A stretch of DNA of 64,000 nucleotides from Alphaproteobacteria bacterium (lineage in GTDB: Bacteria; Pseudomonadota; Alphaproteobacteria; SP197): the NCBI GenBank assembly GCA_965228895.1, contig OZ245842.1, positions 2,903,964 to 2,967,963 on the forward strand, written 5' to 3'. How positions within the stretch are numbered: position 1 is the first letter of the stretch; every line of letters begins with the position of its first letter. Under the pieces are notes generated by a model. That model was not told where the DNA came from. It saw only the letters and a program-made list of their open reading frames with translations, and made no database searches. Shown here piece after piece: positions 1-64,000 of this stretch. A program made the translations under genes and the position numbers.

Positions 1-183
1 GGCCCGCATCACGGTATCGAGCAAGAAGCTGAGGACAAACCAGGTCGCCAGGAACGCCACACATTCCAGGAGGAACGACTGGAACTTGTAGAAGAGTTCC
101 GCGATCACCAGCGCGGCCAAGCCGCCCGGCGCCTCCTTGATCAAGAATCGGCGCAAGCCTTGTGACCTGATCATCTGATGCAT
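1..183 (-). CDS. Partial CDS (N-terminal ~61 aa), hydrophobic hypothetical protein; gene continues beyond window start
   Basis: The minus-strand reading from ATG at 183 (MHQMIRSQGLRRFLIKEAPGGLAALVIAELFYKFQSFLLECVAFLATWFVLSF...) has no stop before position 1. A GGAGAGG Shine-Dalgarno lies 8-10 nt upstream. It is not in the ORF track because it is truncated. Confidence 0.35.
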   Translation of the reverse strand, partial: MHQMIRSQGLRRFLIKEAPGGLAALVIAELFYKFQSFLLECVAFLATWFVLSFLLDTVMRA

Positions 184-208
184 CGCTTTTTTCCTCTCCT
201 CAACTGAT

Positions 209-1504
209 CTAAGCGTTAGCCCAGCGCTCGACCGCCGCGCGGTCGCGCTCGCGCCCGAAGTGGACGACGCGCGGTTCAATGCTGTTGCGCGTACCGCCAC
301 CGCGCAGGGTGAAGCCGCTCGCGATCCAGGTCAGGCCATCCGGCGAATGGCGTCGACACGCCAGGTAATCGCCCCACTTGCCGTCAATCGGACCATCGGT
401 GCCGTTGCGCGTCGAACGTAACTGCCAGCCCGCCGAATAGTCGTCCCAGATGCCGACGAGGTGGCTGGGATGGACACTGCCGCCGCCCATAAAGAGTGTG
501 ATACCGACATGGCCGCGATCGTTCGGCGCGGCTTCGGGATAGGCAAACGCGATGCGCCGATTCCAGATATCCGGTTCATCAACAACGTCCTTGGTGTCTT
601 CGTCCAGACGGACGACGCGCACATAGGGCCGTGGACGTGCGGCTCCCAGACGGTTGGCCGACCACATGACGCCGATCTGCCCGTCGGCGACCCAGGCGCC
701 GGTGATGCGCGAATCACAGCGGGTCAACCAATTCCGCCCATCCGGTCCCGCCGCGCTGTACTGGCCGGCCGCCCAGAACGAGATATCGACATCGGTGACG
801 GAGACATCGGGCGAATCTTCGGGCCATGAATAGACACGCAGTTGTCGGTTCGAATTGTGGCTGACGATATGCATGACATCGCGCGCGCCCTGCACGCAAC
901 GCAGCGAGAAGTTGGTCGTCGTCTGAAAGTGCGTGTGGGTCAACTGTCCGTTGGACGCCAGTTCATCCAGCGACAAGCGAAAGACGACACACCGCGTCCA
1001 TCGGTCGTCGGAGACACGGAACAGGTTCGACCCGACATAGAGATAGTTGTTCGACAGCGCCGCGTGGTTGTAGTCGAACCACTCACCCTGCCAGGCGGCA
1101 TTGACGTTGCCGGGTTTCAGGTCCCACCAGCGCCACGTGTTGTTGCCCAGCGTCGCGCCCTGCTTCACCGCGATACGCAGGGTGTTCGTGTTGTTGGCGG
1201 TGACGTACTGCAGAATCCAGAACAGGAGGTCGCGGCCGGGGTCGTAGATCACCGTCTGATCGCAACAGAAACCGCCATCGACTGGCGGCAACAGGTTGAA
1301 CGGGCTGATGTTCGCCCAGGTTGCGCCGTTGTCGAGCGAACGCGTCGCATACCAGTTCCCGGTCAGGAGGATCTGCTGGCCGTTGTTGGCGATGCTTGGC
1401 TCGCCGACCGTCGAGGTTTGGCCGCCCGTATCCGCGTCCGCCAGTCCGACATTGCGAAACATCACGAAGTCACTCGGCGGCATCGCCTGGCCCCCCTCTG
1501 CCAA
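209..1504 (-). CDS. BNR/Asp-box repeat-containing protein (sialidase-like fold), hypothetical
   Basis: 431 aa ORF with an Asp-box motif SLDNGATW (S-x-D-x-G-x-T-W). It lies 11 nt downstream of the small basic-protein gene on the same strand. No signal peptide is evident. Confidence 0.6.
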   Translation of the reverse strand: MAEGGQAMPPSDFVMFRNVGLADADTGGQTSTVGEPSIANNGQQILLTGNWYATRSLDNGATWANISPFNLLPPVDGGFCCDQTVIYDPGRDLLFWILQYVTANNTNTLRIAVKQGATLGNNTWRWWDLKPGNVNAAWQGEWFDYNHAALSNNYLYVGSNLFRVSDDRWTRCVVFRLSLDELASNGQLTHTHFQTTTNFSLRCVQGARDVMHIVSHNSNRQLRVYSWPEDSPDVSVTDVDISFWAAGQYSAAGPDGRNWLTRCDSRITGAWVADGQIGVMWSANRLGAARPRPYVRVVRLDEDTKDVVDEPDIWNRRIAFAYPEAAPNDRGHVGITLFMGGGSVHPSHLVGIWDDYSAGWQLRSTRNGTDGPIDGKWGDYLACRRHSPDGLTWIASGFTLRGGGTRNSIEPRVVHFGRERDRAAVERWANA

Positions 1505-1515
1505 TCAAGGCGTCG

Positions 1516-1806
1516 TCAGTCGTTGCGACGCGGGCGCGCTCGTTTTTTCATTCCCAACGGTTTGTCGGCCTCGGTTTCAGGCACCTTCGGTGCGGCGACC
1601 TTGCCCTTCGGCTTGTCGTCGAGTTTCGGTCCGCCGGCGCGCCGTTTGGTGCCGATCTTTTCCTGGCGCGCCTCAAGTTCATCGGCGGCAAGGAGGTCGG
1701 CGGCCTTTGCGCGTGCGCGCACGCCGGACTTGCGCGCGCGCTTGGCCTTGCCGAGCGAACCCTCGCTCGCCCGGATCGTCGGACGTTTTCGTGTTTTCTT
1801 TGCCAT
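1516..1806 (-). CDS. Small lysine/arginine/alanine-rich basic protein (~96 aa), hypothetical
   Basis: The internal ATG at 1806 (MAKKTRKRPTIR...) is preceded by a GGGGGA SD-like motif. The 31-aa upstream extension from the ORF track was rejected. Composition is low-complexity and basic. Confidence 0.5.
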   Translation of the reverse strand: MAKKTRKRPTIRASEGSLGKAKRARKSGVRARAKAADLLAADELEARQEKIGTKRRAGGPKLDDKPKGKVAAPKVPETEADKPLGMKKRARPRRND

Positions 1807-1956
1807 GTGTCCCCCACCGCTGCGTGGCCGTGCTGACACCGCTAAAGTGTAGCCGCACACTGGCCTGAGTCCAAGCTGGCGATCCCGCGAAATGTTCAAG
1901 GTTTGCGCGGCGTTGCCGCTGTGGCAGGCTGCCGCGCTGCAACATAACGGGGTGTC

Positions 1957-2874
1957 ATGGCCGAGATGGACTTTGAGATTCTGGATCCTTCTTTCGAACG
2001 CCTTGTGAACACGAGCGCACGGGTCGAACGGTTATGGAGCCGCGGACGGTGGACCGAAGGGCCGGCCTATTTTCCGGCATTAAGGTCACTTGTCTTTAGC
2101 GACATTCCCAACGACCAGCTGCTGCGCTGGGACGAGACGACCGGCAAGACCGGCGCGCTGGTCGCCGGTGCGGGACGTTACACCAATGGCAACACGGTCG
2201 ATCGCGAAGGCCGTCTGATCAGCTGTGAGCACGGGACCCGCCGCGTCACGCGCACCGAGCACGACGGCACCTTGACGGTGCTGGTCGATAACTTTGACGG
2301 GAAGCGCTTCAACAGCCCCAACGATGTCGTCGAGAAGTCGGACGGCTCTATCTGGTTTACCGATCCCGCCTACGGCATCGATTCGAACTACGAAGGATAT
2401 GAGGCCGATCCGGAGCTGGATGGCTGCTACGTGTTTCGTCTGGACCCGCAGTCCGGCGAGTGCCGCATCGTCGCCGACGATTTCTCACGCCCCAACGGCC
2501 TTGCCTTCTCGCCCGACGAGACGAAGCTCTTTATCGTCGACAGTGGGGGCACCACGCACGGCAAGGGCGAACGGCACATGCGCGTGTTCGACGTCGGCGA
2601 TGACGGGAACCTGTCGGGCGGCGCGGTGTTCGCGACATGCACGGCGGGCGGCTTTGACGGGTTTCGCTTCGACAACCGGGGCCGCATCTGGACGAGTGCT
2701 GAGGACGGCGTGCATTGCCTGGACAGCGACGGCAACCTGTTGGGCAAGATCCTGATACCGGAGTGCGTATCCAACGTGTGTTTCGGCGGACCCAAACGCC
2801 ACCGCCTGTTCATCACCGCGACGACATCGCTCTATTCGGTTCTGCTGCCGGCGACCGGGCTTAAGACGTTCTAG
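1957..2874 (+). CDS. SMP-30/gluconolactonase/LRE-like region family hydrolase
   Basis: 305 aa with typical SGL-family residues (NGLAFSPDE, FTDP, six-bladed propeller pattern). The stop TAG lies inside the first bases of the downstream repeat element. Confidence 0.85.
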   Translation: MAEMDFEILDPSFERLVNTSARVERLWSRGRWTEGPAYFPALRSLVFSDIPNDQLLRWDETTGKTGALVAGAGRYTNGNTVDREGRLISCEHGTRRVTRTEHDGTLTVLVDNFDGKRFNSPNDVVEKSDGSIWFTDPAYGIDSNYEGYEADPELDGCYVFRLDPQSGECRIVADDFSRPNGLAFSPDETKLFIVDSGGTTHGKGERHMRVFDVGDDGNLSGGAVFATCTAGGFDGFRFDNRGRIWTSAEDGVHCLDSDGNLLGKILIPECVSNVCFGGPKRHRLFITATTSLYSVLLPATGLKTF

Positions 2875-3007
2875 AGCAGATCCCGGTTAGGTGGAACCGT
2901 TCATCGGTTCCACCTAAACACGACCCGCTCTCTATCGATGAGTAGAGCAGATTCACCCGTCTTGACGGCATCGCGAAGCGATTCCATCAAAACGGGATCT
3001 GCTCTAG
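2871..3007. repeat. MITE-like palindromic intergenic repeat, copy A (137 bp)
   Basis: Perfect 15-bp terminal inverted repeats (ctagagcagatcccg ... cgggatctgctctag) and an internal hairpin (ggtggaaccgttcatcggttccacc). A second copy at 29972-30111 is nearly identical in reverse-complement orientation. It sits between convergent genes. Confidence 0.8.
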
Positions 3008-3013
3008 GCTCGT

Positions 3014-4060
3014 TCAGTACCACTCCACCCGATGCCAACTACCGGGTCCAAGCGTACCGACCATGTTGAATGTGTCCTTGTTGGGCACCTCATAGGAGCC
3101 ACGATCAGTCCAGTCGCTGGTCTCGGACGTCATTTGCCATGTTCCGTCCTTGGCCGCGAAGGTGCCGCTGTGGCCGAACACATCCTCTTGGTAAAAAACG
3201 TAGGTCCCGTCTGCAGCGATATCCAATGTCCAGCGCCGCCAATCATTGCCTTCGAGCACGAAGAGCTCCCATAGGCCGACCACCTGGCCCTCGACCGGCC
3301 CGTCGACCGCGATCAGGGGCTCGCCAAGTTCTTTCAGTCTAACCTGCGCGTCGTAGTGGCCCATATCGGCGGCTATCCGGTACCAACGCACGGCCTCCCC
3401 GTAGTCCGGCTCAATGCCATCGCCATAATAGTAGGTGTCACCGAGGTCGAAGGGTGCGTCGTAGTGTCCCTGGTCGGCGGCAGCCTTGAGCCAGCGGATC
3501 GACTCCGCCAAGTTCACGTCAACCCCCTCGCCCATATAGTAGACCCAGCCCATCTCATATTGAGCGTCCATGTGGCCCTGCTCGGCGGCAAGCAGTGTCC
3601 AGCGCGCAGACTCGACGAGATCCAGCGGCACGCCTTCGCCGGCGTAATACATGCTGCCCAACGCGAACTGTGCCTCTGCGTGACCCTGCTCGGCGGCCTG
3701 ACGCGTCCAGTAAGCGGATTGCTTGAGGTCGACCGGTATGCTGTCGCCCCAATAGAGCATCTCGCTGTACTGAAACTGGGCGTCGGCATGGCCTTGTTCC
3801 GCGGCGGCAAGAAACCACCTCGCGGCTTCCTCAAAGTTCTGCTTGGTGCCGAAACCGTCGAAGTACAGGAAGGCAAGCTCGTACTGGGCATCCGCGTTGC
3901 CGGCTTCCGCTTCGGCCATGTATTCGGCAAAGGCGGTAGCATAATCGCCTTGATTGTAGGCCTGTTCGGCTTCAGCCATGCCAGCTTGGGCCGGCACCGA
4001 CCACGCGGCCAGAACAACGACCAGGACCCCAAAAAATCGAACAACGGGTTGCAGCATCAC
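3014..4060 (-). CDS. Sel1-like repeat (TPR-like) secreted protein with an unassigned C-terminal domain
   Basis: Start assigned to ATG at 4060 with a GGGAGG SD, giving N-terminal MLQPVVRFFGVLVVVLAAWSVPAQA, a signal-peptide-like stretch. There are at least five Sel1 repeats (AEQGHADAQF, AEQGHAEAQF, AEQGHMDAQY, ADQGHYDAPF, ADMGHYDAQ). The ~110 aa W-rich C-terminus is unassigned. Confidence 0.8.
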   Translation of the reverse strand: MMLQPVVRFFGVLVVVLAAWSVPAQAGMAEAEQAYNQGDYATAFAEYMAEAEAGNADAQYELAFLYFDGFGTKQNFEEAARWFLAAAEQGHADAQFQYSEMLYWGDSIPVDLKQSAYWTRQAAEQGHAEAQFALGSMYYAGEGVPLDLVESARWTLLAAEQGHMDAQYEMGWVYYMGEGVDVNLAESIRWLKAAADQGHYDAPFDLGDTYYYGDGIEPDYGEAVRWYRIAADMGHYDAQVRLKELGEPLIAVDGPVEGQVVGLWELFVLEGNDWRRWTLDIAADGTYVFYQEDVFGHSGTFAAKDGTWQMTSETSDWTDRGSYEVPNKDTFNMVGTLGPGSWHRVEWY

Positions 4061-4258
4061 GACCTCCCTCACCGCGTTATCGACACAATAACCGCCAGCG
4101 CGCCTGTACAACACTAGACCATCCGGAAACCTTGCGCACACGTGACATTGCGGCATACGCCCCATAAAACGGTCGCGGTGCCATAGGCAGTGTTACCGAG
4201 AACGGTAACGCGTCATTGTGGCCAGCGGGCGGCATACCGGTGGGTTAGAGGGGGCGGC

Positions 4259-4420
4259 ATGGCAGCGGGCAAGTCATCGAAGCGTTGGGTTGTCGCCGCA
4301 TGGCCGGTGACCTCGACCGGTGATGCGATGGCGTTTTCCTGGTACGTGATCCTCGCGGCCGCCGTGTCCCTCGGCGGGCTGCTGACCCTGCCCAGGACGC
4401 TCGGTCACAGGATGGATTGA
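4259..4420 (+). CDS. Possible small membrane protein (53 aa)
   Basis: ATG at 4259 preceded by agaggggg SD. One predicted TM helix (FSWYVILAAAVSLGGLLTL). The stop is 7 nt before the DUF1801 gene start. Speculative. Confidence 0.25.
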   Translation: MAAGKSSKRWVVAAWPVTSTGDAMAFSWYVILAAAVSLGGLLTLPRTLGHRMD

Positions 4421-4427
4421 TTCAGCG

Positions 4428-4847
4428 ATGGCGACTCTGAAAACCGCACGCAACGACGCCAGCGTCGATGCCTATCTCCAGACCGTCGAAAACGAGAGCC
4501 GGCGCGAGGACTGCCGGACGGTCATCGACATCATGATGCGCGTCACCGGCGAGGCACCGGCCATGTGGGGGCCCAGCATCATCGGCTTCGGCAGCTATCA
4601 CTACAGGTATGACAGCGGCCGCGAAGGCGACTTCTTCCTGACCGGTGTGGCGCCACGCAAACAGGCGCTGACCGTCTACATCATGCCGGGCTTCAGCAGC
4701 TATGACGGCCTGATAGCCAAACTCGGCAAACACAAGACCGGACGCTCCTGCCTCTACATCAGGAAGCTGGAGGATGTCGATCTAGAGCTGTTGGAAAAGC
4801 TGATCGCGAAGTCCGTTGTCTGGATGCGCGAAAAGTATCACGTCTGA
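4428..4847 (+). CDS. DUF1801 (YdhG-like) domain protein
   Basis: 139 aa. Pattern MATLKTARNDASVDAYL...CLYIRKLEDVDLELLEKLI is typical of the DUF1801 family. Confidence 0.8.
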   Translation: MATLKTARNDASVDAYLQTVENESRREDCRTVIDIMMRVTGEAPAMWGPSIIGFGSYHYRYDSGREGDFFLTGVAPRKQALTVYIMPGFSSYDGLIAKLGKHKTGRSCLYIRKLEDVDLELLEKLIAKSVVWMREKYHV

Positions 4848-4855
4848 CTGATCTC

Positions 4856-5758
4856 TTAGGCCGGCTTCCTGCCCGGCACGATAACCAGCGCGACGCCGAT
4901 GACGGTGAGCACCATGCCGGCGATGCCGATCGGCGTCAGGGTTTCGCCCAGCATGACCCAGGCCATGGCGGTCGCGGTCGGCGGCACCAGGAAAAACAGG
5001 CTGGTCATGCGCGAGGCCTGACCGCGCCGGATCATGATGGTCAAAAGCGTGATCGAGATCAGCGACAGAAAGATCGCGACATAGAGCAGCGCCAGGATCA
5101 TGTCGGTCGACCAGTTGATGGTCTGGTCTTCAAAGATCAACGCCAGCGGCGCCAAGATGGCAATCGCGACGATGAACTGAATGGTACCGCCGGTCCTGGG
5201 GTCCATGTGTGGACAGAAGCGTTTCTGGTAAAGCGTACCCGCCGTGATGCAGAGGAGCGCGACAAACGACCAGCCCATGGCCATCGGCGTGCCGAAACCA
5301 AGCTCCAGTTTCTTGGCGACGACCATGGCGACGCCGGCGAAGCCGAGCGCCAGGCCGAGCCATTGGCGCGGACCGACCCGCTCTCCCAGAAGCGGTCCCG
5401 CGACGATGGCGGTCAGAATCGGCTGCAGGCAGACGATCAGCGCCGAGACGCCGGCGCCGACACCCATCGCCATGGATACCCAGGCGCCGCCGAAATAGCC
5501 CGCCTGCATGAAGACGCCGGTCACCGCGATGTGGCCGAGCTCGCGCGTGGACTTGGGCCAAGGCGCGCGCATGGCGAAGACGATGATCAACATCAACACC
5601 GTGACGAGCGCAAAGCGCATGGTGAGAAACGTCAGTGGCCCGGCATCGCGAACGCCGATCTTGGCGGCGATGAAACCACTGGACCAGAAGATGACAAAAA
5701 GCGCCGGGATGAGGAGCGTATAGCGGTTATCGGCCAAAGCCGGGCTTGACGTGGACAT
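4856..5758 (-). CDS. EamA/DMT-family transporter
   Basis: Ten hydrophobic segments across two EamA-like halves. Start taken at ATG 5758 (MSTSSPALADNRYTLL); the upstream extension was rejected. Confidence 0.8.
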   Translation of the reverse strand: MSTSSPALADNRYTLLIPALFVIFWSSGFIAAKIGVRDAGPLTFLTMRFALVTVLMLIIVFAMRAPWPKSTRELGHIAVTGVFMQAGYFGGAWVSMAMGVGAGVSALIVCLQPILTAIVAGPLLGERVGPRQWLGLALGFAGVAMVVAKKLELGFGTPMAMGWSFVALLCITAGTLYQKRFCPHMDPRTGGTIQFIVAIAILAPLALIFEDQTINWSTDMILALLYVAIFLSLISITLLTIMIRRGQASRMTSLFFLVPPTATAMAWVMLGETLTPIGIAGMVLTVIGVALVIVPGRKPA

Positions 5759-5904
5759 GGGACCGACACCGGTTTCAAGACGGGAACGGCAATCTAGGGT
5801 GTATCGGGCCAAGAAAGAAGATGCCCCCGCCACATGGCCGCCATGCGGCAGAAAAAGGGCGCCGGGATCTCGCCCGGCGCCCCAATGTCACACGACGTCG
5901 TAGA

Positions 5905-7431
5905 TTACGACGCCGGCTCGATCGTCACTTCCTCCAGCATCATCCGGCCCAGCGGATTCTGCATGAAGCCTTGGACGTTGGACCGCGAAATGTTGCGGAA
6001 CGGGCTGTAGTAGAGATCGATCCAGTTGACGTCGTCTTTGGCCTGCGCCTGGATCTCGTAGTAGATGGCCTGACGTTTGTCAGGATCCAGCTCGACCCGG
6101 GCCGCGGCCACCATGTCGGCGACGTCCTGGTTCTCATACCAGGTGTAATAGTTGAGGTTGTCATCCATACCGACGCTGAAGGTCGACTTCTGGTCGGGAT
6201 CGATGATGTCGTTGGTCCAGTAACCGACGGTCAGATCGTAGTTGCCACTGGTCAGCTCATCCCAGAACTGGCTGGGATCGACCTTGACGATGTTCACGTC
6301 GACATCGATCTGGGCGAGCTGGTCCTTGACCAGAATGGCGGTCTGCTCCTCGACCTTGTCGCCGGCGGAGACCATATAGGTCAGCTCCAGATCCTCGATG
6401 CCTTCGGCCTCCAGCATCTCGCGTGCCTTGTCGGGATCGTAGGCATAGGTCTCGTTGTCGGGATTGTAGTGGAGCGCACCCAACGGCAGGTAGGAATTCG
6501 CCGGCGTGCCGAGCCCGAAGGTCACGACATCGACAATGGCGTTCTGGTCGACCGCCATGTGCAGCGCCTGCCTGACGGCCTTGTTGTCGAGCGGCGCGTG
6601 CGAATGGTTGACCAGCAGGTGATCCTGACGGGTCGAGGGATCCAGATGCACATTGATGTTGGGGTCGGATTCAAGGTCCGTCACGCGGTTGAACGGAATG
6701 AAGATCGCCGCATCCAACTCGCCCGCCTGTACTTTCAGAATGCGCGTGTTGTCGTCGGCGATGGCGTGCCACTCGACGCCGTCAAGCTTCGGCAGGCCCT
6801 CTTCCCAATAGTATTCGTTCTTTTCCAGAACGACCTTCACGCCGCGTTCCCATTCCTTCAGACGGAACGCGCCGGCACCGACCGGATTGGTGTTGAAGTC
6901 GTCACCCAGTTCGGTCACCGCGTGTTCCGGCACGATCGCTGCCGAGAACATGGCAAGCGTCGCGAGGAACGGCGCGGAGGGTTCGTTGAGCGTGATCGCG
7001 ACGGTCTTGTCGTCGACCGCATCGACCGACTTGATGATCTGATACATCGCGCCCTGCACGGACTCGGGATCGTCGCGCAGACGGGTCAGGCTGAACACCA
7101 CGTCGCCGGCGGTCACATCGGTGCCGTCGGAGAACTTCGCGTCGCGCAGATTGAAGGTGTAGACCAGGCCGTCATCGGAGATTGACCAGCTTTCGGCGAG
7201 GTCGGGTTCCAAGTTCACGCCGTCCATGGACCGAACCAGGAAGGCGTTCATGTTGTTCATGACCCAGATATCCAGGTTCTGGATCGTCTTGACCGGATCG
7301 AAACCGGTGCTGTCGGCATCACGGCCAATCCTGAGCACGCCGCCATCGGCGAAGGCGCTTGTCGCCGCCGCAAAGGCGAGGCCGGCGGCCAGCACCATGG
7401 CCGATGCCGCACGCATCAATCGTCGTGTCAT
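5905..7431 (-). CDS. ABC transporter substrate-binding protein, family 5 (DppA/OppA-like peptide/nickel SBP)
   Basis: Start at ATG 7431 with GGAGGA SD. N-terminal MTRRLMRAASAMVLAAGLAFAAATSAFA is a signal peptide. SBP_bac_5 architecture. It is the last gene of the peptide ABC operon. Confidence 0.9.
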   Translation of the reverse strand: MTRRLMRAASAMVLAAGLAFAAATSAFADGGVLRIGRDADSTGFDPVKTIQNLDIWVMNNMNAFLVRSMDGVNLEPDLAESWSISDDGLVYTFNLRDAKFSDGTDVTAGDVVFSLTRLRDDPESVQGAMYQIIKSVDAVDDKTVAITLNEPSAPFLATLAMFSAAIVPEHAVTELGDDFNTNPVGAGAFRLKEWERGVKVVLEKNEYYWEEGLPKLDGVEWHAIADDNTRILKVQAGELDAAIFIPFNRVTDLESDPNINVHLDPSTRQDHLLVNHSHAPLDNKAVRQALHMAVDQNAIVDVVTFGLGTPANSYLPLGALHYNPDNETYAYDPDKAREMLEAEGIEDLELTYMVSAGDKVEEQTAILVKDQLAQIDVDVNIVKVDPSQFWDELTSGNYDLTVGYWTNDIIDPDQKSTFSVGMDDNLNYYTWYENQDVADMVAAARVELDPDKRQAIYYEIQAQAKDDVNWIDLYYSPFRNISRSNVQGFMQNPLGRMMLEEVTIEPAS

Positions 7432-7555
7432 ATCTTTCCTCCCCACGGGGTCAAATCGCGGTGTGCCGGGGCGAACGCCCGCACCGCTTGTTCGAGCGTC
7501 ACAAGGCTCAGGTTGCATACTTCCACGACATACTGTCGGACGCAAAGCCCTTTGG

Positions 7556-8563
7556 CTATTCGGCGGCCGTCGACGCCTTGGCGTCGGGTGCGTGGAGATG
7601 ACAGCGCACGTCCTGTCCCCCGACCCGATAGCTCGGCGGCGGCGGATCGCTCTCGCAAATCGGCATAACGTGGGGACACCGCGGGTGGAATGGGCAGCCG
7701 GCGGGCATCTGCATCGGGCTGGGCGGCTCGCCCTTGGGCAGGTCCTCGGCCAGTCCGGCATCCGCGTCCATCACCGGAATCGCCGTGATCAACGCCTGGG
7801 TGTATGGGTGCTGGGGATTGTTGAAGACATCCTCAGACGGGCCGTATTCGACGATCTGCCCGAGATACATGACCGCGACCATCTGACACATGTGGCGCAC
7901 GACCGAGAGATCGTGGGAAATGAACACCATGGTGAGGTCGAGTTCGCGGCGCAGCTCCATGAACAGGTTCAAGATCTGCGCCTGGATCGAAACGTCGAGC
8001 GCGGAGACGGACTCATCGGCGATAATCAGGTCCGGGTTAACGGCAAGTGCGCGCGCGATACCGACGCGCTGACACTGGCCGCCACTGAGACCTGCCGGCT
8101 TGCGATCGATCAGGTCGGGTGTCAGGCCCGCATGGGTGACAAGTTCGCGCACGCGGTCGTCAATCTCCTCCTTCGGGCACAGGCGATGGACCCGCAGCAC
8201 CTCGGCAAGCGTCTGGCCCACCGTCAGTTTGGGATTCATAGAGGCGTGGGGATCCTGAAACACCATTTGCGCGCGACGGCGAAACGCGAGCAGGTCGTCG
8301 CCTTTCAGATCCAGAACCGATTGTCCATCGAAGATCACATCGCCTGACGTCGCGTCGGTCAGTCTCAGGATCGCGCGGCCCAGCGTGCTCTTGCCGCAGC
8401 CGCTTTCACCGACCAGCCCCAGGGTCTGTCCCTTCTCCAGTGTCAGCGATACGCCGTTGACCGCGCGCACGACACGATGGGGCGCGCGGACCAGGATGTC
8501 CGCGAGATCGCGCTCGAGCGGAAAGTGGACGGTGAGGTCGCGGACCTCCAGCAGCGCGGTCAT
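7556..8563 (-). CDS. Peptide ABC transporter ATP-binding protein (DppF/OppF-like)
   Basis: Walker A GESGCGKST, ABC signature LSGGQCQRV, Walker B DESVSALD and a C-terminal oligopeptide-ABC extension. The start ATGA overlaps the upstream ATPase stop. Confidence 0.9.
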   Translation of the reverse strand: MTALLEVRDLTVHFPLERDLADILVRAPHRVVRAVNGVSLTLEKGQTLGLVGESGCGKSTLGRAILRLTDATSGDVIFDGQSVLDLKGDDLLAFRRRAQMVFQDPHASMNPKLTVGQTLAEVLRVHRLCPKEEIDDRVRELVTHAGLTPDLIDRKPAGLSGGQCQRVGIARALAVNPDLIIADESVSALDVSIQAQILNLFMELRRELDLTMVFISHDLSVVRHMCQMVAVMYLGQIVEYGPSEDVFNNPQHPYTQALITAIPVMDADAGLAEDLPKGEPPSPMQMPAGCPFHPRCPHVMPICESDPPPPSYRVGGQDVRCHLHAPDAKASTAAE

Positions 8564-9543
8564 CGCCCGGGCTCCAGCTCCTGCCACTTGATGCAGGCGC
8601 TGACATGACGCTCGGCCACCGACACAAGCGGCGGCGACACGCCCTGGCATGCTGCATCACCATAGGAACAGCGCGGGTGAAACCGGCAGCCCGCGGGCAG
8701 CGTGGTCAGCGAAGGCGGCTGACCGGGGATCGACGGCAGCGGTTCATGCGGCGTCATGCCGCCGGGCTGGGAATCCGTCAGGCCCTTGGTATAGGGATGC
8801 AGCGGATGTTCCAGCAGCACCTGTTTGGGTGCGCGCTCGATGATACGGCCGGCATACATGACCGCGACGGTGTCGCAGGTCTGCGCGACGATGCCGAGAT
8901 CGTGGGTGATCAGGATGATGGCGAGGCCGGTCTGGTCGCGCAGCTCCAACAGCAGGCGCAGGATCTGCGCCTGCACGGTGACGTCAAGCGCCGTCGTCGG
9001 CTCGTCGGCGATCAGGACGGCGGGATCGCAGGCCAGCGCACCGGCGATCATCGCGCGCTGACGCATACCGCCGGAAAATTCGTGAGGATAAGACGCAATG
9101 CGCGACGCGGGATCGGGAATGCCGACCTGGCGCAGTTTTTCGATCGCCTCGCGCAGCGCTTCCTTGCGGTTCAAGCCCCTGTGCACCCGCATGGTCTCGG
9201 CGATCTGATCGCCGACCGTCATGACAGGATTCAGATGGGTGAGCGGGTTCTGAAAGATCATACCGATGCGGCTACCGCGCCGTTTGCGCATATCCGCCTC
9301 GCTCATTGTCGTCAGTTCCTCGCCGGCGAGCTTGACGGAGCCGGACACGATACCCGCGCGCCGGCTGGGCAAGAGGCGAATGATGGCGCGGCAGGTCACG
9401 GTCTTGCCGGAACCGCTCTCGCCGACCAGTCCCAACACCTCCCCTTCGTTGAGGTCGAAGGACACGCCGTCGACGGCGCGCAACACGCCATGGTCCGTCT
9501 CAAACTCCACAACGAGGTCGCGCACGTCCAGAATGGGCGCCAT
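8560..9543 (-). CDS. Peptide ABC transporter ATP-binding protein (DppD/OppD-like)
   Basis: Walker A GESGSGKT, signature FSGGMRQRA, Walker [12 protein letters not shown]. The start ATG at 9543 overlaps the permease stop (TGATG). Confidence 0.9.
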
Positions 9544-10412
9544 CAATCGCGCACCCCGAGCTTTTCGCCCAACCCGTCGGCCAGCAGGCTGAAGCCGAGC
9601 GCCAGGATGACAATCGCGATACCGGGGAATGTCGTTACCCACCACGCGGTGGTCATGAATTGCTGGCCCTCGGCGATCATAACACCCCATTCCGCGGTCG
9701 GCGGCTGAACACCCAGACCGAGGTAACTGATCGCCGAACCGGCCAGAATGACAATGACGACGTCCGACATCGAGAAGACGATGGATGGCACCAGCGCGTT
9801 GGGCAGGATGTGGCGGAACATGATGCGCCCGTGGCTGTATCCCAGGTTACGCGCGGCCATGACGAACTCGCTGTTCTTCAGGACCAGCACTTGTGATCGG
9901 ACCAAACGGCAATAGGAGACCCAACCGACCAGGGTGACCGCGATATAGAAGCTGTGCAGGCCGGGCTGCAGGATCGAGATGATCGCGAGCATCAAGACGT
10001 AGAACGGGAACGCCATGGTGACGTCCAGAAGACGCATCATCAGGGTGTCGACCCAGCCGCCGAAATAGCCGGAGATCGCGCCCAGCGTGGTGCCCAGCAG
10101 GAACGGGAAGAGCACGGCAAGGATGCCCATCTGAAGATCGATGCGCGTGCCGTGGATGACGCGCGACAAGACGTCACGGCCGTAGTTATCGGTACCCAGC
10201 CAGTGCTCCCAGCTTGGCGGCTGCAGGACAATGGAGAGGTTGTGGGCGTTCGGCGGGAATGGCGCGACCACATCGGCCAGCAGCGCAAGCAAGGCCCAGA
10301 ACAAGACAAGGATGATGCCGAAGCGAAGTGTGAGCGGGAGTCTCGCGAAGGCGCGCCAGTCCGGCAGCCGGGGAAAGGCGCGCGTGCTCGTCCGGCGGTC
10401 GGCGACGCTCAC
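9543..10412 (-). CDS. Peptide ABC transporter permease (DppC/OppC-like)
   Basis: GTG start at 10412 in a GTGA overlap with the upstream permease stop, giving ~290 aa. The long arginine-rich N-terminal extension in the ORF track was rejected. BPD-transporter motifs are present. Confidence 0.8.
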   Translation of the reverse strand: MSVADRRTSTRAFPRLPDWRAFARLPLTLRFGIILVLFWALLALLADVVAPFPPNAHNLSIVLQPPSWEHWLGTDNYGRDVLSRVIHGTRIDLQMGILAVLFPFLLGTTLGAISGYFGGWVDTLMMRLLDVTMAFPFYVLMLAIISILQPGLHSFYIAVTLVGWVSYCRLVRSQVLVLKNSEFVMAARNLGYSHGRIMFRHILPNALVPSIVFSMSDVVIVILAGSAISYLGLGVQPPTAEWGVMIAEGQQFMTTAWWVTTFPGIAIVILALGFSLLADGLGEKLGVRD

Positions 10413-11347
10413 AGCTTGATCCTCGGGTCGAGCGACACGGTCGCGATATCGACAAGAAAGTTGATCAGGACCGTCGCGCAGGCAAAGACCAGCGTGATCA
10501 TCTGCACGATCATGTAGTCGCGCGCGAAAATACTCTGCACCAGTAGCGAGCCGAGACCTGGCACCGAGAACACCGACTCGACGACGACCGTGCCGCCGAT
10601 CAACCAGCCGAGATTGACGCCCAAAAGATTGATCGTCGGGATCAGCGAGTTGCGGAACACGTGACGGACAAAGATCCATCGGGCCGGCAAGCCCTTGGCG
10701 CGCGCCGTCGAGATGTGATCGCTGTCGAGTTCGGCGAGCAGGCTGGCGCGCAGATTACGTGTCAGCACCGCCGAGAGCGCGAGCGCGATGGCGAAGGAGG
10801 GCAAGAAGAGCGAATGCAGGTGGCCGAAGAAGCCCTCGCCGAAGCCGGAGACCGGAAACAGGCCGAGCCAGACGCTGAACACGATCATCAGCATGATGCC
10901 GAGCCAGAACACCGGAAAGCCGAGGCCGGATGTAGAGAGCACGCGTATCAGGTGATCCGGTAACCTCCCCCGATAGAGCGTCGCGACAATGGCGAGCGGT
11001 ATGGTGAAGAGCAGCGCCAGGGTGACGCCATAGCCCAGCAGGAACAGGGTCGCCGGCAGCCGGTCGAAGACGAGCTGTAGGACCGGCACCTTGTAGACCA
11101 CCGAGACTCCCATCTCGCCCTGGGTCAGGTTCTCGAGGAAATAGACGTATTGCAGCCAGACCGGCTGATCGAGCCCGAACTCCGCGCGAATGCGCTCGAT
11201 GGCCTCCGGCGTCGCCTTGCTGCCCAGGAGCGTGCGGACGGGATCGCCGGGGATGCTGTGCACCATGACGAAGGTGACGATCGAAATCCCGAACAGGACG
11301 GGTATGAGTTGGATCGGCCGGCTTAAGATAAACTTGAAGCGGCCCAT
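10409..11347 (-). CDS. Peptide ABC transporter permease (DppB/OppB-like)
   Basis: 312 aa, typical DppB N-terminus (MGRFKFILSRPIQLIPVLFGISIVTF), EAA-loop region. Confidence 0.9.
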   Translation of the reverse strand: MGRFKFILSRPIQLIPVLFGISIVTFVMVHSIPGDPVRTLLGSKATPEAIERIRAEFGLDQPVWLQYVYFLENLTQGEMGVSVVYKVPVLQLVFDRLPATLFLLGYGVTLALLFTIPLAIVATLYRGRLPDHLIRVLSTSGLGFPVFWLGIMLMIVFSVWLGLFPVSGFGEGFFGHLHSLFLPSFAIALALSAVLTRNLRASLLAELDSDHISTARAKGLPARWIFVRHVFRNSLIPTINLLGVNLGWLIGGTVVVESVFSVPGLGSLLVQSIFARDYMIVQMITLVFACATVLINFLVDIATVSLDPRIKL

Positions 11348-11384
11348 CAGCCCCTGCCCGTTGCCGTGGCGTCAGCCCGCATGA

Positions 11385-12275
11385 TCAACGGTTGCGGCCG
11401 AGGAAATCGAGCAGCACCGTAAAGAATGCATCGGGCTCCTCAAAGAACGGCGTGTGGGAGCTGTTGGGGAAGACGTTGAGTTCCGCATTGGGCAGCGCGT
11501 TCTTCATCTTCAGCGAACAGGCCGGCGTCAGCTCGTCGTGCTGGCCGACCATGATCAAGGCCGGACAGGTGATGCGGTGCATGTCGGCCAGCCGGTTCCA
11601 GTCCTTCAAGTTGCCGGTATAGAGGAACTCGTTGGGCCCTTGCATGGTGCCGTAGACGTTCATGTTCCAATCGTTGAGGGAACGCAGCAGCGGCGCCGGA
11701 TACTCCTGCAGACGGCAGACATGACGGTAATTCAGCACCGTGATCGCCGCCTGGTATTCCGGGTGATCGAGCGTGCCCTCGGCCTCGTGGCGCTGCATCA
11801 TCGCGACCGTCTCCGGCCCCAGCGCTTCGCGGTGACGCTCGAGCTCGCCGATCAGATGCGGCATGTCGCCGCAGGTGTTTTCCAGAATGACCGTCTTCAG
11901 ATTGTCGGGATAGGTGACGCCGTATTCGATGGAGAGCCAGCCGCCCCACGACTGCCCGACCAGATGCACCTTGCCGAGGTCGAGCGCCTTGCGGACCGTC
12001 TCGACCTCCTCGACATAACGCGTGATGGTCCACAGCGATTTGTCGTCGGGCTTGTCGGACTTGCCGCAACCCAACTGGTCGAAGGCGACGACACGGTAAC
12101 CGTGATCGGAGAGAAACGAGTGGCTGTCGCGCACATAGTCGCACGGCAGGCCGGGCCCGCCGTTCAGGCACAGCAGCACATCATCGCCGCTGCCGAAGCT
12201 ATAGGTAACGACCTTGTAGCCATCGACCTCGACGTCAACGACAGCGTCGGCTTCCTTCTCGTACCACATGCGCAC
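11385..12275 (-). CDS. pip: Proline iminopeptidase (alpha/beta hydrolase, S33 family)
   Basis: 296 aa with a nucleophile elbow GQSWGG and prolyl-aminopeptidase-like N-terminal region. It lies immediately upstream of the peptide ABC transporter genes on the same strand. Confidence 0.85.
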   Translation of the reverse strand: MRMWYEKEADAVVDVEVDGYKVVTYSFGSGDDVLLCLNGGPGLPCDYVRDSHSFLSDHGYRVVAFDQLGCGKSDKPDDKSLWTITRYVEEVETVRKALDLGKVHLVGQSWGGWLSIEYGVTYPDNLKTVILENTCGDMPHLIGELERHREALGPETVAMMQRHEAEGTLDHPEYQAAITVLNYRHVCRLQEYPAPLLRSLNDWNMNVYGTMQGPNEFLYTGNLKDWNRLADMHRITCPALIMVGQHDELTPACSLKMKNALPNAELNVFPNSSHTPFFEEPDAFFTVLLDFLGRNR

Positions 12276-12357
12276 CCTCCCCGGCTTGGCCGTCGCACGA
12301 CGGCGGCGAAAGCTTGGGGCGGAGATCGTGTGAGGTCAAGGGAACGGCGCAGTGACT

Positions 12358-14496
12358 TCAAGACTGCGACGCGCACCACTCGCGCCACATGTGGCGTAAC
12401 GCCGCCTCGAAGTCCCTGGTGTAACGATCGATATCCCACGCGGGCCGGGCCAACAGGCGCTCTCGCAAACCGCGCTTCAGCGATAGCAATGCAGCACGAT
12501 CTTGTGCCTTGGCGGCAGCAATCTCGATGTAAGCGTCATCGTCATCTGCGATCCAGTCGTCCAACCCGGCGGCATTCATGAAACTGGCACCCATGCGCTG
12601 AGAGAAGTTGCCCCCTCTTTTCGTCACAACGGGTACACCCATCCACATGGCCTGCAACGTTGTTACGCCGCCTGTTACGGGAACGGGATCGAGGCCAATG
12701 TCGATGCTGGCGTATTCCGACATCATGGCCAGAAGCGGCCGCTCGCCTCGAAGAATGAGCTGTTCGAAACCAATGCCTTCATTCTCGAAGAGGTCTTTGT
12801 AGCGGTTGACGACTCCCGGATCGCCCAAACCCTTGCAGGCGAGGAGCAGGCGCGACTCAGCAACCCGCTTTAGAACGCGCGACCACAAGCGAACGGTCGA
12901 CATTGTGAGACTTTCAATATCGTTGAAAGATCCGAAAGTAAGTGGACGATCTCGATAGCGATCTGTGAAGTCTGGAAGCTGGTAGTCGGCATCTGGTGCA
13001 TAGCAAAAAACCGTATTGGGAAGTCGCACAACTTTCTCGGAGTAAAGCTCGTCATGCTCGGGCGGAGCGACGACGTTGTCGGCGATAATCCACCCCATAT
13101 TGGGCACACCGGTCGTTCCAGGGTAGCCGAGATATGTCGTCTGAACTGGCGCAAGATTCTGGAAGATAAGAACCATGGCGTTGTGATTCGTATGCCCGGC
13201 CAGATCGACCATGATGTCTATGCGATCTTCCTCGACCCGACGTCTGAACTCGCCACGAAAGATTGCAGGGATTGGTCGCCAAGCATCGACTTGCGAGATG
13301 GCACGCCGTGTCTCCGCGTCATAGGCGGCACCCGTCTTGTAGAATGTCGTATGGAAAAGTCGGGGATCGAGCCGCCTCAAGATTGGCTGCATAAGCTCAT
13401 TGATGCGGCTTTCGCGGCGCAAATCTGACGTCATGAAACCGACACGGATTTGTCGTTCGGGGTCGGGGTTGTTGGGAAACGGTTCGCGGCGTTGGATCCA
13501 TGTGTTCAGGAACTCCAACAGTTCGACATGCAGATCTGAAATCTCAGCAGGATTTAGGTGTTCGCTGTACAACGACATCGTCGCAGCATCCGAAGTCACG
13601 GCGGTAAAACCCTTCTTGGCTCTGCTCTCGTAGATCTTGAATGCTCTCGCCGTATCACCGGTCTTGGCAGCGATTGAGCCATTTAGCTCAGTCTCGTGCA
13701 GGCTGAGATCGGATGCTGACTCCTCGATCTCATTCATTGCCTCGGTCAGTGCGCCGCTATCAACCATCATGCGAACCAGAAGATAACGGGCGCTTCGCCT
13801 ATCGTGCTTGAGTTCGGCCTCGCGTCGCAACGCAGCAAACGCACTGTCATAAAGTCCGCTGCGGAACGCAATTCTTGCCGCACGTTCATGAGCGTAGTCA
13901 TCGTCAGATAGAAGCACTTCATCAAACACACATCGCGCTTCGCGGACCAGACCAACCTGCGCCAACGCGTCACCGAGTTCGATCAGAGTATGCGCGACAA
14001 CTTTCTGGGCGTTGTCATCGACCACCTGACGCGCGAACTCCAAGGATCGACGGAAGCATTCGATAGCACAACCCGGTCTGCCAATATGAAGTCGGGTGCG
14101 GCCGATGCTTCGATGTACATTGGCGAGGTCCTTGGCGTCTTCGCCCGCTGTGGCGATGGTAAGATAGTACTGGGCGGCAGCTTGTTCGATACGTCCGACG
14201 TCCTCCAAACAGGACACGTAGGACAACCTCGCCCTCCAGCGCGTATCGTCCAAGAGCAATGCTTGTTCGTAACACAACATCGCGCTCTCTCGAGCACGAA
14301 GGCACACATAAGTGCCCGCTAACTCCAACCAATCGTCCACGCTCTGACGATTCGATCGAAGGCGATCCACGTAATCATCGCGAAACCGCTCCAGCTCTGC
14401 CCTGGAAGCGCGGGCACGAACGAGAACCATGTCTCGAGACGAGTCAGTTCTATCCGCCGCCGTATCTGGCGTCGGCGGCTTTATCGCGTCACTCAT
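12358..14496 (-). CDS. TPR-repeat protein with C-terminal GT41 O-GlcNAc-transferase-like catalytic domain
   Basis: The C-terminal half matches the OGT catalytic-domain pattern (RVGFMTSDLRRES..., DIMVDLAGHTNHN..., YLGYPGTTGVPNMGWIIADN..., YSEKVVRLP). The N-terminal half is TPR-like. Start taken at ATG 14496. The GC content over about 12870-14400 is visibly lower than the flanks. Confidence 0.8.
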   Translation of the reverse strand: MSDAIKPPTPDTAADRTDSSRDMVLVRARASRAELERFRDDYVDRLRSNRQSVDDWLELAGTYVCLRARESAMLCYEQALLLDDTRWRARLSYVSCLEDVGRIEQAAAQYYLTIATAGEDAKDLANVHRSIGRTRLHIGRPGCAIECFRRSLEFARQVVDDNAQKVVAHTLIELGDALAQVGLVREARCVFDEVLLSDDDYAHERAARIAFRSGLYDSAFAALRREAELKHDRRSARYLLVRMMVDSGALTEAMNEIEESASDLSLHETELNGSIAAKTGDTARAFKIYESRAKKGFTAVTSDAATMSLYSEHLNPAEISDLHVELLEFLNTWIQRREPFPNNPDPERQIRVGFMTSDLRRESRINELMQPILRRLDPRLFHTTFYKTGAAYDAETRRAISQVDAWRPIPAIFRGEFRRRVEEDRIDIMVDLAGHTNHNAMVLIFQNLAPVQTTYLGYPGTTGVPNMGWIIADNVVAPPEHDELYSEKVVRLPNTVFCYAPDADYQLPDFTDRYRDRPLTFGSFNDIESLTMSTVRLWSRVLKRVAESRLLLACKGLGDPGVVNRYKDLFENEGIGFEQLILRGERPLLAMMSEYASIDIGLDPVPVTGGVTTLQAMWMGVPVVTKRGGNFSQRMGASFMNAAGLDDWIADDDDAYIEIAAAKAQDRAALLSLKRGLRERLLARPAWDIDRYTRDFEAALRHMWREWCASQS

Positions 14497-14619
14497 GGTC
14501 GAAAATCCAAGTCTTGCGACGACCGGCGGAATCTCAAATCGGGAGAGTTCTCCAAACCGGCAAGCCGCCGCGGTATGGACTACAGGTTGCACCTGCGGCG
14601 TGTCAAGCACGCCATGGTA

Positions 14620-15600
14620 TTAGGTCTCCGTGGACGTGACCGTCACCGGCGCCGGCAAGACCTGGAAGTAAGGATGCACCGGCGCGTCCTTTGGCTTGAC
14701 GAAAAAACGCCGGGCGAGTTCGCGGTAGCCGTTCTGCACGAAGCCGCCGTTTTCGGCCAGCACCTCGTCGCGTTGTTCGCGATAGCGCGCCGGCAGTTCG
14801 TACCACGGGCGGCCGGGCTCGCGGTGATGGACGGCGTGCAGGTTGTTGTTGAGGAACAACAGTGCCAGCGGCCACTCCGCTTCGTTGATCACCGTGCGGT
14901 GGCCGACCTGTTCAGCCGGGCGGTGTTCGGCGTAGGAGCGCAGCAAGGTCAGCGCCATACCGGGATAGGCAAAGAACAGCAGATACGCCCAGACCGGAAT
15001 GCCGCAAACCGCGATCACCCAGGTCAACACGAGAGCGACGCCGACAAAATGCAGTAGCCAGGCAACCATCTGTTCTCTGTCGCCCTGCATGAAGCTGATG
15101 ACGGCCGCACGATAGAGCCAGAAGGTCGTGACGAACGGCCCGACGATCAGGCGGCCGGCCAAGGTGCTGAGCACCCAGCGCAGGCCACGCCCCACGGCAC
15201 CCATTGATTCCCAGGCGTCCGGTGTTGCGTAACAGCTTTCCGGATCCTTGATCGGACACGTCAATTGCTGGTCGCGATGGTGAGTCAGATGGCTCTCGCG
15301 GTAGACCCGGTAGGGATACCAGAGAGACAGCGACGGAAAGACGATGAGTTCGTTGACGAGGTCATTGCGCGTCGGGTGGCCGTGGACGGCCTCATGCTGC
15401 AACGACCCGTGCCAAGCGCAGAGCCAGCCGCCAAGCAGGAAAACCAGCCAGCCCGGCAGGACATCATAACTCCAGGTAACCGCGAACCAGCCGAGGTAGA
15501 TGACCACGACCAGCGCCCATGTCGGCACCTCATGACGGCGCCAAAAGTTCGGCACATCAAGGCTGATGGGTCTGTTATGTCGCGCGCTCGTTCCTGACAT
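14620..15600 (-). CDS. Membrane fatty-acid desaturase family protein
   Basis: Three histidine boxes (HEAVHGH, HLTHH, HAVHH) and multiple TM helices. Start at ATG 15600. Confidence 0.85.
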   Translation of the reverse strand: MSGTSARHNRPISLDVPNFWRRHEVPTWALVVVIYLGWFAVTWSYDVLPGWLVFLLGGWLCAWHGSLQHEAVHGHPTRNDLVNELIVFPSLSLWYPYRVYRESHLTHHRDQQLTCPIKDPESCYATPDAWESMGAVGRGLRWVLSTLAGRLIVGPFVTTFWLYRAAVISFMQGDREQMVAWLLHFVGVALVLTWVIAVCGIPVWAYLLFFAYPGMALTLLRSYAEHRPAEQVGHRTVINEAEWPLALLFLNNNLHAVHHREPGRPWYELPARYREQRDEVLAENGGFVQNGYRELARRFFVKPKDAPVHPYFQVLPAPVTVTSTET

Positions 15601-15617
15601 GACCCTGTCATGTTTCC

Positions 15618-15629
15618 CCGTGATCACGG
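15618..15629. promoter_or_regulatory. Perfect 12-bp palindrome ccgtgatcacgg flanked by tgtcatg direct repeats in the desaturase/XRE divergent promoter
   Basis: Seen directly in the 108-nt divergent intergenic region. Candidate operator for the adjacent XRE regulator. Confidence 0.3.
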
Positions 15630-15708
15630 TTTTGTCATGATGGGAATGCGCAGATTCCGAGACGATTAGTCACCAAGTGCGACATTTTGTGATAAAACAC
15701 AGCATCTG

Positions 15709-16593
15709 TTGGAAAAAGAGGATAGTGTGACGACGTTACGCTACGACCGACGAGAGACCGTCAGGATCTTTCGGGATCGCCTGCAGGCGGTATTGGAGCA
15801 AGGCCAGTTCAGCCAGTCGGCGTTCGCCCAGCGCATAGGCATCGACCGTTCGACGCTGTCGCAATTGCTGTCGCCCCATAACGACCGCCTGCCGCGCGCC
15901 GATACGGTGGCGGCGATGGCGTTGGCCGGTCAGGTCAGTGTCGACTGGCTGTTGGGTTTGAGCCAGGACGAGACCGGCGACGAGGCTATTGTCGGCCAGC
16001 CCCTGGAGATCGCACGCGAAGCCTGGGACCCCGCCAACGAACGGCTGACCGTGTGGCACGCGGAAGCCGCCGGCTACAAGATCCGCTATGTGCCGAGTAC
16101 CCTGCCCGACCTCCTGAAGACCGACGCGGTGACGGAGTTCGAATACGAACCGAGCCAGGGCATGACCGTGAACGAGGCCGCTACCACGGCGCAATCAAGG
16201 CTCGACTATTCGCGCCGGCCCGAGACCGATATCGAAGCCTGCAGTTCGTTCCAGTCGGTTGAGGGTTTTGCCCGCGGCGAAGGCATCTGGCGCGACCTGC
16301 CGGCCCAGGCGCGGCGCGAACAACTGACCCAGTTGGCCGATTTGTCGGAGGAGCTCTACCCGACCTTCCGCTGGTTCCTGTTCGACGCGCTCGAACGCTA
16401 CGTGCCGCCGATCACGGTGTTTGGCCCATTGCGCGCCATTCTCTATGCCGGCGAGGTCTATTTCATCTTCAACGCGACCGAACACATCCGGCTCCTCACC
16501 GAACATTTCGATTCGCTGATCCGTTCGGCCGTGGTACAGCCGAACGAGCTGCCGCAATACGTTCGCGACCTCATGGGAGAGATCGATGGCTGA
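15709..16593 (+). CDS. XRE-family helix-turn-helix transcriptional regulator with ~220 aa C-terminal domain
   Basis: HTH segment QSAFAQRIGIDRSTLSQLL near the N-terminus. It is divergent from the desaturase gene, and its stop overlaps the start of the downstream GFA gene. Confidence 0.75.
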   Translation: MEKEDSVTTLRYDRRETVRIFRDRLQAVLEQGQFSQSAFAQRIGIDRSTLSQLLSPHNDRLPRADTVAAMALAGQVSVDWLLGLSQDETGDEAIVGQPLEIAREAWDPANERLTVWHAEAAGYKIRYVPSTLPDLLKTDAVTEFEYEPSQGMTVNEAATTAQSRLDYSRRPETDIEACSSFQSVEGFARGEGIWRDLPAQARREQLTQLADLSEELYPTFRWFLFDALERYVPPITVFGPLRAILYAGEVYFIFNATEHIRLLTEHFDSLIRSAVVQPNELPQYVRDLMGEIDG

Positions 16594-17008
16594 GCCCACA
16601 AAACCCATGCGCGGCGGTTGCCTGTGCGGCGCCGTGCGTTATGAGATCGACGGCCCGTTGCGCGATGTCGTCACCTGCCATTGCGGCCAGTGCCTGAAGA
16701 CCCACGGCAACTACGCCGCCTATAGCGCCACCGACAAAACGAACCTGCGGCTGATCGAGGACCGCGGCCTCGCCTGGTACGATTCCTCCGACAAGGCCAA
16801 GCGCGGCTTTTGCCGGGAGTGCGGCGCGAGCCTGTTCTGGGAACCCAGCTTCGCCGACTATGTCGCGGTCTCCGCCGGTTCGATGGAGGGACCGACCGGG
16901 TTGAAAGTCACGCGGCATATCTTCACCCGGGACAAGCCGGACTGGTACGAGATTACCGATGGCAAGGACGAGGTCCTGGAAAGCATGTACACGTCGGACA
17001 CCGGATGA
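16586..17008 (+). CDS. GFA-family (CENP-V/glutathione-dependent formaldehyde-activating enzyme-like) zinc protein
   Basis: Cys motifs CLCGAVRY...CHCGQC...CRECG. The ATGGCTGA start overlaps the XRE stop. Confidence 0.85.
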   Translation: MAEPTKPMRGGCLCGAVRYEIDGPLRDVVTCHCGQCLKTHGNYAAYSATDKTNLRLIEDRGLAWYDSSDKAKRGFCRECGASLFWEPSFADYVAVSAGSMEGPTGLKVTRHIFTRDKPDWYEITDGKDEVLESMYTSDTG

Positions 17009-17808
17009 TCGCCGGCCTGCCCATGTACGCGCTGCCAGAGGTTCAGGCGGCGACCGATGCATGGTGGCAGGGCTTGGCGCGGGCGTTTCGTGCCGCCGGT
17101 CTCGACGACGTGCCGGACGGTCTGGATCAAGACGGCGACCGGCTGCAACACTGGGCTTCGCCCGATCTGCTGTTGTCGCAGAGCTGCGGCTATCCGCTCA
17201 GGCACGACTTTGCCGATCACCTGCAGCCCGTCGCAACGCCATGTTACCGGGCCGAAGGCTGCGACGGCCCGACCTATCTGAGCGTGATCATCGTCGCCCA
17301 GGACAATCCGGCTGGCGCGATCACCGACCTGCGCGGCCAACGCGCGGCGATCAACGGCTGGGACTCCCAATCGGGCATGAGCGCGCTGCGCGCCGTGGTC
17401 GCGCCCCACCACCGCGACGGGCGTTTCTTTGGCGAGGTCATGGTCTCCGGCGGCCATGGGCTCAGCCTCGCGGCGGTGCGCGAGGGCAAGGCCGATGTGG
17501 CGGCGATCGACTGCGTGACCTTCGCGCTTGTCCTGCGTCACGCACCCGCCATGGTCGACGGCGTCAGGGTTCTCATGCGGTCACCGGCGGTACCGGCCCT
17601 GCCCTACGTCACCCATATCGGTCACCCCGCCGAGACGGTCGCGAAGCTGCAAAACGGGCTGGCCGCCGCCATCGCCAACCCGGACCTCGCGGGCGCCCGC
17701 GACACGCTTTTGATCGAGGATTTCGCCGTTCTGACGGTCGACGATTACGCGCCAATCGACGCGATGCAGGACGAGGCGATCGCGCGAGGTTACCCACAAA
17801 TCGCCTAA
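17005..17808 (+). CDS. PhnD/SsuA/transferrin-family substrate-binding-domain protein (no signal peptide)
   Basis: Start at ATG 17005 (ATGA overlap with the GFA stop), MIAGLPMYALPEVQAATDAWW.... The 65-aa upstream extension in the ORF track was rejected. The phosphonate-binding-like fold is assigned by pattern only. Confidence 0.65.
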   Translation: MIAGLPMYALPEVQAATDAWWQGLARAFRAAGLDDVPDGLDQDGDRLQHWASPDLLLSQSCGYPLRHDFADHLQPVATPCYRAEGCDGPTYLSVIIVAQDNPAGAITDLRGQRAAINGWDSQSGMSALRAVVAPHHRDGRFFGEVMVSGGHGLSLAAVREGKADVAAIDCVTFALVLRHAPAMVDGVRVLMRSPAVPALPYVTHIGHPAETVAKLQNGLAAAIANPDLAGARDTLLIEDFAVLTVDDYAPIDAMQDEAIARGYPQIA

Positions 17809-17938
17809 CACTACACTATCTTGTGGATGAACATTGTTCACGGCCGCAACATCTGTCTTTCTTCTGTATAAGTCAGATTATGCTTGAATCTCATTGAGTT
17901 AGACGTGACCCTTCACGTGGGAGTTCAAAGGGGAACGT

Positions 17939-18604
17939 TTGTACACCATGAGTGCCAAGCACCAGGCGCCACGACTGGCGGGCGCGTATTCTGTCATCTA
18001 CGCCGACCCGCCGTGGAACTTCGCGACATACTCAAGAAAAGGTCGGGGCAGGAGCGCCCACGCCCATTACGACTGCATGTCGCAAGCCGAACTCGAGGCA
18101 CTGCCCGTTGCGGACTGGGCGGCGGATGACGCCGCTCTTTTGATGTGGATTACCGACCCGCACCTGCCCCGCGCCTTCGAGCTGATCGAGGCCTGGGGTT
18201 TCACCTACAAGACGGTCGGATTCTACTGGGCCAAGCTGAACCGCTCGGCATCGGCCGATCAGTTCAGCGAAGACGATTTCTTTACCGGTATGGGTTACTG
18301 GACACGGGCCAATGCCGAACAATGCCTGCTGGCGACACGCGGCTCGCCAAAGCGACAAGGGCGTGACGTCCGGCGCCTGCTGGTCTCGCCGCGGCGCGAA
18401 CACAGCCGCAAGCCGGACGAGGCCTATGGCCGCATCGAGCGGCTGATGGACGGGCCTTATCTCGAGATGTTTGCCCGCACGACCCGGCCCGGCTGGGACA
18501 GCTGGGGCAACCAGGCCGGCCTGTTCGACGCCGGCGAGGTCGCCACCCGCCGCTGGGCCTCCAACCTCAAGAAACACCCGCAGCCCGCGGCGTCGCTGCG
18601 CTAA
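17939..18604 (+). CDS. MT-A70-family N6-adenine DNA methyltransferase (DPPW motif), orphan
   Basis: VIYADPPWNF catalytic motif and family-typical length (221 aa). It is preceded by a 130-nt AT-rich region. No restriction endonuclease gene is adjacent. Confidence 0.8.
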   Translation: MYTMSAKHQAPRLAGAYSVIYADPPWNFATYSRKGRGRSAHAHYDCMSQAELEALPVADWAADDAALLMWITDPHLPRAFELIEAWGFTYKTVGFYWAKLNRSASADQFSEDDFFTGMGYWTRANAEQCLLATRGSPKRQGRDVRRLLVSPRREHSRKPDEAYGRIERLMDGPYLEMFARTTRPGWDSWGNQAGLFDAGEVATRRWASNLKKHPQPAASLR

Positions 18605-18610
18605 GCGCCG

Positions 18611-18910
18611 TCAGCCCGCCGACGTCACGACATCGTTGACGTTGACGAGGGCGGCCAGGCACCGGGCGATATAGAGGCCCGTTTCCGGCTCCAGGTCGTC
18701 GACCTGGACGTCGATCTGTAGTTCGGCGCGCGGGCCATCGACGACGGCGCTGTGCCAGCGGGTCGGCACCAAATCGCGCTTGGCGAACTGCTCGAGCACG
18801 CGCGGCATGACGCACGGCTCGGGAGCGGCATAGACGGCAAAATGGAAACGTTGGGATTGGCGGGCGCTCAGGGCGGCGCCGGCGGCGAAATCAGATGAAA
18901 CGGTCGACAT
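18611..18910 (-). CDS. Hypothetical protein (~99 aa)
   Basis: Convergent with the MT-A70 gene. Start taken at ATG 18910. No recognisable motif. Confidence 0.4.
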   Translation of the reverse strand: MSTVSSDFAAGAALSARQSQRFHFAVYAAPEPCVMPRVLEQFAKRDLVPTRWHSAVVDGPRAELQIDVQVDDLEPETGLYIARCLAALVNVNDVVTSAG

Positions 18911-19096
18911 GACGATCGGTCTCCAAAAAGGCAAAAGGACGAATCACGGAACCCGGACACCCCTGGGGCGCCCGGCCGGTAATTCGCCTGATGGCCTTCA
19001 AGACCGACATCGCGTCGATATTCCTTGGTCCGTTCAAGACGCCACTTTATACGCCGAAATCGAAATTCCATCAATTCACCCAAAAGGCTGAACGTG

Positions 19097-19672
19097 ATGG
19101 CCGACACCGGCTTTAACCAAATCGATACCGATCGCCTGGTGATCCGCCGGTTCCGCCCGGACGATGCCTCAGCCTTCAGCGCCTATCGGTCAATCCCCGA
19201 GGTCGCACGTTATCAAAGCTGGGAGGCCCCCTACTCGCTCGCCGAGGCGCAGGTCTTCATGGACGAGATGGCGGCATGCCATCCGGACACGGAAGGCGAA
19301 TGGTTCCAGTTCGCGGTCGCGCTGTGTGATCAACCCGGTTTGATCGGCGACGTCGCCGTACTGGTACCCGATGGCGATCCCGGTTCCGTCGAGATCGGTT
19401 ACTCGCTGGATCCGGCGTTCGGCGGACGCGGTTATGCCGGCGAGGCGGTCGCCGCCATCGTGACCTATTACTTTGACGCGCGCGGCAAGCGCGAGGTGAT
19501 GGCGTGGACCGACACGCGCAACCTGCCCTCGATCGCCCTGGCCGAACGGCTTGGCTTTCGGCGCGACCCCGCCTCGCGCCAACACACCATGTTCAAGGGC
19601 GCGTGGTGCGACGAGGACCGCTACGTCATGACATCAGAGGATTGGGCGGCGCGTTCGAACGACTGCATATAG
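19097..19672 (+). CDS. GNAT-family N-acetyltransferase (RimJ/RimL-like)
   Basis: Start at ATG 19097. Acetyl-CoA-binding region ...GGRGYAGEAVAAIVTYYF... follows the RimL-like pattern. Confidence 0.8.
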   Translation: MADTGFNQIDTDRLVIRRFRPDDASAFSAYRSIPEVARYQSWEAPYSLAEAQVFMDEMAACHPDTEGEWFQFAVALCDQPGLIGDVAVLVPDGDPGSVEIGYSLDPAFGGRGYAGEAVAAIVTYYFDARGKREVMAWTDTRNLPSIALAERLGFRRDPASRQHTMFKGAWCDEDRYVMTSEDWAARSNDCI

Positions 19673-19731
19673 ACAATTGAAGAGGTCGTGCTCACGTGTG
19701 CGACGTATCGAATGCCCGATGGAGAAAGTGG

Positions 19732-20064
19732 ATGCAGCACGGCAAGGCAGACGATGGCCCGATCATGCGGCTGTTCGAGGTGCGGACCAAAGAAGGTTGT
19801 GCCGACAGATTGATTCAAAAATTCGCCACAACATCTGCCGACGTGGTGCGCAACGAACCAGGAAACGAGGGCTATTTCTTCGGGCGAGGCGTTCCTGGTG
19901 ACGGCAATGTCGTCGTGTTTGCCTCCATGTGGAAGGACCTGGACGCGATCAAAGACCGCTTCGGAGAGGATTGGCAGAAGTCATACCTGCCGCCAGGCTA
20001 CGAAGATCTGATCGAGGCGTGTTCCGTTCGCCACTTTGATTTGGCCTCGGGCTGGCACGTGTAG
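19732..20064 (+). CDS. ABM-like (dimeric alpha+beta barrel) protein, hypothetical
   Basis: ~110 aa from ATG 19732. The start is uncertain; ATG 19765 is an alternative. Confidence 0.5.
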   Translation: MQHGKADDGPIMRLFEVRTKEGCADRLIQKFATTSADVVRNEPGNEGYFFGRGVPGDGNVVVFASMWKDLDAIKDRFGEDWQKSYLPPGYEDLIEACSVRHFDLASGWHV

Positions 20065-20069
20065 GTTCT

Positions 20070-20183
20070 CGGTCCAGCTCAGCAGAATGTCCTCATAGGG
20101 ATAGGTCGACAGGCGCTGCTGGGCATTCTCGACCTGATCCGCCAACTGCTCGCCTTTAGTAAGCCCGCCATCGGCGGCGGGGT
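20070..20183 (-). pseudogene. Relic 3-prime fragment of a creatinase/M24-family gene (about 35 codons, stop lost)
   Basis: The minus-strand translation ...DGGLTKGEQLADQVENAQQRLSTYPYEDILLS aligns with the C-terminus of the M24 gene at 22691-23944 (...DGVEGVKLEEQVLMTENGLQRLSTYPYEDILLS). The segment 20077-20117 has 37 of 41 identical nucleotides to 22694-22734. The stop codon is TGG in place of TAG. Confidence 0.5.
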
Positions 20184-22637
20184 TCAGCAGCGTATGCGCG
20201 CGTTCTTGGGATCGTACATCGGTGTCAGAGAGGCACGCGCGTCGTAGACGCGGTCGGCCTGTTCGATGCGATAACTACCGGCATCGACAAAGTCCGCGGT
20301 GACACCGTCCTCACAGCGCAGATAGCCCATCGCGGCGCACCCGCCCAGTGTATGCGCATAGCCCGACGACAGCGTATAGCCGGCGCGCTCGCCGTTGCGC
20401 AGGATCGGCTCGTTGTGGGTCAGCATGGGTTCGGGGTCCTCGAGCAGGAACTGTACCAGACGTCGGCGCGGCACCCCGGCGTCGCGCTGTTCGAGCAGCG
20501 CCTCGCGGCCGATGAAACCGCCGGGCTTGTCCCAGGCGCAGGTAAAGGCAAGCCCGGCGTCGATCAGCGAATCCAGCGGCCCGATGTCGTGGGCCCATTC
20601 GCGATACGCCTTTTCGATGCGCAAGGTGTTGAGCGTGTGATAGCCGCAATGTTTAAGCCCATGCCCGGTACCCGCCTCGATCAGGCGGTCGTAGACCGGC
20701 AGCGCCATTTCGGTGGGCACATAGAGTTCCCAGCCGAGTTCGCCGGTATAGGAGATGCGGATCGCCATGGCGTTCTGGTAGCCGATTTCGACGGGCTGCA
20801 TGGTGGCGAAGGGAAATGCTTCGTTCGAATAATCCGCGCTCGAAATCTCGGAAAGAAGGGCGCGCGCGTTGGGGCCCTGCACGTTGAGCATGGCATAGGC
20901 GCCGGTGACGTCGGTCAGCACGCAGAACGCGTCTTCGCCGATGTTCTCGTGGATCCAGGCCTTCACGTGTGTCGCGGTGAACGCCGCCGTCACCACCATG
21001 AACGTATCGTCGGCAAGGCGTGTGATGGTGAGGTCGGCCTCGACGCCGCCGCGCGCGTTGAGGAATTGGGTGTAGGCCACCTCGCCGGCGGGCATCGCCA
21101 TGTCGGCGGTAGCAATCCGGTTCAGGACCTTTTCCGCGTCCCGACCCTGGACCAGAATCTTGGCGAACGACGACTGTTCGAACACACCAACCGCCTCGCG
21201 CACGGCGCGGTGCTCCTCCGCGTTGTTGTCGAACCAGTTCTGGCGGCCGAAGTCATACGCATAGGCCGGTTCCTGGCCCGGCCGTGCGAACCAGTTCGGC
21301 CGCTCCCAGCCGGCGCCGGCGCCGAAACAGGCGCCGGCCGCGGCCATGCGGTCGTGCAGGATGGAGCGTTTGACGTCGCGGCCGGTCTCCCACTGACGGT
21401 TCGGCCAGTGCATCTGGTAGGCGATGCCCAGCGATTCGACGATGCGATCGACAATAAAGGACTTGTTGTTCTCGGACGGCAGGATGCGGCGCACGTCGAC
21501 ATCCCAGATGTCATAGGGCTGCACACCGTCGTTGATCCAGTGCGACATCACGTAACCCGCGCCGCCGCCTGACAGGATGCCGAGCGAGTTGAAGCCGCAG
21601 GCGACGTAGAGATTGTCGATATAGGGCGCGCGGCCCATCAGATAGTTGTGGTCCGGGGTGAACGATTCGGGGCCGCAGAAGAACTGACGGATACCGGTTT
21701 CGAACAGGATCGGCAGACGCTGCATGCCGCGCTCGATATGCGGCTCCATGCGCTCCCAATCGGGCTGGATCTCGTCGAAACAGAAACTCTCAGGAATGCC
21801 GTCGACACCCCAGGGCGCGGCTGTCGGCTCGAACAGCCCGAGCATGAGTTTCCCCGCCTCCTCGCGCGCATAGATGCCGCGGCCGGGATCGCGCAGGATC
21901 GGCAGCATGTTGTGCAGACGCTCGATCGGCTCGGAGATCAGGTAGTAGTGCTCGGCCGCCTGCAGCGGAATGTCGATGCCGGCCATCAGGCCGACCTCGC
22001 GGCCCCACATGCCCGGACACAACACCACGACCTCGGCGCGCACGTCGCCCTTATCGGTATTGACGCCGACCGCGCGGCCGTTCTCCTTGATCAGGCCCGT
22101 GACCTTGGTGTCCTCGAAGATGCGCACGCCGCGCTGACGCGCGCCCTTGGCCAGCGCCTGCGCAACGTCGGCGGGATTGACCCGACCGTCCTCCGGGAAC
22201 CAGAAACCGCACACGAGGTCGTCGACTTGGGCGAGCGGAAACTTCTCCTTGATTTCCGCCGGCGAAATCTCGTGGTTCTCGACGTCAAACGTGCGCGCCA
22301 TCGCACAGCCGCGGCGCATTTCCTCGGCCTTGTCCTCGGTCATGGCAAGCTGGATCGAGCCGCATTTGATGAAGCCCGTCGCCTGCTCGGTTTCGGCCTC
22401 AAGCTCGCTGTAGAGTTTGAGCGAGTACTGCGCCAGCCGCGTCTGTGCCTCGGTATCGCGCAGGGTGGTGACCAGGCCGGCGGCATGCCAGGTGGTGCCG
22501 CTGCTCACCTGCTTGCGCTCAAGCAGGACGACGTCCTCCCAACCGAGCTTCGCCAGGTGATAGGCCACCGAACACCCGATGACACCGCCGCCGACAACGA
22601 CTGCGCGAGCGTTGGAGGGGATCGCGTCTGTGTTCAT
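20184..22637 (-). CDS. Dimethylglycine/sarcosine dehydrogenase-family enzyme (FAD DAO domain + GcvT aminomethyltransferase-like folate domain)
   Basis: Start at ATG 22637 with GAGAGAGG SD. N-terminal GGGVIGCSVAYHLAK FAD fold. The C-terminal GcvT-like region (~811 aa total) fits the architecture of mitochondrial DMGDH/SarDH and bacterial homologs. Confidence 0.9.
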   Translation of the reverse strand: MNTDAIPSNARAVVVGGGVIGCSVAYHLAKLGWEDVVLLERKQVSSGTTWHAAGLVTTLRDTEAQTRLAQYSLKLYSELEAETEQATGFIKCGSIQLAMTEDKAEEMRRGCAMARTFDVENHEISPAEIKEKFPLAQVDDLVCGFWFPEDGRVNPADVAQALAKGARQRGVRIFEDTKVTGLIKENGRAVGVNTDKGDVRAEVVVLCPGMWGREVGLMAGIDIPLQAAEHYYLISEPIERLHNMLPILRDPGRGIYAREEAGKLMLGLFEPTAAPWGVDGIPESFCFDEIQPDWERMEPHIERGMQRLPILFETGIRQFFCGPESFTPDHNYLMGRAPYIDNLYVACGFNSLGILSGGGAGYVMSHWINDGVQPYDIWDVDVRRILPSENNKSFIVDRIVESLGIAYQMHWPNRQWETGRDVKRSILHDRMAAAGACFGAGAGWERPNWFARPGQEPAYAYDFGRQNWFDNNAEEHRAVREAVGVFEQSSFAKILVQGRDAEKVLNRIATADMAMPAGEVAYTQFLNARGGVEADLTITRLADDTFMVVTAAFTATHVKAWIHENIGEDAFCVLTDVTGAYAMLNVQGPNARALLSEISSADYSNEAFPFATMQPVEIGYQNAMAIRISYTGELGWELYVPTEMALPVYDRLIEAGTGHGLKHCGYHTLNTLRIEKAYREWAHDIGPLDSLIDAGLAFTCAWDKPGGFIGREALLEQRDAGVPRRRLVQFLLEDPEPMLTHNEPILRNGERAGYTLSSGYAHTLGGCAAMGYLRCEDGVTADFVDAGSYRIEQADRVYDARASLTPMYDPKNARIRC

Positions 22638-22690
22638 GAAAGCCTCTCTCTCCGCGCGCCGCCTTGGCGAAGCGTTAACAGGACCACGTC

Positions 22691-23944
22691 CTAGCTCAAC
22701 AGGATGTCCTCGTAGGGATAGGTCGACAGACGCTGCAGGCCGTTCTCGGTCATCAACACCTGCTCCTCGAGCTTCACGCCTTCGACGCCGTCTTCGGCGC
22801 CGATATAGCTCTCGACGCAAATCGTCATGCCGGGATCGAACGAGAACGCCGAGCTCTCGGCCGCGTTGTCACTGAACGACACGTGCGGGTATTCATCGCA
22901 CAGGCCGACGCCATGGGCCAAGACGCCGTAGCGGCGCGCGTTGAACTCGTTGGGGACCTTCCAGGACTTCTCGGCGATCTCCACGAAGCTCATGCCCGGC
23001 CTCATGATATCCATGTTGTAGTGCACCTGGTCATAGGCGTAGCGGTAGAGGCGCTTTTGCTCGTCGCTCGGCTTGCCGGGACCGCAGAACCAGGTACGGC
23101 TGATATCCGAGCAATAGCCGAACGGGCCGATCAGGTCGGTATCGAAGGCAACGAGTTCGCCGGCGCGGATGATGCGGTCGCTGCATTCGCGGAACCACGG
23201 ATTGGTCCGACCGCCCGACGCCAGCAACCGAGTCTCGATCCATTCGCCGCCGCGCGCGATGTTGACCTGATGCAGATGCGACCACAGCTCGTTTTCGGTG
23301 ATGCCGGCATGCATTTCCTCATACATCTTGGCCATGCCGGCCTCGCAGACAGAGATCGCGATGGTCATGGCGGCGATCTCGTCGGGCGACTTGATGGCGC
23401 GGGCGAGCTCCATGACCTGCTGGCCGTTGTGGATCTCGTAGCCCAGCTTCTCGATTTCTCTCGCGCCCGCCGGGTCCAAATGGTCCGCGGCGATACGTTT
23501 GTTGCCCTCGCCCATGGTCTGGCGGATCGCGTCATCCATGTCCTGGGCCCAAAGATGCGCCTTCTCCGCATAACGTTCGTCGGCGCCGAAATAGGTCCAG
23601 CCGATGCACGGGCGGATCTCGCCGATGGTCTCCAGGTGTTCGGAAAGATGCATGGAGGCCTTGTATTCGAACAGGACGGTCGGCCCCTCGGCCGGCACGA
23701 AGCAATAACGGGCCTGGTTGTGCAGGATCCAGACCTGCATGTTGCTGGAGCCGTTGGCGTAACGCACGTTGATGGGGTCATAGAGAATGACTCCGGCCAG
23801 ATCGCGCTTCTTGAGCTGCTCCTGGACGCGCGCCAGGCGATAGGCGCGCATGCGCTTGATATCGATCTGCGGTTCGGCGTCATGCTGGGCGATGCCCGGG
23901 GTGTTGCGTCCCAGGCGGATCTCATCGAGGGGTACGTCGTTCAT
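22691..23944 (-). CDS. M24-family creatinase/Xaa-Pro aminopeptidase-like hydrolase
   Basis: Start at ATG 23944. Creatinase_N-like N-terminal domain plus a pita-bread C-terminal domain with metal-ligand pattern (D..D..H..E..E-like residues). Confidence 0.85.
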   Translation of the reverse strand: MNDVPLDEIRLGRNTPGIAQHDAEPQIDIKRMRAYRLARVQEQLKKRDLAGVILYDPINVRYANGSSNMQVWILHNQARYCFVPAEGPTVLFEYKASMHLSEHLETIGEIRPCIGWTYFGADERYAEKAHLWAQDMDDAIRQTMGEGNKRIAADHLDPAGAREIEKLGYEIHNGQQVMELARAIKSPDEIAAMTIAISVCEAGMAKMYEEMHAGITENELWSHLHQVNIARGGEWIETRLLASGGRTNPWFRECSDRIIRAGELVAFDTDLIGPFGYCSDISRTWFCGPGKPSDEQKRLYRYAYDQVHYNMDIMRPGMSFVEIAEKSWKVPNEFNARRYGVLAHGVGLCDEYPHVSFSDNAAESSAFSFDPGMTICVESYIGAEDGVEGVKLEEQVLMTENGLQRLSTYPYEDILLS

Positions 23945-24035
23945 GATGGCTCCCGGCGGCGGCCAACGGTCATGTTGGCGGCGCCCATGGGAATAGCGGA
24001 CCGGCCCGGGTGTCAATCGGGAACGGCAGGTGCGG

Positions 24036-24815
24036 TCAACTTTTTTGATCGCCGGCGGAACGAACAATGCCTTCGCGCATCAGATAATCGAAGATCGCCT
24101 CGGCAGCGTCATCGGCTTCCGGGTGATCGAGAAGTTCGGCCCGCCCCTGCACCATCTGCGTCGCGGCGCGCATACGCTCGGCTGCGTTGCCCTCGCCGAC
24201 GATCTTGAGCCGGCGCGGTTTCGGTTTGGCCGGCTGCCAACGACCGTCGAGCGCATAGGGCGTGCTCTGACAGGGCGTCGCCTCGATGATACCGCGGCGC
24301 GCCTGACCGAATGCGACGGGCACCGGTTCGGGCGCGGCCGGCGACACGGTGACGATGGCATTGCGCGGCGCGCTGACCTTGCGCCGGCGCCCGCCCGGCA
24401 GTCCCTGTGCAACGTGAACGTCGCCGCCGTCGAGCGTCAGATCGGCCGCGCCCGGCACCAGCGGACGGCCCGATCGTTCGGCAAGCAGGTAAGACACCAT
24501 GCCGCTCGCCTCGCCGCTTTCGGTGCGCTCGCCCGCCAGCACGAGGGCATCAGGGCGGGCCTCCAGATAGGCGAGCAAGGGTGGCACGATGTCGTCGTCG
24601 GCCGTAACCGTCAGCACATCCATTCGCGCCACGCCCATGCCCAGGTAGTCGCGCAAGGCCGGCTCAGCATCACGACCGACATGAACGAGATCGATTGCAG
24701 CGCCGCCCACGGAACGCGCCAGCCCCACGGCACGGGCATCGAGCGATGCGCGGCGTGGTCTGCCTGACACCGGATGACGGCCCAGCGAGACCAACACGAT
24801 CACGTCGGCGGTCAT
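24036..24815 (-). CDS. etfB: Electron transfer flavoprotein beta subunit
   Basis: EtfB/FixA-like pattern (VIVLVS...D..A). Its start overlaps the stop of etfA. Confidence 0.85.
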   Translation of the reverse strand: MTADVIVLVSLGRHPVSGRPRRASLDARAVGLARSVGGAAIDLVHVGRDAEPALRDYLGMGVARMDVLTVTADDDIVPPLLAYLEARPDALVLAGERTESGEASGMVSYLLAERSGRPLVPGAADLTLDGGDVHVAQGLPGGRRRKVSAPRNAIVTVSPAAPEPVPVAFGQARRGIIEATPCQSTPYALDGRWQPAKPKPRRLKIVGEGNAAERMRAATQMVQGRAELLDHPEADDAAEAIFDYLMREGIVRSAGDQKS

Positions 24816-25966
24816 GGCTTCTCGCCCCGCGCCCGGGCCGTCAGCGCCGGCATAACAAGCTGGGCGTCTTGGATGATCGCGAGGTCGGCGCGCTTAACCA
24901 TGTCGGCATGCAGGTCGGTGTTGATGGCAACGACGCGTTCACATCGTTCGATACCCTGCAGATGCTGCGGCGCGCCGGCGATGCCGAAGGCGAGATAGCA
25001 GCGTGGTTCGACCAGCGTGCCCGACGCGCCGACCTGACGGTCGCGCGGCAACTGACCGGTGTCACAGACCACGCGGCTGCCGCCTTCGACCGCACCGAGT
25101 GCGGCCGCGACATCGTGAAACGCCGCCCAGTCGGTCACGCCGTTACCGGCGGAAACGATGAAGTCAGCTTCGGCCAGCGCGACGGCGCTCGTGTCCAGCG
25201 GCATCGGCCCGCCGTCCTCGAGCCGTGGTGAGACCGCGACCTCCGGTGCATCAAGGCGGCGCGCTTCGTGCGCCGAGCCACGATGGGGTTCGTTCGACTC
25301 AGGCGTCATCAACATGACATCGACCAATTCGCGGACGATATCGCGGCGCCCGCCATCGGCGCGGCAAACGATGCCATCCGTCTCGATGGCGTAGACACTT
25401 GCCGCGACCTTGAGACCGCGCGCGGCGGCCAGGCGCCGCGCAACGTCGCCCGCACCGACCGGCGTGTCGGGCGCCAGAACGTGACGCGGACGCAGTTGCT
25501 TGACCAACGTGACGGCGAGCGCCGCCATCCGTTCGGGCTGATAGGATGACGTTGTGTCACCGCAGGCGACGACACGGTCGGCGCCCGCCGCGCCCAGTTC
25601 ATCGTGGCTCACCGGGACAAGCGCGATGACGCCGCCGCCGTCGCGGTCCGCGAGTCCACGTGCTGCGCCCAGCACGTCACGGTCGTGCGGCGACAGGCGG
25701 CCATCGGGCATATCGGCAAGGACCAGTATCCAGAAGGCCGAATCCTCGATGACCTCAATCGGCGTTGCGGTTTGGCCCGGCGTAACCTGCCCGTGGCTTG
25801 GCGCGGTGGCGGCAATCAGTCCGCGACGCACATCGCGTTCGGCGCGGGGATCGCGGCGCACCAACCGCCCTGGTTGGTCGATAACTGGCGACGCCGGCGC
25901 TTCCGGTTGTTCGCCACGGCGCGCGTTGCGCTCGGCGCGGGGATCGCGGCGTTTGCGCGTTGTCAT
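24812..25966 (-). CDS. etfA: Electron transfer flavoprotein alpha subunit with Arg-rich N-terminal extension
   Basis: C-terminal FAD-binding region (...AFGIAGAPQHLQGIERC...VAINTD...) is EtfA/FixB-like. Start at ATG 25966 overlaps the Fe-S protein stop (ATGA). The N-terminal ~55 aa are low-complexity and contain a duplicated RRDPRAER motif. Confidence 0.8.
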   Translation of the reverse strand: MTTRKRRDPRAERNARRGEQPEAPASPVIDQPGRLVRRDPRAERDVRRGLIAATAPSHGQVTPGQTATPIEVIEDSAFWILVLADMPDGRLSPHDRDVLGAARGLADRDGGGVIALVPVSHDELGAAGADRVVACGDTTSSYQPERMAALAVTLVKQLRPRHVLAPDTPVGAGDVARRLAAARGLKVAASVYAIETDGIVCRADGGRRDIVRELVDVMLMTPESNEPHRGSAHEARRLDAPEVAVSPRLEDGGPMPLDTSAVALAEADFIVSAGNGVTDWAAFHDVAAALGAVEGGSRVVCDTGQLPRDRQVGASGTLVEPRCYLAFGIAGAPQHLQGIERCERVVAINTDLHADMVKRADLAIIQDAQLVMPALTARARGEKP

Positions 25967-27879
25967 GGCTCGACCGCCTCCAGCATCAGTTCGGCGATAT
26001 CGACGACCTGGGGCCGTGGCTCGACGACGCCTTCCAGCATCTGCATGCAGTTGGGGCATGCGACCACCACCCTCTCGGCACCGGTCTCGCGTGCCTGATC
26101 CATGCGCAGGTCCGAGATCCGCGCCTTGCCGGGGATGTCGGTGACCGGCGCGCCGCCACCTCCACCGCAGCAGAACGAGCGCAGGCCCGACCGTTCCATT
26201 TCACGTCGCTCCAGACCGAGCGCATCGATCAGATCGCGCGGCGCGTCGATCTCTCCGTTGTAGCGGCCGAGATAGCAGGGATCGTGATAGGTGACCGTGC
26301 CCTCAATCGGGTGCACGACATCAAGTCGCTTGTCGGCGGTCAAGGTCGCCAGGAGCTGCGTGTGGTGCAGCACCTCATAGTGTCCGCCAAAGTCGGGGTA
26401 TTCGTTCTTCAGGCAGTGCAGCACGTGAGGATCGGCGGTCACGATCCGTTTCACGCCCCGACTTTCCAGCGTCGCGATGTTTTCTTTGGCCAGACGCTGG
26501 AACGTCGCCTCGTCGCCCAAACGCCGCGATAGATCACCACAGTCTTTTTCGGCATCGCCGAGCACCGCGACCTCGATGCCCGCGAGGCGCAACAGCTTGA
26601 CGAGCGCGCGTAGAGTCCGCTGATTGCGCCGGTCGTACCCGCCATCGCCCAGCCACAAGAGCCAGTCGTGATCGCTGGCCTCATGCGCGATCTGAAGCGA
26701 AAGGTCGCTCGCCCAATCCAAACGCTCACTGAGCGCCCGGCCACCGGGATTGTCGGCCAAGCGTGTCTCTTCCAGCACGTCCGGTCCGTGGCCCGGCACC
26801 CTGCCCTCTTCGAGTGTGAGGAACCGGCGCAGATCGACCATGGCGTCGACATGCTCGATCATCATGGGGCATTCATAGACGCACGCCCGGCAGGTGGTGC
26901 ACGCCCAGATCGTCTGCTCGGGCACCAGGTTGCCGGCGATCAGGCCGCCGGTACCGTGCCGGCGCGCGCCGAGCGCAATGCCTGGATAAGGCTGGCCCGT
27001 ATAGGTCACGTCGTTGGCGTTGCGGCTGGTGCCGGCAATCAGGTCCTGGACGAACTTCTTGGGCGTCAATGGCTGGCCCGCGGCAAACGCCGGGCACGCC
27101 GCTTCGCACCGGCCGCACGAGACGCAGGCATCGAAGCCGAGCAACTGGTTCCACGCGAACTCACCGATCGTGCCGACACCGAGCGGGCCCTTGTCCAGGT
27201 CGAGCGGCTTGAGCGCCGCATCCGGCGCCTTGCTCCTGAAGCGCGCCTGGCGCGGATGCCATGCCAGATGCAGCGCGCCAGCGATCGCGTGCCGCATGGG
27301 GCCATAGGGCCCGAGGGCAATCAGATCGAGCAGAATCCAGATTGCGACCAGCATGCCGATAAAGATGAGGAGATCGGGCTCCCACGCCTGATAGAGGTTC
27401 GCAACGTTGACCAGACCAAAAAACACGGCAAACGCCATCAACACGAATGGCAAGACACCCCAGCGCCCCCCGGACAATCGTGCCGGACGCTGGGGCCACC
27501 TTCGTGCCAATGCCAGGAGTGCACCAACGATCATCGCGGCAAGCGCCGCCAACAGGAGGTAGCGGGTTACATGCGTCGCCAGACCCAACAAATGAACGAT
27601 GGGAATGAGAATAAGCGCCGCAACAAACCCACCGGCCACCGGCACATGCAGACGGGCGGCCTGCTTGTCGCGCGAGACAACATGGTGAACGTCAATCAGG
27701 TAGCGCGCGGGGATCCTGAGCAGACTGCCGCCGCTCGCTATGTTACGGCCACGATACCACCGTCGCGAACGCGCAAAGATGGCAAGAAGGCAACCTGCAA
27801 TGGCCACCAGGAAGAAAATGCCCGGCCAATAAAGCAAGAAGTAAAAGGCCCACACAGATCCAAACGGTGGTTCAAGCAT
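25963..27879 (-). CDS. dgcB: Membrane-anchored Fe-S oxidoreductase with 4Fe-4S and CCG domains (DgcB-like)
   Basis: N-terminal TM helices. Ferredoxin-type CxxCxxCxxxCP motifs (CVSCGRCEAACP, CTTCRACVYECP). CCG motifs (CCGGGGG..., PCY...). Context with the OYE-type partner and etfAB matches the dimethylglycine demethylase system described in Pseudomonas. Confidence 0.85.
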   Translation of the reverse strand: MLEPPFGSVWAFYFLLYWPGIFFLVAIAGCLLAIFARSRRWYRGRNIASGGSLLRIPARYLIDVHHVVSRDKQAARLHVPVAGGFVAALILIPIVHLLGLATHVTRYLLLAALAAMIVGALLALARRWPQRPARLSGGRWGVLPFVLMAFAVFFGLVNVANLYQAWEPDLLIFIGMLVAIWILLDLIALGPYGPMRHAIAGALHLAWHPRQARFRSKAPDAALKPLDLDKGPLGVGTIGEFAWNQLLGFDACVSCGRCEAACPAFAAGQPLTPKKFVQDLIAGTSRNANDVTYTGQPYPGIALGARRHGTGGLIAGNLVPEQTIWACTTCRACVYECPMMIEHVDAMVDLRRFLTLEEGRVPGHGPDVLEETRLADNPGGRALSERLDWASDLSLQIAHEASDHDWLLWLGDGGYDRRNQRTLRALVKLLRLAGIEVAVLGDAEKDCGDLSRRLGDEATFQRLAKENIATLESRGVKRIVTADPHVLHCLKNEYPDFGGHYEVLHHTQLLATLTADKRLDVVHPIEGTVTYHDPCYLGRYNGEIDAPRDLIDALGLERREMERSGLRSFCCGGGGGAPVTDIPGKARISDLRMDQARETGAERVVVACPNCMQMLEGVVEPRPQVVDIAELMLEAVEP

Positions 27880-29914
27880 CGCGCATCAAGCGTCGGGCAT
27901 CGTAAAGGGCGGCGTGGATGTTGCGCCCGGCGACACAGTCGCCGATGCGGAAGAGCTGGAATCGTCCGGCATCGTTGTTGACGATGGCCTGCGCCCGCCC
28001 CTCGATCAACGCGTCGAGGTCGACCTCGCCCAGGTTCGATGAATGGGGTTTGAGCGCGAAGTAGAGATCGTCGACCGGCAGCGTGCCGTGTTCGCCGACC
28101 ACCTGATCGACCAGGCGTTCTTCTTCCACCAAGGAGAACTCGTTGCGCAGGGTGGCGCGCAGCTTGTTGCCGTCGCGCCTGATCGCGGTAAGCCGCAGGC
28201 TGGGCGTCATGACGATGCCAAGCCGGTACATCTCCGCCAGATGCACCGAGAAGTTCGTCGAGCCCATTTCTTCGGCGACCATGCGGTCGGGCGTCGCGAG
28301 CTCCACTTGCGACCCGCGCGTTGCCATAAACTGGGCAACGCTCGGTCCCTGATGCTGGCCGTTGTCGTCGTGCAGCAGCACGTTTTCACCGGGCTCGACC
28401 GCGCCCGACAGCACATCCCAGGCCGAGACCGCGAGGTCGTTGCCGCCGAACAAGCCCTTGTTCGGACGCCCACCGGTCGCGACGACAACAAGGTCCGGCT
28501 CGTCCGCCTCGACGGCCTCGCGCGTCGCCGCCGCGCTCAGGCGCAGGTCGATCGGTTGCTTCTCAACCTGTTGGGCCAGCCAGCGGGTGATACCGGAGAG
28601 GTTCTCGCGCCACACCGCGCGCGCCGCCAGGTTGACCTGGCCGCCGAGCCGGTCGGCCTTTTCGTAGAGCACGACATCGTGGCCGCGCTCGGCCGCCGCG
28701 CGTGCCGCCTCCATGCCCGCGACCCCGCCGCCGGCGACGACGATGCGACGTTTGCCTTGGGCCCTGGGCAGTACGTGGGGCAGGCTCTGTTCGCGCCCGG
28801 TCGACGGGTTCTGGATGCACAGGGCATCGCCGCCGACGTAGATACGGTCGATGCAGTAGTTGGCGCCGACGCACTGGCGCACATCGTCAACGCGATCCTC
28901 CGACAGTTTCTTCATGAGGTGCGGGTCGGCCATGTGAGCGCGCGTCATGGCGATCATGTCGACATGGCCTTCGGCGACCGCACGATCGGCGGTTGCCAGA
29001 TCGGCGATCCGTCCGGCATGGAACACCGTGACATCGCAAGCCTGCTTGACCGCGCTGGGCAGATAGAGGAACGCCGCCGGCGGGTACGCCATGTTGGGGA
29101 TCATGACGGCCAACGCATGATGGGTTTCGGTGTTGCCGTGCATGACGTTCATAACGTCGACCAGACCGGAATCGGCGTAGCGCTTCAAAACGCCGATCAT
29201 CTCTTCCTGGGTCAACCCGCCATCGAGCAGCGAGTCGCCGGTCACGCGCAGCGAGATGATGAAGTCGTCGCCAACCGAGCGCCGGACTTCCTGCATCACC
29301 AGATGGCCAAAGCGTTCGCGGTTCTCCAAGCTGCCGCCCCATTCGTCGTCGCGCAGGTTGTTGGACGGTGTCAGGAACTGTTCGACCAGGTGGGAGGCAT
29401 CGAACATCATCTCGACGCCGTCCAGGCCGCCTTCCTTGCAGCGCGCCGCGGCCTCGCCGAACGCCTTGATGATGCGTTCGATGTCGAAGTCTTCGATCTC
29501 CTTGGCGAAGGCGCGGTGGGCGGGCTCGCGCATCTGGGTCGGCGCGACGAGCGGCAGCCAGTCGGCGGTGTCCCAGCGGTTGCGTTTTCCCATGTGGGTG
29601 ATCTGGCACATCAGCGCCGCGCCCTCGTCGTGGACCCGCCGCGAGAACTCCTGGAAAAAGGGGATGACCCGGTCCTCGCTGACCGAGATCTGGCCGAACG
29701 CCTCGGCCGAACTGTCAGGTGCGACCGAGGCCGACCCGCCGAACATGGTAAGCCCAATGCCGCCCTTGGCCTTCTCCAAATGATAGAGCTGGTATCGTTC
29801 GCCCGGCATGCCGGCATCCGCATAGGCCGGCGCATGGCTCGTGCTCATGACCCGGTTGCGGATCGTGATGTTCTTGATGGTGAGCGGTTTGAGCAGCGCC
29901 TCGAACTGTGCCAT
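27872..29914 (-). CDS. dgcA: OYE-like FMN oxidoreductase fused to FAD/NAD(P)-binding domain (DgcA-like N-methyl demethylase family)
   Basis: 680 aa. The N-terminal TIM-barrel OYE pattern and C-terminal GGGVAGMEAARAAAERGHDV Rossmann fold match the architecture of the TMADH/DgcA/N-methylproline-demethylase family. It is the first gene of a minus-strand operon. The gene symbol rests on context and is tentative. Confidence 0.85.
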   Translation of the reverse strand: MAQFEALLKPLTIKNITIRNRVMSTSHAPAYADAGMPGERYQLYHLEKAKGGIGLTMFGGSASVAPDSSAEAFGQISVSEDRVIPFFQEFSRRVHDEGAALMCQITHMGKRNRWDTADWLPLVAPTQMREPAHRAFAKEIEDFDIERIIKAFGEAAARCKEGGLDGVEMMFDASHLVEQFLTPSNNLRDDEWGGSLENRERFGHLVMQEVRRSVGDDFIISLRVTGDSLLDGGLTQEEMIGVLKRYADSGLVDVMNVMHGNTETHHALAVMIPNMAYPPAAFLYLPSAVKQACDVTVFHAGRIADLATADRAVAEGHVDMIAMTRAHMADPHLMKKLSEDRVDDVRQCVGANYCIDRIYVGGDALCIQNPSTGREQSLPHVLPRAQGKRRIVVAGGGVAGMEAARAAAERGHDVVLYEKADRLGGQVNLAARAVWRENLSGITRWLAQQVEKQPIDLRLSAAATREAVEADEPDLVVVATGGRPNKGLFGGNDLAVSAWDVLSGAVEPGENVLLHDDNGQHQGPSVAQFMATRGSQVELATPDRMVAEEMGSTNFSVHLAEMYRLGIVMTPSLRLTAIRRDGNKLRATLRNEFSLVEEERLVDQVVGEHGTLPVDDLYFALKPHSSNLGEVDLDALIEGRAQAIVNNDAGRFQLFRIGDCVAGRNIHAALYDARRLMRDA

Positions 29915-29971
29915 GGCCGGATTGTCACCGGCGTGGCGCCGAATGCAAGCGGACCTTGACGCCGGAATCGG

Positions 29972-30111
29972 CTAGAGCAGATCCGGGTTTGATGGGATCG
30001 CTTCGCGATTCCATCAAGGCAGGTGAATCTGCTCTACTCTTAGATAGAGAGCGGATTCACATGGTTAGGTGGAACCGTCTGACGGTTCCACCTAACCATG
30101 ATCCGCTCTAA
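29972..30111. repeat. MITE-like palindromic intergenic repeat, copy B (140 bp), inverted relative to copy A
   Basis: Reverse-complement alignment with 2871-3007 is nearly colinear, with the same TIR and the same ggtggaacc...ggttccacc hairpin. It lies between the divergent starts of the dgcA-like gene (29914) and the GFA gene (30145). Confidence 0.8.
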
Positions 30112-30144
30112 GGTCGAGTCGCCATCGAATTGGGGGAGGCAAAC

Positions 30145-30630
30145 ATGGTGAGCGAAGCATTCTCCGCCGAGGGCGGCTGTCTGTGCGGCGAGGTCCGCTA
30201 CCGCATGACGTCGAACCCCCTGTTCGTCCATTGCTGCCACTGCACGCGCTGCCAGCGGGGCACCGGTTCGGCGTTCGTCCTGAACGCGATGATCGAGGCC
30301 GACCGGGTCGCGCTGATGCAGGGCAGCCCCGAGGTCGTGCCCGTGACGGCGCCCAACGGCAACGTCCACAGCATCTCTCGCTGCCCGACCTGCGAGGTGG
30401 CGGTCTGGAGCACCTATTCAGGTGCCGGCGACAAGATCTATTTCGTGCGGGTCGGCACCCTGGACGAGCCCCATCGCGTGCCGCCGGACATCCACATCTT
30501 CACCTCGACCAAGCAGCCGTGGGTGCAGTTGCCCGACGACGTCCCGGTGATGGAGGAATACTACAGTGCCAAGAAGTACTGGCCTCAGGAAAGCCTGGAG
30601 CGGTTCGCGGTGCTCAAAGGAAGGGCGTGA
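30145..30630 (+). CDS. GFA-family zinc protein (second paralog)
   Basis: ATG 30145 is preceded by GGGGGAGG. Motifs CLCGEVRY...CHCTRCQ...CPTCE. Confidence 0.8.
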   Translation: MVSEAFSAEGGCLCGEVRYRMTSNPLFVHCCHCTRCQRGTGSAFVLNAMIEADRVALMQGSPEVVPVTAPNGNVHSISRCPTCEVAVWSTYSGAGDKIYFVRVGTLDEPHRVPPDIHIFTSTKQPWVQLPDDVPVMEEYYSAKKYWPQESLERFAVLKGRA

Positions 30631-30712
30631 TAGTTCACGTTGCGTGATTCCTACGCTAGTCTCCCAAAACTAATGCAACTATCAAGTTTGACGATGTTTA
30701 GGGAGGTCGTGA

Positions 30713-31084
30713 ATGGCGCTGATCAAACCCGCGCTTTTGGCCATTTGTACAGTTCTGGCCGTCTCAGGATGCGCCGGCACCGAGGGAACGCCGGTTGCGG
30801 TTAAGCAAATCCTTGAAGAGAAGTACATCGGTAAGCACGTAGATGAGGCTTTCCTCGATCTAGGGCCGGCAGACGAAAGGGAACAATTAAGTAGCGGAAA
30901 CTATCTGTACTCTTGGACCAGGCAGAGCAACAAGTACGACACCAACCTGTTTATCAAGTCCGATGAGCGTTGTTCGATCAGCATCATGGCCGACAAGGAC
31001 GGTATCGTCAGGAAGATTGGTACAGTTGACGACAGCCTGGGCGCTTGGGAGATCAGCTACTGTAAAGAGCAGTTCAGTTTGTAA
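30713..31084 (+). CDS. Small lipoprotein, hypothetical (low-GC gene)
   Basis: Lipobox LAVSGC after a signal peptide. GGGAGG SD. Local GC is clearly below the flanks. Confidence 0.6.
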   Translation: MALIKPALLAICTVLAVSGCAGTEGTPVAVKQILEEKYIGKHVDEAFLDLGPADEREQLSSGNYLYSWTRQSNKYDTNLFIKSDERCSISIMADKDGIVRKIGTVDDSLGAWEISYCKEQFSL

Positions 31085-31146
31085 AGCCATGGCACGGCGC
31101 TTGGCAGCGCGCTTTGATGCGGAAACCGAGCACCCAGTCGACCGAC

Positions 31147-31653
31147 CTACCCGTGCATTTGCAGCTTGCGGCGTCGCGCGACGCGGCGGCTTAGCAGCCA
31201 AACCAGAATGACCAAGGCAAGTAGGTTGATCGAAACCGTCGCAACCGGACCGGCGGCGCCGGCGGCGGGTGCGGATATGTCGGCGGCGGCCACCAAAGTC
31301 TCGAAGCTGAACTCGAAACCATCGCCTCTGAATCCAACACCCACATAGGGCCCGCTGATAAAGAAGAGCCAGAGAGACGCCGTTTTGACCTGCACGAGTT
31401 GCAAGACCTGATTGATCATCGATAGGACGACGCCGGAACTTTTTAGCCGCAGTAGTTGGATGCCCGCGATGATGCTGTTGAGAAACAGCACGACGAAAAG
31501 AGCAAGAATGAAAACGTTGAGGATCGGCTGTGTCGAGAGGCCGCCGACCGCCCTCAAGAGCAGAAGCAATCCGTAGGCGCCGCCCGCGATCTGGATAACG
31601 GCAATAACCAGTGCGATGGCAAAGGCTGGTCCGGTTTCCTTGGCGCTTGTCAT
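31147..31653 (-). CDS. Hypothetical membrane protein (~168 aa)
   Basis: Start at ATG 31653. Four hydrophobic segments. No recognisable family. Confidence 0.5.
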   Translation of the reverse strand: MTSAKETGPAFAIALVIAVIQIAGGAYGLLLLLRAVGGLSTQPILNVFILALFVVLFLNSIIAGIQLLRLKSSGVVLSMINQVLQLVQVKTASLWLFFISGPYVGVGFRGDGFEFSFETLVAAADISAPAAGAAGPVATVSINLLALVILVWLLSRRVARRRKLQMHG

Positions 31654-31770
31654 CTCGTCACCCCCCTGTTGCCGGCATCGGCACACGTCGACCCATCGTA
31701 GGATTGTTTCGTCGAGCGAAAAGGCAAACTTTTAGGAGACTTCCAACGCAGGCCCCTGGCCGGCGGCACC

Positions 31771-32769
31771 CTACTGCATCATCAGCGGGTGGGCGGGCGT
31801 CGAGAGCGCCATGTGCAGGAGCGAGGCGCCAAACGCCAGGACGATAAGCCCGCCGGCCAGCGCGATGACATCGACAGCGGCGCCGACGCGCTGGCCGCTC
31901 TCCGGCAGACGATCGGCGAGGCGCAGCGAAAAGCCGCGTGCGTAAACCGCCAGCACCGCGAGGATTGAGACGGTCAGCGCGGTGCCGATCGACATGGCAA
32001 GCACGGCAGCCATGCCGCTCCAGGTCAGGTTCAGGGCATAGGCCAGCAGCAGGACCAGGATCGCGCCGCTGCACGGGCGCAAACCGATCGAGACGATAAC
32101 ACCGAAACCCTTGCGCCAGGACGCGCCGCCCTTGATATCGCGGGGGTCGGGCATGTGGCTGTGACCGCAGTGATCATGCCCCTCGCCATGACCGGCCTCG
32201 CCATGATGGTGGTGGCCGTGACCACCGGAACGGCGGCGCCAGAGCCGGCGCAATGCCGACACCACCAGCACGAGACCGAGCAGCAGCACGGCGGCGTAGC
32301 TGGCTGTCTCGAAATGGCCGGCGGTTCGCTGGGCGCCACGCAGCGGCAGATCGAGCAGTGTTACCGTTACCTCGACGGCGATGATGGCGACGATGCCTTG
32401 GGTTAGGGCCGCCAGAAACGAGAGTGCCACGCCACGGCGCAGCTCGCTCTCCTGGGTCAACAGATAGGTGGCGATGACGACCTTGCCGTGACCGGGGCCG
32501 ACCGCGTGGAAAACGCCATAAAGGAAGCTCAAGCCGATCAGGCCCCAGGCCGCCCAGATTCCGTGCTCGCCGACCGCCCTTACCGCGAACGCCAGGCGGT
32601 CGTGCAGGTCGCGCTGCATGGTCTGCACCCAGCCAACCAGCTGTGACCACGGATTGTCGACGAAGGCATAGAGCAGAGCGACGAGCGCGGCCGCCACCAG
32701 CAAAGCGGCGACCGGCAACCATGCGACCGGCAGGGGCCGGCCAGTCAGTCGCAGGTTACGTGAACCCAT
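31771..32769 (-). CDS. NicO/HoxN-like nickel/cobalt transporter with His-rich loop
   Basis: Multiple TM helices and a central loop HGHHHHGEAGHGEGHDHCGHSH. It is paired with a DUF1007 gene upstream, the conserved partner of this transporter family. Confidence 0.8.
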   Translation of the reverse strand: MGSRNLRLTGRPLPVAWLPVAALLVAAALVALLYAFVDNPWSQLVGWVQTMQRDLHDRLAFAVRAVGEHGIWAAWGLIGLSFLYGVFHAVGPGHGKVVIATYLLTQESELRRGVALSFLAALTQGIVAIIAVEVTVTLLDLPLRGAQRTAGHFETASYAAVLLLGLVLVVSALRRLWRRRSGGHGHHHHGEAGHGEGHDHCGHSHMPDPRDIKGGASWRKGFGVIVSIGLRPCSGAILVLLLAYALNLTWSGMAAVLAMSIGTALTVSILAVLAVYARGFSLRLADRLPESGQRVGAAVDVIALAGGLIVLAFGASLLHMALSTPAHPLMMQ

Positions 32770-33416
32770 TCAGCGAACATCGAGCCCAAGTCTGAGGGTC
32801 CGGTCTGCGTGCGGTCGAGCGCCGACGCCAAAGCGACAGCCTCAAAGGTCGGATCGGCCGCCTCGGTCAGCGCGATGCAAGTGCCGGTTTCCCCGCCGCG
32901 CAACATCACCGGATCACCTTCCAGATGAACCATTTCGATGTAGTAACTGGGATCGTAGATCGAATAGCTGACGATTTGCGCATTCGGGTCGACCGGTTCG
33001 GCGAGCTCGACGACGAACCGCAGCCAAAGCCGCTCGTCGCGCATTTCGGTTTCGTACTCCAGGATCTCGCCGATCGCCACGGTGTCACCATCGGCGATCA
33101 TCTGCGTGAAATAGTCGTAGTCCGCCAAGCTTGTCAGATTGATCTCGGCGAGTTCGTCGAGCACCTCCTGAAGCGGCCGGTCCTCCATCGCCAGTTCTTC
33201 GGCGATCAGACCGGAATAGAAGTAATCGAAGAACCACTCCTGTTCGATCGCCGTGATCCGGCCGTCCTCATCGAACAGCAGACCACTTCTAAGATCGATC
33301 CAGGCGTGGGGGTGGGAGGTCGCGGGCTCTCCCGGCATCGCGATCAAGAGCGCCGTAAGGGCCGCCACAAGGAAACGTGGCAACGTAACGACATGCGACA
33401 GGCTGCGACGCGTCAT
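32745..33416 (-). CDS. DUF1007-family periplasmic protein (partner of NicO-type transporter)
   Basis: Start ATG 33416. Signal peptide followed by the family-signature HPHAWID motif. Overlaps the transporter gene by 25 nt. Confidence 0.8.
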   Translation of the reverse strand: MTRRSLSHVVTLPRFLVAALTALLIAMPGEPATSHPHAWIDLRSGLLFDEDGRITAIEQEWFFDYFYSGLIAEELAMEDRPLQEVLDELAEINLTSLADYDYFTQMIADGDTVAIGEILEYETEMRDERLWLRFVVELAEPVDPNAQIVSYSIYDPSYYIEMVHLEGDPVMLRGGETGTCIALTEAADPTFEAVALASALDRTQTGPSDLGSMFAEWVHVTCD

Positions 33417-33542
33417 GAACACGCAATTGTTCGAAATGATCCGATCCCCTACCAAACGCGGCCGAACTCTATCGCAAGCCAGCCATCGTTGCACATCACG
33501 TTCAGAGACCTAACCGCGGCGTGAGTCCGAAATGTGGCGGCG

Positions 33543-34058
33543 CTATGAAACGCGCCACAGCGTGACCGCCGGGCCGTCCGCGCCCATAAGCGGGTCGGAT
33601 ACCGGTAAGGCGACAGCCTCGATGCTCGCGCGGATGGCGTTCTTTTGGGGCTCGTGCTCACGCTTGATGTCGGGCGCCTGGCCCGGCGGATAGGCGCCGA
33701 CGACGGACAGACCCGGCGCATCGTCCAACCGGCGATGGCCGACGCCGGCCGGGATCACCGCCGCATCGCCCGCCTCGACATCGAACACCGGTCCTTCCGG
33801 CCCGCCGAACTGGATGCGCGCGCTACCCTTGGCGATGCCGACGACTTCGTGCGCCTCGGCGTGATAATGATGAAAGTCGAAGATGACGCCGCCGCGCCAG
33901 CCGTCGCCCCAGCCGTTCTCGCGGAAAACCGTCTCGAACGCACCGTCGGGATCGTCACCGGCGACATCGACGGCGCCCTTATAGAGAATCAGTGGCAGAC
34001 GCCCGTTGTTCGGGATGTCGCCGTCATCGGTCAGAACCTGATGGATTACTTCGGCCAT
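33543..34058 (-). CDS. Cupin-domain protein
   Basis: Start ATG 34058. Cupin-like His cluster (HHYHAEAHE). The 53-aa upstream extension was rejected. Confidence 0.65.
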   Translation of the reverse strand: MAEVIHQVLTDDGDIPNNGRLPLILYKGAVDVAGDDPDGAFETVFRENGWGDGWRGGVIFDFHHYHAEAHEVVGIAKGSARIQFGGPEGPVFDVEAGDAAVIPAGVGHRRLDDAPGLSVVGAYPPGQAPDIKREHEPQKNAIRASIEAVALPVSDPLMGADGPAVTLWRVS

Positions 34059-34265
34059 GGTGTCGCTCCTTCGCCGGTCTGTACCAAGAGCCTGAAGCCA
34101 AGCGTTTCTGCGGTCAACCGTGCACCCGGCGATCACGCGACCGGCCGTACCCCCAATGAATTCGACCGAATTCTTGCTCAGACCTGAGCCCAAATCTAAC
34201 CTATGGTGTTGCAGCAATAAAGGTTAACAACCTGGAGCCGCACCGGCGCGGTACCCGGTGAGCAC

Positions 34266-35264
34266 GTGAGCGACACACAACGAAGTTTCGGCCCTTGGGC
34301 CGGGTTGACCTTGCCGCGCCTTGTGCGGTTGCCGGCCGCGTTGGTTCTGGTCCTTGGGCTCGGCGCCTGCGCTGGCGCGATCCATCAGCTCCCACAGATC
34401 ACCGAGGCGGATGTCAATCGGGCGACCTCGGAGATTCAAAACGCCGAGGGGCTTCACGTCACCAAACGTACGGTCGCAGAGAACCGCGCCATCGTCATGC
34501 GCGTCGCGGCACGCCTGCAGCAGTCTGCCGGCGAGATTTGCCGTCACGTCGACAGTCCGACATGCCGCTTCCATGTGGTGTTCGATCCAAGCCTTGAACT
34601 CGACGCCTATGCCCACGGCGACAACCGCATCACCATCACCCAGGGCCTTGCCAGACACCTGGAAACCGAGTCCGAGTTTGCGACGGTAATCGCCCACGAG
34701 ATGGGCCATCACATGAACGATCACATAACAAAGCTGCAGGAGAACGCGGTCGCCGGCGCCCTTATCTCAGGCGTCTTGTTCGGCGTGATTGCCGTGGGCA
34801 CAGGCGCCTACGAGGTCGACCCCACCGGCACAGCGGACACCATGAACGAGGCAATGCAGTTGGGCAGTGGTCTCGGCGTGCTTTCCTATAGCAAGGAGCA
34901 TGAACGCGAAGCCGACTACATCGCAGCCTACATCATGGCTCGCGCGGGCTATGATCTGCACGACGGCCGCATGCTTTGGGCGAAGCTGACCCGCCAGTCC
35001 GAGAACTACGAAACCGGCCTCTTCGACACACACCCCTCCGGTCCCGACCGGCTGGCAGCCTGGGACGTCACGGTCATGGAGGTCGAGCGAAGTCCGGACT
35101 TGCTTCCCAACCTGATCGGCGAAACAGACGAGGTGTTATCCGCAACAACCCCGGCCGTCAGCGACGGCAGCAATGTCGTGCAAAAACAAACAAAAACATC
35201 GTCAACCACCAAGAGCGTGAATGTGGATTCGGCTGAGCGGCCATCCAAACCCGCCGCCCCCTGA
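34266..35264 (+). CDS. M48-family zinc metallopeptidase lipoprotein
   Basis: HEMGHH zinc motif with downstream E (EHEREAD). N-terminal signal plus LGLGAC lipobox. Apparent GTG start. Confidence 0.8.
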   Translation: MSDTQRSFGPWAGLTLPRLVRLPAALVLVLGLGACAGAIHQLPQITEADVNRATSEIQNAEGLHVTKRTVAENRAIVMRVAARLQQSAGEICRHVDSPTCRFHVVFDPSLELDAYAHGDNRITITQGLARHLETESEFATVIAHEMGHHMNDHITKLQENAVAGALISGVLFGVIAVGTGAYEVDPTGTADTMNEAMQLGSGLGVLSYSKEHEREADYIAAYIMARAGYDLHDGRMLWAKLTRQSENYETGLFDTHPSGPDRLAAWDVTVMEVERSPDLLPNLIGETDEVLSATTPAVSDGSNVVQKQTKTSSTTKSVNVDSAERPSKPAAP

Positions 35265-35352
35265 TTTCTGTCAATTGCTTCACCTGATCATCCGAGGCCG
35301 ATAGGATCTACGGCACGATCATACCTTCGCCCAACGGCGCTCGGGACCCCAC

Positions 35353-36438
35353 ATGAAGGACGATTTCCAACACCGTGGAGCGGGACCTGAGGATCTTGCC
35401 GACGGCTGGTCCGTCGCCGCCCCTGACGATCGCGGTATGGATGGTGCACTGCTGGCCGAAATCGCCAAGCACTTTAGGGCGTGGAGCGAGGCCAATGTCC
35501 ATGGCGTGGCGATCGCGCGTTGCGGCGCTCTGGTCTACGAGCACTACTTCACCGGCGAGGATCAGGCCTGGGGCAAACCACTGGGCCAGGTCACCTATGA
35601 CGCGTCCACACGTCACGACCTGCGTTCGATGACAAAAAGCGTCACCGGGCTTCTGGTTGGCATCGCGTTCGAACGCGGTTGGCTGAACGATATCGAGGCG
35701 CCGGTCTTTTCGTTTTTCCGGGAACACGACGATCTGAAGACGCCGGAGAAAGCGGGGATCACCCTACGCCATCTGCTCACCATGTCGCCGGGCCTGGCGT
35801 GGGACGAGAACACGCCCTATAGCGACCCCGCCAACAGCGAGCGTCAGATGTCGGTGGCGCCCGATCCCGTCCGCTACGTGCTCGAGCAGCCGCTGGTGCG
35901 CCCGCCCGGTGTCTCCTACAACTATGGTGGCGGCAACACGGCGCTTCTTGCCGCGATCCTGAAACGCGTTTCAGACAAGGCACTCGACGACCTCGCCCAA
36001 GAGGTCCTGTTCGATCCGCTCGGCATCAGCGACGTCGAGTGGATACGGTATCCGGACGGCACGCCGATCGCGGCGTCTGGCCTGCGCCTGCGCCCGCGTG
36101 ACATTGCCAAGGTTGGCCAGCTCGTGTTGGACAAGGGCCAATGGCGCGGCGAACGGGTCGTCTCGGCGGACTGGATCGAACAATCGATCACGCCACAGAT
36201 CAACGGCCAGAGTCTTTTCTTCTACGGCTACCATTGGTGGCTCGGCCGCTCGCTGGTCGACAAACGCGAGGTCACCTGGGCGTCTGCCGTCGGCTGGGGT
36301 GGCCAGCGCATGTTCGTCGTGCCAAGCCACGACCTCGTGGTCACCGTGCTGGCCGGGCTCTACGACAACATGTTCCTGCAGCCGATCCCCGGCGAGGTCG
36401 TCTTGCGGCGCTACGCGCTGGCGTCGATCCAACCGTAA
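35353..36438 (+). CDS. Serine hydrolase of the beta-lactamase/transpeptidase-like family
   Basis: S-x-x-K motif SMTKS, a later YNYGGGN-type region, and typical length (361 aa). Confidence 0.8.
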   Translation: MKDDFQHRGAGPEDLADGWSVAAPDDRGMDGALLAEIAKHFRAWSEANVHGVAIARCGALVYEHYFTGEDQAWGKPLGQVTYDASTRHDLRSMTKSVTGLLVGIAFERGWLNDIEAPVFSFFREHDDLKTPEKAGITLRHLLTMSPGLAWDENTPYSDPANSERQMSVAPDPVRYVLEQPLVRPPGVSYNYGGGNTALLAAILKRVSDKALDDLAQEVLFDPLGISDVEWIRYPDGTPIAASGLRLRPRDIAKVGQLVLDKGQWRGERVVSADWIEQSITPQINGQSLFFYGYHWWLGRSLVDKREVTWASAVGWGGQRMFVVPSHDLVVTVLAGLYDNMFLQPIPGEVVLRRYALASIQP

Positions 36439-36523
36439 GACATCCTATCGCAGTCCGTCCCGTGCAACCGTCGCGCGCGTCTGTTAGGGTGCCGACGGCG
36501 CGCAGTTCATCCCTGGGTTAACC

Positions 36524-37822
36524 ATGAGTCAAACGATGGCGGCATCGCCAGCTGCGCGCAAAAGCAAGGTGACGCCGAAGACCGTCTTCGCCTGCGTCAT
36601 CGGCAACATCCTCGAATGGTACGACTTCACCGCCTACGGTTTTCTGGCGACGATCATCGGCGCCAGCTTCTTTCCGTCCGGCGATAGCTTCGCCTCGGTG
36701 CTCGCGGCGTTCGGCGCGCTTGCTGCGGGTTACGGCGCCAGACCGCTGGGCAGCATCATCGGCGGTCACCTGGGCGACCGCATCGGGCGCAAGCCGACCA
36801 TGATCCTGTGCATGACGACCATGGGTCTGTCGACCTTCGCCATCGGCCTCTTGCCGACCTATGAGCAGATCGGCGTCACGGCTGCCGTGCTGCTGGTCGC
36901 CATCCGCGTCATCCAGGGTCTCTCGGTGGCCGGCGAATACAGTTCGTCGTCGGTCCTGCTGGTCGAAAACGCCGAACCGCGCCGGCGCGGCTTTGTCGGC
37001 AGCTGGATTGCCTGCGCCATGATGGCCGGCTGTCTGCTGGGCTCCGGCATGGCGGCACTTTCCAGCGCCATCGTCGGCGACACCGCGATGGCGGCATGGG
37101 GCTGGCGTATCCCGTTTCTGTTCGGCGGCGTTATCGCCATCATCGGCATCGTGATCCGCCGGCGGCTCACCGAGTCGGCGGCCATGCCAGGCACCGACGA
37201 GGTCCTCGCCGTCCCGATCGTCGACGCGTTCAGGAACCACTGGCGCACGATCGTCACCATCGTCGGCATCAACATGCCGATTTCGGTCAGCTACTTCGTT
37301 CTTTTTGTCTACGCCGTCTCGTACCTGACCGACCAGATGCACTTCACGACGTCCCAGGCGATGGACATCAACACCGTCAGCCTGATCGCCATGACCCTGC
37401 TGATCCCGCTGACGGGCCTTGCGGCGGACCGTTTCGGGCGCAAGACCGTGCTCTACGTCTCACTGCTCGGCACCATCGTCGCCGGCTGGCCCGCCTGGTA
37501 CCTGATGCACACGCCGGAACTTGGCCTGGTCCTGGTTGGTCAGCTGGTCATCGCGTGCCTCAGCGCGGCGGGCTGGGCGTTGTCGGTTCCGATGATGGTC
37601 GAGCTGCTGCCGGCCAAGGTGCGCTGCACCGGCGGCGGCCTTGGCTACAACATCTGCCTCGCCCTGTTTGGCGGTACGACGCCGTTGATCGCCGCCTATC
37701 TGGTCGAGCGCACGGGCGATGACTTCACGCCGATCTACTACGTGATGATCGCCGCCGCGATCGCCTTCGTCTTCACACTGCGCATGCCGGAGATGGCGGG
37801 CAAACCGCTGCCGAGAGACTAG
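36524..37822 (+). CDS. MFS transporter of the metabolite:H+ symporter type (ProP/KgtP-like)
   Basis: 12 TM pattern. N-terminal ...NILEWYDFTAYGF... and GRKP motifs are characteristic of MHS family. Confidence 0.85.
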   Translation: MSQTMAASPAARKSKVTPKTVFACVIGNILEWYDFTAYGFLATIIGASFFPSGDSFASVLAAFGALAAGYGARPLGSIIGGHLGDRIGRKPTMILCMTTMGLSTFAIGLLPTYEQIGVTAAVLLVAIRVIQGLSVAGEYSSSSVLLVENAEPRRRGFVGSWIACAMMAGCLLGSGMAALSSAIVGDTAMAAWGWRIPFLFGGVIAIIGIVIRRRLTESAAMPGTDEVLAVPIVDAFRNHWRTIVTIVGINMPISVSYFVLFVYAVSYLTDQMHFTTSQAMDINTVSLIAMTLLIPLTGLAADRFGRKTVLYVSLLGTIVAGWPAWYLMHTPELGLVLVGQLVIACLSAAGWALSVPMMVELLPAKVRCTGGGLGYNICLALFGGTTPLIAAYLVERTGDDFTPIYYVMIAAAIAFVFTLRMPEMAGKPLPRD

Positions 37823-40254
37823 GCCCGCAACCTTTCGTTCTCCGGATCGAACGGCGACTCCTCGATGATCGTGACGCGGTGGCCGTTGCCCAGGATGTCC
37901 ATCTGAAGATCGGTGCCAATCTCCGAGACCTCCGGGCGGACCATGCCGAGCGCCAGAGACTTGCCGAGGCGGAAGCCGTAATTGCCGGAGGTCGCGCGGC
38001 CGACGACCTCGCCGTTCAGCGAGATCGGGTTGTTGCCGAGCGCGTCGGCATCGGTCACGTCGTGCACCTCCATGGTAACGAAGGTGTTCTGGAAACCCTT
38101 CTCCTGCCACTGCGACAACGCGTCGCGGCCGATGAACTCGCCCTTGTTCAAGTGAACGAAGCGGTGCAGGCCGGATTCAAGCGCGGCGTACTCGATCGAG
38201 AGTTCCTGGCCGACCATGCGGTAGGACTTCTCGACACGCATGGCTTCCATGGCGCGAATGCCGAAGGGTTTGATGCCCAGGTCCTCGCCCGCCGCCACGA
38301 CGGCGTCGAAGATGTGGTTCTGGTACTCCAGCGGATGGTGCAGCTCCCAGCCGAGCTCGCCGACAAAGTTCATGCGCAAGGCAAGCGTCGGCGCCAGGCC
38401 GACATCAATCCAGCGGCCCGACAGCCACTTGAAGCTGTCGGCAGAGAGGTCGTCACGGGTGATGCTCTGCAAAAGCTCACGCGACTTCGGACCGGCGACG
38501 ACCAGCACGCCCATCTGGTTGGTCAGATGGTCGAAACGGACCGAACCGTCCGACGGCATGTGCTTCTTGAGCCAGTCATGGTCGAGGCGCTGGAGCGCAC
38601 CGGCGGAGACGACATAAAACGAGTCCTCGGCTTCACGCATGATCGTGAACTCCGAATGGACGCCGCCACGCGTGTTGAGCGCGTGGACCAAGCCGACCCG
38701 GCCGATCTTCTTGGGCAGGCGGTTGGCAATCAGGCCGTCCAGAAAGGCCTCCGCGCCGGGGCCGGAAATGCGGCACTTGGCAAACGCTGTCATGTCTAAA
38801 ACACCAACGTTTTCATGCACATTGCGGACTTCGTTACCAACATGCTCGAACCACTTGGAACGGCGGAACGACCAATCGTCTTCCTGGGCCACGCCGGACG
38901 GGGCAAACCAGTTGGCGCGTTCCCAGCCGAACTTCTGGCCGAACACCGCGCCCATGCCCTTCAGCCGGTCGTAACAGGGTGCCTGGCGCAGCGGACGGGC
39001 GGCCTCGCGCTCTTCGTCGGGGTAATGGATGACGAAGACGTTGGCGTAGGCTTCCTCGTTCTTTTCGACCAGATAGGACTTCGTGCAGTAGTCGCCATAA
39101 CGCCGCGGGTCGACGCCCAGCATATCGATGGTCGGCTCGCCCTCGACGATCCATTCGGCGAGCTGCCAACCGGCGCCGCCGGCCGCGGTGATGCCGAAGC
39201 TGTGGCCTTCGTTGAGCCAGAAATTAGGCAGATCCCAGGCCGGACCGATGATCGGGTTGCCATCTGGCGTATAACAGATGGCGCCGTTATAGACCTGCTT
39301 GACGCCGACCTCGCCGAACGCGGGAACGCGATTGATGGCGGACTCGATATGCGGCTCCAGGCGCTCCAGGTCTTCCTGGAAGAGTTCGTACTCCATGTCG
39401 TCGGATGGGCCGTCGACATAACAGGCGGGCGCGCCTTTCTCGTAGGGGCCCAGGATCAAACCGCCGCGCTCCTCGCGCATGTACCAGGAGCCATCGGACT
39501 CACGCAGCACGCCCATCTCGGGCAGGCCGTCGGCCTTGCGTTTTTGGATTTCCGGATGCGGCTCGGTGACGATGTACTGATGCTCGACCGGAATGACCGG
39601 CACGTCGAGACCGACCATGGCACCGACCTGACGCGCGAAGCTGCCAGATGCCGTCACGACATGCTCGCAGGTGATATCGCCCTTGTCTGTCTTGACCAGC
39701 CACTCGCCTGCGGGCGTGCGCTCGATGCCGGTGACCGTGGTGTTGCGATAGATCTCCGCGCCGTTGTTGCGCGCACCAATGGCGAGCGCCTGGGTCAGAT
39801 CGGCCGGCTGAATGTAACCGTCCTCGGGATGCTGAATGGCGCCGACCAGGCCTTCGGTGTTGCACAGCGGCCAGACTTCCTTCACCTGATCGGGCGTCAG
39901 GAAGTTGACCTCGACACCGATGGTGTCGGCAACGCCGGCATATTGGCGGTACTCGTCCATGCGCGCCTGGTTCATGGCGAGCCGAATGTTGGAGACCTTG
40001 GCGAAGCCGACCCGCTGGCCGGTTTCCTCCTCCAGCTCCTGATAGAACCGCACGGCAAACTTGTGCACCTGGCCGACCGAATAGCTCATGTTGAAGAGCG
40101 GCAGGAGGCCGGCCGCGTGCCAGGTCGAGCCGGACGTCAGTTCCTTGCGTTCGACCAGGACGACATCGGACCAGCCTTTCTTGGCCAGGTGATAGAGGGT
40201 GCCGACGCCGACCACACCGCCACCGATAACAACGACCCGTGCATGGCTCTTCAT
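37819..40254 (-). CDS. Dimethylglycine/sarcosine dehydrogenase-family enzyme, second paralog
   Basis: Start ATG 40254. Same FAD plus GcvT-like architecture as 20184-22637. The two are clearly paralogous but divergent. The 3-prime end overlaps the convergent MFS gene by 4 nt. Confidence 0.9.
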   Translation of the reverse strand: MKSHARVVVIGGGVVGVGTLYHLAKKGWSDVVLVERKELTSGSTWHAAGLLPLFNMSYSVGQVHKFAVRFYQELEEETGQRVGFAKVSNIRLAMNQARMDEYRQYAGVADTIGVEVNFLTPDQVKEVWPLCNTEGLVGAIQHPEDGYIQPADLTQALAIGARNNGAEIYRNTTVTGIERTPAGEWLVKTDKGDITCEHVVTASGSFARQVGAMVGLDVPVIPVEHQYIVTEPHPEIQKRKADGLPEMGVLRESDGSWYMREERGGLILGPYEKGAPACYVDGPSDDMEYELFQEDLERLEPHIESAINRVPAFGEVGVKQVYNGAICYTPDGNPIIGPAWDLPNFWLNEGHSFGITAAGGAGWQLAEWIVEGEPTIDMLGVDPRRYGDYCTKSYLVEKNEEAYANVFVIHYPDEEREAARPLRQAPCYDRLKGMGAVFGQKFGWERANWFAPSGVAQEDDWSFRRSKWFEHVGNEVRNVHENVGVLDMTAFAKCRISGPGAEAFLDGLIANRLPKKIGRVGLVHALNTRGGVHSEFTIMREAEDSFYVVSAGALQRLDHDWLKKHMPSDGSVRFDHLTNQMGVLVVAGPKSRELLQSITRDDLSADSFKWLSGRWIDVGLAPTLALRMNFVGELGWELHHPLEYQNHIFDAVVAAGEDLGIKPFGIRAMEAMRVEKSYRMVGQELSIEYAALESGLHRFVHLNKGEFIGRDALSQWQEKGFQNTFVTMEVHDVTDADALGNNPISLNGEVVGRATSGNYGFRLGKSLALGMVRPEVSEIGTDLQMDILGNGHRVTIIEESPFDPENERLRA

Positions 40255-40493
40255 GAATGCCTCTCCCCTGCACCGCCCGCTCTGGAGCGGTTGGTCCTGT
40301 CGTAACAAAAGCCAGGGCGCTTCACTAGCGCCCGACCGGACCCGCCATTGTCACACAGGCGACACCGACTGTGCGTGTGCCGTCATGGAGAGGCCGATTC
40401 GGCGGCGAATCCGGCAGCGAGTGGTGATTCGGCTGTCGAAACGCGGGTCAATTTGCTTGGCGATAGGATGGGCCGGGCCTTAGGGTCCCCTCC

Positions 40494-42833
40494 ATGACAG
40501 CACAAGGTATTGGCGCGCCGGTCAGGCGCAAGGAAGATCGGCGGTTCCTGACCGGGCGCGGGAACTATGTCGGCGACTATCACGTTCCCGGCGCGCTGCA
40601 TCTGGCTTTTGTCAGGTCAGTGCACGCCCACGCCACCATCCGCGAGATCGACACGTCGGCGGCGCGATCCATGCCGGGCGTCGTCGACGTAATGACCGGC
40701 GACGATCTGCAAGCCGACGGCATCAAGCCGATCGCCAACCGGATCGGTTTTGACGGCAGCGACGGACGTCCGCTGCCGACCCTGCCCCGGCCCGCCCTGG
40801 TCCGCGATACCGTCCGCGTGGTCGGCGACGCGGTCGCCGTTGTCGTGGCCGAGACCAGCGATGCCGCCCATGACGCCGCCGAGGCGGTGCATGTCGACTA
40901 TGACGACATACCCGCCGTCGTCACCATGGACCAGGCCCGCACCGACGGCGCCCAGACGATCTGGGAAGACGCGCCGGGCAACCGCGCCTATGTCTGGTCA
41001 AGCGGCGACGCGGCGGCGAGCGACGACGCGTTCGCCAACGCTGCTCATGTCGTCGACCTGGACCTCGTCAACAACCGCATCACCGCCAACCCGATGGAGC
41101 CGCGCCTGGTGGTCGCCGAGCCGGATGCGACGACCGGCGGCATCATCTTCACGCTCGGCAGTCAGGCGCCACATCTCCTGCGCACGCGCCTCGCCGGTCT
41201 TCTGGATATGGTGGAATCGCAACTGCGCATCGTCTCGCCCGATTTCGGCGGCGGGTTCGGCATGCGCGGCTCGACCCCCTACCCCGAAGAAATCGTCGCA
41301 TGCTGGCTTGCCCGGCGCCTCGATCGCCCGGTGCGCTGGACGGGCACGCGGCACGAGGTGCTGATGACCGACACCCAGGCGCGCGACCACGAGACGCGGG
41401 CCGAACTGGCGCTAGACGGCGACGGCCGGTTTCTAGCGTTGCGCGTTCACACGAAAGCCAATCTGGGCGCCTATCTGATCGGCATCGGCGCGATGCTGCC
41501 GATCCATCTTTATGCGCCGCTGCTCGCCGGCATCTACCGGATCGGCGCCGTCGACTTGACCATTGAGGGCATCCTCACCAACACGGTACCGACAGCGCCT
41601 TATCGCGGCGCCGGCCGGCCGGAGGCTGCCTATGTCATCGAACGGCTCGCCGATGAGGCCGCGATCGCGACGGGCATCGACCGGGTCGAAATCAGGCGCC
41701 GCAACATGTACCGCGCAGAGGACCTGCCCGTCACCAACGTGAACGGGCTCCGGATCGACAGCGGCGACTTCGGCGCGGTGATGGACCGCGCGCTCGACAG
41801 CGCGGCGGTTTCGGATTTCGCGTCACGCCGGGCGCAATCGGAGGCGAGCGGCCGTCATCGCGGCCTGGGGTTTGCGACCTATATTGAATCGGCCGCCGAC
41901 GGCTCGGCGACCAGCTATGAGTCCGCGCGGCTGCGCGTCAATCCGACCGGCACCGCGACACTGCATGTCGGCACCCACAGTCACGGCCAGGGCCACGCGA
42001 CCGCGTTCGTGCAGATCGCGGCCGACCGATTGGGCCTGCCCATCGATGCCATCGAGCTGGCGTTCGGCGATACGGAGCGCGAGCCCTATGGCCTCGGCAC
42101 ATACGCGTCCCGCTCGCTGGTCTCGGCCGGCCCGGCCATCGTGGCGGCGACCGACAAGGTGATCGACAAGGGACGGCACATCGCGGCGCACCTGTTTGAG
42201 TCCGATGTCGACGAGGTCACTTTCGCCGACGGTATGTTCGCGGTCGCCGGCACCAACCGCCAGGCAAGCTTCGCCGAGATCGCGCATGCCGCCTATGTGC
42301 CGCACAACTTTCCCCATGACAGCCTGGAACCCGGCCTGGACGAAACCGCGTTCAACAAGGTCCAGGCCTCGACCTTCCCCAACGGTTGCCATGTCGCCGA
42401 AGTGGAGATCGACCCTGAGACCGGTGTCGTAACGCTTCTCGATTACACCTGCGTCGACGATATCGGCACGGTCATCAACCCGATGATCGCCGCGGGACAA
42501 AGCCACGGCGCAATCGCCCAGGGCGTCGGTCAGGCGCTGATGGAGCTGTGCCACTATCACCCGCAGACCGGCCAGTTCCAGTCGGCGACGTTCCTGGACT
42601 ACTGCATGCCGCGCGCCGGCGACCTGCCGATGATCGACTGGTCGACCCGGCCAGTGCCGACCGGCACCAACAGCCTAGGCGTCAAAGGCGTCGGAGAGAC
42701 CGGCACCATCGCCGCGCCGCCGGCGGTGATGAACGCGATCCTGGATGCGCTGCGCCCCATCGGCGTCACCCAACTGGATATGCCGGCGACGCCTGAGACG
42801 GTGTGGCGCGCCATCCAAAACGTGAACCGGTGA
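40494..42833 (+). CDS. Molybdopterin-binding large subunit of the xanthine dehydrogenase/CoxL family (form II, AYRGAGR motif)
   Basis: 779 aa. Active-site loop PYRGAGRPEA indicates form II, not bona fide CO dehydrogenase. No CoxS/CoxM-type subunit genes are adjacent. Confidence 0.85.
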   Translation: MTAQGIGAPVRRKEDRRFLTGRGNYVGDYHVPGALHLAFVRSVHAHATIREIDTSAARSMPGVVDVMTGDDLQADGIKPIANRIGFDGSDGRPLPTLPRPALVRDTVRVVGDAVAVVVAETSDAAHDAAEAVHVDYDDIPAVVTMDQARTDGAQTIWEDAPGNRAYVWSSGDAAASDDAFANAAHVVDLDLVNNRITANPMEPRLVVAEPDATTGGIIFTLGSQAPHLLRTRLAGLLDMVESQLRIVSPDFGGGFGMRGSTPYPEEIVACWLARRLDRPVRWTGTRHEVLMTDTQARDHETRAELALDGDGRFLALRVHTKANLGAYLIGIGAMLPIHLYAPLLAGIYRIGAVDLTIEGILTNTVPTAPYRGAGRPEAAYVIERLADEAAIATGIDRVEIRRRNMYRAEDLPVTNVNGLRIDSGDFGAVMDRALDSAAVSDFASRRAQSEASGRHRGLGFATYIESAADGSATSYESARLRVNPTGTATLHVGTHSHGQGHATAFVQIAADRLGLPIDAIELAFGDTEREPYGLGTYASRSLVSAGPAIVAATDKVIDKGRHIAAHLFESDVDEVTFADGMFAVAGTNRQASFAEIAHAAYVPHNFPHDSLEPGLDETAFNKVQASTFPNGCHVAEVEIDPETGVVTLLDYTCVDDIGTVINPMIAAGQSHGAIAQGVGQALMELCHYHPQTGQFQSATFLDYCMPRAGDLPMIDWSTRPVPTGTNSLGVKGVGETGTIAAPPAVMNAILDALRPIGVTQLDMPATPETVWRAIQNVNR

Positions 42834-42893
42834 AGCTCGATCACTATGGCGATTTGCGCCAAACTTGGGCGAGTTCGCTGACGGGAGGTGACC

Positions 42894-43403
42894 ATGACCG
42901 GCAAAGCTGACATCCGCGGCCTGCATCACAACGCCTACCGCTGCCGCGATGCCGAGGAGACACGGCAGTTCTATGAGGACTTCCTGGGTCTGGAACTGGC
43001 CGAGGCCTTCGAGATCGCGACGACGCAGACTGGCCGCGACACCCGTGTCATTCATATCTTCTTCGAAATGGGCGATGGGTCGTTCCTGGCCTTCTTCGAG
43101 GCGCCGGGCCAACCCTTCACGTTCAAGGACCAGCACGACTTCGACCTGCACATTGCTCTGGAGGTCAGCATGGAGACGCTGCACGCCATGTTCCAGAAGG
43201 GCAAGGACGCAGGCATCGAAACCCGCGGTATCTCCGACCATGGTTTCATTCACTCGATCTATTTCCGCGACCCCAATGGTTACGTCATCGAGCTGACCGC
43301 CAAGACCGAAACGCGCGATGCCGATGAATGGCAGCGCGTGAAAGGCGGCGCGCGGGCGGCGCTGGACAAGTGGACGGCGACAAAACCGGCGGACGCCGCC
43401 TGA
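42894..43403 (+). CDS. VOC/glyoxalase-family protein
   Basis: ATG 42894 follows GGGAGG at 42883-42888. VOC-like beta-alpha-beta-beta-beta modules. Confidence 0.7.
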   Translation: MTGKADIRGLHHNAYRCRDAEETRQFYEDFLGLELAEAFEIATTQTGRDTRVIHIFFEMGDGSFLAFFEAPGQPFTFKDQHDFDLHIALEVSMETLHAMFQKGKDAGIETRGISDHGFIHSIYFRDPNGYVIELTAKTETRDADEWQRVKGGARAALDKWTATKPADAA

Positions 43404-43435
43404 CATCCGCATGACGGCGCGGTAGTGTCCTCTCC

Positions 43436-44572
43436 ATGACTGAGGCCGCACGCAAAGCGATAGACGGCAACGGGCCGTTCTTCACCTTGCCGCCCCGCTG
43501 GTTCACCGACCCGGCAGTCCTGGCGCGCGAAAAAGAAACGATCTTCTACAAGAGCTGGCGCTATGTCGGGCACGAGAGCGATTTACCCGAACCCGGCAGT
43601 TACATCACCTGTCGAATCGTCGATCAGTCGATCTTCCTGATCCGCAACCGGGATGGCGACATCAAGGCCTTTCACAACGTCTGCCGCCATCGCGCCCATG
43701 AGCTGCTGCAGGGGCACGGTAAGATAAAGGCCGTTATCACCTGCCCCTATCATGCCTGGGCCTATGACAGCGACGGCACCCTAAGGTCAGCGCGCCTGTC
43801 AGACGGCGTGCAGGGCTTCGACACGACGGATTTCAGCCTGGTGCCCGTCCGCGTCGAATCGATGCTGGGCCTGTTGTTCGTCAATCTCGATCCCGACGCC
43901 GTGCCCTTCGCCGAGCAGTTCGCAGGGCTGGCCGATGAGATCACGTCGCTGGTCCCGACATTTCCTGACCTGGTCAAGGTCGAACAGCAGCGCACCCGAA
44001 ACGGCGGCGATGACGTCGTCGACCTGAAGGCCAACTGGAAGGTGCTGATGGACAATTGCAGCGAGTGTTATCACTGCGATCCCGCCCATCCGGCCTTCGT
44101 CGACCTGGTCGACATGGCGAGCTACACGATCGACGTTCGCGACATGTACACACGCCACGAGATGGCGTGCACGAAACCCGCCAACGCAGCCTATGACTAC
44201 CGCACTGACACGACGGTGACGAAAGCCGTTTTCTGGCACCTGTGGCCGAACATGACGCTGGGCGTCATGCCGGGCTCACCGAACTTCGATGTCTTTCTGT
44301 TCGAGCCCGTCGAGGTCGAATCGACGCGCCTGGACGGCGACAGCTTCCGGCTGCCGGACGGCGCGGGCGAAACGGACGCCGCTCGGGCGCGCTATGGTTC
44401 GAATGTTCTGTGGCCCGAGGACCGCGACCTCTGCGAGTCCGTCCAGCGTGGGCTTCATTCACGCGGCTATCAGCGCGGCCGCTTCATGGTCGACGATCAG
44501 CGCAGCGCCATCTCCGAACACGTGCCCGCGTTCTTCCACCACAAGGTCGCCGAGGCGCTCGGCGAGGTCTAA
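43436..44572 (+). CDS. Rieske [2Fe-2S] non-heme iron oxygenase alpha subunit (GbcA/Stc2/CntA-like N-demethylase family)
   Basis: Rieske motif CRHRAHEL...CPYHAW. The C-terminal catalytic domain carries the His ligand context (NCSECYHCDPAHP). No reductase gene is adjacent. Confidence 0.85.
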   Translation: MTEAARKAIDGNGPFFTLPPRWFTDPAVLAREKETIFYKSWRYVGHESDLPEPGSYITCRIVDQSIFLIRNRDGDIKAFHNVCRHRAHELLQGHGKIKAVITCPYHAWAYDSDGTLRSARLSDGVQGFDTTDFSLVPVRVESMLGLLFVNLDPDAVPFAEQFAGLADEITSLVPTFPDLVKVEQQRTRNGGDDVVDLKANWKVLMDNCSECYHCDPAHPAFVDLVDMASYTIDVRDMYTRHEMACTKPANAAYDYRTDTTVTKAVFWHLWPNMTLGVMPGSPNFDVFLFEPVEVESTRLDGDSFRLPDGAGETDAARARYGSNVLWPEDRDLCESVQRGLHSRGYQRGRFMVDDQRSAISEHVPAFFHHKVAEALGEV

Positions 44573-44877
44573 GACCTTAGATGCGCGCTAGAGGGCGTCA
44601 CCAAATGAGTGCTGGCAACACTCTCACGGACGGTCAGTTGGGAGGCCTTGTGGTTCCCATCCTGGCTTGCTCCGGCGGCTTGTGCATTTATGCCAGTTCG
44701 TGGGTGGGTTGTCGGACTGTTGCCCAAGTCCTGCATCATTGACTGGATCGGACGTACCCAATTGCATCTAGGACAAGTCTGGCGATCCCCTGCTTGAACA
44801 AGCTGAGGCAGGCGGCAGCGTGGGATGGCTATCTAGAATGTCGAGAGTGAGCGAAGTGCCGACGATAAAGACAGGTT

Positions 44878-45879
44878 TCAGCAGTCATCGGCTCCGCTGT
44901 TCAAACAACGCTCGATTTCCTCAACGATTTCGTTGACTTCCTCGTCGGAGAGTGAGTCTACCCAACTGCTGATGTGTACGTTCTTGTTGAACTCCAGAAG
45001 GTTCGAGGCTGCGTGCTCAATACTGACGTATAGCGCATCAACAACGGCGTCGTGGCTAGTCTGCTGAAAGAACACCACGCTATCATCAATCACGTACCTA
45101 ACGCTCGTACAGTTGCTCAGTTCCGCCACGCCAAAACTCGATTTTTGCAGTTGTGGTGACAGATCTTCCTTGAAGAACTTATCCAGTTCAACGAGGACGT
45201 ACGCCCTTGCTAACTCTGGGCAAACTTTCGCAGTCACATAGTGGTCGGCAGCATACTGGAAGATCACGAATACCGGGAAGAATCCGCCGTCACGATAGAC
45301 ATACATCACAGGGCCGTTCAGCACTTCTTCACAGTTCTCATCGCCATTACAGCCAAATCTCTCACTAAGCCTTTCAAAGACGTCACTCATCACGAGAATT
45401 CTCGAAACGTGACCGTCGTGATTCTGGCCCGCTGTCGCAGCCAACCACTCCCGGCGCAGGAACGCATAGAAATCGCCATACCCGTCAAATGTAATGTGAT
45501 TGAAACGATAACCATCGATGTAAGCGACCAAGTCGGTGTTCGCTTGCTGCTTCTGGCGAAAGAAGACGCGAACGTCAGCCGCCGTGTCACCAAATGCGCC
45601 CATCAGTGAGGACGTGATACCGGACCGATACTCTTCCGTCATCTCCGTGGTTCCTTCGACAGCGAAGTTGATACCGCCACGGTCGAACGACGCGGCTTCC
45701 GCCTCATCTTCTGCAGAGTTCGCGGCCTCAATAAACTCCACTGTTCCGGCCGCCAGGGAGAGCTGGGTGCCCGATCCAAAACCAAGTGAAACCACAAACA
45801 ATGCCAACAGAAACTGATTCGAAAGAGCCTTCGACACAGCAGCCTCTTGTTCTCTTGACCAATTCTCAATTGTTAGCAC
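44878..45879 (-). CDS. Hypothetical secreted/membrane-anchored protein in low-GC insertion
   Basis: 333 aa. N-terminal hydrophobic anchor FLLALFVVSLGFGSG. GC is about 50%, far below the window average. No recognised domain. Confidence 0.6.
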   Translation of the reverse strand: MLTIENWSREQEAAVSKALSNQFLLALFVVSLGFGSGTQLSLAAGTVEFIEAANSAEDEAEAASFDRGGINFAVEGTTEMTEEYRSGITSSLMGAFGDTAADVRVFFRQKQQANTDLVAYIDGYRFNHITFDGYGDFYAFLRREWLAATAGQNHDGHVSRILVMSDVFERLSERFGCNGDENCEEVLNGPVMYVYRDGGFFPVFVIFQYAADHYVTAKVCPELARAYVLVELDKFFKEDLSPQLQKSSFGVAELSNCTSVRYVIDDSVVFFQQTSHDAVVDALYVSIEHAASNLLEFNKNVHISSWVDSLSDEEVNEIVEEIERCLNSGADDC

Positions 45880-45972
45880 GAAGCGTGTTACGGTTTCGAT
45901 GTTCTTTGCTCCGAAGACCGGGATCTCATCGAAACCATCCAGCGCAGTTTTATTGACGCGGCTCTTGGTACA

Positions 45973-46040
45973 ACGCCATCTCCGAACACGTGCCCGCGTT
46001 TTTCCACCGCAAGGTCGCCGAGGCTGTCGGTGACGTCTGA
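45973..46040 (+). repeat. 68-bp imperfect direct repeat duplicating the 3-prime end (last 22 codons plus stop) of the Rieske oxygenase gene
   Basis: About 60 of 68 positions are identical to 44505-44572. It translates to NAISEHVPAFFHRKVAEAVGDV*, against SAISEHVPAFFHHKVAEALGEV* in the intact gene. Confidence 0.7.
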
Positions 46041-46043
46041 CGC

Positions 46044-46505
46044 CTAGACGGGAGCCATGCCCTTCTCGGCCAGTTCCTTCTTCGCCTCGTCCGTCTTGTC
46101 GAGGCCTTCCAGCCCCATGCCTTTCAGCACGCCGGGCGCCTTGGTGTACTGGATGTTTTGGTAGGTCGTGATCTCAACCCGGTTGCCCCAGGGGTCCAGG
46201 AAGTCCAGGAAACGGCCCGGCATGATATCGACACCCATCGCCTTCAGGGTCTCGCGGACGAGTTCCTTGTCGTCAACCGCGATTCCAAAATGTCGTTTAT
46301 CATCAGCCTCTTGAGAGCGACCTTTGGCAAAGTTGATGAACTGGTCTCCGAAATAGATGAAGGCGGCGTTTTCGCTCTTGGACTTAAGCTCGAAGTTTAA
46401 GAAGCCCCCGTAGAAGTCGAGCGCTTGGTCGATATCGCCGACCTCCAACGCGATGTGATTGATACCGACCGCGTTGGCCTTCTTCGCACCGTTTCCTGTC
46501 GCCAT
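46044..46505 (-). CDS. VOC/glyoxalase-family protein
   Basis: Start ATG 46505. GINHIALEV... and a second VOC module. GC slightly below local average. Confidence 0.7.
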   Translation of the reverse strand: MATGNGAKKANAVGINHIALEVGDIDQALDFYGGFLNFELKSKSENAAFIYFGDQFINFAKGRSQEADDKRHFGIAVDDKELVRETLKAMGVDIMPGRFLDFLDPWGNRVEITTYQNIQYTKAPGVLKGMGLEGLDKTDEAKKELAEKGMAPV

Positions 46506-46557
46506 GGCGTCCTCCTTGCCTATGTTCATCTAACGATGGGAGCGCCGTCGAACCGGT

Positions 46558-47016
46558 TCAAGACCATGTCTTGCCGCCCGCGATCTTGGCCTTGGCCGCC
46601 TGGACGAAACGGCTGGCGTCCGACGGCTGCTGGGGCAGGTCGTCGGCGATTGTGTGCCAGGGCACCTTGCCCTCGATGCCCGTGTGATAGAGGTCCGGCG
46701 GCCAGTCTTCCGGCCGGTCGAAGCTGCCCAGGGTGACGGCCGGGACCTTGTCATCAACGAGCCAGAAATCGAGCGACGTACCGCAGGCTCCGCAGAACCC
46801 CCGCCTGGCCCACGCCGACGACTGGTAATAGCGCGGCTCACCCTGGGTGTAGCGGAAGGCGCCCAGGGGGAACGTAGCAAAGACGCCGAAGATGCCGCCA
46901 AGCGCCTTCTGGCACATCTTGCAGTGACAGTAGGCGACCCATTCCGTCGCGGCATCGGCTTGCCAACGTATGGCGCCGCACAGACAGCCGCCGGTCACCG
47001 GCAAGACGCCCGTCAT
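46558..47016 (-). CDS. GFA-family zinc protein (third paralog)
   Basis: Start ATG 47016 in an ATGA overlap with the GST stop. Motifs CLCGAIRW...CHCKMCQ...CGACG. Confidence 0.8.
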   Translation of the reverse strand: MTGVLPVTGGCLCGAIRWQADAATEWVAYCHCKMCQKALGGIFGVFATFPLGAFRYTQGEPRYYQSSAWARRGFCGACGTSLDFWLVDDKVPAVTLGSFDRPEDWPPDLYHTGIEGKVPWHTIADDLPQQPSDASRFVQAAKAKIAGGKTWS

Positions 47017-47630
47017 CAGCCAAAGACCTTTTTGACTGCCGGGCGCGCCGCGGCATTGGCGACGACGCGCTGGGCGTTGGGAAACTCGTCCATGGTCGGA
47101 TGGCCCATGTCCGGGCTGAGCCATGTCGCCAACATGCGCACGTGAATGTCGGCGGCGGTGAAGCGATTGCCGACCAGCCAGTCGTCGCCGCCGATCGCCT
47201 CGTCGATCATGCCCCAGATCTCACGCAGCCGGATGCACGACCGCGCCCGTGCACTCGCGATGTGCTCTTCGCTCTCGCAGAAACGAAGCGGGTAGTAGGT
47301 GAGCTGATAGGCCATCTGCAGGGTGTTCGACATATAGACCAACCACTGCAAGAACGGCCCGCGCAAGGGATCGTCCGCGGCCGGCGCCAGGCCCGCTTCC
47401 GCGTGACGGTCGGTGAGAAACACGGTGATCGCCGAGGCCTCATGCATGGCGCCGCCATCGTAGATCAGAACGGGGACCCAACCGTTGGGATTGAGTTCCA
47501 GAAGTTCCGGCGAACGCGGCTCATTGATGTCGATGCTGGAATCGAGAAGCTCGTACGGGGCGCCGATTTCCTCGAGCACCGCGCGCGTGCCCATGGCGGC
47601 CGAGTGATCGGCGTAAAACAACTTGTACAT
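47016..47630 (-). CDS. Glutathione S-transferase
   Basis: GST N-terminal thioredoxin-like (MYKLFYADHSAAMGTRAVLEE...) and C-terminal helical domains. GGAGA SD. Confidence 0.85.
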   Translation of the reverse strand: MYKLFYADHSAAMGTRAVLEEIGAPYELLDSSIDINEPRSPELLELNPNGWVPVLIYDGGAMHEASAITVFLTDRHAEAGLAPAADDPLRGPFLQWLVYMSNTLQMAYQLTYYPLRFCESEEHIASARARSCIRLREIWGMIDEAIGGDDWLVGNRFTAADIHVRMLATWLSPDMGHPTMDEFPNAQRVVANAAARPAVKKVFG

Positions 47631-47648
47631 GGCGTGTCTCCGGAATGG

Positions 47649-48758
47649 CTAGGCCGTATAGACGGCAACGGGTTCGCCGAGCTTATCGGGTTTGGGCTGA
47701 ATGCCCAGCCCCGGCGTCTCGGGCGCTGTCATGGTGCCGTCGACCCAGTCCGGTTTGCCGTCCGCCAGGGAGACGTCGTGAAGTTCGGTCGCGTCCCACA
47801 TGGAGTGGCATAGCGCCGCCGGCGTCGACTGGGCGAGATGCAGAATGGCGGCGGTGGCGATCTCGGAACCGCCGGTATCCTGCAGCGACATGGCAAGCCC
47901 TGCTTGGGCAGCAACATCGCGCATGAGCCGGGCCTTGGTCAGACCGCCGACCTTACCGATCTTGATGTTGATGGCCGCGCATACATTGTCGGCGATGGCG
48001 CGCAACAGTACCGTCAGGTCATCCAGGCTTTCATCCAGCATGATCGGCTGCGAAACCATGCGACTGACGGCAAGGCATTGTTCATAGGTCGCGCAAGGCT
48101 GCTCGAACAGCAGCGTCAGACCGCGCCGGCGCGCCGCTTCCATGACAGCGACAGCATCGCCTTGCAGCCAACCGCCGTTGCAGTCGCACAACGCATCGTC
48201 GCCCATGGCAACAATGTCGGCGACCACATCGAGGCGTGCGATATCCTCCGTCACGTCGCCACTGAACTTGACGGAGTGTTTGCCGTAGCCGCGTTGGCGC
48301 AGGGTCTTGAGATTGGCCAGCGTCTCCTCGGGGCCAGCGGCCGACACGCTGCTCACCAGGTCGACCGCGCCATCGGCGCGTCCGCCCATGAGGTCACAGA
48401 CCGGCATGCCCGCGTCCTTGCCCAGGATATCCCAGCACGCCATGTCGATGGCCGTCTTGCCATAGGGATGCCCCGGTAGCGCGCGATCCATAACGTCGTT
48501 GATCCGTTCCGTATGACGGGGGTCGCGGCCCAGGATCGTCGGCGCGAGCTCATCAATGACGGCGCGCGCACCCTTGGCGAAGGCCGGCAGGTAGCTGGAG
48601 CCAAACGGACATGTCTCGCCCCACCCGGTGATACCAGCATCCGTCTCCAGTGCAACAATCGTGGTGTCGAGCGACGTCCATGTGCGGCCGCCGGACAACC
48701 GGTACGGCTTCGTCATCGGCAGATCGACCTGATAGACGCGTATGGCGATTATGCGCAT
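47649..48758 (-). CDS. Enolase-superfamily enzyme, MLE subgroup-like (candidate betaine/N-substituted amino acid racemase or epimerase, HpbD-like)
   Basis: Capping plus barrel domains. Strand-2 lysines (KHSVKFSG) and strand-6 lysine (IKIGKVGG). Metal-ligand acids (D..E..D). Start ATG 48758 preferred over TTG 48767. Confidence 0.8.
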   Translation of the reverse strand: MRIIAIRVYQVDLPMTKPYRLSGGRTWTSLDTTIVALETDAGITGWGETCPFGSSYLPAFAKGARAVIDELAPTILGRDPRHTERINDVMDRALPGHPYGKTAIDMACWDILGKDAGMPVCDLMGGRADGAVDLVSSVSAAGPEETLANLKTLRQRGYGKHSVKFSGDVTEDIARLDVVADIVAMGDDALCDCNGGWLQGDAVAVMEAARRRGLTLLFEQPCATYEQCLAVSRMVSQPIMLDESLDDLTVLLRAIADNVCAAINIKIGKVGGLTKARLMRDVAAQAGLAMSLQDTGGSEIATAAILHLAQSTPAALCHSMWDATELHDVSLADGKPDWVDGTMTAPETPGLGIQPKPDKLGEPVAVYTA

Positions 48759-48776
48759 GCGATCCAACCGGGGCGC

Positions 48777-50051
48777 TCAGGAACCACGCGCCATCGCCAT
48801 AAGCGTCTCGACGTAGCGATCGGCGAAGGCCTCGGCGGCGGCGCGGTCACGCATCGGTTCGTCGTAACCGAACGAAAGACACGCGCCCGCGGCTGTCGAG
48901 ACAATCGCGACCATGACGGGATGCAGGCCGTGGTTCTGCGACGGCATGATCAAGATACGGGATATGCCGACCTGTCGTGCGGACAAGCGATCGAGGTCAC
49001 CGACATCCGAGACACAGATGCCGCTCGCGAACACCTCGCTCGACGCGGCGATCTGGTCGGCCTGTGCGACCGTAGTTTCGAGCGGCACACGGGTCTCCAT
49101 CAGAAGCGCCGGTGGGCGGTTGTCGCGAAGCCTTTCACCCATGGCGCGCGCGAGTTCGATCAGGCTGAGATCGGCGTGCTCGGGACCGGCGAAGATGTTG
49201 ATGGAGGCCACAAACTCGCCGACGGTGGTTCGCGAAATTGCCGGTTCGCAATCGGCGCGCACATCGGTCGGTTCGACAATTCCTGTCCACGGCGTGTGCC
49301 CCGGCAACGCGGGTCCCGCACGCACCGCAGCGGCGCAAAAGCCCGCGGCCAGATGGATGCCCTCACCGTGCAATCGATCGTGCAACGCCTGAAGATCCCC
49401 GCTCGGGAGAACCCTGAGTAGGGCGCGCGGCTGTCGGTCTTTTGCCGGGGCGCCCCTATCGACCGGCCAGATGGCATCGTCTGGCCATTCGGCGAAGATG
49501 CCGGCCTCGCCTTTCAGTCCGGCTGCCGCCAGCGCGCGTTCGGGCGCGTCGGTCAGCGTCAGCGAAGCTCGGTCGAGGGCATCGGGATCACGGGCCAGAA
49601 GATCGATCTCGTTGAACACAACCAGCGCGGAACGCCCGTCGATGGCCGCGTGATTGGTCACCAAGATCAGCCAAACCGCCTTTCCCGACGCATCCGTCAG
49701 CACCACCAGCCGCCATGACGTCACGGCGACATCGTCTAAAATGGCCGCTTCACGCGCATAGACCGCCTCCATGTCGAACGGCTCGCCTATGGCCTCCGTC
49801 CTGATCTCAATGGTCTCGAACGGCACATCGCACACCCACCACAGATTGTTGCGCGTCTCGATACGCCCGCGCATGAGCGGATGGCGGCCGTGGATGATCT
49901 TGAGAGCGCGACGGAGATTGGCAACGTCCATCGGCCGCTGCAACTCCGCCATGGCGACCAGTTGCACAGCGCCATTGCAACGCCTTTTCAGCTCGACAAG
50001 CAACGCCTCCTGCGGGCCTAGCTCTCGCTCGAAGACGTCCGTATTTCTCAT
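48777..50051 (-). CDS. Stand-alone condensation/acyltransferase-domain protein (HxxxDG motif; PapA5/NRPS C-domain-like)
   Basis: 424 aa with HAAIDGRS, matching the catalytic HHxxxDG consensus of CAT-like acyltransferases. No adenylation or carrier-protein genes nearby. Confidence 0.6.
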   Translation of the reverse strand: MRNTDVFERELGPQEALLVELKRRCNGAVQLVAMAELQRPMDVANLRRALKIIHGRHPLMRGRIETRNNLWWVCDVPFETIEIRTEAIGEPFDMEAVYAREAAILDDVAVTSWRLVVLTDASGKAVWLILVTNHAAIDGRSALVVFNEIDLLARDPDALDRASLTLTDAPERALAAAGLKGEAGIFAEWPDDAIWPVDRGAPAKDRQPRALLRVLPSGDLQALHDRLHGEGIHLAAGFCAAAVRAGPALPGHTPWTGIVEPTDVRADCEPAISRTTVGEFVASINIFAGPEHADLSLIELARAMGERLRDNRPPALLMETRVPLETTVAQADQIAASSEVFASGICVSDVGDLDRLSARQVGISRILIMPSQNHGLHPVMVAIVSTAAGACLSFGYDEPMRDRAAAEAFADRYVETLMAMARGS

Positions 50052-50088
50052 GTTGAACCCGTCATTTCGCTTGTCGGTATTCTGCCTG

Positions 50089-50856
50089 CTAAGTCTTGAG
50101 CTTTGTCATCGCCTTATCGAACTCGCGCCGGTTGATCGGGCAGGTGCTGACCAAGTGCCCGTCGCAGACGACGTGAAACACGCCATAGGCCGACGGCGCA
50201 CGGCGGCGCACGTCTTTGGCCGACGTTAGTTCGACCTCATTGAAGGCAACTCCATAGTCGTCTGCGGCCTCGCGCAACATGGTGACGGTGTCGTCGATAT
50301 AGGGACATTGGTCTGAGCGCATGACCGTCAGGCCCTTGCCCAGGGCGGCGCGCTTCTTCTCCCAATTGCCGGTGAACGTCGGCAGGTCAACGTCGCCCCA
50401 AGACTTCACCATCAACGAGAACGTGGGCGGCGCTTCTTCGACGCAGGTGAAGCCGTGTTTTTCGAGGAAGCGCCGGCCGATCAGCCAGTTGCCTTCGCTC
50501 GTCACCATCGCAATGCCGGGGAAACCCGCGCGCTTCGCCTCGTTGACGGCGAGGTCCATAAGGTGGCCACTCAGGCCACTGCCCTTACTGCGCCCGACGA
50601 CCCACAGACAGTGGATGACAAGATAGTCCGCCGCCTCGATCGACCGCCACGCATAGGCGCCAGGGATCGTCTCGACAAACCCGCGGCCGCCATCCCGGAT
50701 CATGTGGATCTTCAGGCCTTCGGCGAAACGTTTGTCGAGCCACGCGCGTTTTCGTTTGTAGCCGTCAGCCTTGCGTCGGCTCATCAAACAGAAAAACCCA
50801 GTCTCGTCCACGTTGTCCGGACCGACCTCAACAATGTTGAACGCGCCGGCAGCCAT
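50089..50856 (-). CDS. GNAT N-acetyltransferase with C-terminal YoaP-like domain
   Basis: Start ATG 50856, 5 nt after the upstream gene stop. GNAT core, then a C-terminal CPYIDD...VFHVVCDG segment resembling the YoaP-like domain. Confidence 0.65.
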   Translation of the reverse strand: MAAGAFNIVEVGPDNVDETGFFCLMSRRKADGYKRKRAWLDKRFAEGLKIHMIRDGGRGFVETIPGAYAWRSIEAADYLVIHCLWVVGRSKGSGLSGHLMDLAVNEAKRAGFPGIAMVTSEGNWLIGRRFLEKHGFTCVEEAPPTFSLMVKSWGDVDLPTFTGNWEKKRAALGKGLTVMRSDQCPYIDDTVTMLREAADDYGVAFNEVELTSAKDVRRRAPSAYGVFHVVCDGHLVSTCPINRREFDKAMTKLKT

Positions 50857-50861
50857 CGCGG

Positions 50862-52901
50862 CTAAAGATCCTTGACCAACCGCAGGGCATCGTAGACCGC
50901 CGCATGAATGTTGCGACTGGCAACGCAATCGCCGATGCGAAAGAGCTGGAAGCGTCCGTCCGGGTTGGTGCGTAGGGCCTGCGGCTCGCCCGCGATCAAC
51001 GCGTCATAGTCGGTCTGGCCACGATTGACCGAAAGCTCCTTGAGTTCGCCATAGAGCCCGTCATTGGCGAGCGTGCCGTAATCGGAGACGACCTGATCGA
51101 CGACACGCTCTTCCTCCTCGTGGCTGTAGTCGTTGTGCAGGAGACAGACCAGATGACCGTTCTCGCGGTAGATCTGTTTGAGATGGTGGTCAGGCGTCAA
51201 CAGGACGTCCGACTTATAGAGGTTCTGCATGTGGGTCGGCAGGTTGGTGGCGCCAACCTCCTCGCCGATCATGCGCCCATTGGTCACGACTTCGACCAGC
51301 GCGCCGCGCTCGGCCAGGAACTCCGCACAGGACGGGCCCTGCTGCATGCCACTCTCGTCGTAGAGCAACACGTTCTTCGCAGGCTCGACCGCGCCGGTCA
51401 GAATGTCCCAGACACTGGCGGCCAGGTCGGCGCCATCGTAATAGCCGGTGTTGGGCCGCCCGCCGGTCGCCAGGATCACCACGTCCGGGTTCTCATTCAC
51501 AATGGCGTCACGGGTCGCTTCGGTGCCGTAGCGTTGGTCAATGCCCAGTTTCGTCACCTGCCCATCGAACCAGCGCACGATGCCCGATAGATTTTCGCGC
51601 CACGGTGCCTTGGCCGCGATGTTGATCTGACCGCCGGGTTGTTCAGCCATCTCGAACAGGATGACATCGTGACCGCGTTCGGCGGCGACGCGGGCCGCCT
51701 CCAGGCCACCTGGGCCTGCCCCGACCACGACCACCTTGCGCGCCGATGACGCCTTGTCGATGACATGGGGCATGGTCTGTTCGCGGCCGGTCGCGGCGTT
51801 GTACGCGCACAATGCCTCGCCGCCCATCGAGACCCGGTCGACACAATAGGTCGCGCCGACACACTGACGGATATCGTCGACGCGCCCTTCCACCAGTTTG
51901 TTGACGATATGCGGATCGGCGATGTGGGCTCGGGTCATGGCAACCATGTCGATATGCCCCTCGGCGATGGCGCGATCGGCCGTCGGCAGATCGCGGATTG
52001 CCGAGGCATGCAGAACAGGGATGTCGACCTGGGCCTTCACCGCGCTTGCCAGATGGAGAAACGGCGCCGGCGGAAAGCTCATGTTCGGCATCAGCATAGC
52101 GAGCCCCGACCAGTCGGTGCCGTGACTTTGATAGACAGACAAGAAGTCGATCAGGCCGGACTGGGCGAAACGTGTCGCGATTGTCATGCAGTCGGACTGA
52201 TCGAGGCCGCCTTCCAGAAGTTCGTCGCCGGACAGGCGCATGCCGACGATAAAGTCGTCGCCGACGGCCTCGCGGATCGCCTCGAACACCTCCAGGCCAA
52301 AGCGCATGCGGTTATCCAGGCTGCCACCGTAGCCGTCGGTCCGTTGGTTGACGCTGGGCGACAGAAAGGCATCGATCAGATGTTGCGCGGCGGCGATCAC
52401 CTCGACGCCATCGAGGCCGCCTTCCCGGCAACGCTGGGCCGCGCGCGCGTAGCACGCGATGATGCGGCGGATGTCCCAATCTTCGGCTTCCTTCGGAAAG
52501 CTGCGGTGCAGCGGCTCACGCACCGGCGACGGCGCCACCAGCGGCATCCAGTTGCCGCCGTCCCAACGCCCCCGCCGGCCTATATGGGTGATCTGGCACA
52601 TGGTCGCCGCACCATGGCTGTGCACCCGCTCGGCGAGCGCCTTCAGGTGCGGGATGACATCGTCGTGGGCCACCGATAGCTGGCGGAACGGCAGCGGCGA
52701 ATCCGGCGCGACCGACGACGAGCCGCCGAACATGGTAAGCGCAATGCCGCCCCTCGCTTTTTCCTCGTGATAGAGCTGGTAGCGCTCGCCCGGCATGCCA
52801 TCCTCGGCATAGGCCGGCGCGTGCGCCGTCGACATGATGCGGTTCCTGAGCGTCAGCCCCTTGATGGTCAGGGGTTTCAAAAGCGCGTCGTACTGGGCCA
52901 T
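50862..52901 (-). CDS. OYE-like FMN oxidoreductase fused to FAD/NAD(P)-binding domain, second DgcA-like paralog
   Basis: 679 aa, colinear with 27872-29914 and identical over long stretches (MAQ.DALLKPLTIK..., RIGDCVA.RNIHAA.YDA.RL). There is no adjacent dgcB/etf, so its electron-transfer partner is unknown. Confidence 0.85.
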   Translation of the reverse strand: MAQYDALLKPLTIKGLTLRNRIMSTAHAPAYAEDGMPGERYQLYHEEKARGGIALTMFGGSSSVAPDSPLPFRQLSVAHDDVIPHLKALAERVHSHGAATMCQITHIGRRGRWDGGNWMPLVAPSPVREPLHRSFPKEAEDWDIRRIIACYARAAQRCREGGLDGVEVIAAAQHLIDAFLSPSVNQRTDGYGGSLDNRMRFGLEVFEAIREAVGDDFIVGMRLSGDELLEGGLDQSDCMTIATRFAQSGLIDFLSVYQSHGTDWSGLAMLMPNMSFPPAPFLHLASAVKAQVDIPVLHASAIRDLPTADRAIAEGHIDMVAMTRAHIADPHIVNKLVEGRVDDIRQCVGATYCVDRVSMGGEALCAYNAATGREQTMPHVIDKASSARKVVVVGAGPGGLEAARVAAERGHDVILFEMAEQPGGQINIAAKAPWRENLSGIVRWFDGQVTKLGIDQRYGTEATRDAIVNENPDVVILATGGRPNTGYYDGADLAASVWDILTGAVEPAKNVLLYDESGMQQGPSCAEFLAERGALVEVVTNGRMIGEEVGATNLPTHMQNLYKSDVLLTPDHHLKQIYRENGHLVCLLHNDYSHEEEERVVDQVVSDYGTLANDGLYGELKELSVNRGQTDYDALIAGEPQALRTNPDGRFQLFRIGDCVASRNIHAAVYDALRLVKDL

Positions 52902-52903
52902 CG

Positions 52904-53431
52904 TCAGCGAGCCCTCTGTCCGACGGCTGCGGCCAAGGTGGTCATCGCATCGGCCTCAAGGCGATAGTGACGGTGTCCCAAGTCGATCATCCCGATTGCC
53001 TCGTAAAACTCTATCGCCGGAAGTCCTTCCTCGACAAACAGCTCGATACGAATCCAATCGCGCTCGACGGCAAGTCTCGCCACCTCTGCCATCAACTGCC
53101 GCGCGATGCCATGCTGGCGGTATTCTGGTCCGACATAGAGCGCATGAACAATGCCCATCGGCCGCCCCCTCCATCCGGCATAGCCGCGAAAGAACGAGAC
53201 AAAGCCGATAACCGTTCGATCGACCTCGGCCGCGAGAGCCTCAAAGAGAGGGTCGACACCGAATCCCGCGCGAGAAATTGCATCGACCGTAAGTTGTGCA
53301 TGGAAGCCGGGCCGATGGCTCTCGATCAGACAACACGTCAGGCGATGGAGCGCCTCGGCATCTTCGACACATGCCGGCCGCACGGAAGCCCGAACCAACG
53401 CGCGCTCCTGCGATCCGTGCACGGTCGGCAT
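52904..53431 (-). CDS. GNAT-family N-acetyltransferase
   Basis: Start ATG 53431. Acetyl-CoA-binding motif ...RQHGIARQLMAEVARLA.... Confidence 0.7.
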   Translation of the reverse strand: MPTVHGSQERALVRASVRPACVEDAEALHRLTCCLIESHRPGFHAQLTVDAISRAGFGVDPLFEALAAEVDRTVIGFVSFFRGYAGWRGRPMGIVHALYVGPEYRQHGIARQLMAEVARLAVERDWIRIELFVEEGLPAIEFYEAIGMIDLGHRHYRLEADAMTTLAAAVGQRAR

Positions 53432-53444
53432 CCGCCTCGCCAGC

Positions 53445-54746
53445 CTAACGCGCGACGCGGTCGCGGTATTGGTAATAGCGCTGCACGATCGGCAGGAACC
53501 AGGGATTGCCGTCATAGAGCGGGATGGTCGGAAAGGCCAACCCCTCGAACGCGCACTCGGCTTCCGGCGTTCCCAGGATGCGCTGTGCGGTCTTGTAGCC
53601 GAGATAGGTCTGCTTCACGACGCCCGACCCATTGCAGGCGAGCGCAAAGTGCAGGCCATCCTTGACGCCGGTATGCGGCAGCTTGTCGAAGGCGAACGCG
53701 ACGTTGCCTGTCCAGCTATGGGTGACCTTGATGTCTTTCAGTTCCGGGAACACGCCGGTCATGAAGTCGTGCAGGATTTTGCCGCTCTCGTGTGTCTCGA
53801 CATCGCGCGTCTTGGCGCGGCCGCCGAAGATGACGCGCTTCCGGTCGGGCGACGGCCGGTAGTAGTAGAGGATCTTCTTGGTGTCGGCGATCATCCGGTG
53901 ATTGGGGAACAACCGGTTCATGGTCTCGACCGGCAGTTCCTCGGTCGCGATGATGTAGCTGCCGACCGGGACCAGGCGGCGGCGGAAATTCTGCGCCGCG
54001 CGCGGCGTGTAGCCGTTGGTCATGACGGCGACCTCTTTGGCTCTGACCGTGCCGCGCGATGTCGTCACCTGGAATCCGTCGCCGTCCCGGCTGATGCGCT
54101 CGACCGGCGTGTGGGCCGCCAGCTTGACCCCGGCCGCCATCACGCGATCGAGGAACTCCTGATGGTAGACGGCCGGATGCAGACCGCCGCCCGACAACGT
54201 CACCTTGCCGCCGTGATAGATATCGGTCGCGACCTCGTTCGCCACATCGCCCTTGGCGATCATGTGGCCGGTATCGAGGCCGACTTCCTTTTTCACCAGG
54301 TCGGCGTCGCGCGCCATGGCTTCATAGTGGCTGGGGGCGTGGGCGCCGACGAAACGGCCGACCTTCTGATAGTGGCACTGCATCTGTTCGGACGCGATGA
54401 ACTCGTCGAAAAACACCATGGCGTTGTTGGCTTCGCGCACCAGGGCGGCGGCCTTGGTCTGGCCGTACTTGGCCTTCAGCTCGCTGTAGCCCAGCTTGAG
54501 CCCGCCACCAGCCATGCCGCCGCTGCGCGAGCTGGCACCGTAGCCGGGTTCGCTGGCTTCCAGGATCAGGACGTCACGCCCGGCGCGGGCCAGGTAGAGC
54601 GCGGCCGCCATGCCGGCATAGCCGGAGCCGACCACGGCCACGTCGACGGTTTCGGGCAAGGCGATCGGAACGAACTCAGGCCGGGGCGCCTCCTCCCACC
54701 AATAGGGCGTTGCCTTCCAGTCGTCGGCAAACGGGGCCTCGGCCAT
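53445..54746 (-). CDS. FAD-dependent oxidoreductase of the DAO family (D-amino acid/glycine/gamma-glutamylputrescine oxidase-like)
   Basis: Start ATG 54746. Dinucleotide fold VAVVGSGYAGMAAALYLARAG. First gene of the nine-gene minus-strand cluster. Confidence 0.85.
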   Translation of the reverse strand: MAEAPFADDWKATPYWWEEAPRPEFVPIALPETVDVAVVGSGYAGMAAALYLARAGRDVLILEASEPGYGASSRSGGMAGGGLKLGYSELKAKYGQTKAAALVREANNAMVFFDEFIASEQMQCHYQKVGRFVGAHAPSHYEAMARDADLVKKEVGLDTGHMIAKGDVANEVATDIYHGGKVTLSGGGLHPAVYHQEFLDRVMAAGVKLAAHTPVERISRDGDGFQVTTSRGTVRAKEVAVMTNGYTPRAAQNFRRRLVPVGSYIIATEELPVETMNRLFPNHRMIADTKKILYYYRPSPDRKRVIFGGRAKTRDVETHESGKILHDFMTGVFPELKDIKVTHSWTGNVAFAFDKLPHTGVKDGLHFALACNGSGVVKQTYLGYKTAQRILGTPEAECAFEGLAFPTIPLYDGNPWFLPIVQRYYQYRDRVAR

Positions 54747-54916
54747 GGGTGTCCTCCTGTGTTTCACCGCAACCTAGCGGATTCACGCCGCCACCGACAA
54801 GACGGGCGAACCCGACCAAAGGCGACCTTGGTCTCGTTGTCGGCGACGGAAACTGGCCGTTTTGCCGTGCAACCGCGTGTCATAAGCAGCCCGGCAGGCC
54901 CGAGGAGGCAGTAACG

Positions 54917-56488
54917 ATGAACGAAGAGGCACCGAGCGGACGGCGCGGCAGGCGCCATCGCGGCGAACACGGCGGCAGCGGCGCGCGGCGCGCCCAGCGC
55001 AGCCACAAGTATTCGACCGACGCCCTGCCCTATATCCAGCGCAACATCCCGCTGACGGAGGTGCTGACCGAAGAGGCGCTGGAGATCATCGAAAACAATG
55101 CCGAAACGGTCATGGAAGAGGTCGGCATCGCCATCCACGACGACCAGGAGGTCGTCGACCTGTGGAAGGAGGCCGGCGCCGATGTCGGCAAGGACGGCCA
55201 AACGCTCCACGTGCCCCGCGGCCTGGCGCGCAAGCTGATTTCGACCGCGCCCAACCACTTCATCCAGCATGCCCGCAACCCCGACCGCAAGGTCAAGATC
55301 GGCGACGGCGCGACCGTCTTCGCGCCGGTCTACGGCCCGCCCTTCATCCGCAATCTGGACGATGGCCGGCGCTACGCGACAATCGAGGATTTCCGCAACT
55401 TCGTGAAGCTGGCCTATATGACGCCGGCCATGCACCATTCCGGCGGCACAGTGTGCGAGCCGGTCGATATCCCGGTCAACAAGCGTCACCTGGATATGGT
55501 CTATTCCCATATCCGCTATTCCGACAAACCGTTCATGGGTTCGGTGACGGCGCCGGAGCGCGCCGAAGACACGGTGGCGATGGCGAAGCTGGTGTTCGGC
55601 GATCAGTTCGTCGAAGACAATTGCTGCATCATCAACCTGATCAACGCCAACTCGCCGATGACCTTCGACGGCACCATGCTGGGCGCGTTGAAGGTCTATG
55701 CCCGTCACAACCAGGCCTGCGTCGTCTCGCCGTTCATTCTGGCCGGCGCCATGAGCCCGGTGACCGTCGCCGGCACGCTGGCCCAGTTGCTGGCCGAAGC
55801 CATGGTCGGCATGGCGACGACCCAGTTGGTCCGGCCTGGCGCACCGGTGGTGTTCGGCACCTTCGGCAGCTCGATCTCCATGCAGTCGGGCGCGCCGACC
55901 TTCGGCACGCCGGAACCGACCCAGGTGCTGCTGGGCAGCGCGCAACTGGCGCGCCGTCTGGGCGTGCCGTTCCGTTCCGGCGGATCGTTGTGCGGCTCCA
56001 AGATCGCCGACGCGCAGGCGGCCTATGAAAGCGCCAACACGCTGCTGCCGACGATGCTGGGCGGCGTCAACTTTGTGCTGCACGCGGCCGGCTGGCTCGA
56101 AGGCGGTTTGGCGTCCGGATACGAGAAGTTCGTCATGGACGCCGATCAGCTCGGCATGATGCAGGTGCTGGCCCGTGGCGTCGACATCTCGGAGAACGGC
56201 CAGGCGATGGATGCCATCCGCGAGGTCGGCCCGGGTAGTCACTTCCTGGGCTGCGCCCACACCCAGGCCAACTTCGAGACCGCGTTCTACCGCTCGACCA
56301 TCGCCGACAACAACAGCTTCGAGCAGTGGGAAGCCGAAGGCAGCCAGGATGCCATGCAGCGCGCCAACAAGCTGTGGAAGGAGATGCTGGCATCCTACGA
56401 GGCGCCTGCCATCGACCAGAGCGTCGACGAGGCGCTCAACGCCTTCATCGCCGAAAAAAAGGCTGCGGTGCCCGATTCCTTCACTTGA
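54917..56488 (+). CDS. MttB-superfamily methyltransferase (non-pyrrolysine; glycine betaine/proline betaine/carnitine:corrinoid methyltransferase-like)
   Basis: ATG 54917 preceded by GAGGAGG. 523 aa TIM-barrel MttB-family pattern with no in-frame amber codon. No corrinoid-protein or MtgA-like genes in the window. Confidence 0.85.
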   Translation: MNEEAPSGRRGRRHRGEHGGSGARRAQRSHKYSTDALPYIQRNIPLTEVLTEEALEIIENNAETVMEEVGIAIHDDQEVVDLWKEAGADVGKDGQTLHVPRGLARKLISTAPNHFIQHARNPDRKVKIGDGATVFAPVYGPPFIRNLDDGRRYATIEDFRNFVKLAYMTPAMHHSGGTVCEPVDIPVNKRHLDMVYSHIRYSDKPFMGSVTAPERAEDTVAMAKLVFGDQFVEDNCCIINLINANSPMTFDGTMLGALKVYARHNQACVVSPFILAGAMSPVTVAGTLAQLLAEAMVGMATTQLVRPGAPVVFGTFGSSISMQSGAPTFGTPEPTQVLLGSAQLARRLGVPFRSGGSLCGSKIADAQAAYESANTLLPTMLGGVNFVLHAAGWLEGGLASGYEKFVMDADQLGMMQVLARGVDISENGQAMDAIREVGPGSHFLGCAHTQANFETAFYRSTIADNNSFEQWEAEGSQDAMQRANKLWKEMLASYEAPAIDQSVDEALNAFIAEKKAAVPDSFT

Positions 56489-56712
56489 GTTTGGTTAACA
56501 AGGGCCAGATGCCGCCCGTGACGGCTGTCACCCTTCGTGGCGCTACCCCGTCTGGCCGATAGGCGTATCGGACGTCGTTTGATAGACTTTCGCTCCGCGC
56601 ACGGCCTCTCGGACATCGTTTGGTGCCGGACGGCCGCACGACTTCGACCATAAGGACCAGAGCCCGGCCGCCGAGCCGATGGTGTTCGACGGGCGGCCGA
56701 TGACCATCTGCC

Positions 56713-57972
56713 ATGCATATCGACATTGTCGACGATTACGAGAGTTTTCTTGCGCTGAAGGATGACTGGGAGTCCGTCTATGCGGATGATCCCGAAGCAC
56801 ATTTTTTCCTGTCGTGGACATGGATGACCAAGTGGCTGGATTCGGCGATTTCCGAGTGGGAGATTGTGGTTGCCCGTGACGACGAAAACGGTGGGCGGTG
56901 CGTCGCCGTTCTTCCACTGCGGATCAGGGCCTTTCCGGCAAAGAACGGCACGCTCTATACCGAAATCTGGATGGCGGCCCAAGGCGTCGCCGACTATGTC
57001 GGTTTCTTGTGCCGCCCGGGTGCGGAAGAAAGCGCCCTTCCGGCCATGGCCGACTATATCAAGACGCTCAAGTGGAACGGCTTGAACCTGCGTTGTTTCG
57101 ATGCGTCGGAAACGCGCGCCAAATTATGGACGGACGCGTTTCCGCGCTCTGACTTCAAGCTGAAGCGCGTGACGTCGACCGACAACGAAGAAGGCTACGA
57201 CAATTCCGTTTGCCCCTACGTGACATTGCCGGATGACTGGGACACCTATCTCGACACCCAGGTCAGCACCAACACGCGCCAGAAGATCCGGCGTTTCCTG
57301 AGAAAAGTCGAGAACAGCGACGAGTACAGCATCACCGTGACGAGTCCTGAGACGTTGGAGCGGGACTATGCGGTGCTGAACAAGCTGTGGGAAGACAAGT
57401 GGGGTCAGTCAAAGGGCGAAATGGTAACGCAGATCTTCTACAGGATCCGCCGGACCATGCTGACCCACTGCCTGGAGCACGACGCGCTGTTCATGCCGAT
57501 TCTCTGGCACAACGACAAACCGGTCGGCGCCCTGGGCTCGATCGTCGATCCGGTCAAGAAGTCGATGCTGTTTTTGATCGCAGGCCGTGACGTGAAAGCC
57601 AAGGGTCCGCCAAGCGGCCTGGTCTTGCATGCCTACAGCATACGCCATGCCATCCAGCGCGGCCTCAAGACTTATGATTTCCTTCGCGGCAACGAGCCCT
57701 ACAAGTACTCCTTCGGCTCCCAGGAACGGCGGATCAAGTATCTGATGGTCGAACGCAAGATCGCCAGCAAACAGCTGGACCCGCGTTGCGTAGGTTCTGC
57801 CATAGAGATGACGAAGCGAATGCAGGCATCCGGCAGGCTGACCGAGGCCGAACGCGGTTATCGCCAAATTCTCAAGATCCAGCCCGAGAATGAAACCGCC
57901 CAACAACATCTCGATCAAGTCGTGGCGGCGAAAAGCCGTTCCAAGGCCGCCAACAAGAGATTGAACGCTTAA
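56713..57972 (+). CDS. CelD/BioF2-like (FemAB-type GNAT fold) acyltransferase-family protein
   Basis: C-terminal YDFLRGNEPYKYSFG motif typical of CelD-like/Acetyltransf_6 proteins. TPR-like tail. GC lower than flanks. Confidence 0.65.
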   Translation: MHIDIVDDYESFLALKDDWESVYADDPEAHFFLSWTWMTKWLDSAISEWEIVVARDDENGGRCVAVLPLRIRAFPAKNGTLYTEIWMAAQGVADYVGFLCRPGAEESALPAMADYIKTLKWNGLNLRCFDASETRAKLWTDAFPRSDFKLKRVTSTDNEEGYDNSVCPYVTLPDDWDTYLDTQVSTNTRQKIRRFLRKVENSDEYSITVTSPETLERDYAVLNKLWEDKWGQSKGEMVTQIFYRIRRTMLTHCLEHDALFMPILWHNDKPVGALGSIVDPVKKSMLFLIAGRDVKAKGPPSGLVLHAYSIRHAIQRGLKTYDFLRGNEPYKYSFGSQERRIKYLMVERKIASKQLDPRCVGSAIEMTKRMQASGRLTEAERGYRQILKIQPENETAQQHLDQVVAAKSRSKAANKRLNA

Positions 57973-57986
57973 GGCGTCTGCAGAGA

Positions 57987-58553
57987 TTGACAAAAACTCT
58001 CCGTCAATCCGCAAGATTTGTAAGCGGTCCGATGGCGATTGCCGTGCTGCTGATGACAGCATGCGCGTTACCATCACACGAGAGCAACGCGTCTGAAGAC
58101 AAGATCGCCGACTTGATCGAGGCGCGGCTGGCGCTCATGAAAGACGTTGCGGCTTACAAGTTCCTCAACGACATTGCAATCGAGGACAAGGAACGCGAGG
58201 CGGTGGTTCTAAGCCGTGCCGTCGATCAGGCAGAGGCGGCCGGTTTGGATGGTGCGTCCGTCGCGCCCTTTTTCACCGCCCAGATCGATGCCGCAAAGGT
58301 CATTCAGCAATGCTGGTTCGTACGCTGGCGGCAGGACGAAGCGGACATTCCCGAGGGTACGCCCGACCTGCAGAACGACATTAGGCCCCGTTTGATCGAC
58401 ATCGGCAACGACCTCGTGACCGCGATCGCCGACTTGGCGGCCGAAGGTGCCCATCTCGACCGCGTGTCGGCGCCGCGTCTCGAATGCCTACCGAATGACA
58501 AGGCCGAGGCGATCACGACGAGCCTGTCCGGAGTTTTCGCAGCGACGGACTAA
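57987..58553 (+). CDS. Secreted (lipoprotein) chorismate mutase, AroQ class
   Basis: Lipobox LMTAC. CM-2-like helices (IEARLALMKDVAAYKF...IEDKEREAVVL...). The true start may be ATG 58032. Confidence 0.6.
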   Translation: MTKTLRQSARFVSGPMAIAVLLMTACALPSHESNASEDKIADLIEARLALMKDVAAYKFLNDIAIEDKEREAVVLSRAVDQAEAAGLDGASVAPFFTAQIDAAKVIQQCWFVRWRQDEADIPEGTPDLQNDIRPRLIDIGNDLVTAIADLAAEGAHLDRVSAPRLECLPNDKAEAITTSLSGVFAATD

Positions 58554-58581
58554 CCCGCACCAGTGACGTTTTCGCCAAGCA

Positions 58582-59373
58582 TCAGAAGAATTCGTCGACG
58601 AGCCGATAGTACGCCAAGCGTTCGTGATCCGGTGCAGTAACACCGTAGCGGTCGAGAAACGGTTGGACCCACGACGCGCCCAACCTCGAGGCTATGTTAC
58701 GGCAGGCGATGGCCAGATCCTGGTACCGGTCGGCGCGCCCCAACCGGCCGCAATCGACAAAGCCGGCAAACCTCTCGTCCTGCATCATGACATTCGGCAG
58801 GCACGCGTCGCCATGCGTCACGACGATATCCTCCATAACCGGTCTGTCCGCCAGCGCGATCGCGAGTAGATCTCGTGCGGTGTGACCAATGTGCATGTCA
58901 TCAAAGGCTGTCTCATCAACCAACCCCTGCTCGACGTTGACGCGCGCGCGCTCGAGTTTGAGGTCGAGCGACTCGTCGAAGGGACAGGAGCTGGGATCGA
59001 GTGCATGAACTTGGCGCAGGCCAACTGCCATCGCGGCAACAATGGTGTCGGCTGGCGCCTGCACAGCCAAAGCATTGGCTCCCTTGACGACCGTCATCAC
59101 CAGCCACTCGCGATCACCTTCAGCCATGAACAAGACCCGCTCCGGACCGGCGACGGACGTCTGCACGAGCCAGTCGAGCCTGTCGGCCTCGTCAGCCAGA
59201 CTCTCGACGTGACCCGCCTTCTGGATTTTGACAATCAGAGGTGGCCTGGCATCGGCCGTCAGCCGGTAGACAGATGACGGCGACTGGCTGTCCACTTCAC
59301 CTCGCCACACATAGCCCTCAACGAGGTCGTCGAGCGGCTGCGGCAACGGAGTGTCCGGCGTCAACGGCACCAC
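58582..59373 (-). CDS. Aminoglycoside 3-prime-phosphotransferase, APH(3')-II-like
   Basis: C-terminal region [13 protein letters not shown]...[24 protein letters not shown]...YYRLVDEFF closely follows the APH(3')-IIa (NPTII) pattern [35 protein letters not shown]...FYRLLDEFF. Confidence 0.85.
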
Positions 59374-59512
59374 GGCATGAAACTCCCTCCTGGTCCCTGC
59401 GACAAAGTTTCGCCTGCTTCGGTCAGGGATTCACGCAGATTTGCCGAAGCCATCTACCCAAGTGCGAGCCGGGCGATTATGCTCCTCCGAAATGATAACA
59501 GGAGGGATCGCC

Positions 59513-60163
59513 ATGACCGATTACGACTCCGCCAAAATCGCCGCGCTGCACCGCGAGCTGCACAGCCACCTGCCCTCCGATCCCGCACTGCGGGTGAAGG
59601 TGCTGGAAAGTCTGCTGGTCGACAAAGGCATGATCGACCGCAAGACCATCGACTCCTGGGTCGAGGTCTATGCCGAAGACATCGGGCCCAAGCGCGGCGC
59701 CCATGTGGTGGCCAAGGCCTGGACCGACGCGGCGTTCAAGGAGCGGTTGATGGCCGATGCCCCGTCGGCGATCGAGGAGCTTGGTTATCTGGGCGTGGCG
59801 ACCGGTCATCTGCATGTCGTCGAGAACACCGACGACGTCCACAACCTCGTCGTCTGCACGCTGTGCTCGTGTTACCCCTTCTCGGTGCTGGGTATCGCGC
59901 CCAACTGGTACAAGACGGCGGCCTATCGTTCGCGCGTGGTGCGCGATCCGCGCGGCGTGCTCGAAGAGTTCGGTGTCGACATCTCCAACGACGTCGAGGT
60001 ACGCGTCTGGGACAGCACCGCGGAGCTGCGCTATCTCGTTTTGCCGCAGCGCCCGTCCGGCACCGACGACATGGACGAGGCCGCGTTGGGCGCCCTGGTC
60101 AGCCGTAACTCCATGATCGGCACCGACCGTGATCTCTCCAAGTACATCAACGGAGCGGGCTGA
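59513..60163 (+). CDS. nthA: Nitrile hydratase alpha subunit (cobalt-type metal-binding motif)
   Basis: ATG 59513 preceded by AGGAGGGA. Metal centre motif VCTLCSCYP (the T/Y variant is characteristic of Co-type). Confidence 0.9.
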   Translation: MTDYDSAKIAALHRELHSHLPSDPALRVKVLESLLVDKGMIDRKTIDSWVEVYAEDIGPKRGAHVVAKAWTDAAFKERLMADAPSAIEELGYLGVATGHLHVVENTDDVHNLVVCTLCSCYPFSVLGIAPNWYKTAAYRSRVVRDPRGVLEEFGVDISNDVEVRVWDSTAELRYLVLPQRPSGTDDMDEAALGALVSRNSMIGTDRDLSKYINGAG

Positions 60164-60819
60164 TGGACGGCATCCATGATCTCGGCGGCAAGCAGGGCTA
60201 TGGCCCGGTCGATGTCGACGAGGAGGACGTACCGTTCCACGCGCCGTGGGAGGCACGCATGTGGGCGATCTCGCGCAACCGTGGCGCGCCCGGCTGCACC
60301 ATCGACTGGTGGCGCCATGTGCGCGAGCTGATCGACCCGGCGGACTATCTGACCCGCGCCTACTTCGACCAGTGGATCCAGACCGAACTCGCCGTTCACA
60401 TCGATGCCGGCGTGTTCACGCTGGACGAGGTGATCGCGGGCCGTTCATCGACGGCACCGGTGCCCGAAGGACCGGGCATCGACCGCGCCGGCGCGCTGGA
60501 TGCCGACCGCGCTCTGGCGACGCGGTTTGATCGCGACGTCAACGAAGCGCCGGCCTTTCAACCGGGCGATCAGGTCAAGACCGCGAGGTTCGGTCATAGC
60601 CATCATACGCGGCTGCCGGAATACGCCCGCGACCGCGAGGGCGAGATCCTGGCCCATCGCGGCGCCCACCTGTTTCCCGATGCCGGTGCGCGCGGCAAAC
60701 ACGAGCCGCAGCATCTCTATACGGTCGGCTTCGATGGCGCGGAGCTGTGGCCGGAATCCGGAGGCCGCCGCGACCGCGTCTACCTCGACCTGTGGGAGCG
60801 TTACCTTGAACCGGCCTGA
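60163..60819 (+). CDS. nthB: Nitrile hydratase beta subunit
   Basis: Signature N-terminus MDGIHDLGG. Its start overlaps the alpha stop (TGATG). Confidence 0.9.
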   Translation: MDGIHDLGGKQGYGPVDVDEEDVPFHAPWEARMWAISRNRGAPGCTIDWWRHVRELIDPADYLTRAYFDQWIQTELAVHIDAGVFTLDEVIAGRSSTAPVPEGPGIDRAGALDADRALATRFDRDVNEAPAFQPGDQVKTARFGHSHHTRLPEYARDREGEILAHRGAHLFPDAGARGKHEPQHLYTVGFDGAELWPESGGRRDRVYLDLWERYLEPA

Positions 60820-61162
60820 GGGTGACGCCCTGAAACCGCTGGCCCGGCTCGACGGCGATCCCGTCTTCGACGAGCCGTGGCAGGCGGAGGTTCTGGCACT
60901 GGCCGACCGGCTTTCGACAGCCGGCGTGTTCACCCGCGAGCTGTGGTCCGAGACATTGGGCGATGAACTCGTGCGCGCCGAGCAAGACGGCAAACCCGAC
61001 GATGTCACGACCTACTACGAAGCCGCACTCAAGACACTCGAACGGCTTCTGGAGGACGGAGGTCACGTGACGCCATCGGCACGCGCCGAGCGGCGCACAG
61101 CCTGGGAAGACGCCTATCGCTCAACGCCCCATGGCAAGCCGGTGCTGCTGCAGAGCCGCTGA
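60806..61162 (+). CDS. Nitrile hydratase accessory (activator/metallochaperone-like) protein
   Basis: Conserved ...DGDPVFDEPWQAEVLALA... block. There is no in-frame ATG downstream of the beta stop, so a TTG start at 60806 overlapping the beta gene is inferred. Confidence 0.6.
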   Translation: MNRPEGDALKPLARLDGDPVFDEPWQAEVLALADRLSTAGVFTRELWSETLGDELVRAEQDGKPDDVTTYYEAALKTLERLLEDGGHVTPSARAERRTAWEDAYRSTPHGKPVLLQSR

Positions 61163-61208
61163 ATCCCGCCGATTCCCCATCCCTGGGGTTCTCGATTAAA
61201 CTGGACCC

Positions 61209-61886
61209 ATGTCGCCTGAAGCCGCAGCCGCGTTGCGCGGCCGAATCGAAAGCGACGGCGAGACATTCTATGAGGAACTCGCCAGTGCGCTGATCCATGG
61301 CATTGGCGCCGTGCTGGCGGCGGCGGGCCTGGCGCTCCTGGTCGTACTGGCGTCGATGACCGGCAGCGCGACGGCGATTGTCACCTGCGCAATCTACGGG
61401 TCGGCCGTCTTTTTGACCCTGCTTGCCTCGGCGCTCTATCACGGTGTATGGCATCAAACGACCAAGGCCGTGTTCCTGGCACTCGACCACTGCGCGATCT
61501 TTGTCTTGATCGCGGGCACCTATACGCCGATCGCCCTGCTGGTGCTGCCGCCGGGATTGGGCTGGACGCTGTTCGGTTTGATTTGGGGCCTCGCCATCCT
61601 GGGCATTGCGATCAGGCTGTGGCTCGGCCATCTGCACTGGATCCTGATTCCCGTCTTCGTCGCCATGGGCTGGCTGGGGTTTGCCTGGGGCGGTGCGTTG
61701 TTCGCGGCACTTGGCCCCGCCGGTGGCTGGCTGCTGATCGCCGGCGGGATTTGTTACACGGGCGGCCTCGTCTTCTACCTGTGGCGCGGCCTGCCGTTCA
61801 ACCACGCGATCTGGCACTTCTTCGTGCTTGCCGGCGTCGTCTGCCACTTCCTGGTCGTCGCGCTCTACGCGCTGCCGCAAACCTAG
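61209..61886 (+). CDS. Hemolysin III/PAQR-family membrane protein
   Basis: Seven TM helices with family His motifs (HGIGAVL..., LDHCAIFVLIAGTYTP, HAIWHFFV). Confidence 0.85.
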   Translation: MSPEAAAALRGRIESDGETFYEELASALIHGIGAVLAAAGLALLVVLASMTGSATAIVTCAIYGSAVFLTLLASALYHGVWHQTTKAVFLALDHCAIFVLIAGTYTPIALLVLPPGLGWTLFGLIWGLAILGIAIRLWLGHLHWILIPVFVAMGWLGFAWGGALFAALGPAGGWLLIAGGICYTGGLVFYLWRGLPFNHAIWHFFVLAGVVCHFLVVALYALPQT

Positions 61887-62806
61887 ATCAGAACACCTTT
61901 GCTGACGGCAACGCAGGTCCCGCGAATGGTCGGCGCCTGCACCTGACCATCTTCTGCCGGCACCGTCACCGTGATCTGACTGGGCCGTCCCATTTCGACG
62001 CCCTGCTCGATGTGTACGGTGGTCGAGGCCTTGGGCACAGTGCGGCTCGCCGCGAGCAGCGAGGCCAGCGCGCCCGATGCGCTGCCGGTCGCCGGGTCTT
62101 CCGGGGGATGGCCGAGCGGCGAGAGAACACGCGAGCGCACGCGAAACGCCTCATCGTCGTCGCTGAGCACCACAAACGCACAGAGCGCGAAGTCGTCGAC
62201 CGTGTTGACCTCCAATGCAGCTGCCTCGGCGAAAGCACCACTATCCGGCCTCAGATTTTCAAGGTCGTCCAAGCTCGCGAGTTCCGCGAACGCAAACTCC
62301 AATCCGACCGATGCCACAGTCGGCGCAAAGCGGTTTGTGACGATTGCGGTCTCAGGAAGGCTGAGGCATCGCGCCACGCGCCCGGTATCGCAGGTTCCCA
62401 GGCGATCGAGCGCCCGCGGCGCCGTGATCGCCGCGCCGACGATAGCATTCCCATCACGAACGACGTCGACAGCGACCGGCCCGCCAGCTTCGTCAAACAC
62501 CATGGTGTCGCCGATGTCGAGGTCGAGCGCGCAGCCGCCGTTGGCGAGAACAAACGCCGTGCCGACATTGGGGTGACCGGCAAACGGCACTTCGGTCAAT
62601 GGCGTGAAGATGCGGACATGGGCCGTTGTCTCGGTGTTGCGCGACGGCAGCACAAAGGTGGTCTCGGCGTAGCCGAATTCCTTTGCGATTGCCTGCATGG
62701 TCGCATCGTCAAGAGAACGCGCATCGGTGATGACCGCCAGCGGATTGCCGGCATAGCGCCGGTTGGTGAACACATCGACGGTGCAATAGGGAACGCCAGT
62801 CGTCAT
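61883..62806 (-). CDS. PhzF-family (diaminopimelate-epimerase-like fold) protein
   Basis: N-terminal VDVFTNRRYAGNPLAV and catalytic E region, typical of PhzF-like isomerases. Confidence 0.8.
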   Translation of the reverse strand: MTTGVPYCTVDVFTNRRYAGNPLAVITDARSLDDATMQAIAKEFGYAETTFVLPSRNTETTAHVRIFTPLTEVPFAGHPNVGTAFVLANGGCALDLDIGDTMVFDEAGGPVAVDVVRDGNAIVGAAITAPRALDRLGTCDTGRVARCLSLPETAIVTNRFAPTVASVGLEFAFAELASLDDLENLRPDSGAFAEAAALEVNTVDDFALCAFVVLSDDDEAFRVRSRVLSPLGHPPEDPATGSASGALASLLAASRTVPKASTTVHIEQGVEMGRPSQITVTVPAEDGQVQAPTIRGTCVAVSKGVLI

Positions 62807-62914
62807 CACGCACACCTCCGGGCATCACGTCCACGTCACGGATGTGGTGACATCACCGACCTGGAACGGCAATCAAAGTATTGTCGTGGTGACAATCCTT
62901 ATGTGCGCGGCAAC

Positions 62915-64000
62915 TCAGGATGTTGTTGCCGTGATCTTTCCTTGCCGCCGGCGCTGTTCGCCGGGAGTCGGCGCGAGCAAACGCATGACAGCTTCCAGCG
63001 GCCCGTTGGCAAAGACCAGAAGCCAAAGATGGGCGCCCACCACACACACGGCAAACAGAGCGATCGCCCAATAGAATCCGTCGGCGGCATCGCAGTGAAG
63101 GCCGCGCGAACAGACCGCGTCGAACCAGGCGGTCAGGACGACACCGTGAATGACATAGAGCGTCAACGCCATGCGCCCGGCGCTCGCCAGGGCGCGCAAC
63201 GGGAGGCTCCTGCCAAAACGCAGGCCCAATTCAAGACAGGCGATGATGACGGCGACGGCCGTGCCCGATGCGGCGATAATGTAGAGCGGACCCGGTGGCC
63301 AGCCGTCCAGGGCAATCAGTATTTGGCCGGGGTCGCGATAGGTGTCGCCGCCCGGATAGACCTGACCCAGGCCATTGAAGATCAGCGCGACGGCGACGCC
63401 GCCGAGGAACAGGTGCAGGCGCGTGCGGCCATCATTGAGTTGCTGTCGACCCAACCAGAGACCAACCAAGATGAACGCGAACCACGGCAGGATCGGATGC
63501 AGGCCGTTGACCAGGAGGTTGCGCAGGAAACCGCCGATGGTCCAGACGTCGACATAGCGGTCGGTTCGCCAGTCCCATCCCCAGTTGTAGTCGATATAGA
63601 AGCGCAGGAAGACCGCCGCCAGGATCACGGCGATGGCGCCGGCCGCCAACAGAGAGCGCGGCGCCGCCAGGAAGGCCAGGGACAGGGCGAAGTAGACGCC
63701 ATAGAAATGCAGGATGTCGCCGCGCCAATAGGTGAACAGGAGAACACCGACGACGAACAGGAAGACGGCGCGACGCGCGACGCAGCCGTAGAACAGGCTG
63801 CGGTCCTCAGGCGGCGTGGCGCGCATCATCAACGACAGCCCGACACCGGCCAGCACGACGAAGGTACCGGCGGCGCGGCCCAGAAGCTGCTGGTCAATGA
63901 CCACCGCCCATGCCGGACCCGTGAACCACGTCTTCATGATCCAGTTGAAATTGACGATCAGCATGCCGAGCAGCGCCAGCGCGCGGCAAATGTCCAAACC
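62915..64000 (-). CDS. DUF418/YeiB-like membrane protein, 5-prime end probably beyond window
   Basis: N-terminal LDICRALALLGMLIVN resembles the DUF418 start motif. The ORF-track start is a TTG 3 nt from the window edge, so the true start is probably outside the window. Confidence 0.55.
   Translation of the reverse strand, partial: GLDICRALALLGMLIVNFNWIMKTWFTGPAWAVVIDQQLLGRAAGTFVVLAGVGLSLMMRATPPEDRSLFYGCVARRAVFLFVVGVLLFTYWRGDILHFYGVYFALSLAFLAAPRSLLAAGAIAVILAAVFLRFYIDYNWGWDWRTDRYVDVWTIGGFLRNLLVNGLHPILPWFAFILVGLWLGRQQLNDGRTRLHLFLGGVAVALIFNGLGQVYPGGDTYRDPGQILIALDGWPPGPLYIIAASGTAVAVIIACLELGLRFGRSLPLRALASAGRMALTLYVIHGVVLTAWFDAVCSRGLHCDAADGFYWAIALFAVCVVGAHLWLLVFANGPLEAVMRLLAPTPGEQRRRQGKITATTS

Follow-up and report, generated by a model that had tools for sequence, protein, structure and literature searches.

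A palindromic, TA-flanked MITE-like element built of two hairpin modules in marine Rhodospirillales

The 137-bp repeat at the end of a gluconolactonase gene (copy A) and its relative elsewhere in the same stretch (copy B) are very probably non-autonomous, non-coding, palindromic MITE-like elements that target TA in marine Rhodospirillales. They are members of a fairly ordinary kind of mobile repeat. The initial annotation had called them MITE-like, and this is borne out: they encode no protein, occur in many copies, end in inverted repeats with TA flanks, and occupy sites that are filled in some related genomes and not in others. The genomes themselves show how many copies there are, how they end, which target they favour, how often they coincide with stop codons, and that filled, inverted, remnant and empty alleles exist at one site; the mechanism of movement is discussed conditionally below. 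The family appears to be undescribed, having no Rfam model, no plasmid match and no match in a literature search for its end sequences.

Architecture of the element

Copy A (CTAGAGCAGATCCCG...CGGGATCTGCTCTAG, positions 2871-3007) and the ~84% identical copy B are the two members present in the window, by which is meant the whole 64-kb stretch of DNA analysed (Table 1). A repeat search bore out the perfect 15-bp terminal inverted repeat reported for copy A; the arms, 2871-2899 and 2979-3007, extend over 29 nt with 86% complementarity, and their first 15 nt are perfect. The TA just inside both ends and the existence of a second copy were likewise correctly described. Elements are 137-141 bp long and have no coding capacity, the terminal TAG and CTA supplying stops on both strands. 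The motif GAGCRGATYC occurs six times in the window against 1.1 expected, and all six occurrences lie inside copies A and B.

Table 1. Copies A and B, their parts and the adjoining genes (window positions).
Feature	Position	Strand	Remarks
SMP-30/gluconolactonase gene	1957..2874	+	PF08450; TAG stop 2872-2874 within the element's terminal CTAG
Copy A, full element	2871..3007	+	includes outer C and G of flanking CTAG; module order X->Y; nhmmer 156.7 bits, full length
Left flanking TA, putative target dinucleotide	2872..2873		with the element's first G, forms the TAG stop of the gluconolactonase gene
Hairpin module X	2872..2931	+	arms 2873-2899 and 2905-2931
Left terminal inverted repeat core GAGCAGATCCCG	2874..2885	+	partner 2993-3004
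Linker between modules X and Y	2932..2942	+	11 nt (CTATCGATGAG)
Hairpin module Y (TAGAGCAGATTCACC...GGGATCTGCTCTA)	2943..3006	+	two GANTC sites
Right terminal inverted repeat core, reverse complement of GAGCAGATCCCG	2993..3004	-	
Right flanking TA, putative second copy of target dinucleotide	3005..3006		
Convergent Sel1-repeat gene	3014..4165	-	ends 6 bp past copy A
Old-Yellow-Enzyme-type FMN/FAD oxidoreductase gene	27872..29914	-	starts 57 bp from copy B
Copy B, full element, orientation opposite to copy A	29972..30111	-	nhmmer 164.1 bits
GFA-family gene	30145..30630	+	starts ~33 bp from copy B

The element is a dimer, in which two ~60-bp hairpin modules (X and Y) are separated by a linker of 11 nt, or 11-13 nt across the family. 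This dimeric architecture had been missed in the initial annotation. The GGTGGAACC hairpin noted there is present, but it caps the left module and does not lie in the middle of the element. Similarly, the internal copy of the terminal motif exists, but it runs in the same direction as the left end, and only the right end is inverted with respect to it; in copy A, the internal TAGAGCAGAT (2943-2952) forms a perfect complement to 2997-3006. Module X of copy A lacks a 3-nt TGA bulge that is present in most family members.

A GAGCRGATC core of the terminal repeats is common to the whole family. Covariation is strong at the hairpin tips, with both sides changed in 16 of 19 pairs and pairing retained in 93% of cells. 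The outer ends agree at just ~12 of 21 positions in the Denitrobaculum-type subfamily, yet pairing within each hairpin is kept, which hints that hairpin structure may outweigh repeat identity in these elements.

Copy number and site occupancy in related genomes

The family was searched for with a 28-nt degenerate end pattern and then with nhmmer. The pattern was found in at least 88 stretches from 12 marine Rhodospirillales genomes, all of them Pelagibius, Denitrobaculum, 'Kiloniellaceae' or related MAGs. Among the matches listed, nhmmer gave 98 non-overlapping copies, 77 of them full length (~140 bp). Monomers and copies with internal deletions were recovered as well. Part of the conservation seen in the right-hand 28 nt stems from the pattern used for searching. 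There are at least 28 loci in the MAG PL23b_bin.48 and at least 24 in D. tricleocarpae, and orientation relative to genes is approximately even. The element is also not part of a larger annotated IS, nor is it limited to two copies without empty sites, the two outcomes that had been named as speaking against a mobile element.

Searched with the termini only, metagenomes yielded 24 elements with 12 different interiors, flanked by Y in 23 of 24 cases and by R in 23 of 24. Beyond these, sequence matches are sparse. No Rfam family matched at the element, either in a scan of the whole window at gathering thresholds or in a permissive scan of 2700-3200. A plasmid collection that includes many Rhizobiales replicons gave no match to copy A at E values up to 1e-3, nor to copy B at values up to 10; of the soil-type relatives compared with it, one matched via an unrelated interior hairpin only and another gave no match. 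The literature search for the element's end sequences returned only unrelated primer matches.

The initial annotation had suggested a search for empty sites in relatives, and these were found for both copies. At the copy A site, a genome of the same species carries the same allele (L096), one relative (L089) has a full element at the identical position in inverted orientation, and another (L097) retains a 36-bp remnant. The site is empty in L098/L099, L091 and L092, where 7-9 bp separate the convergent genes. The stop codon at this site is TAG in all filled and remnant alleles, and TGA in all empty alleles. The copy in L089 shares 95.7% identity with one from a different locus in another genome but only 85% with copy A, and a second, independent insertion at the same TA is therefore favoured; by the same identity comparison, inversion in situ is less likely. 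The copy B site is empty in L095, where the intergenic region measures 96 bp, as against 97 + 138 bp in the window.

A joined-flank search of the at least 88 genome stretches recovered no empty sites. It did give one orthologous filled pair (L019/L029) and a shared flank, which has no tRNA or rRNA match in Rfam and belongs to an IS5-family IS.

Target sites and coincidence with stop codons

TA is present in 71-75 of 76 copies (>93% on both sides), and neither the G that follows the left TA nor the C that precedes the right TA ever varies. The outermost base is more flexible (left C56/T14/G5/A1; right G62/A10/T4), and varies even among Denitrobaculum copies that are ~95% identical to one another. 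The target consensus given by these flanks is Y-TA-R, with CTAG its commonest form. The preference is symmetric and decays symmetrically on both sides. Duplications of 4 bp (YTAR) or 3 bp (TNA) were considered and rejected, as the left flank is unlike the right in at least 25% of copies and the inner G and C never vary. We infer that the TA at both ends is a duplicated target; the duplication is not seen as such, because every empty allele recovered differs in its spacer and has TGA. The sequence would be accounted for equally well if an element with AG...CT ends had inserted between T and A.

Where a coding-like ORF enters an element end, the terminal TAG serves as its stop codon at 32 of 36 ends, and ~40% of copies sit on stop codons. 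This strong association had gone unremarked in the initial annotation. The genes enter through the X end in 18 cases and the Y end in 14, all 32 reconstructed empty sites read TAG or TAA, and at three loci (L018, L055 and L095) one element supplies the stop codons of both convergent neighbours. Copy A was accurately placed at the gluconolactonase stop, between convergent genes (Table 1). The listed homologues of the gluconolactonase are mostly 298-311 aa, most commonly 305, and almost without exception span the query at 100% coverage; the position of the stop is accordingly taken to be native. The start codon of the Sel1-repeat gene is uncertain, its orthologues being called at 342-348 aa.

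These observations are compatible with a model in which insertion would occur at the TA inside Y-TA-R, most often CTAG, and leave TA on both sides. Insertion into a TAG or TAA stop would recreate TAG, because the first base of the element is G, and the gene would be left intact. Many copies may survive at gene ends because TA is rare outside stop codons at 63% G+C and because TAG is recreated there. The bias would then reflect a TA-specific element in a high-G+C genome that persists where TA is available and harmless.

It might instead be proposed that the repeat is a functional RNA, such as a 3'-UTR stabiliser, a terminator or a small RNA gene, which selection for its RNA structure would maintain and transposition would not have spread. 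Either strand folds at -69 to -89 kcal/mol, and the z-scores are -9.8 to -12.5; so stable a fold (z-scores of roughly -10 to -12), together with compensatory changes in the stems, speaks for such a model. Many copies also lie directly after genes, in 18 convergent and 34 tandem contexts as against five divergent ones. However, both strands fold equally well, no Rfam model matches, and the orientation of elements relative to the gene whose stop they carry is close to even (the 18 and 14 cases above). On the X-to-Y strand, G-T pairs show no excess over A-C pairs (27 vs 80, 8 vs 8 and 38 vs 35 in three subfamilies). Copy B, moreover, is located between divergent gene starts, and the same site holds both orientations in two relatives. 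We regard a functional RNA as very unlikely. The suggestion that copy A acts as a bidirectional terminator likewise finds no support: the hairpins are strong, but no hairpin followed by a T-tract occurs in or beside either copy, and neither the divergent setting of copy B nor the near-even use of X and Y ends favours such a role. Effects on neighbouring genes, such as stabilisation of an mRNA 3' end by the hairpin or disturbance of a promoter at copy B, are speculative.

Candidate mobilising enzymes and related repeat families

All module ends share the sequence TA-GAGCRGAT(T)C. Two monomers ~10 bp apart that later moved together by their outer ends are the most likely origin of the composite. 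A transposase acting in trans would join the element to a staggered cut at TA, and the candidate enzyme is a DDE transposase of the IS630/Tc1-mariner type or the IS5/IS427 (IS711-like) type. CTAG is described as the preferred target of IS630, whose family duplicates TA (PMC2170065, and the Tenzen and Ohtsubo references cited there), and IS5/IS427-type elements such as IS711 are described as having a YTAR target in which TA is duplicated (PMC2266754). Because TA within CTAG is common to IS5/IS427-type elements, it is not diagnostic of IS630, and enzymes of either type fit Y-TA-R with TA at both ends equally well. The IS630/Tc1-like mobilisation originally proposed is therefore in keeping with the target, but the target does not single it out.

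No autonomous element with matching ends was detected in ~960 kb of locus sequence, and inverted end motifs 0.4-4 kb apart enclose ordinary genes only (an ABC permease, a short-chain dehydrogenase, acetyltransferases and an EamA transporter). At one locus (L072), the terminal CTAG of the element holds an inserted IS711-like member of the IS5 family, and the ~120-nt end of that IS directly abuts elements in L007, L084 and L011, whose contigs end before the IS can be read. This IS was considered as the mobiliser and rejected, since its ends (GGGTCGAGACTCAATT) bear no relation to the termini of the element, which serves it as a target.

A different mode of movement is that of a REP/REPIN-like or PATE-like element mobilised by an HUH/Y1 transposase (RAYT or IS200/IS605 TnpA), in which single-stranded hairpins are recognised, no target is duplicated and the ends of the element complete the flanking TA. 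The two subterminal hairpins with their linker are reminiscent of such elements, as are the covariation of the hairpin tips and the mirror-image, REPIN-like arrangement of the modules. In the most recently amplified subfamily, the outer repeats are imperfect, and TA duplication is indistinguishable by sequence from insertion between T and A. However, Y1 elements have an asymmetric target, on one side only, whereas the Y-TA-R preference and its decay are symmetric and the ends are true inverted repeats. A crude regular expression found no RAYT-like HUH...Y motif in 962 kb of locus sequence. REPs are 20-40 nt long, with a GTAG head and no TA flanks, and are linked to a RAYT gene; REP, BIME and REPIN sequences resemble the present family in being short palindromic units, often in inverted pairs, abundant between genes and with the hairpin preserved, but the modules here are 60 nt, carry a YTAG head at the outer ends (C in 74%) and have Y-TA-R flanks. 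Movement by an HUH/Y1 enzyme is accordingly judged improbable, and a DDE transposase remains the preferred candidate.

RUP (repeat unit of pneumococcus) is a non-coding element with terminal inverted repeats that inserts at TA, has dispersed copies and carries stop codons in its frames (PMC2229807). RUP and the MITEs attributed to IS630-family transposases share with the present family a size of ~100-140 bp, terminal inverted repeats, TA insertion and many dispersed copies. The ends of RUP match IS630-Spn1, whereas the present element has no known partner; it differs further in being a dimer of two hairpin modules, in its high-G+C alphaproteobacterial hosts and in the ~40% of copies on stop codons. 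The Correia/NEMIS elements of Neisseria are likewise TA-flanked MITEs of ~100-155 bp that are mostly intergenic and yield long-hairpin transcripts, and to our knowledge no autonomous partner is known for either family. Their sequence is unrelated, however, and Correia elements form a single long hairpin from paired ends and have IHF and promoter motifs, in contrast to two independent hairpins.

Two alphaproteobacterial families also merit comparison, here by description only. CIR1-4 are CcrM-associated intergenic repeats of Caulobacter and other alphaproteobacteria (Chen and Shapiro 2003, as summarised in PMC2229807). They and the present family are both intergenic, ~110-140 bp, built of two arms and a linker, and marked by conserved GANTC; CIRs are not known to have a described mobility or target, whereas TA flanks and empty sites are documented here. 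Bru-RS1 and Bru-RS2 of Brucella are ~105-bp palindromic repeats that act as hot spots for IS711, a two-ORF IS5-family element of ~850 bp (PMC2266754), and are thus, like the present element, palindromes targeted by an IS5-family IS.

It could be that the family belongs to this CIR/Bru-RS class and that its GANTC sites make it a regulatory or chromosome-structuring element linked to CcrM methylation, a role that would be compatible with mobility. There are 2-4 GANTC sites per element but 1.8 per kb in the window, and CIRs are described as ~110-bp repeats in which a linker connects a pair of inverted-repeat arms and GANTC lies close to a loop (PMC2229807). The IS711-like insertion in L072 and the IS end beside the elements in L007, L084 and L011 parallel the Bru-RS hot spot (PMC2266754). 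Nevertheless, the likeness is one of described form, one GANTC site is lost (GAACC) in the Denitrobaculum-type subfamily, the outer ends read GATC rather than GANTC, and the many Rhizobiales replicons in the plasmid collection gave no match. Membership in that class with such a function is most unlikely.

A broader reading is that TA-GAGCRGAT(T)C ends define a large, unnamed superfamily of alphaproteobacterial hairpin MITEs, possibly including CIR and Bru-RS, in which GANTC in the ends would couple movement to the CcrM cycle and the mobiliser would be a host-resident or unrecognised transposase. Dam sites, by analogy, gate IS10 and IS50. A conventional IS would be discounted as the mobiliser because none was found in the ~960 kb of locus sequence. 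We consider this reading, taken as a whole, rather unlikely.

The present results leave the understanding of how MITEs work unchanged. In Pelagibius, Denitrobaculum and related marine MAGs, the element breaks assemblies, occupies stop codons and draws IS insertions, and a family model would improve the annotation of these genomes. The ends shared across unrelated interiors, together with the parallels to CIR and Bru-RS, hint at a wider alphaproteobacterial superfamily.

Structure and distribution of the element

The initial annotation had described a MITE-like element at the end of the gluconolactonase gene (copy A), and its account of the sequence is accurate: the termini pair without a mismatch for 15 nt (CTAGAGCAGATCCCG / CGGGATCTGCTCTAG), and over 29 nt their complementarity is 86%. 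The 64-kb window contains six instances of the core motif GAGCRGATYC where 1.1 would be expected, and these are confined to two loci. The second locus (copy B) is a full element on the opposite strand, with approximately 84% identity to copy A. Strong hairpin structure is predicted for either strand of either copy (-69 to -89 kcal/mol; z-scores -9.8 to -12.5).

Aligning the two copies to each other and to their own reverse complements rules out a single palindrome; the element is instead a dimer of two hairpin modules, X and Y, separated by an 11-13-nt linker. One common motif is present at all four module ends, and because the inner ends bear three more bases than the outer ends (GATTCAC vs. 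GATC), X and Y mirror one another. Pairing is possible between the two outer ends and between the two inner ends, and the predicted + strand fold of copy A takes this form. Single-module monomers are found in other genomes (approximately 68 bp at loci L056 and L075, with a 51-bp form at L095), as are internally deleted dimers (L020 and L034). In the simplest history, two TA-flanked monomers would have lain approximately 10 bp apart and later moved as one unit. Variants of 155 bp in Pelagibius and BBD 1991-14 genomes have a longer module Y hairpin, owing to approximately 14 additional nucleotides (GGATCGCCCCTGGAAAGACATGGGGCGATCC).

Coordinates of the element copies and associated features (L numbers are loci from other genomes)
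Feature	Position	Description
Copy A	window 2871-3007 (+)	full element
Module X, copy A	window 2872-2931	TAGAGCRGATC..GGTTAGGTGGAACCG-loop-CGGTTCCACCTAACC..GTGAATCCGCTCT
Hairpin arms, copy A	window 2873-2899, 2905-2931	27-nt hairpin
Module Y, copy A	window 2943-3006	TAGAGCAGATTCACC..TTGATGGAATCGC-GAA-GCGATTCCATCAA..GGATCTGCTCTA
Internal motif, copy A	window 2943-2952	TAGAGCAGAT
Copy B	window 29972-30111 (-)	full element
Gluconolactonase ORF	window 1957-2874	
Monomer	L095:18440-18491	51-bp form
155-bp variants	L043:5319-5473, L044:7608-7763, L018:5607-5762, L035:5544-5698	
Remnant at copy A site	L097:3416-3455	TAGAGCCAATTCAC...CGATCTGTGCC; full TAGAGCCAATTCACGCGATTTGTTAGAGCCGATCTGTGCC
Element with altered stop	L073:2735-2874	terminal TAG to TGG
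IS5-family IS	L072:4550-5399	ends GGGTCGAGACTCAATT
IS-end sequence	L007:1-121, L084:1-120, L011:1-73	abuts elements
Indel	window 19654-20170; L094:19745-19760	
PYLIS_3 match	window 55988-56087 (+)	
Direct repeat	window 29715-29914, 52702-52901	200 nt

A degenerate 28-nt end pattern, scanned over a species-representative genome collection to which the window does not belong, matches at least 88 stretches. The matches listed are all from marine Rhodospirillales (Denitrobaculum tricleocarpae, several Pelagibius, 'Kiloniellaceae' MAGs, Rhodospirillales BBD 1991-14 and MAG PL23b_bin.48). A profile built on the two window copies and searched in the window and the loci of these stretches gives 98 non-overlapping matches, 77 of them full length, and the recovered copies form three subfamilies. 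Copies from one genome have a mean pairwise identity of 0.95 in D. tricleocarpae and of 0.85 in PL23b_bin.48. The element matches no Rfam family and nothing in 7.3 Gb of plasmid sequence, and its end sequences gave no match in a literature search. The nearest relatives of the window are PL23b_bin.48 and ENA contig ERZ26167852 (L094; 96.7% nucleotide identity over ~22 kb); the latter also lacks an approximately 515-bp stretch of the window that contains a small ORF and no element copy.

Target site, stop codons and empty sites

Across the 76 full copies whose flanks are intact, the G following the left TA and the C preceding the right TA are invariant and the TA is present in 71-75, although conservation at one end is partly by construction, 28 nt there being fixed by the scan pattern. 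The X end of Pelagibius-type and Denitrobaculum-type copies, which the pattern does not constrain, likewise has the TA and an outer base that varies. This outermost base (left C56/T14/G5/A1; right G62/A10/T4) varies even between Denitrobaculum copies that otherwise share approximately 95% identity, which places it in the flanking DNA and makes the target Y-TA-R, with a weaker symmetric C...G bias one to two bases further outside. A 4-bp or 3-bp target duplication is excluded, since the left flank does not match the right in a quarter of the copies. Duplication of the TA and insertion of an AG...CT-ended element between T and A would be equally compatible with the sequence.

The gluconolactonase ORF terminates on the TAG within the left CTAG of copy A, and the end of the convergent Sel1-repeat gene lies 6 bp past the element's right end. 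A long ORF with coding-like third-position G+C bias runs into 36 of 154 element ends, and in 32 of these the stop is exactly the terminal TAG (approximately 12 expected under a random frame), about equally at the X end (18) and the Y end (14). When the element is deleted in silico together with one TA, 27 of these sites read TAG and five read TAA, so every gene retains a stop codon. At L018, L055 and L095, two convergent neighbours both stop on the element's two terminal TAGs, an arrangement that makes sense only given one shared pre-existing TA. The gluconolactonase stop is in its native position, as most of the homologues listed have a length of 298-311 aa (305 being the commonest) and almost all span 100% of the query. 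The window has 63% G+C and only 23 CTAG sites, so stop codons supply a large share of the TA sites open to harmless insertion. At one locus (L073) the terminal stop is lost, and the upstream ORF continues approximately 75 nt into the element as a small element-encoded C-terminal extension.

Orthologous loci, obtained via homologues of the flanking proteins, reveal that both window sites are polymorphic. The copy A site holds the same element with two SNPs in L096 (same species), an inverted full element at the identical position in L089 (ERZ25073760), and a 36-bp remnant in L097 (GCA_039028155.1), from which it follows that the palindrome decays through internal deletion with the stop codon retained. 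The site is empty, with the two genes 7-9 bp apart, in L091, L092 and L098/L099 (PL23b_bin.48), the last despite at least 28 copies elsewhere in the genome. The copy B site is filled with an identical element in L094 and empty in L095 (88% protein identity; 96 bp intergenic vs. 97 + 138 bp in the window). The L089 copy shares 95.7% identity with an element at a different PL23b_bin.48 locus, against only 85% with copy A, so that inversion in place is less likely than a second, independent insertion into that TA. Filled and remnant alleles of the copy A site all have a TAG stop and empty alleles all have TGA, without the TA; this pattern is consistent with a TA requirement, and it means that there is no base-exact pre-insertion allele among the relatives' loci.

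Mobilisation and gene context

The core of the initial reading, a mobile, TA-flanked MITE-like element, holds, and the finding is real; IS630-type mobilisation, to which it attributed the element, is one of two candidates. TA at both ends within CTAG is an IS630-family signature (PMC2170065, citing Tenzen and Ohtsubo), and the element fits it. IS711, an 842-bp two-ORF IS5-family element, has a reported TA duplication within YTAR as well (PMC2266754), so the target does not discriminate between these two equally good candidates. Approximately 960 kb of locus sequence yielded no transposase between element ends or next to them, and a crude motif search found no RAYT-type HUH...Y motifs. Covariation at the hairpin tip is strong, with 16 of 19 pairs changed on both sides and 93% of cells pairing; in 500 shuffles no measure came up to its observed value, and slid controls were far lower. 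Together with imperfect outer ends in the youngest subfamily, this keeps a mobilising mechanism that reads hairpins as a minority possibility.

The suggestion that the element acts as a bidirectional terminator is unsupported. A hairpin plus T-run is absent from both window copies, elements lie in either orientation about equally often with respect to the upstream gene, and the X-to-Y strand has no excess of G-T over A-C pairs (27 vs. 80, 8 vs. 8 and 38 vs. 35 in the three subfamilies). Copy B, moreover, lies between two divergent gene starts. By rough gene calls, 57 classified copies comprise 34 in tandem, 18 in convergent and five in divergent contexts; the under-representation of the last is expected from stop-codon targeting and selection against promoter disruption.

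Elsewhere in the window, a match to Rfam PYLIS_3 (mttB pyrrolysine insertion sequence; 38.1 bits vs. a gathering score of 38) probably reflects coding-sequence resemblance in a non-pyrrolysine MttB homologue; this region and relatives carry MttB-family genes (PF06253 in L089, L092 and L098). The direct repeat (78% identity) covers the 5' end of an Old-Yellow-Enzyme-type oxidoreductase gene and its paralogue. Several such paralogous gene pairs (repeat families D1-D4 and D6-D8) are consistent with duplicated betaine/methylamine catabolic clusters.

Shared ends and related repeats

A termini-only pattern, TAGAGCRGATYC-N100-130-GRATCYGCTCTA, recovers 24 metagenome elements (L100-L123) of 124-149 bp, with TA-GAGCRGAT(T)C ends and 12 unrelated interiors. 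All fold strongly, their flanks are Y in 23 of 24 and R in 23 of 24, and contig G+C ranges from 0.39 to 0.69 (low-G+C examples 0.39 and 0.47). The information content of the pattern makes a handful of chance matches possible. Nevertheless, because the matches group into families with extended end complementarity, the shared ends define something larger than the Kiloniellaceae family and suggest a much wider superfamily.

Each element contains two to four GANTC (CcrM) sites, against a background of 1.8 per kb. In this, and in its two-arm-plus-linker shape, it resembles the Caulobacter CIR repeats as described in a review (PMC2229807). At L072, an 850-bp two-ORF IS5-family IS (DUF4096 + DDE_Tnp_1), itself TA-flanked, is inserted exactly in an element's terminal CTAG. 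The end sequence of this IS, approximately 120 nt, also lies immediately next to elements at the ends of three contigs from two other genomes (L007, L084 and L011), where the contigs stop before the IS is readable. This arrangement parallels the IS711/Bru-RS hot spot of Brucella.

The family appears to be undescribed, and the kind of element is well known; its modestly interesting features are the stop-codon bias and the ends that it has in common with other elements.

Follow-up and report, generated by a model that had tools for sequence, protein, structure and literature searches.

CIR repeats of Caulobacter, Brucella and other Alphaproteobacteria are intergenic and consist of two arms joined by a linker, with GANTC near the loop and TA at the termini (Chen and Shapiro 2003, as summarised in PMC2229807). 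IS630-family elements insert into and duplicate a target TA (PMC2170065); a 1991 paper cited in that article states in its title that IS630 prefers the TA in CTAG. RUP of S. pneumoniae is a TA-duplicating MITE mobilised by an IS630-family transposase (PMC2229807), and IS711 of Brucella (IS5 family, IS427 group) duplicates TA at YTAR (PMC3163539). MITEs near promoters can alter expression (PMC10969869). Correia elements have been documented to act on neighbouring genes through promoters that they carry inside, through an IHF site located downstream of the mtrCDE promoter and through RNase III, which processes their hairpin RNA (PMC2229807, PMC10969869).

We analysed a stretch of 64,000 nt from an alphaproteobacterial genome (contig OZ245842.1), referred to here as the window, in which a repeat designated copy B occupied the spacer between a dgcA-like gene and a divergent GFA gene (Table 1). 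The dgcA-like gene began with an ATG at 29912-29914 on the minus strand, the same start used by full-length homologues. The GFA gene had the Shine-Dalgarno sequence GGGGGAGG at 30132-30139 and an ATG at 30145. The spacer was 230 nt long, and the repeat with its immediate flanking bases (29972-30111) left 57 nt to the dgcA start and 33 nt to the GFA start. An earlier note on this DNA had reported the coordinates and distances of copy B in the spacer, all of which were verified on the sequence. The gene families it had named were also correct by domain content: besides GFA, the cluster comprised DgcA-like (OYE/FMN and FAD), DgcB-like (DUF3483 and CCG), EtfA, EtfB, M24/creatinase-like and DMGDH-like (DAO and GCV_T) proteins. 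Its description of a six-gene operon held for the first four genes, which overlapped by 4-8 nt. Continuity into the M24 and DMGDH genes was less certain; gaps of about 92 and 54 nt preceded these two genes, respectively, and in a relative with 88% DgcA identity an opposite-strand HpcH/HpaI (aldolase) gene separated etfB from M24.

Table 1. Features of the copy B locus and related sites (positions are those of the window)
Feature	Position	Strand	Description or basis
Copy A	2871..3007	-	second copy in the window; 84% identical to copy B over 139 nt
dgcA-like gene	27872..29914	-	OYE/FMN and FAD/NAD domains; first gene of the dgc cluster
Candidate dgcA promoter	29921..29948	-	outside the element; conservation and relaxed scan
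Hairpin 1 (H1)	29973..30036	+	64-nt palindromic unit with ends TAGAGCAGATC...GAATCTGCTCTA; fold and stem covariation in 34 copies
Left copy of the duplicated target TA	29973..29974		context C-TA-G, a YTAR site
Element proper, copy B	29975..30108	+	134 nt; hairpin 1 followed by hairpin 2
Linker CTCTTAGA between H1 and H2	30037..30044	+	8 nt; alignment of 34 copies
Hairpin 2 (H2)	30045..30110	+	66-nt palindromic unit TAGAGAGCGGATTCAC...GATCCGCTCTA; core stem AGGTGGAACCG/CGGTTCCACCT
Right copy of the duplicated target TA	30109..30110		comparison with empty sites
GFA gene including Shine-Dalgarno sequence	30132..30630	+	Pfam GFA match, 5e-31
Unoccupied TTAG (YTAR) site	40480..40483		orthologous position in PL23b_bin.48 holds a family copy

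Copy B consisted of two long hairpins, the first of which read TAGAGCAGATCC...GGTGAATCTGCTCTA. Its predicted fold had a free energy of -92.6 kcal/mol (z = -11.5), none of 200 shuffled sequences was as stable, and the opposite strand folded equally well. The outer ends formed terminal inverted repeats of 11 bp, TAGAGCAGATC against TAGAGCGGATC (the reverse complement of GATCCGCTCTA), with matches at 10 of the 11 positions. GANTC sites were located at 30007 and 30025 in H1 and at 30054 in H2. Five of the six reading frames were closed by stop codons, and the sixth was open only as far as the terminal TAG. A search of the element against Rfam at both gathering and E-value thresholds returned no family and only noise-level matches to miRNA-type hairpins. 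No terminator-like site, defined as a hairpin followed by a U tract, was detected between 29700 and 30400, and the element did not qualify as an intrinsic terminator. The IHF consensus WATCAANNNNTTR was not found in the element when read by eye.

The locus was compared in a strain with 97% DgcA identity (L093) and in eight contigs from six lineages at 88-95% DgcA identity; the closest DgcA homologues formed one 90% cluster. An identical element was present at the locus in the 97% strain. Among the lineages compared, only that strain and the genome of the window carried the element there; the copy B stretch was missing from the six related lineages, in which both flanks could be aligned. These were L098 (the MAG PL23b_bin.48), L099 and L100, each with 95% DgcA identity, L095/L096 (94%), L101 (91%) and L094/L097 (88%). 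Their spacers measured 91-97 nt and had a single CTAG at the junction. In L098, L099 and L100 both flanks aligned base for base with the window. The empty junction read GGC-TA-GGGTCGAGTCGCC and the filled junction of the window GGC-TA-[GAGC...134 nt...GCTC]-TA-AGGTCGAGTCGCC, which delimited the element proper to 29975-30108 and showed that the TA had been duplicated. Because six lineages had empty sites, copy B was identified as a recent, lineage-specific MITE insertion. These comparisons with orthologous loci lacking the element had been proposed in the earlier note. They bore out its placement of copy B within the divergent promoter region, as the element-free spacers represent the only DNA available to both promoters. 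Its term 'second MITE copy' also stood in the broad sense of a small (<300 bp), mobile, non-coding, multi-copy inverted-repeat element with terminal inverted repeats and TA duplication. A 6-bp dyad (GACCTT...AAGGTC) spanning the insertion point in the reconstructed ancestor was kept at only 4-5 of 6 positions in relatives and was judged to be due to chance.

The polymorphism ran in both directions. PL23b_bin.48 was empty at the dgcA-GFA locus, yet this MAG had 16 family copies elsewhere. One of them (L014:7913-7987, with H1 deleted) occupied the position orthologous to the unoccupied TTAG of the window. The junction there was GCTC-TA-GGGTCC, compared with CC-T-TA-GGGTCC in the empty site, and this right junction agreed with TA duplication at a second locus. 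Across the family, a pyrimidine preceded the left TA in 32 of 34 copies and a purine followed the right TA in 33 of 34, indicating that the target is YTAR and that its TA is duplicated.

Family members were sought with the H2 core stem in a scan in which each GTDB species was represented by one genome; it yielded 92 loci, which were then subjected to BLAST and alignment. Shuffled sequences gave an expectation of zero chance matches for the diagnostic 20-29-mers of the repeat. The window and two alphaproteobacterial MAGs together contained 35 full-length copies of about 140 nt, two and 33 of them, respectively. Alphaproteobacteria bacterium PL23b_bin.48 contributed 14 copies with 83-93.5% identity to copy B, and Kiloniellaceae bacterium SMAG_U7452 contributed 19 with 72-78% identity. 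All full-length copies had the same sharp ends, (C)TAGAGCAGATC...GATCCG(C/A)TCTA(G), in unrelated flanks, and the order and spacing of H1 and H2 were fixed across the family. Derivatives with internal H1 deletions, solo H1 units, solo H2 units and one flipped H1 were also recovered; internal-deletion and solo derivatives are typical of decaying MITEs. By sequence, H1 and H2 look like diverged copies of a single unit of about 65 nt (GATGGAATCGC in one, GGTGGAACCGY in the other). MAGs of Reyranella and of other Alphaproteobacteria contained a related family of about 150 nt, with CTAGAGC/GCTCTAG ends, a GGAATC H1 loop and the same H2 core. The ends and H1 loop of these Reyranella-type relatives recurred in a 106-bp element on replicons of Sinorhizobium, Martelella and Nitratireductor. 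The hosts of the family and its relatives, as named, were Alphaproteobacteria, Kiloniellaceae, Reyranella and Rhodospirillales MAGs. No match to the subfamily of the window was returned by blastn against 72,556 plasmids at E<=1e-5 or E<=10, megablast with the 8 kb surrounding the locus returned trivial matches only, and a scan of viral contigs for the element gave none.

Two convergent genes had no DNA between them other than copy A, whose terminal TAG (2872-2874) served as the stop codon of a SMP-30/gluconolactonase-like gene (1957-2874). This arrangement was frequent: the terminal TAG was the stop codon of a flanking ORF in 21 of 35 copies, and eight of nine such ORFs tested were real proteins with Pfam domains reaching their C-termini. 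Stop codons next to the element showed little preference for one end over the other (8 sense, 11 antisense). YTAR sites were rare in the window (63% GC), with 84 in the 64 kb outside the elements, 13 of them at stop codons. The association with stop codons follows from the target rule, since the initial G of the element re-creates a TAG whenever a TAA or TAG stop is the site of entry; selection against insertions elsewhere adds to it. Only about 5 of the 35 copies lay between divergent gene starts, showing that the location of copy B is atypical. Neither end of the element was preferred next to gene starts (H2 in 14 cases, H1 in 11).

The hairpins were well conserved across copies. In the alignment 97.6% of cells were paired and 16 of 44 pairs had changed on both sides, values that none of 500 shuffles reached. 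Compensatory substitutions had kept the stems both between and within subfamilies, and loop sequences varied freely. Stem mismatches included 25 G-U and 10 A-C, but this strand bias was not used because 10 of the 25 fell in one column and may reflect one inherited event. Each copy held 1-4 GANTC sites (mostly 2-4), compared with 1.84 per kb in the window, and GANTC was conserved at alignment columns 24, 54 and 84 in 28-30 of 34 copies. A recurrent 3-nt indel turned one or two of these conserved sites into GATC.

On the dgc side, a candidate promoter was present in the native DNA between the element and the gene, with a -35 of TTGCAT (29943-29948), a 16-nt spacer and a -10 of GACAAT (29921-29926). 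The TTGCAT sat within the conserved sequence CTTGCATTCG. Six nucleotides separated GACAAT from the ATG, so that the A of the ATG (29914) was the seventh nucleotide after the -10. Both hexamers, the length of the spacer between them and their position relative to the ATG did not differ among the eight aligned sequences, whether or not these carried the element, and the sequence of the spacer varied. No Shine-Dalgarno sequence preceded the dgcA ATG, whereas GFA had a strong one. Leaderless mRNAs are common in Alphaproteobacteria, and the geometry most likely corresponds to a leaderless dgcA mRNA whose first base would be the A of the ATG. The consensus matches of this candidate were weak (3/6 and 4/6), with conservation among close relatives only; between the window and the 88% relative the 40-nt promoter block was 68% identical, no higher than coding sequence, although at this distance the spacer half next to GFA could no longer be aligned. 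A standard sigma-70 scan of 29700-30400 gave no sites. A relaxed scan gave four, against 3.1 expected by chance; of these only TTGCAT/GACAAT fitted a gene, and none was an outward-facing site in the element. When the spacer was read by eye for sigma-54 or ECF-type motifs, a TGGCGC-N5-ATGCA noted in the 88% relative was rejected because of a 2-nt shift in the window.

Between the insertion point, at about -59, and the -35 lay 24 bp. The candidate dgcA core promoter was therefore left intact, and only sequence upstream of about -59 was displaced, by 136 bp. The dgc operon most likely keeps its own, putatively leaderless promoter. The earlier note had offered three outcomes for the native control region: displaced, supplied by the element or interrupted. 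Displacement applied to the sequence above about -59 and not to the -35/-10 candidate, which lay wholly within the native 57 nt. Interruption of the dgc promoter appeared unlikely, as the -35/-10-like pair was invariant in every lineage and lay outside the element. Supply by the element found no backing: the scans revealed no sigma-70-like or outward site, including the outward-facing -35/-10 motifs that the note had suggested looking for in the ends, and no end preferentially faced gene starts.

On the other side, the insertion lay 35 nt upstream of the GFA ATG, and GFA is for this reason likelier to be affected than the dgc operon. The sequence comparison thus makes it more likely that GFA, not the operon, is the gene whose control region is cut. 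The right TA together with positions 30111-30114 formed TAAGGT, a TAnnnT hexamer facing GFA; the corresponding hexamer in empty sites was TAGGGT. No other TAnnnT hexamer was suitably spaced from the GFA Shine-Dalgarno sequence. No convincing GFA -35 was found in any lineage compared. Two readings are open. The GFA promoter may have been split at a -10-like TAGGGT, with the right TA restoring TAAGGT behind foreign upstream DNA. Alternatively, the promoter may lie further upstream, in which case the leader mRNA would now carry a very stable double hairpin. The ancestral GFA start, used by relatives, was a GTG at 30148; an AAG-to-ATG change specific to the element-bearing lineage made a new start one codon upstream of it. 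GFA itself was intact and conserved in this lineage. Between the window and the 97% strain, GFA differed by one synonymous site and dgcA had a dS of 0.17, too few GFA differences to gauge relaxed selection; the near-identity of the GFA tract beside this dgcA dS reflects a recombination mosaic.

Taken as a whole, these data are probably best explained by a recent insertion of a non-autonomous two-hairpin MITE that kept the native dgc promoter, hit GFA and is a selfish passenger. Copy B, as a CIR-like two-hairpin MITE, entered a CTAG site at its TA; this site was central in a spacer of about 94 bp, in which both divergent control regions lay, as element-free spacers of 91-97 nt mean that both must fit there. 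It would have been moved in trans by a TA-duplicating DDE transposase, presumably of the IS630 family or the IS5/IS427 group. The dgc operon would still be driven by its native TTGCAT-N16-GACAAT, minus whatever lay above about -59, and GFA would be the gene really hit. The element itself is most likely a selfish passenger without a dedicated regulatory role. A search for a parent IS in about 750 kb of host-genome loci gave no TA-flanked inverted-repeat pair 600-3000 bp apart, and wherever two element termini lay more than 200 nt from each other, they belonged to neighbouring MITE copies.

The element could instead supply one or both promoters in the manner of Correia elements, with outward -35/-10 motifs in its ends driving GFA and/or contributing to dgcA. 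The 33 nt between the element and the GFA ATG are too short for a complete promoter plus leader, the right junction forms the TAnnnT hexamer TAAGGT, several family copies lie 3-80 nt from predicted gene starts, and promoters inside MITEs have been documented for Correia and others (PMC10969869). We nevertheless consider this unlikely, given the negative sigma-70 scans, the lack of an end that prefers gene 5' ends and the position of most copies at gene 3' ends; TTCCAC and GTTCCA, 16-18 nt upstream of TAAGGT, matched TTGACA at only 2-3 of 6 positions. A native cis-regulatory role of the double hairpin at the dgc/GFA locus, for example as an operator, attenuator, riboswitch or sRNA gene, would account for a very stable conserved fold placed in a regulatory spacer. 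The probability of this is vanishingly small: the same spacer exists without the element in six related lineages, and these empty sites refute it in practice; the element also occurs at more than 30 unrelated loci, mostly at gene 3' ends, and has neither an Rfam family nor a terminator-like U tract.

The conservation of the hairpins bears on two further alternatives. Mobilisation of the element as a REP/REPIN-like unit, in single-stranded form and by an HUH enzyme (RAYT or IS200/IS605-type), with hairpins rather than terminal repeats being recognised, would fit the compensatory substitutions that maintain both hairpins, the kept stems with freely varying loops, and the modular solo H1, solo H2 and flipped H1 units. 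HUH elements make no target duplication and insert beside an asymmetric tetra- or pentanucleotide. Here the TA duplication was symmetric, at a palindromic YTAR with precisely aligned empty sites, the ends were true inverted repeats, a conserved GTAG-type head was absent and stop codons adjoined both ends about equally, which makes transposition by an HUH enzyme highly improbable. The maintenance of the hairpins and the conservation of GANTC exceed the needs of a cut-and-paste DDE transposase and hint at a constraint related to structure or methylation. The family might on these grounds be a host-tolerated or co-opted 'methylation-site hairpin cassette' with a function at the DNA or RNA level, and not a purely selfish MITE, although we regard this as distinctly unlikely. 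Such a cassette might act at stop codons, by bidirectional 3'-end protection or by attenuation, or it might take part in methylation/GcrA-dependent control. Were it true, copy B would put GFA and the dgc upstream region under cell-cycle- or methylation-dependent control, and GFA would have acquired its new start, through the AAG-to-ATG change, as an adaptation that compensates for the insertion.

Returning to the preferred reading of copy B as a mobile MITE, its family was closest to the CIR-type repeats and to TA-targeting bacterial MITEs. It resembled CIR in having an alphaproteobacterial host, a length of about 110-140 bp, a strictly non-coding and intergenic character, two long stem-loops with a linker, GANTC at or near the loop and TA termini. 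The 106-bp element of S. fredii pNGR234b (CTAGAGCAT..CAGGTGGAATCACCTG..GCGCTCTAG) fits the CIR description, and its ends and H1 loop (GGAATC) are common to the Reyranella-type relatives of the window's element. However, CIRs are tabulated without terminal inverted repeats (PMC2229807), whereas the family of the window has TIRs of 11 bp, and each arm of its element is itself bounded by TAGAGC...GCTCTA. Target duplication was demonstrated here and is unknown for CIR. CIRs are also described as closed by stops in each of the six frames, whereas the element of the window can be read through in one. Because of its true TIRs the family was filed as CIR-like and not as CIR, a comparison with CIR1-4 made by description only.

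RUP and other IS630-type MITEs share with the family a small, non-coding structure with short TIRs, many intergenic copies and a TA that is entered and duplicated. The footprint left by transposition of the family matches TA-duplicating DDE elements (IS630 family or IS5/IS427 group), as do those of RUP and Correia. RUP differs in being a single end-to-end stem and AT-rich, whereas the family of the window is a GC-rich two-hairpin heterodimer with GANTC sites. IS711 follows the same TA/YTAR rule in an alphaproteobacterial host, where the palindromic Bru-RS1 repeat, about 103 bp long, is likewise intergenic; but IS711 is an autonomous IS of 842 bp and Bru-RS1 is described as its insertion hot spot, not its derivative, a comparison likewise made by description only. 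Correia/NEMIS elements of Neisseria have TA termini and duplication, lengths of 100-155 bp and positions often beside genes. They differ in their one long end-to-end stem, TIRs of 24-26 bp, AT-rich sequence and beta-proteobacterial hosts, and in having recognisable sigma-70 promoters and IHF sites, neither of which was detected in the window's element. REP, BIME and REPIN sequences are also intergenic palindromic units, often at gene 3' ends, with correlated stem changes and modular assembly. REPs, however, are 20-40 nt long, carry a conserved GTAG-type head, do not duplicate their target and are linked to RAYT genes. The element of the window shares none of these traits; with CTAGAGC ends and a duplicated TA, it does not belong to the REP/REPIN class.

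The landing of a MITE in a promoter region is not surprising in itself, but it is useful for annotation. The spacer upstream of this dimethylglycine/betaine-catabolism cluster is mostly foreign DNA, and predictions of a dgcA or GFA promoter or operator should accordingly use the native 57 nt and 33 nt and not the repeat. The family is apparently an undescribed relative of the poorly understood CIR repeats, forming a new subfamily in uncultured Alphaproteobacteria. Its precise empty and filled sites, its TA/YTAR rule, its strong association with stop codons, in which the TAG of the element is the stop, and its recent mobility are features not reported for the CIR class in the 2007 and 2024 reviews. 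With these features, the question of how CIR-type repeats move becomes testable, as movement by an IS630 or IS5/IS427 transposase with GAGCRGATC ends.

The TTAG that stands unoccupied in the window is filled, at the orthologous position of the related MAG PL23b_bin.48, by a family copy in which the first hairpin (H1) is deleted. Because the site is empty in one genome and filled in the other, the comparison indicates that the family has been active since the two lineages split. Stop codons were also donated by the element. The terminal TAG of copy A was the stop codon of the SMP-30/gluconolactonase-like gene, and the entire gap up to the convergent Sel1-repeat gene was occupied by this copy. 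Across the family, the element TAG served as a stop codon in 21 of the 35 copies. In PL23b_bin.48, a single ABC-2 permease gene was bracketed by two direct element copies, with 5 nt between its most upstream possible start and one of them; one possibility for this pair is an intercistronic insertion, another a composite-like arrangement.

Coordinates of the features discussed (window positions unless a locus number or replicon is given)
Feature	Coordinates	Strand or orientation	Mismatches per 250 nt vs L093
SMP-30/gluconolactonase-like gene	1957-2874	+	
Copy A	2871-3007		
Terminal TAG of copy A	2872-2874		
Sel1-repeat gene, stop	3014	convergent	
Unoccupied TTAG	40480-40483		
H1-deleted copy, PL23b_bin.48	L014:7913-7987		
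ABC-2 permease gene, PL23b_bin.48	L029:5594-6436	minus	
Element copies flanking permease gene, PL23b_bin.48	L029:5413-5549 and L029:6442-6581	direct	
AAG-to-ATG change, GFA	30145-30150		
Region compared with L093	21872-35903		patchy
Low-divergence tract	29500-32000		0-2
dgcA tract	27750-29250		10-25
High-divergence tract	34000-34500		about 50
dgcB (two ORFs), 88% relative	L094:8438-9961; L097:5438-6961		
Second dgcA paralogue	50862-52901	-	
MttB-family ORF	54710-56488	+	
PYLIS_3 match	55988-56087	+	
3-nt indel sites (A3 columns 53-55 and 86-88)	30024-30026 and 30057-30059		
Two-hairpin element, S. fredii pNGR234b (L102)	2316095-2316200		

In both element-bearing genomes, an AAG-to-ATG change gave GFA an ATG start one codon upstream of the GTG that is the start in all element-free relatives, and the SD-to-start spacing fell from 8 to 5 nt. 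The change could be compensatory or a coincidence. Divergence between the window and L093, the strain with 97% DgcA identity, was a patchy mosaic, with a dS of 0.17 for dgcA and 0.009 for GFA. These patches look like recombination tracts, and the borders of low and high divergence did not coincide with the element. The six-gene dgc arrangement is not conserved, since in the relative with 88% DgcA identity dgcB was called as two ORFs (288 and 200 aa) and a HpcH/HpaI aldolase gene on the opposite strand separated etfB from the M24 gene.

A second dgcA paralogue, with about 67% nucleotide identity to the first, directly followed a GNAT-like ORF, and neither a spacer nor a repeat lay between the two. 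The window also encoded a Rieske oxygenase, a DAO oxidase, an MttB homologue and further GFA-like motifs, and with the second dgcA this gene content looks like a quaternary-amine catabolic island. Rfam PYLIS_3, the pyrrolysine insertion sequence of mttB, was matched at 38.1 bits, barely over the gathering score of 38. The match fell within an uninterrupted MttB-family ORF (Pfam MTTB, 2e-231), a non-pyrrolysine MttB homologue; the match probably reflects similarity of coding sequence and not a PYLIS element.

A 3-nt indel recurred in the family: in H1 it is a TGA within the 3' arm, in the second hairpin (H2) a TCA within the 5' arm, and some copies have it where others lack it. It toggles the site between GANTC, the CcrM methylation motif, and GATC, while a 3-nt bulge remains in the hairpin. 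Two-hairpin families were also observed at L004, L007, L011, L012, L020, L021 and other loci (Reyranella, Rhodospirillales and other MAGs), and a related element was located on S. fredii pNGR234b. The related families had in common CTAGAGC/GCTCTAG ends and the GANTC-containing loop GGTGGAATCACC, suggesting a class-wide superfamily of two-hairpin repeats in Alphaproteobacteria.

Follow-up and report, generated by a model that had tools for sequence, protein, structure and literature searches.

A duplicated gene junction flanks a putative strain-specific foreign islet at the meeting point of two convergent metabolic genes

In Escherichia coli, e14 integrated at icd leaves icdC, a C-terminal pseudogene, and recombination between gene-end copies of the e14 type restores a chimeric, functional gene (both points as related in PMC13626634, citing Hill et al. 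1989). CIMEs are decayed ICEs or IMEs that have kept attL and attR and have lost their integration and transfer genes (PMC5704250); in streptococci, for example, the fda 3' end is such a site. The islet described here resembles e14 and phage 21 at icd in two respects: the inserted DNA gives a slightly different replacement 3' end and the protein-coding gene stays intact, and the displaced native end persists beyond the insert as a C-terminal pseudogene fragment. As at icd, an intact target gene is accompanied by a truncated far-side repeat, and the empty site is found in relatives. The differences are in scale and equipment: e14 is about 15 kb long, has its own integrase and undergoes SOS-induced excision, whereas the islet is 1.3 kb long, with one orphan gene and no recombinase. 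Its far-side fragment also has, unlike that of e14, an extra and far more decayed upstream portion. No recombinase lies beside the putative att site, as the insert has a single ORF that matches no family. Like CIMEs, the islet lacks integration and transfer genes; CIMEs, however, are recognised through intact ICEs or IMEs at the same att site, whereas no other element occupies the islet's site in any relative examined. In the relatives' loci and in the plasmid, phage, viral and metagenome collections, nothing identified the islet repeats as attL and attR of a known ICE or IME family.

The islet was found in a 64-kb stretch of DNA, referred to below as the window, exactly between two convergent metabolic genes encoding a Rieske oxygenase and a VOC/glyoxalase, both of which are intact. 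It measures 1,468 bp from repeat to repeat, and its unique foreign DNA amounts to 1.29 kb. The features of the locus are the following (window coordinates):

43436–44572, plus strand: intact target gene, encoding the 378-aa alpha subunit of a Rieske non-haem iron oxygenase (Pfam Rieske and Ring_hydroxyl_A)
44387–44468, plus strand: segment A of the intact gene, functional counterpart of A'; 0/82 differences from the closest relative, L081
44503–44588, plus strand: left repeat copy B; last 22 codons and stop (to 44572), followed by decayed homology to the native junction over about 16 nt
44589–44877, no strand: non-coding part of the insert (spacer), 56% GC, no recognisable feature
44878–45837, minus strand: cargo gene, 319-aa acidic orphan protein; GTG start with AAGAGG 5 nt upstream, coding-like codon-position GC
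45881–45965, plus strand: A', decayed Rieske 3' fragment (pseudogene), homologous to 44387–44468
45971–46056, plus strand: right repeat copy B', displaced Rieske end; stop at 46038–46040, contiguous with the native VOC gene end
46044–46505, minus strand: convergent VOC/glyoxalase-family gene, 153 aa (Pfam Glyoxalase; the 153-aa form is on record)
44509–46464, no strand: divergent haplotype tract holding the islet, from the mismatch map against L081

The Rieske protein gave a partial GbcA-like match, under the curated cut-off, and 378-aa orthologues are present in L081, L082/L083 and L089. The insert contains 52.6% GC, compared with 62.8% for the whole window, and the GC3 of the cargo gene is 0.61, compared with 0.77–0.84 in the neighbouring genes, which confirms the low GC content noted in the initial annotation. 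No similarity was found between the insert and the locus of any fetched relative or the rest of the window. Plasmid and phage collections gave no blastn match to the insert, and one exact 24-mer from A', sought in metagenome contigs, and another from the spacer, sought in viral contigs, gave none either; no second copy of the element, or of any part of it, was found in any collection searched (plasmids, phages, viral and metagenome contigs). Elsewhere in the window, low-GC patches are not flanked by repeats of a gene end. Of 87 loci that contain Rieske homologues, only three have a second match to the gene end: the match in L006 is weak, and those in L016 and L056, read from their positions only, appear to be tandem paralogues and not remnants.

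The single cargo gene had first been described as encoding a secreted or anchored protein of 333 aa. The secreted or anchored character agrees with one N-terminal hydrophobic segment, and the length has to be revised: 333 aa is the maximal ORF, and the most likely start appears to be the GTG at 45837, which gives 319 aa and matches the gene call on record. The codon positions show a coding-like pattern (GC1/GC2/GC3 of 0.58/0.375/0.61). The product has a pI of 4.4 and 6 Cys (hydropathy and pI were computed) and is probably an exported acidic protein. A word-indexed search of 5.8 billion clustered proteins returned the self-match only, and a full HMMER search of 1.84 billion representative proteins returned nothing beyond the protein itself. 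No match was obtained in Pfam, NCBIfam or PHROGs, by tblastn against plasmids and phages, or in scans of metagenome contigs and viral contigs. The sole PADLOC match, to AbiEi, was marginal (E 0.01) and was disregarded. AlphaFold2 run without an alignment reached a pLDDT of only 39, and for this reason no fold search was made. The gene follows the co-oriented VOC-GFA-GST genes, and read-through from them may account for its transcription. Taken together, the low GC and GC3, the lack of similarity at the relatives' loci and the orphan protein argue for a foreign origin; the segment appears to be a strain-specific islet of foreign DNA, inserted at the convergent junction.

The spacer (about 290 nt) has no Rfam match and no promoter. 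No terminator beyond chance was detected in it, the two terminator-like matches of the scanned region lying outside the spacer and at chance level; its fold z-scores were not significant, and its short ORFs gave no credible Pfam match. An inverted repeat of 14 nt (44538–44551/44641–44654) was considered as a recombinase site and rejected, being at chance level with a fold z-score of -1.4. No recombinase, integrase or transposase was recognised by Pfam among the approximately 45 ORFs of the 64-kb window, in agreement with the integrase-less islet first described, and none is present in the L081 gene table. An insertion sequence, transposon or MITE was rejected (no transposase, direct repeats of 70–200 nt, and a sole inverted repeat, the one above), as was an integron gene cassette, there being no structured element in the insert and no integrase in the window.

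The site is empty in eight independent relatives (L081, L082/L083, L084, L085, L089, L090, L091 and L092), and all recovered orthologous loci that retain the Rieske gene are empty. The initial annotation had read the segment as the footprint of an element integrated into the gene 3' end. In view of the eight independent empty sites, the insertion itself is confirmed, and the opposite arrangement, a duplicated end conserved together with the intervening gene, was not encountered; the site-specific nature of the element is conjectural, since the searches yielded neither a recombinase nor another copy, and no relative has a related element at the locus. In empty sites, the Rieske stop is 3–5 nt from the convergent VOC/glyoxalase stop, or overlaps it; in distant relatives there is a 4-nt overlap between the Rieske and VOC genes. 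Colinearity of L081 with the window extends over 33444–44588 and 45971–50147, with flanks about 99–100% identical. The neighbourhood is a variation hotspot, in which gene content differs from one relative to another.

The direct repeat covers 75 nt (44503–44577 versus 45971–46045) with 87% identity. Over 44503–44572 and 45971–46040, 62 of the 70 positions are identical (8 mismatches) and the frame and stop are kept, which matches the 60 or so identities in 68 positions originally counted; with the right copy as blastn query against the 64-kb window, 44503–44570 was matched (E = 3.5e-21). The in-frame translation of the right copy is NAISEHVPAFFHRKVAEAVGDV, and that of the intact gene is SAISEHVPAFFHHKVAEALGEV. 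The duplication is nevertheless longer than the 68-bp gene end initially reported, since the second copy goes on upstream as the decayed 45881–45965 segment, A'. Compared with 44387–44468, A' has 22 mismatches in 81 positions (about 72% identity, E = 5.5e-6) and a 1-nt deletion, and is followed by a 27-nt deletion, which in the intact gene lies between a pair of 8-nt ATCAGCGC repeats. It is devoid of the conserved CESVQRGLxSxGY residues and is 72–76% identical to every clade member, whereas the members are 87–100% identical among themselves in that region; the protein sequence of segment A is identical across five close relatives (L081–L085). On the left side, weak homology continues past the stop of the left copy to about 44588 (9–10 of 16 nt, i.e. 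about 40% mismatches). The repeat is a duplication of about 200 bp comprising the whole convergent junction, the parts of which have decayed to different degrees, and not a clean 68-bp duplication of the att type.

The displaced copy is B', which directly adjoins the native VOC gene and whose stop-to-VOC-stop spacing is that of empty sites. The left copy provides the working Rieske end, and the right copy provides the working VOC end together with the displaced Rieske end as a pseudogene. The intact gene ends in ALGEV* in the left copy and in AVGDV* in L081; the corresponding end sequence is GCGCTCGGCGAGGTCTAA in the left copy, and GCTGTCGG(C/T)GACGTCTGA in L081 and the right copy. Because the end of the intact gene differs from that of the closest relative, it is best seen as a supplied replacement, as was first proposed. 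B and B' are identical over two blocks, one of 27 nt and one of 15 nt. Compared with L081, B' has 6/70 differences and A' 22/81 (Fisher p = 0.003); compared with the left copy, the figures are 8/70 and 22/81 (Fisher p 0.02). The boundary between A' and B' is sharp, at 45971–45973, and the A'/B' contrast is not significant against L082, L084 or L085. Since A' has diverged from all members, in a background only about 0–1% divergent from the empty-site sister, it was already old when the islet arrived. The A'/B' contrast, which is of moderate significance only, could also have been produced by gene conversion, or by homologous recombination occurring repeatedly with alleles of the empty site.

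Mapping of mismatches against L081 revealed 2 in 44036–44508, 6 in 44509–44571, 48 in 46041–46464 and 0 in 46465–46695; their density rises from 0.4% to about 10% at 44509, is 11% through to 46464, then falls to 0. Some 0.5 kb of divergent sequence flanking the islet accompanies it, while the rest of the background is nearly identical to the empty-site sister strain. The VOC gene belongs to this tract (88.9% DNA identity to L081, compared with 99–100% further out), and no closer VOC allele points to a donor lineage, the best non-self match being L081 itself (94% protein identity). Comparison of the two strains thus shows what appears to be a gain of the islet here, or its loss from the sister strain, through homologous recombination that exchanged a haplotype of about 2 kb; the window and L081 are both metagenome assemblies, and such mosaic identity could partly reflect strain-switching by the assembler and not biological recombination. 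Recombination tracts are frequent in the clade. As the islet is located within one divergent tract, the latest step would be not an integration event in this chromosome but homologous exchange of a haplotype already bearing the islet, which needs no integrase. Strain-specific islets exchanged via flanking core genes likewise lie in one divergent tract within a near-identical background; these, however, are usually without a duplicated gene end, which points to a distinct mechanism for the original insertion. A 15-nt crossover core, CAAGGTCGCCGAGGC (44542–44556 = 46010–46024), was first deduced from the L081 alignment, the left copy being native to 44541 and foreign after 44557, and the right copy the reverse. 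It was withdrawn: there are about 4 informative sites, and the deduction is unsafe because both repeat copies are within 44509–46464 and probably come from the same donor haplotype.

On balance, we favour an origin in which an element carrying the junction integrated by a single crossover, is now an integrase-less remnant, and was then involved in the 2-kb haplotype exchange. A small circular DNA or integrative element would have carried its own copy of the Rieske/VOC junction, and one reciprocal crossover within the final 70 nt or so of the Rieske gene would have integrated it, as happens with e14 and phage 21 at icd. A' and the decayed post-stop stretch would be old unconstrained DNA brought by the element, the gene end in the left copy would be the element-borne replacement kept intact by selection, and B' would be the host copy, displaced more recently. 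The recombination genes of the element, whatever they were, would since have been lost, leaving one orphan gene. Site-specific integration is here inferred from the anatomy only, as neither a recombinase nor a second copy of the element was found in the collections searched. A' also requires an extra assumption, for example an earlier imprecise excision or capture, because known elements of this type need no homology upstream of the crossover.

A smaller but appreciable probability attaches to duplicative insertion with no element involved. The junction segment of about 200 bp would have been duplicated by repair, template switching or tandem duplication, with foreign DNA captured between the copies, each of which would then have lost its unneeded half; B' would have been kept similar to B by gene conversion or recombination with empty-site alleles, the homology ending at the 27-nt deletion. 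Such a history agrees with the decay of both unconstrained outer parts (27% mismatches in A', about 40% after the left stop), with the frequent recombination tracts of the clade, with blocks of identity between B and B' long enough for conversion, and with a window in which no mobility gene is found. The event must, however, predate the divergence of the sampled clade, given the distance of A' from all members, yet the islet is present in no sampled relative. The homogenisation of B' is moreover ad hoc, and new 200-bp direct repeats would be unstable, making rapid loss of the islet likely.

We consider it highly unlikely that the 1,468-bp unit is an active, non-autonomous cassette, with an attachment site that mimics the Rieske end, mobilised in trans by a helper element or by a recombinase from another part of the genome. 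The compact one-gene unit with its intact replacement gene end, the perfect identity of the 27- and 15-nt blocks in the repeats, and the presence/absence polymorphism between near-identical strains are what such a cassette would show. No other copy or relative of it exists in any database searched, the divergent flanking tract accounts for the islet without any recombinase, and the short inverted repeat close to the direct repeat does not exceed chance level. If true, such a unit would represent a minimal cassette system that mimics gene ends and does not belong to integrons, with an orphan exported-protein gene as its load.

Extremely unlikely, in our view, is an ancestral arrangement, in which the common ancestor already had the islet and every sampled relative has lost it through precise recombination between the repeats, on several separate occasions: this recombination would restore an intact chimeric gene end, and the L081 end does resemble the left copy to 44556 and the right copy beyond, but at least 4–5 independent precise losses would be required, including in the distant relatives with the 4-nt gene overlap, and the composition of the islet is foreign. 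Scarcely any credence is given to an artefact of metagenome assembly, whether a mis-join or a consensus chimeric between strains, since, even if the 5.53-Mb source contig is known from sequence archives only and the mosaic identity to L081 could be assembler haplotype switching, duplication by assembly would give identical copies whereas these are 87% identical and one has pseudogene-type indels, the insert has a long coding-like ORF with a ribosome-binding site, and both flanking genes are intact.

In conclusion, the preferred origin, integration of a junction-carrying element followed by haplotype exchange, would add one case to the known class that combines gene-end duplication at the integration site with an integrase-less remnant. 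The locus is a well-bounded example of how a single orphan gene may enter a chromosome and leave two tightly packed convergent genes unharmed, and how the islet may then spread or vanish between near-identical strains via ordinary homologous recombination, the order of events being recorded in the differential decay of the duplicated junction. With no relative of its product among about 15 billion predicted proteins, the cargo is mainly an orphan gene with a traceable entry point.

The Rieske-type oxygenase gene of the window is followed by a second copy of its own 3' end, and the two copies are separated by an islet of 1.29 kb of unique DNA (1,468 bp from repeat to repeat) containing a single gene, the cargo gene.

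43436-44572, plus strand: Rieske-type oxygenase gene, 378 aa, Pfam Rieske and Ring_hydroxyl_A; its final stretch, 44503-44572, is the left copy (B)
44589-44877: spacer of 290 nt, with no Rfam match, no significant fold and no credible protein remnant
44878-45837, minus strand: cargo gene
45881-45965: decayed upstream fragment of the Rieske gene (A')
45971-46040: right copy (B')
46044-46505, minus strand: convergent glyoxalase-family gene (VOC gene)

The initial annotation described a low-GC insertion, devoid of an integrase, between 68-bp imperfect direct repeats of the Rieske gene end. The repeat is correctly placed, B' having retained the reading frame and stop codon (87% over 75 nt in the repeat search, E = 3.5e-21 by blastn against the whole window; translation NAISEHVPAFFHRKVAEAVGDV*). 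The 68-bp end repeat is, however, an incomplete description of a more structured duplicated unit of about 200 bp, comprising the Rieske 3' region with its stop codon and the nucleotides immediately after. A' extends the right copy upstream and is homologous to 44387-44468, with 22 mismatches in 81 positions, a 1-nt deletion, then a 27-nt deletion bounded in the intact Rieske gene by two 8-nt ATCAGCGC repeats; in the left copy, weak homology continues past the stop to about 44588 (9-10 of 16 nt). The CESVQRGLxSxGY residues, invariant in the relatives' loci L081-L085 and conserved in most homologues examined, are missing from A' (IETIQRSFIDAA), which is therefore an old pseudogene piece. Two perfect palindromes were also observed, CGCCGAG-GCG-CTCGGCG at the end of the left copy (44548-44564; imperfect in the right copy and in relatives) and AGGTC-TAA-GACCT centred on the TAA stop of that copy (44567-44579); folding was significant for neither.

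With respect to the VOC gene, B' is where the native Rieske end would be (Rieske stop at 46040, VOC stop at 46044-46046). Six sequences, the Rieske protein of the window among them, form a cluster at 90% identity; the contigs of four of them were inspected, together with those of close VOC/glyoxalase homologues. In L081 (the closest relative), L082/L083, L084, L085, L089, L090, L091 and L092, the Rieske and VOC stop codons are 2-5 nt apart or overlap by 4 nt, with nothing between them, and L081 is colinear with the window over 33444-44588 and 45971-50147. Since the relatives examined carry neither a duplicated end nor a conserved intervening gene, the reading as an insertion holds and, on these comparisons, the structure is an insertion. 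The Rieske gene itself is variable in this locus: it is absent from L086 (960-1143; also L087 and L088; relative GCA_028277285.1), where two VOC/glyoxalase genes lie 185 nt apart and no Rieske homology was seen by eye.

The roughly 1.29 kb between the copies resembled neither the locus of any relative nor any other part of the window. GC content is 52.6% in the insert versus 62.8% in the window, and no integrase or transposase was found among about 45 ORFs of the 64-kb window. The single ORF of the insert has a coding-like composition (GC1/2/3 = 0.58/0.375/0.61), its GC3 of 0.61 comparing with 0.77-0.84 in neighbouring genes; it starts with a GTG at 45837 preceded by AAGAGG, as in the recorded 319-aa gene call. 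The ORF encodes an acidic protein (pI 4.4) with six cysteines and one N-terminal hydrophobic segment, features that fit export or membrane anchoring. The only hit to this protein was itself, both in a search of 5.8 billion proteins and in a complete HMMER scan of 1.84 billion representatives; no credible match was obtained in Pfam, NCBIfam, PHROGs, PADLOC, plasmids, phages, viral contigs or metagenome contigs, and a structure predicted from the single sequence was too poor for use (pLDDT 39). No promoter was detected in the spacer, and the two terminator-like hits were at chance level and outside it.

Over the segment matching A', clade members share 87-100% identity with one another, but A' itself shares 72-76% with each of them, and the background differs hardly at all from that of the empty-site sister strain. 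By the time the islet entered this lineage, A' was therefore an old sequence without function. B' is much better preserved (6-8 of 70 mismatches versus 22 of 81 in A'; Fisher p 0.003 when L081 is the reference and 0.02 when it is the left copy), the A'/B' boundary is sharp at 45971-45973, and the post-stop part of the left copy has decayed too. This pattern is exactly what would be predicted if a circular element bearing a junction copy had entered the host chromosome by a single (Campbell-type) crossover, an origin to which we give roughly even chances. A', upstream of the crossover, and the sequence past the stop would have been unconstrained on the element and decayed; the replacement Rieske gene end supplied by the element would have stayed functional; and B' would be the displaced host end, decaying only after integration. 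The same arrangement of replacement gene end and displaced host end is found with e14/phage 21 at icd, which leave the icdC pseudogene (PMC13626634), and integrase-less remnants bounded by such repeats, to which the proposed islet origin corresponds, are called CIMEs in streptococci (PMC5704250). The footprint is of a known kind, and in this instance it carries a complete orphan gene.

The probability of an element origin is not set higher because no recombinase and no second element copy were found, no other element occupies the Rieske/VOC site in any relative examined, and to account for A' one must further assume that host DNA had been captured earlier. The outline first proposed is kept as to insertion, replacement gene end and lack of integrase; site-specific integration is only a possible route. 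The main rival accounts for the same anatomy by duplication of the junction without an element and capture of foreign DNA, with gene conversion, or recurrent recombination with empty alleles, maintaining the resemblance of B'. It demands, however, that the event be old, that the islet be missing from every relative sampled and that some mechanism homogenise the copies. It is very improbable that the islet is a minimal cassette mobilised in trans, with an attachment site that mimics a gene end.

Whatever its origin, the islet may be placed in a recent context by comparison with L081. Between 40000 and 52500, identity is a mosaic of long 99-100% stretches broken by 89-95% patches (e.g. 43842-44035, 46696-47170, 47270-47570); 50470-56384 is 99.5% identical.

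Mismatches between the window and L081 around the islet.
44036-44508: 2 (0.4%)
44509-44571: 6 (about 10%)
46041-46464: 48 (11%)
46465-46695: 0

By this map the islet is enclosed in one divergent tract: the haplotype that comprises the two repeat copies and the greater part of the VOC gene departs by about 10% from the background shared with L081. Most simply, one homologous exchange of about 2 kb would explain this, in which either this lineage would have imported the occupied allele or the L081 lineage would have swapped it for an empty one; the latest movement of the islet is, so read, homologous recombination. No VOC allele closer than that of L081 was present in the databases as a candidate donor. 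A 15-nt crossover core (44542-44556/46010-46024), which assumed flanks native to this lineage, was overturned by the same map. The mosaic may mean that homologous recombination is frequent in the population, or else that strains were switched, both sequences being from metagenome assemblies in which the assembler could have alternated between co-existing strains over part of it; even then, islet and divergent haplotype stay linked.

Other features were observed in the region. The VOC-GST interval is a hotspot (L082 11880-13847; L083 2648-4738; L089 4051-5846), with a HemolysinCabind gene in place of the GFA gene in L082/L083 and IS1595- and IS481-family transposase genes in L089. Inside a hypothetical gene, 322 nt (50148-50469) are absent from L081, probably by deletion there (maximal ORF 279 aa in the window, 253 aa in L082, 140 aa in L081). 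A second low-GC patch (minimum 51.5%) contains a 123-aa ORF with a lipoprotein-like signal (…LAVSGCAG…; 30713-31084) and a 179-aa hydrophobic ORF (31147-31686), with no Pfam match for either and no flanking gene-end repeat found. The lowest-GC stretch of the left half (minimum 51.7%) holds a 750-aa TPR and glycosyltransferase family 41 (O-GlcNAc-transferase-like) gene (12358-14610), possibly another acquired gene. An MT-A70-family adenine methyltransferase gene (17939-18604) adjoins a low-GC patch (17701-18100, 54.5%); no restriction partner turned up in the ORFs scanned.

The full-length Rieske protein ends in ALGEV, as in the L082 allele, versus AVGDV in L081 and the remnant, a conservative change; the end of the VOC gene is still its own. 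Upstream of the cargo gene, on its strand, are the VOC, GFA and GST genes. Because no terminator was predicted between these genes and the cargo gene, and no cargo promoter was found in the same scan, its transcription by read-through from them is plausible. The region is rich in duplicated amine-catabolism genes, and includes two dimethylglycine-dehydrogenase-like genes (20184-22820, 37819-40254), a paralogous Oxidored_FMN/Pyr_redox_2 gene pair 23 kb apart (27872-29914, 50862-52901; about 67% DNA identity) and three GFA-family genes (16586-17008, 30130-30630, 46558-47019). Nothing ties the cargo to methylated-amine chemistry; the genes of the locus, namely dimethylglycine-dehydrogenase-like genes, MTTB, the Rieske gene with its partial GbcA-like protein match and, in L090, a BCCT transporter, suggest a role in methylated-amine catabolism.
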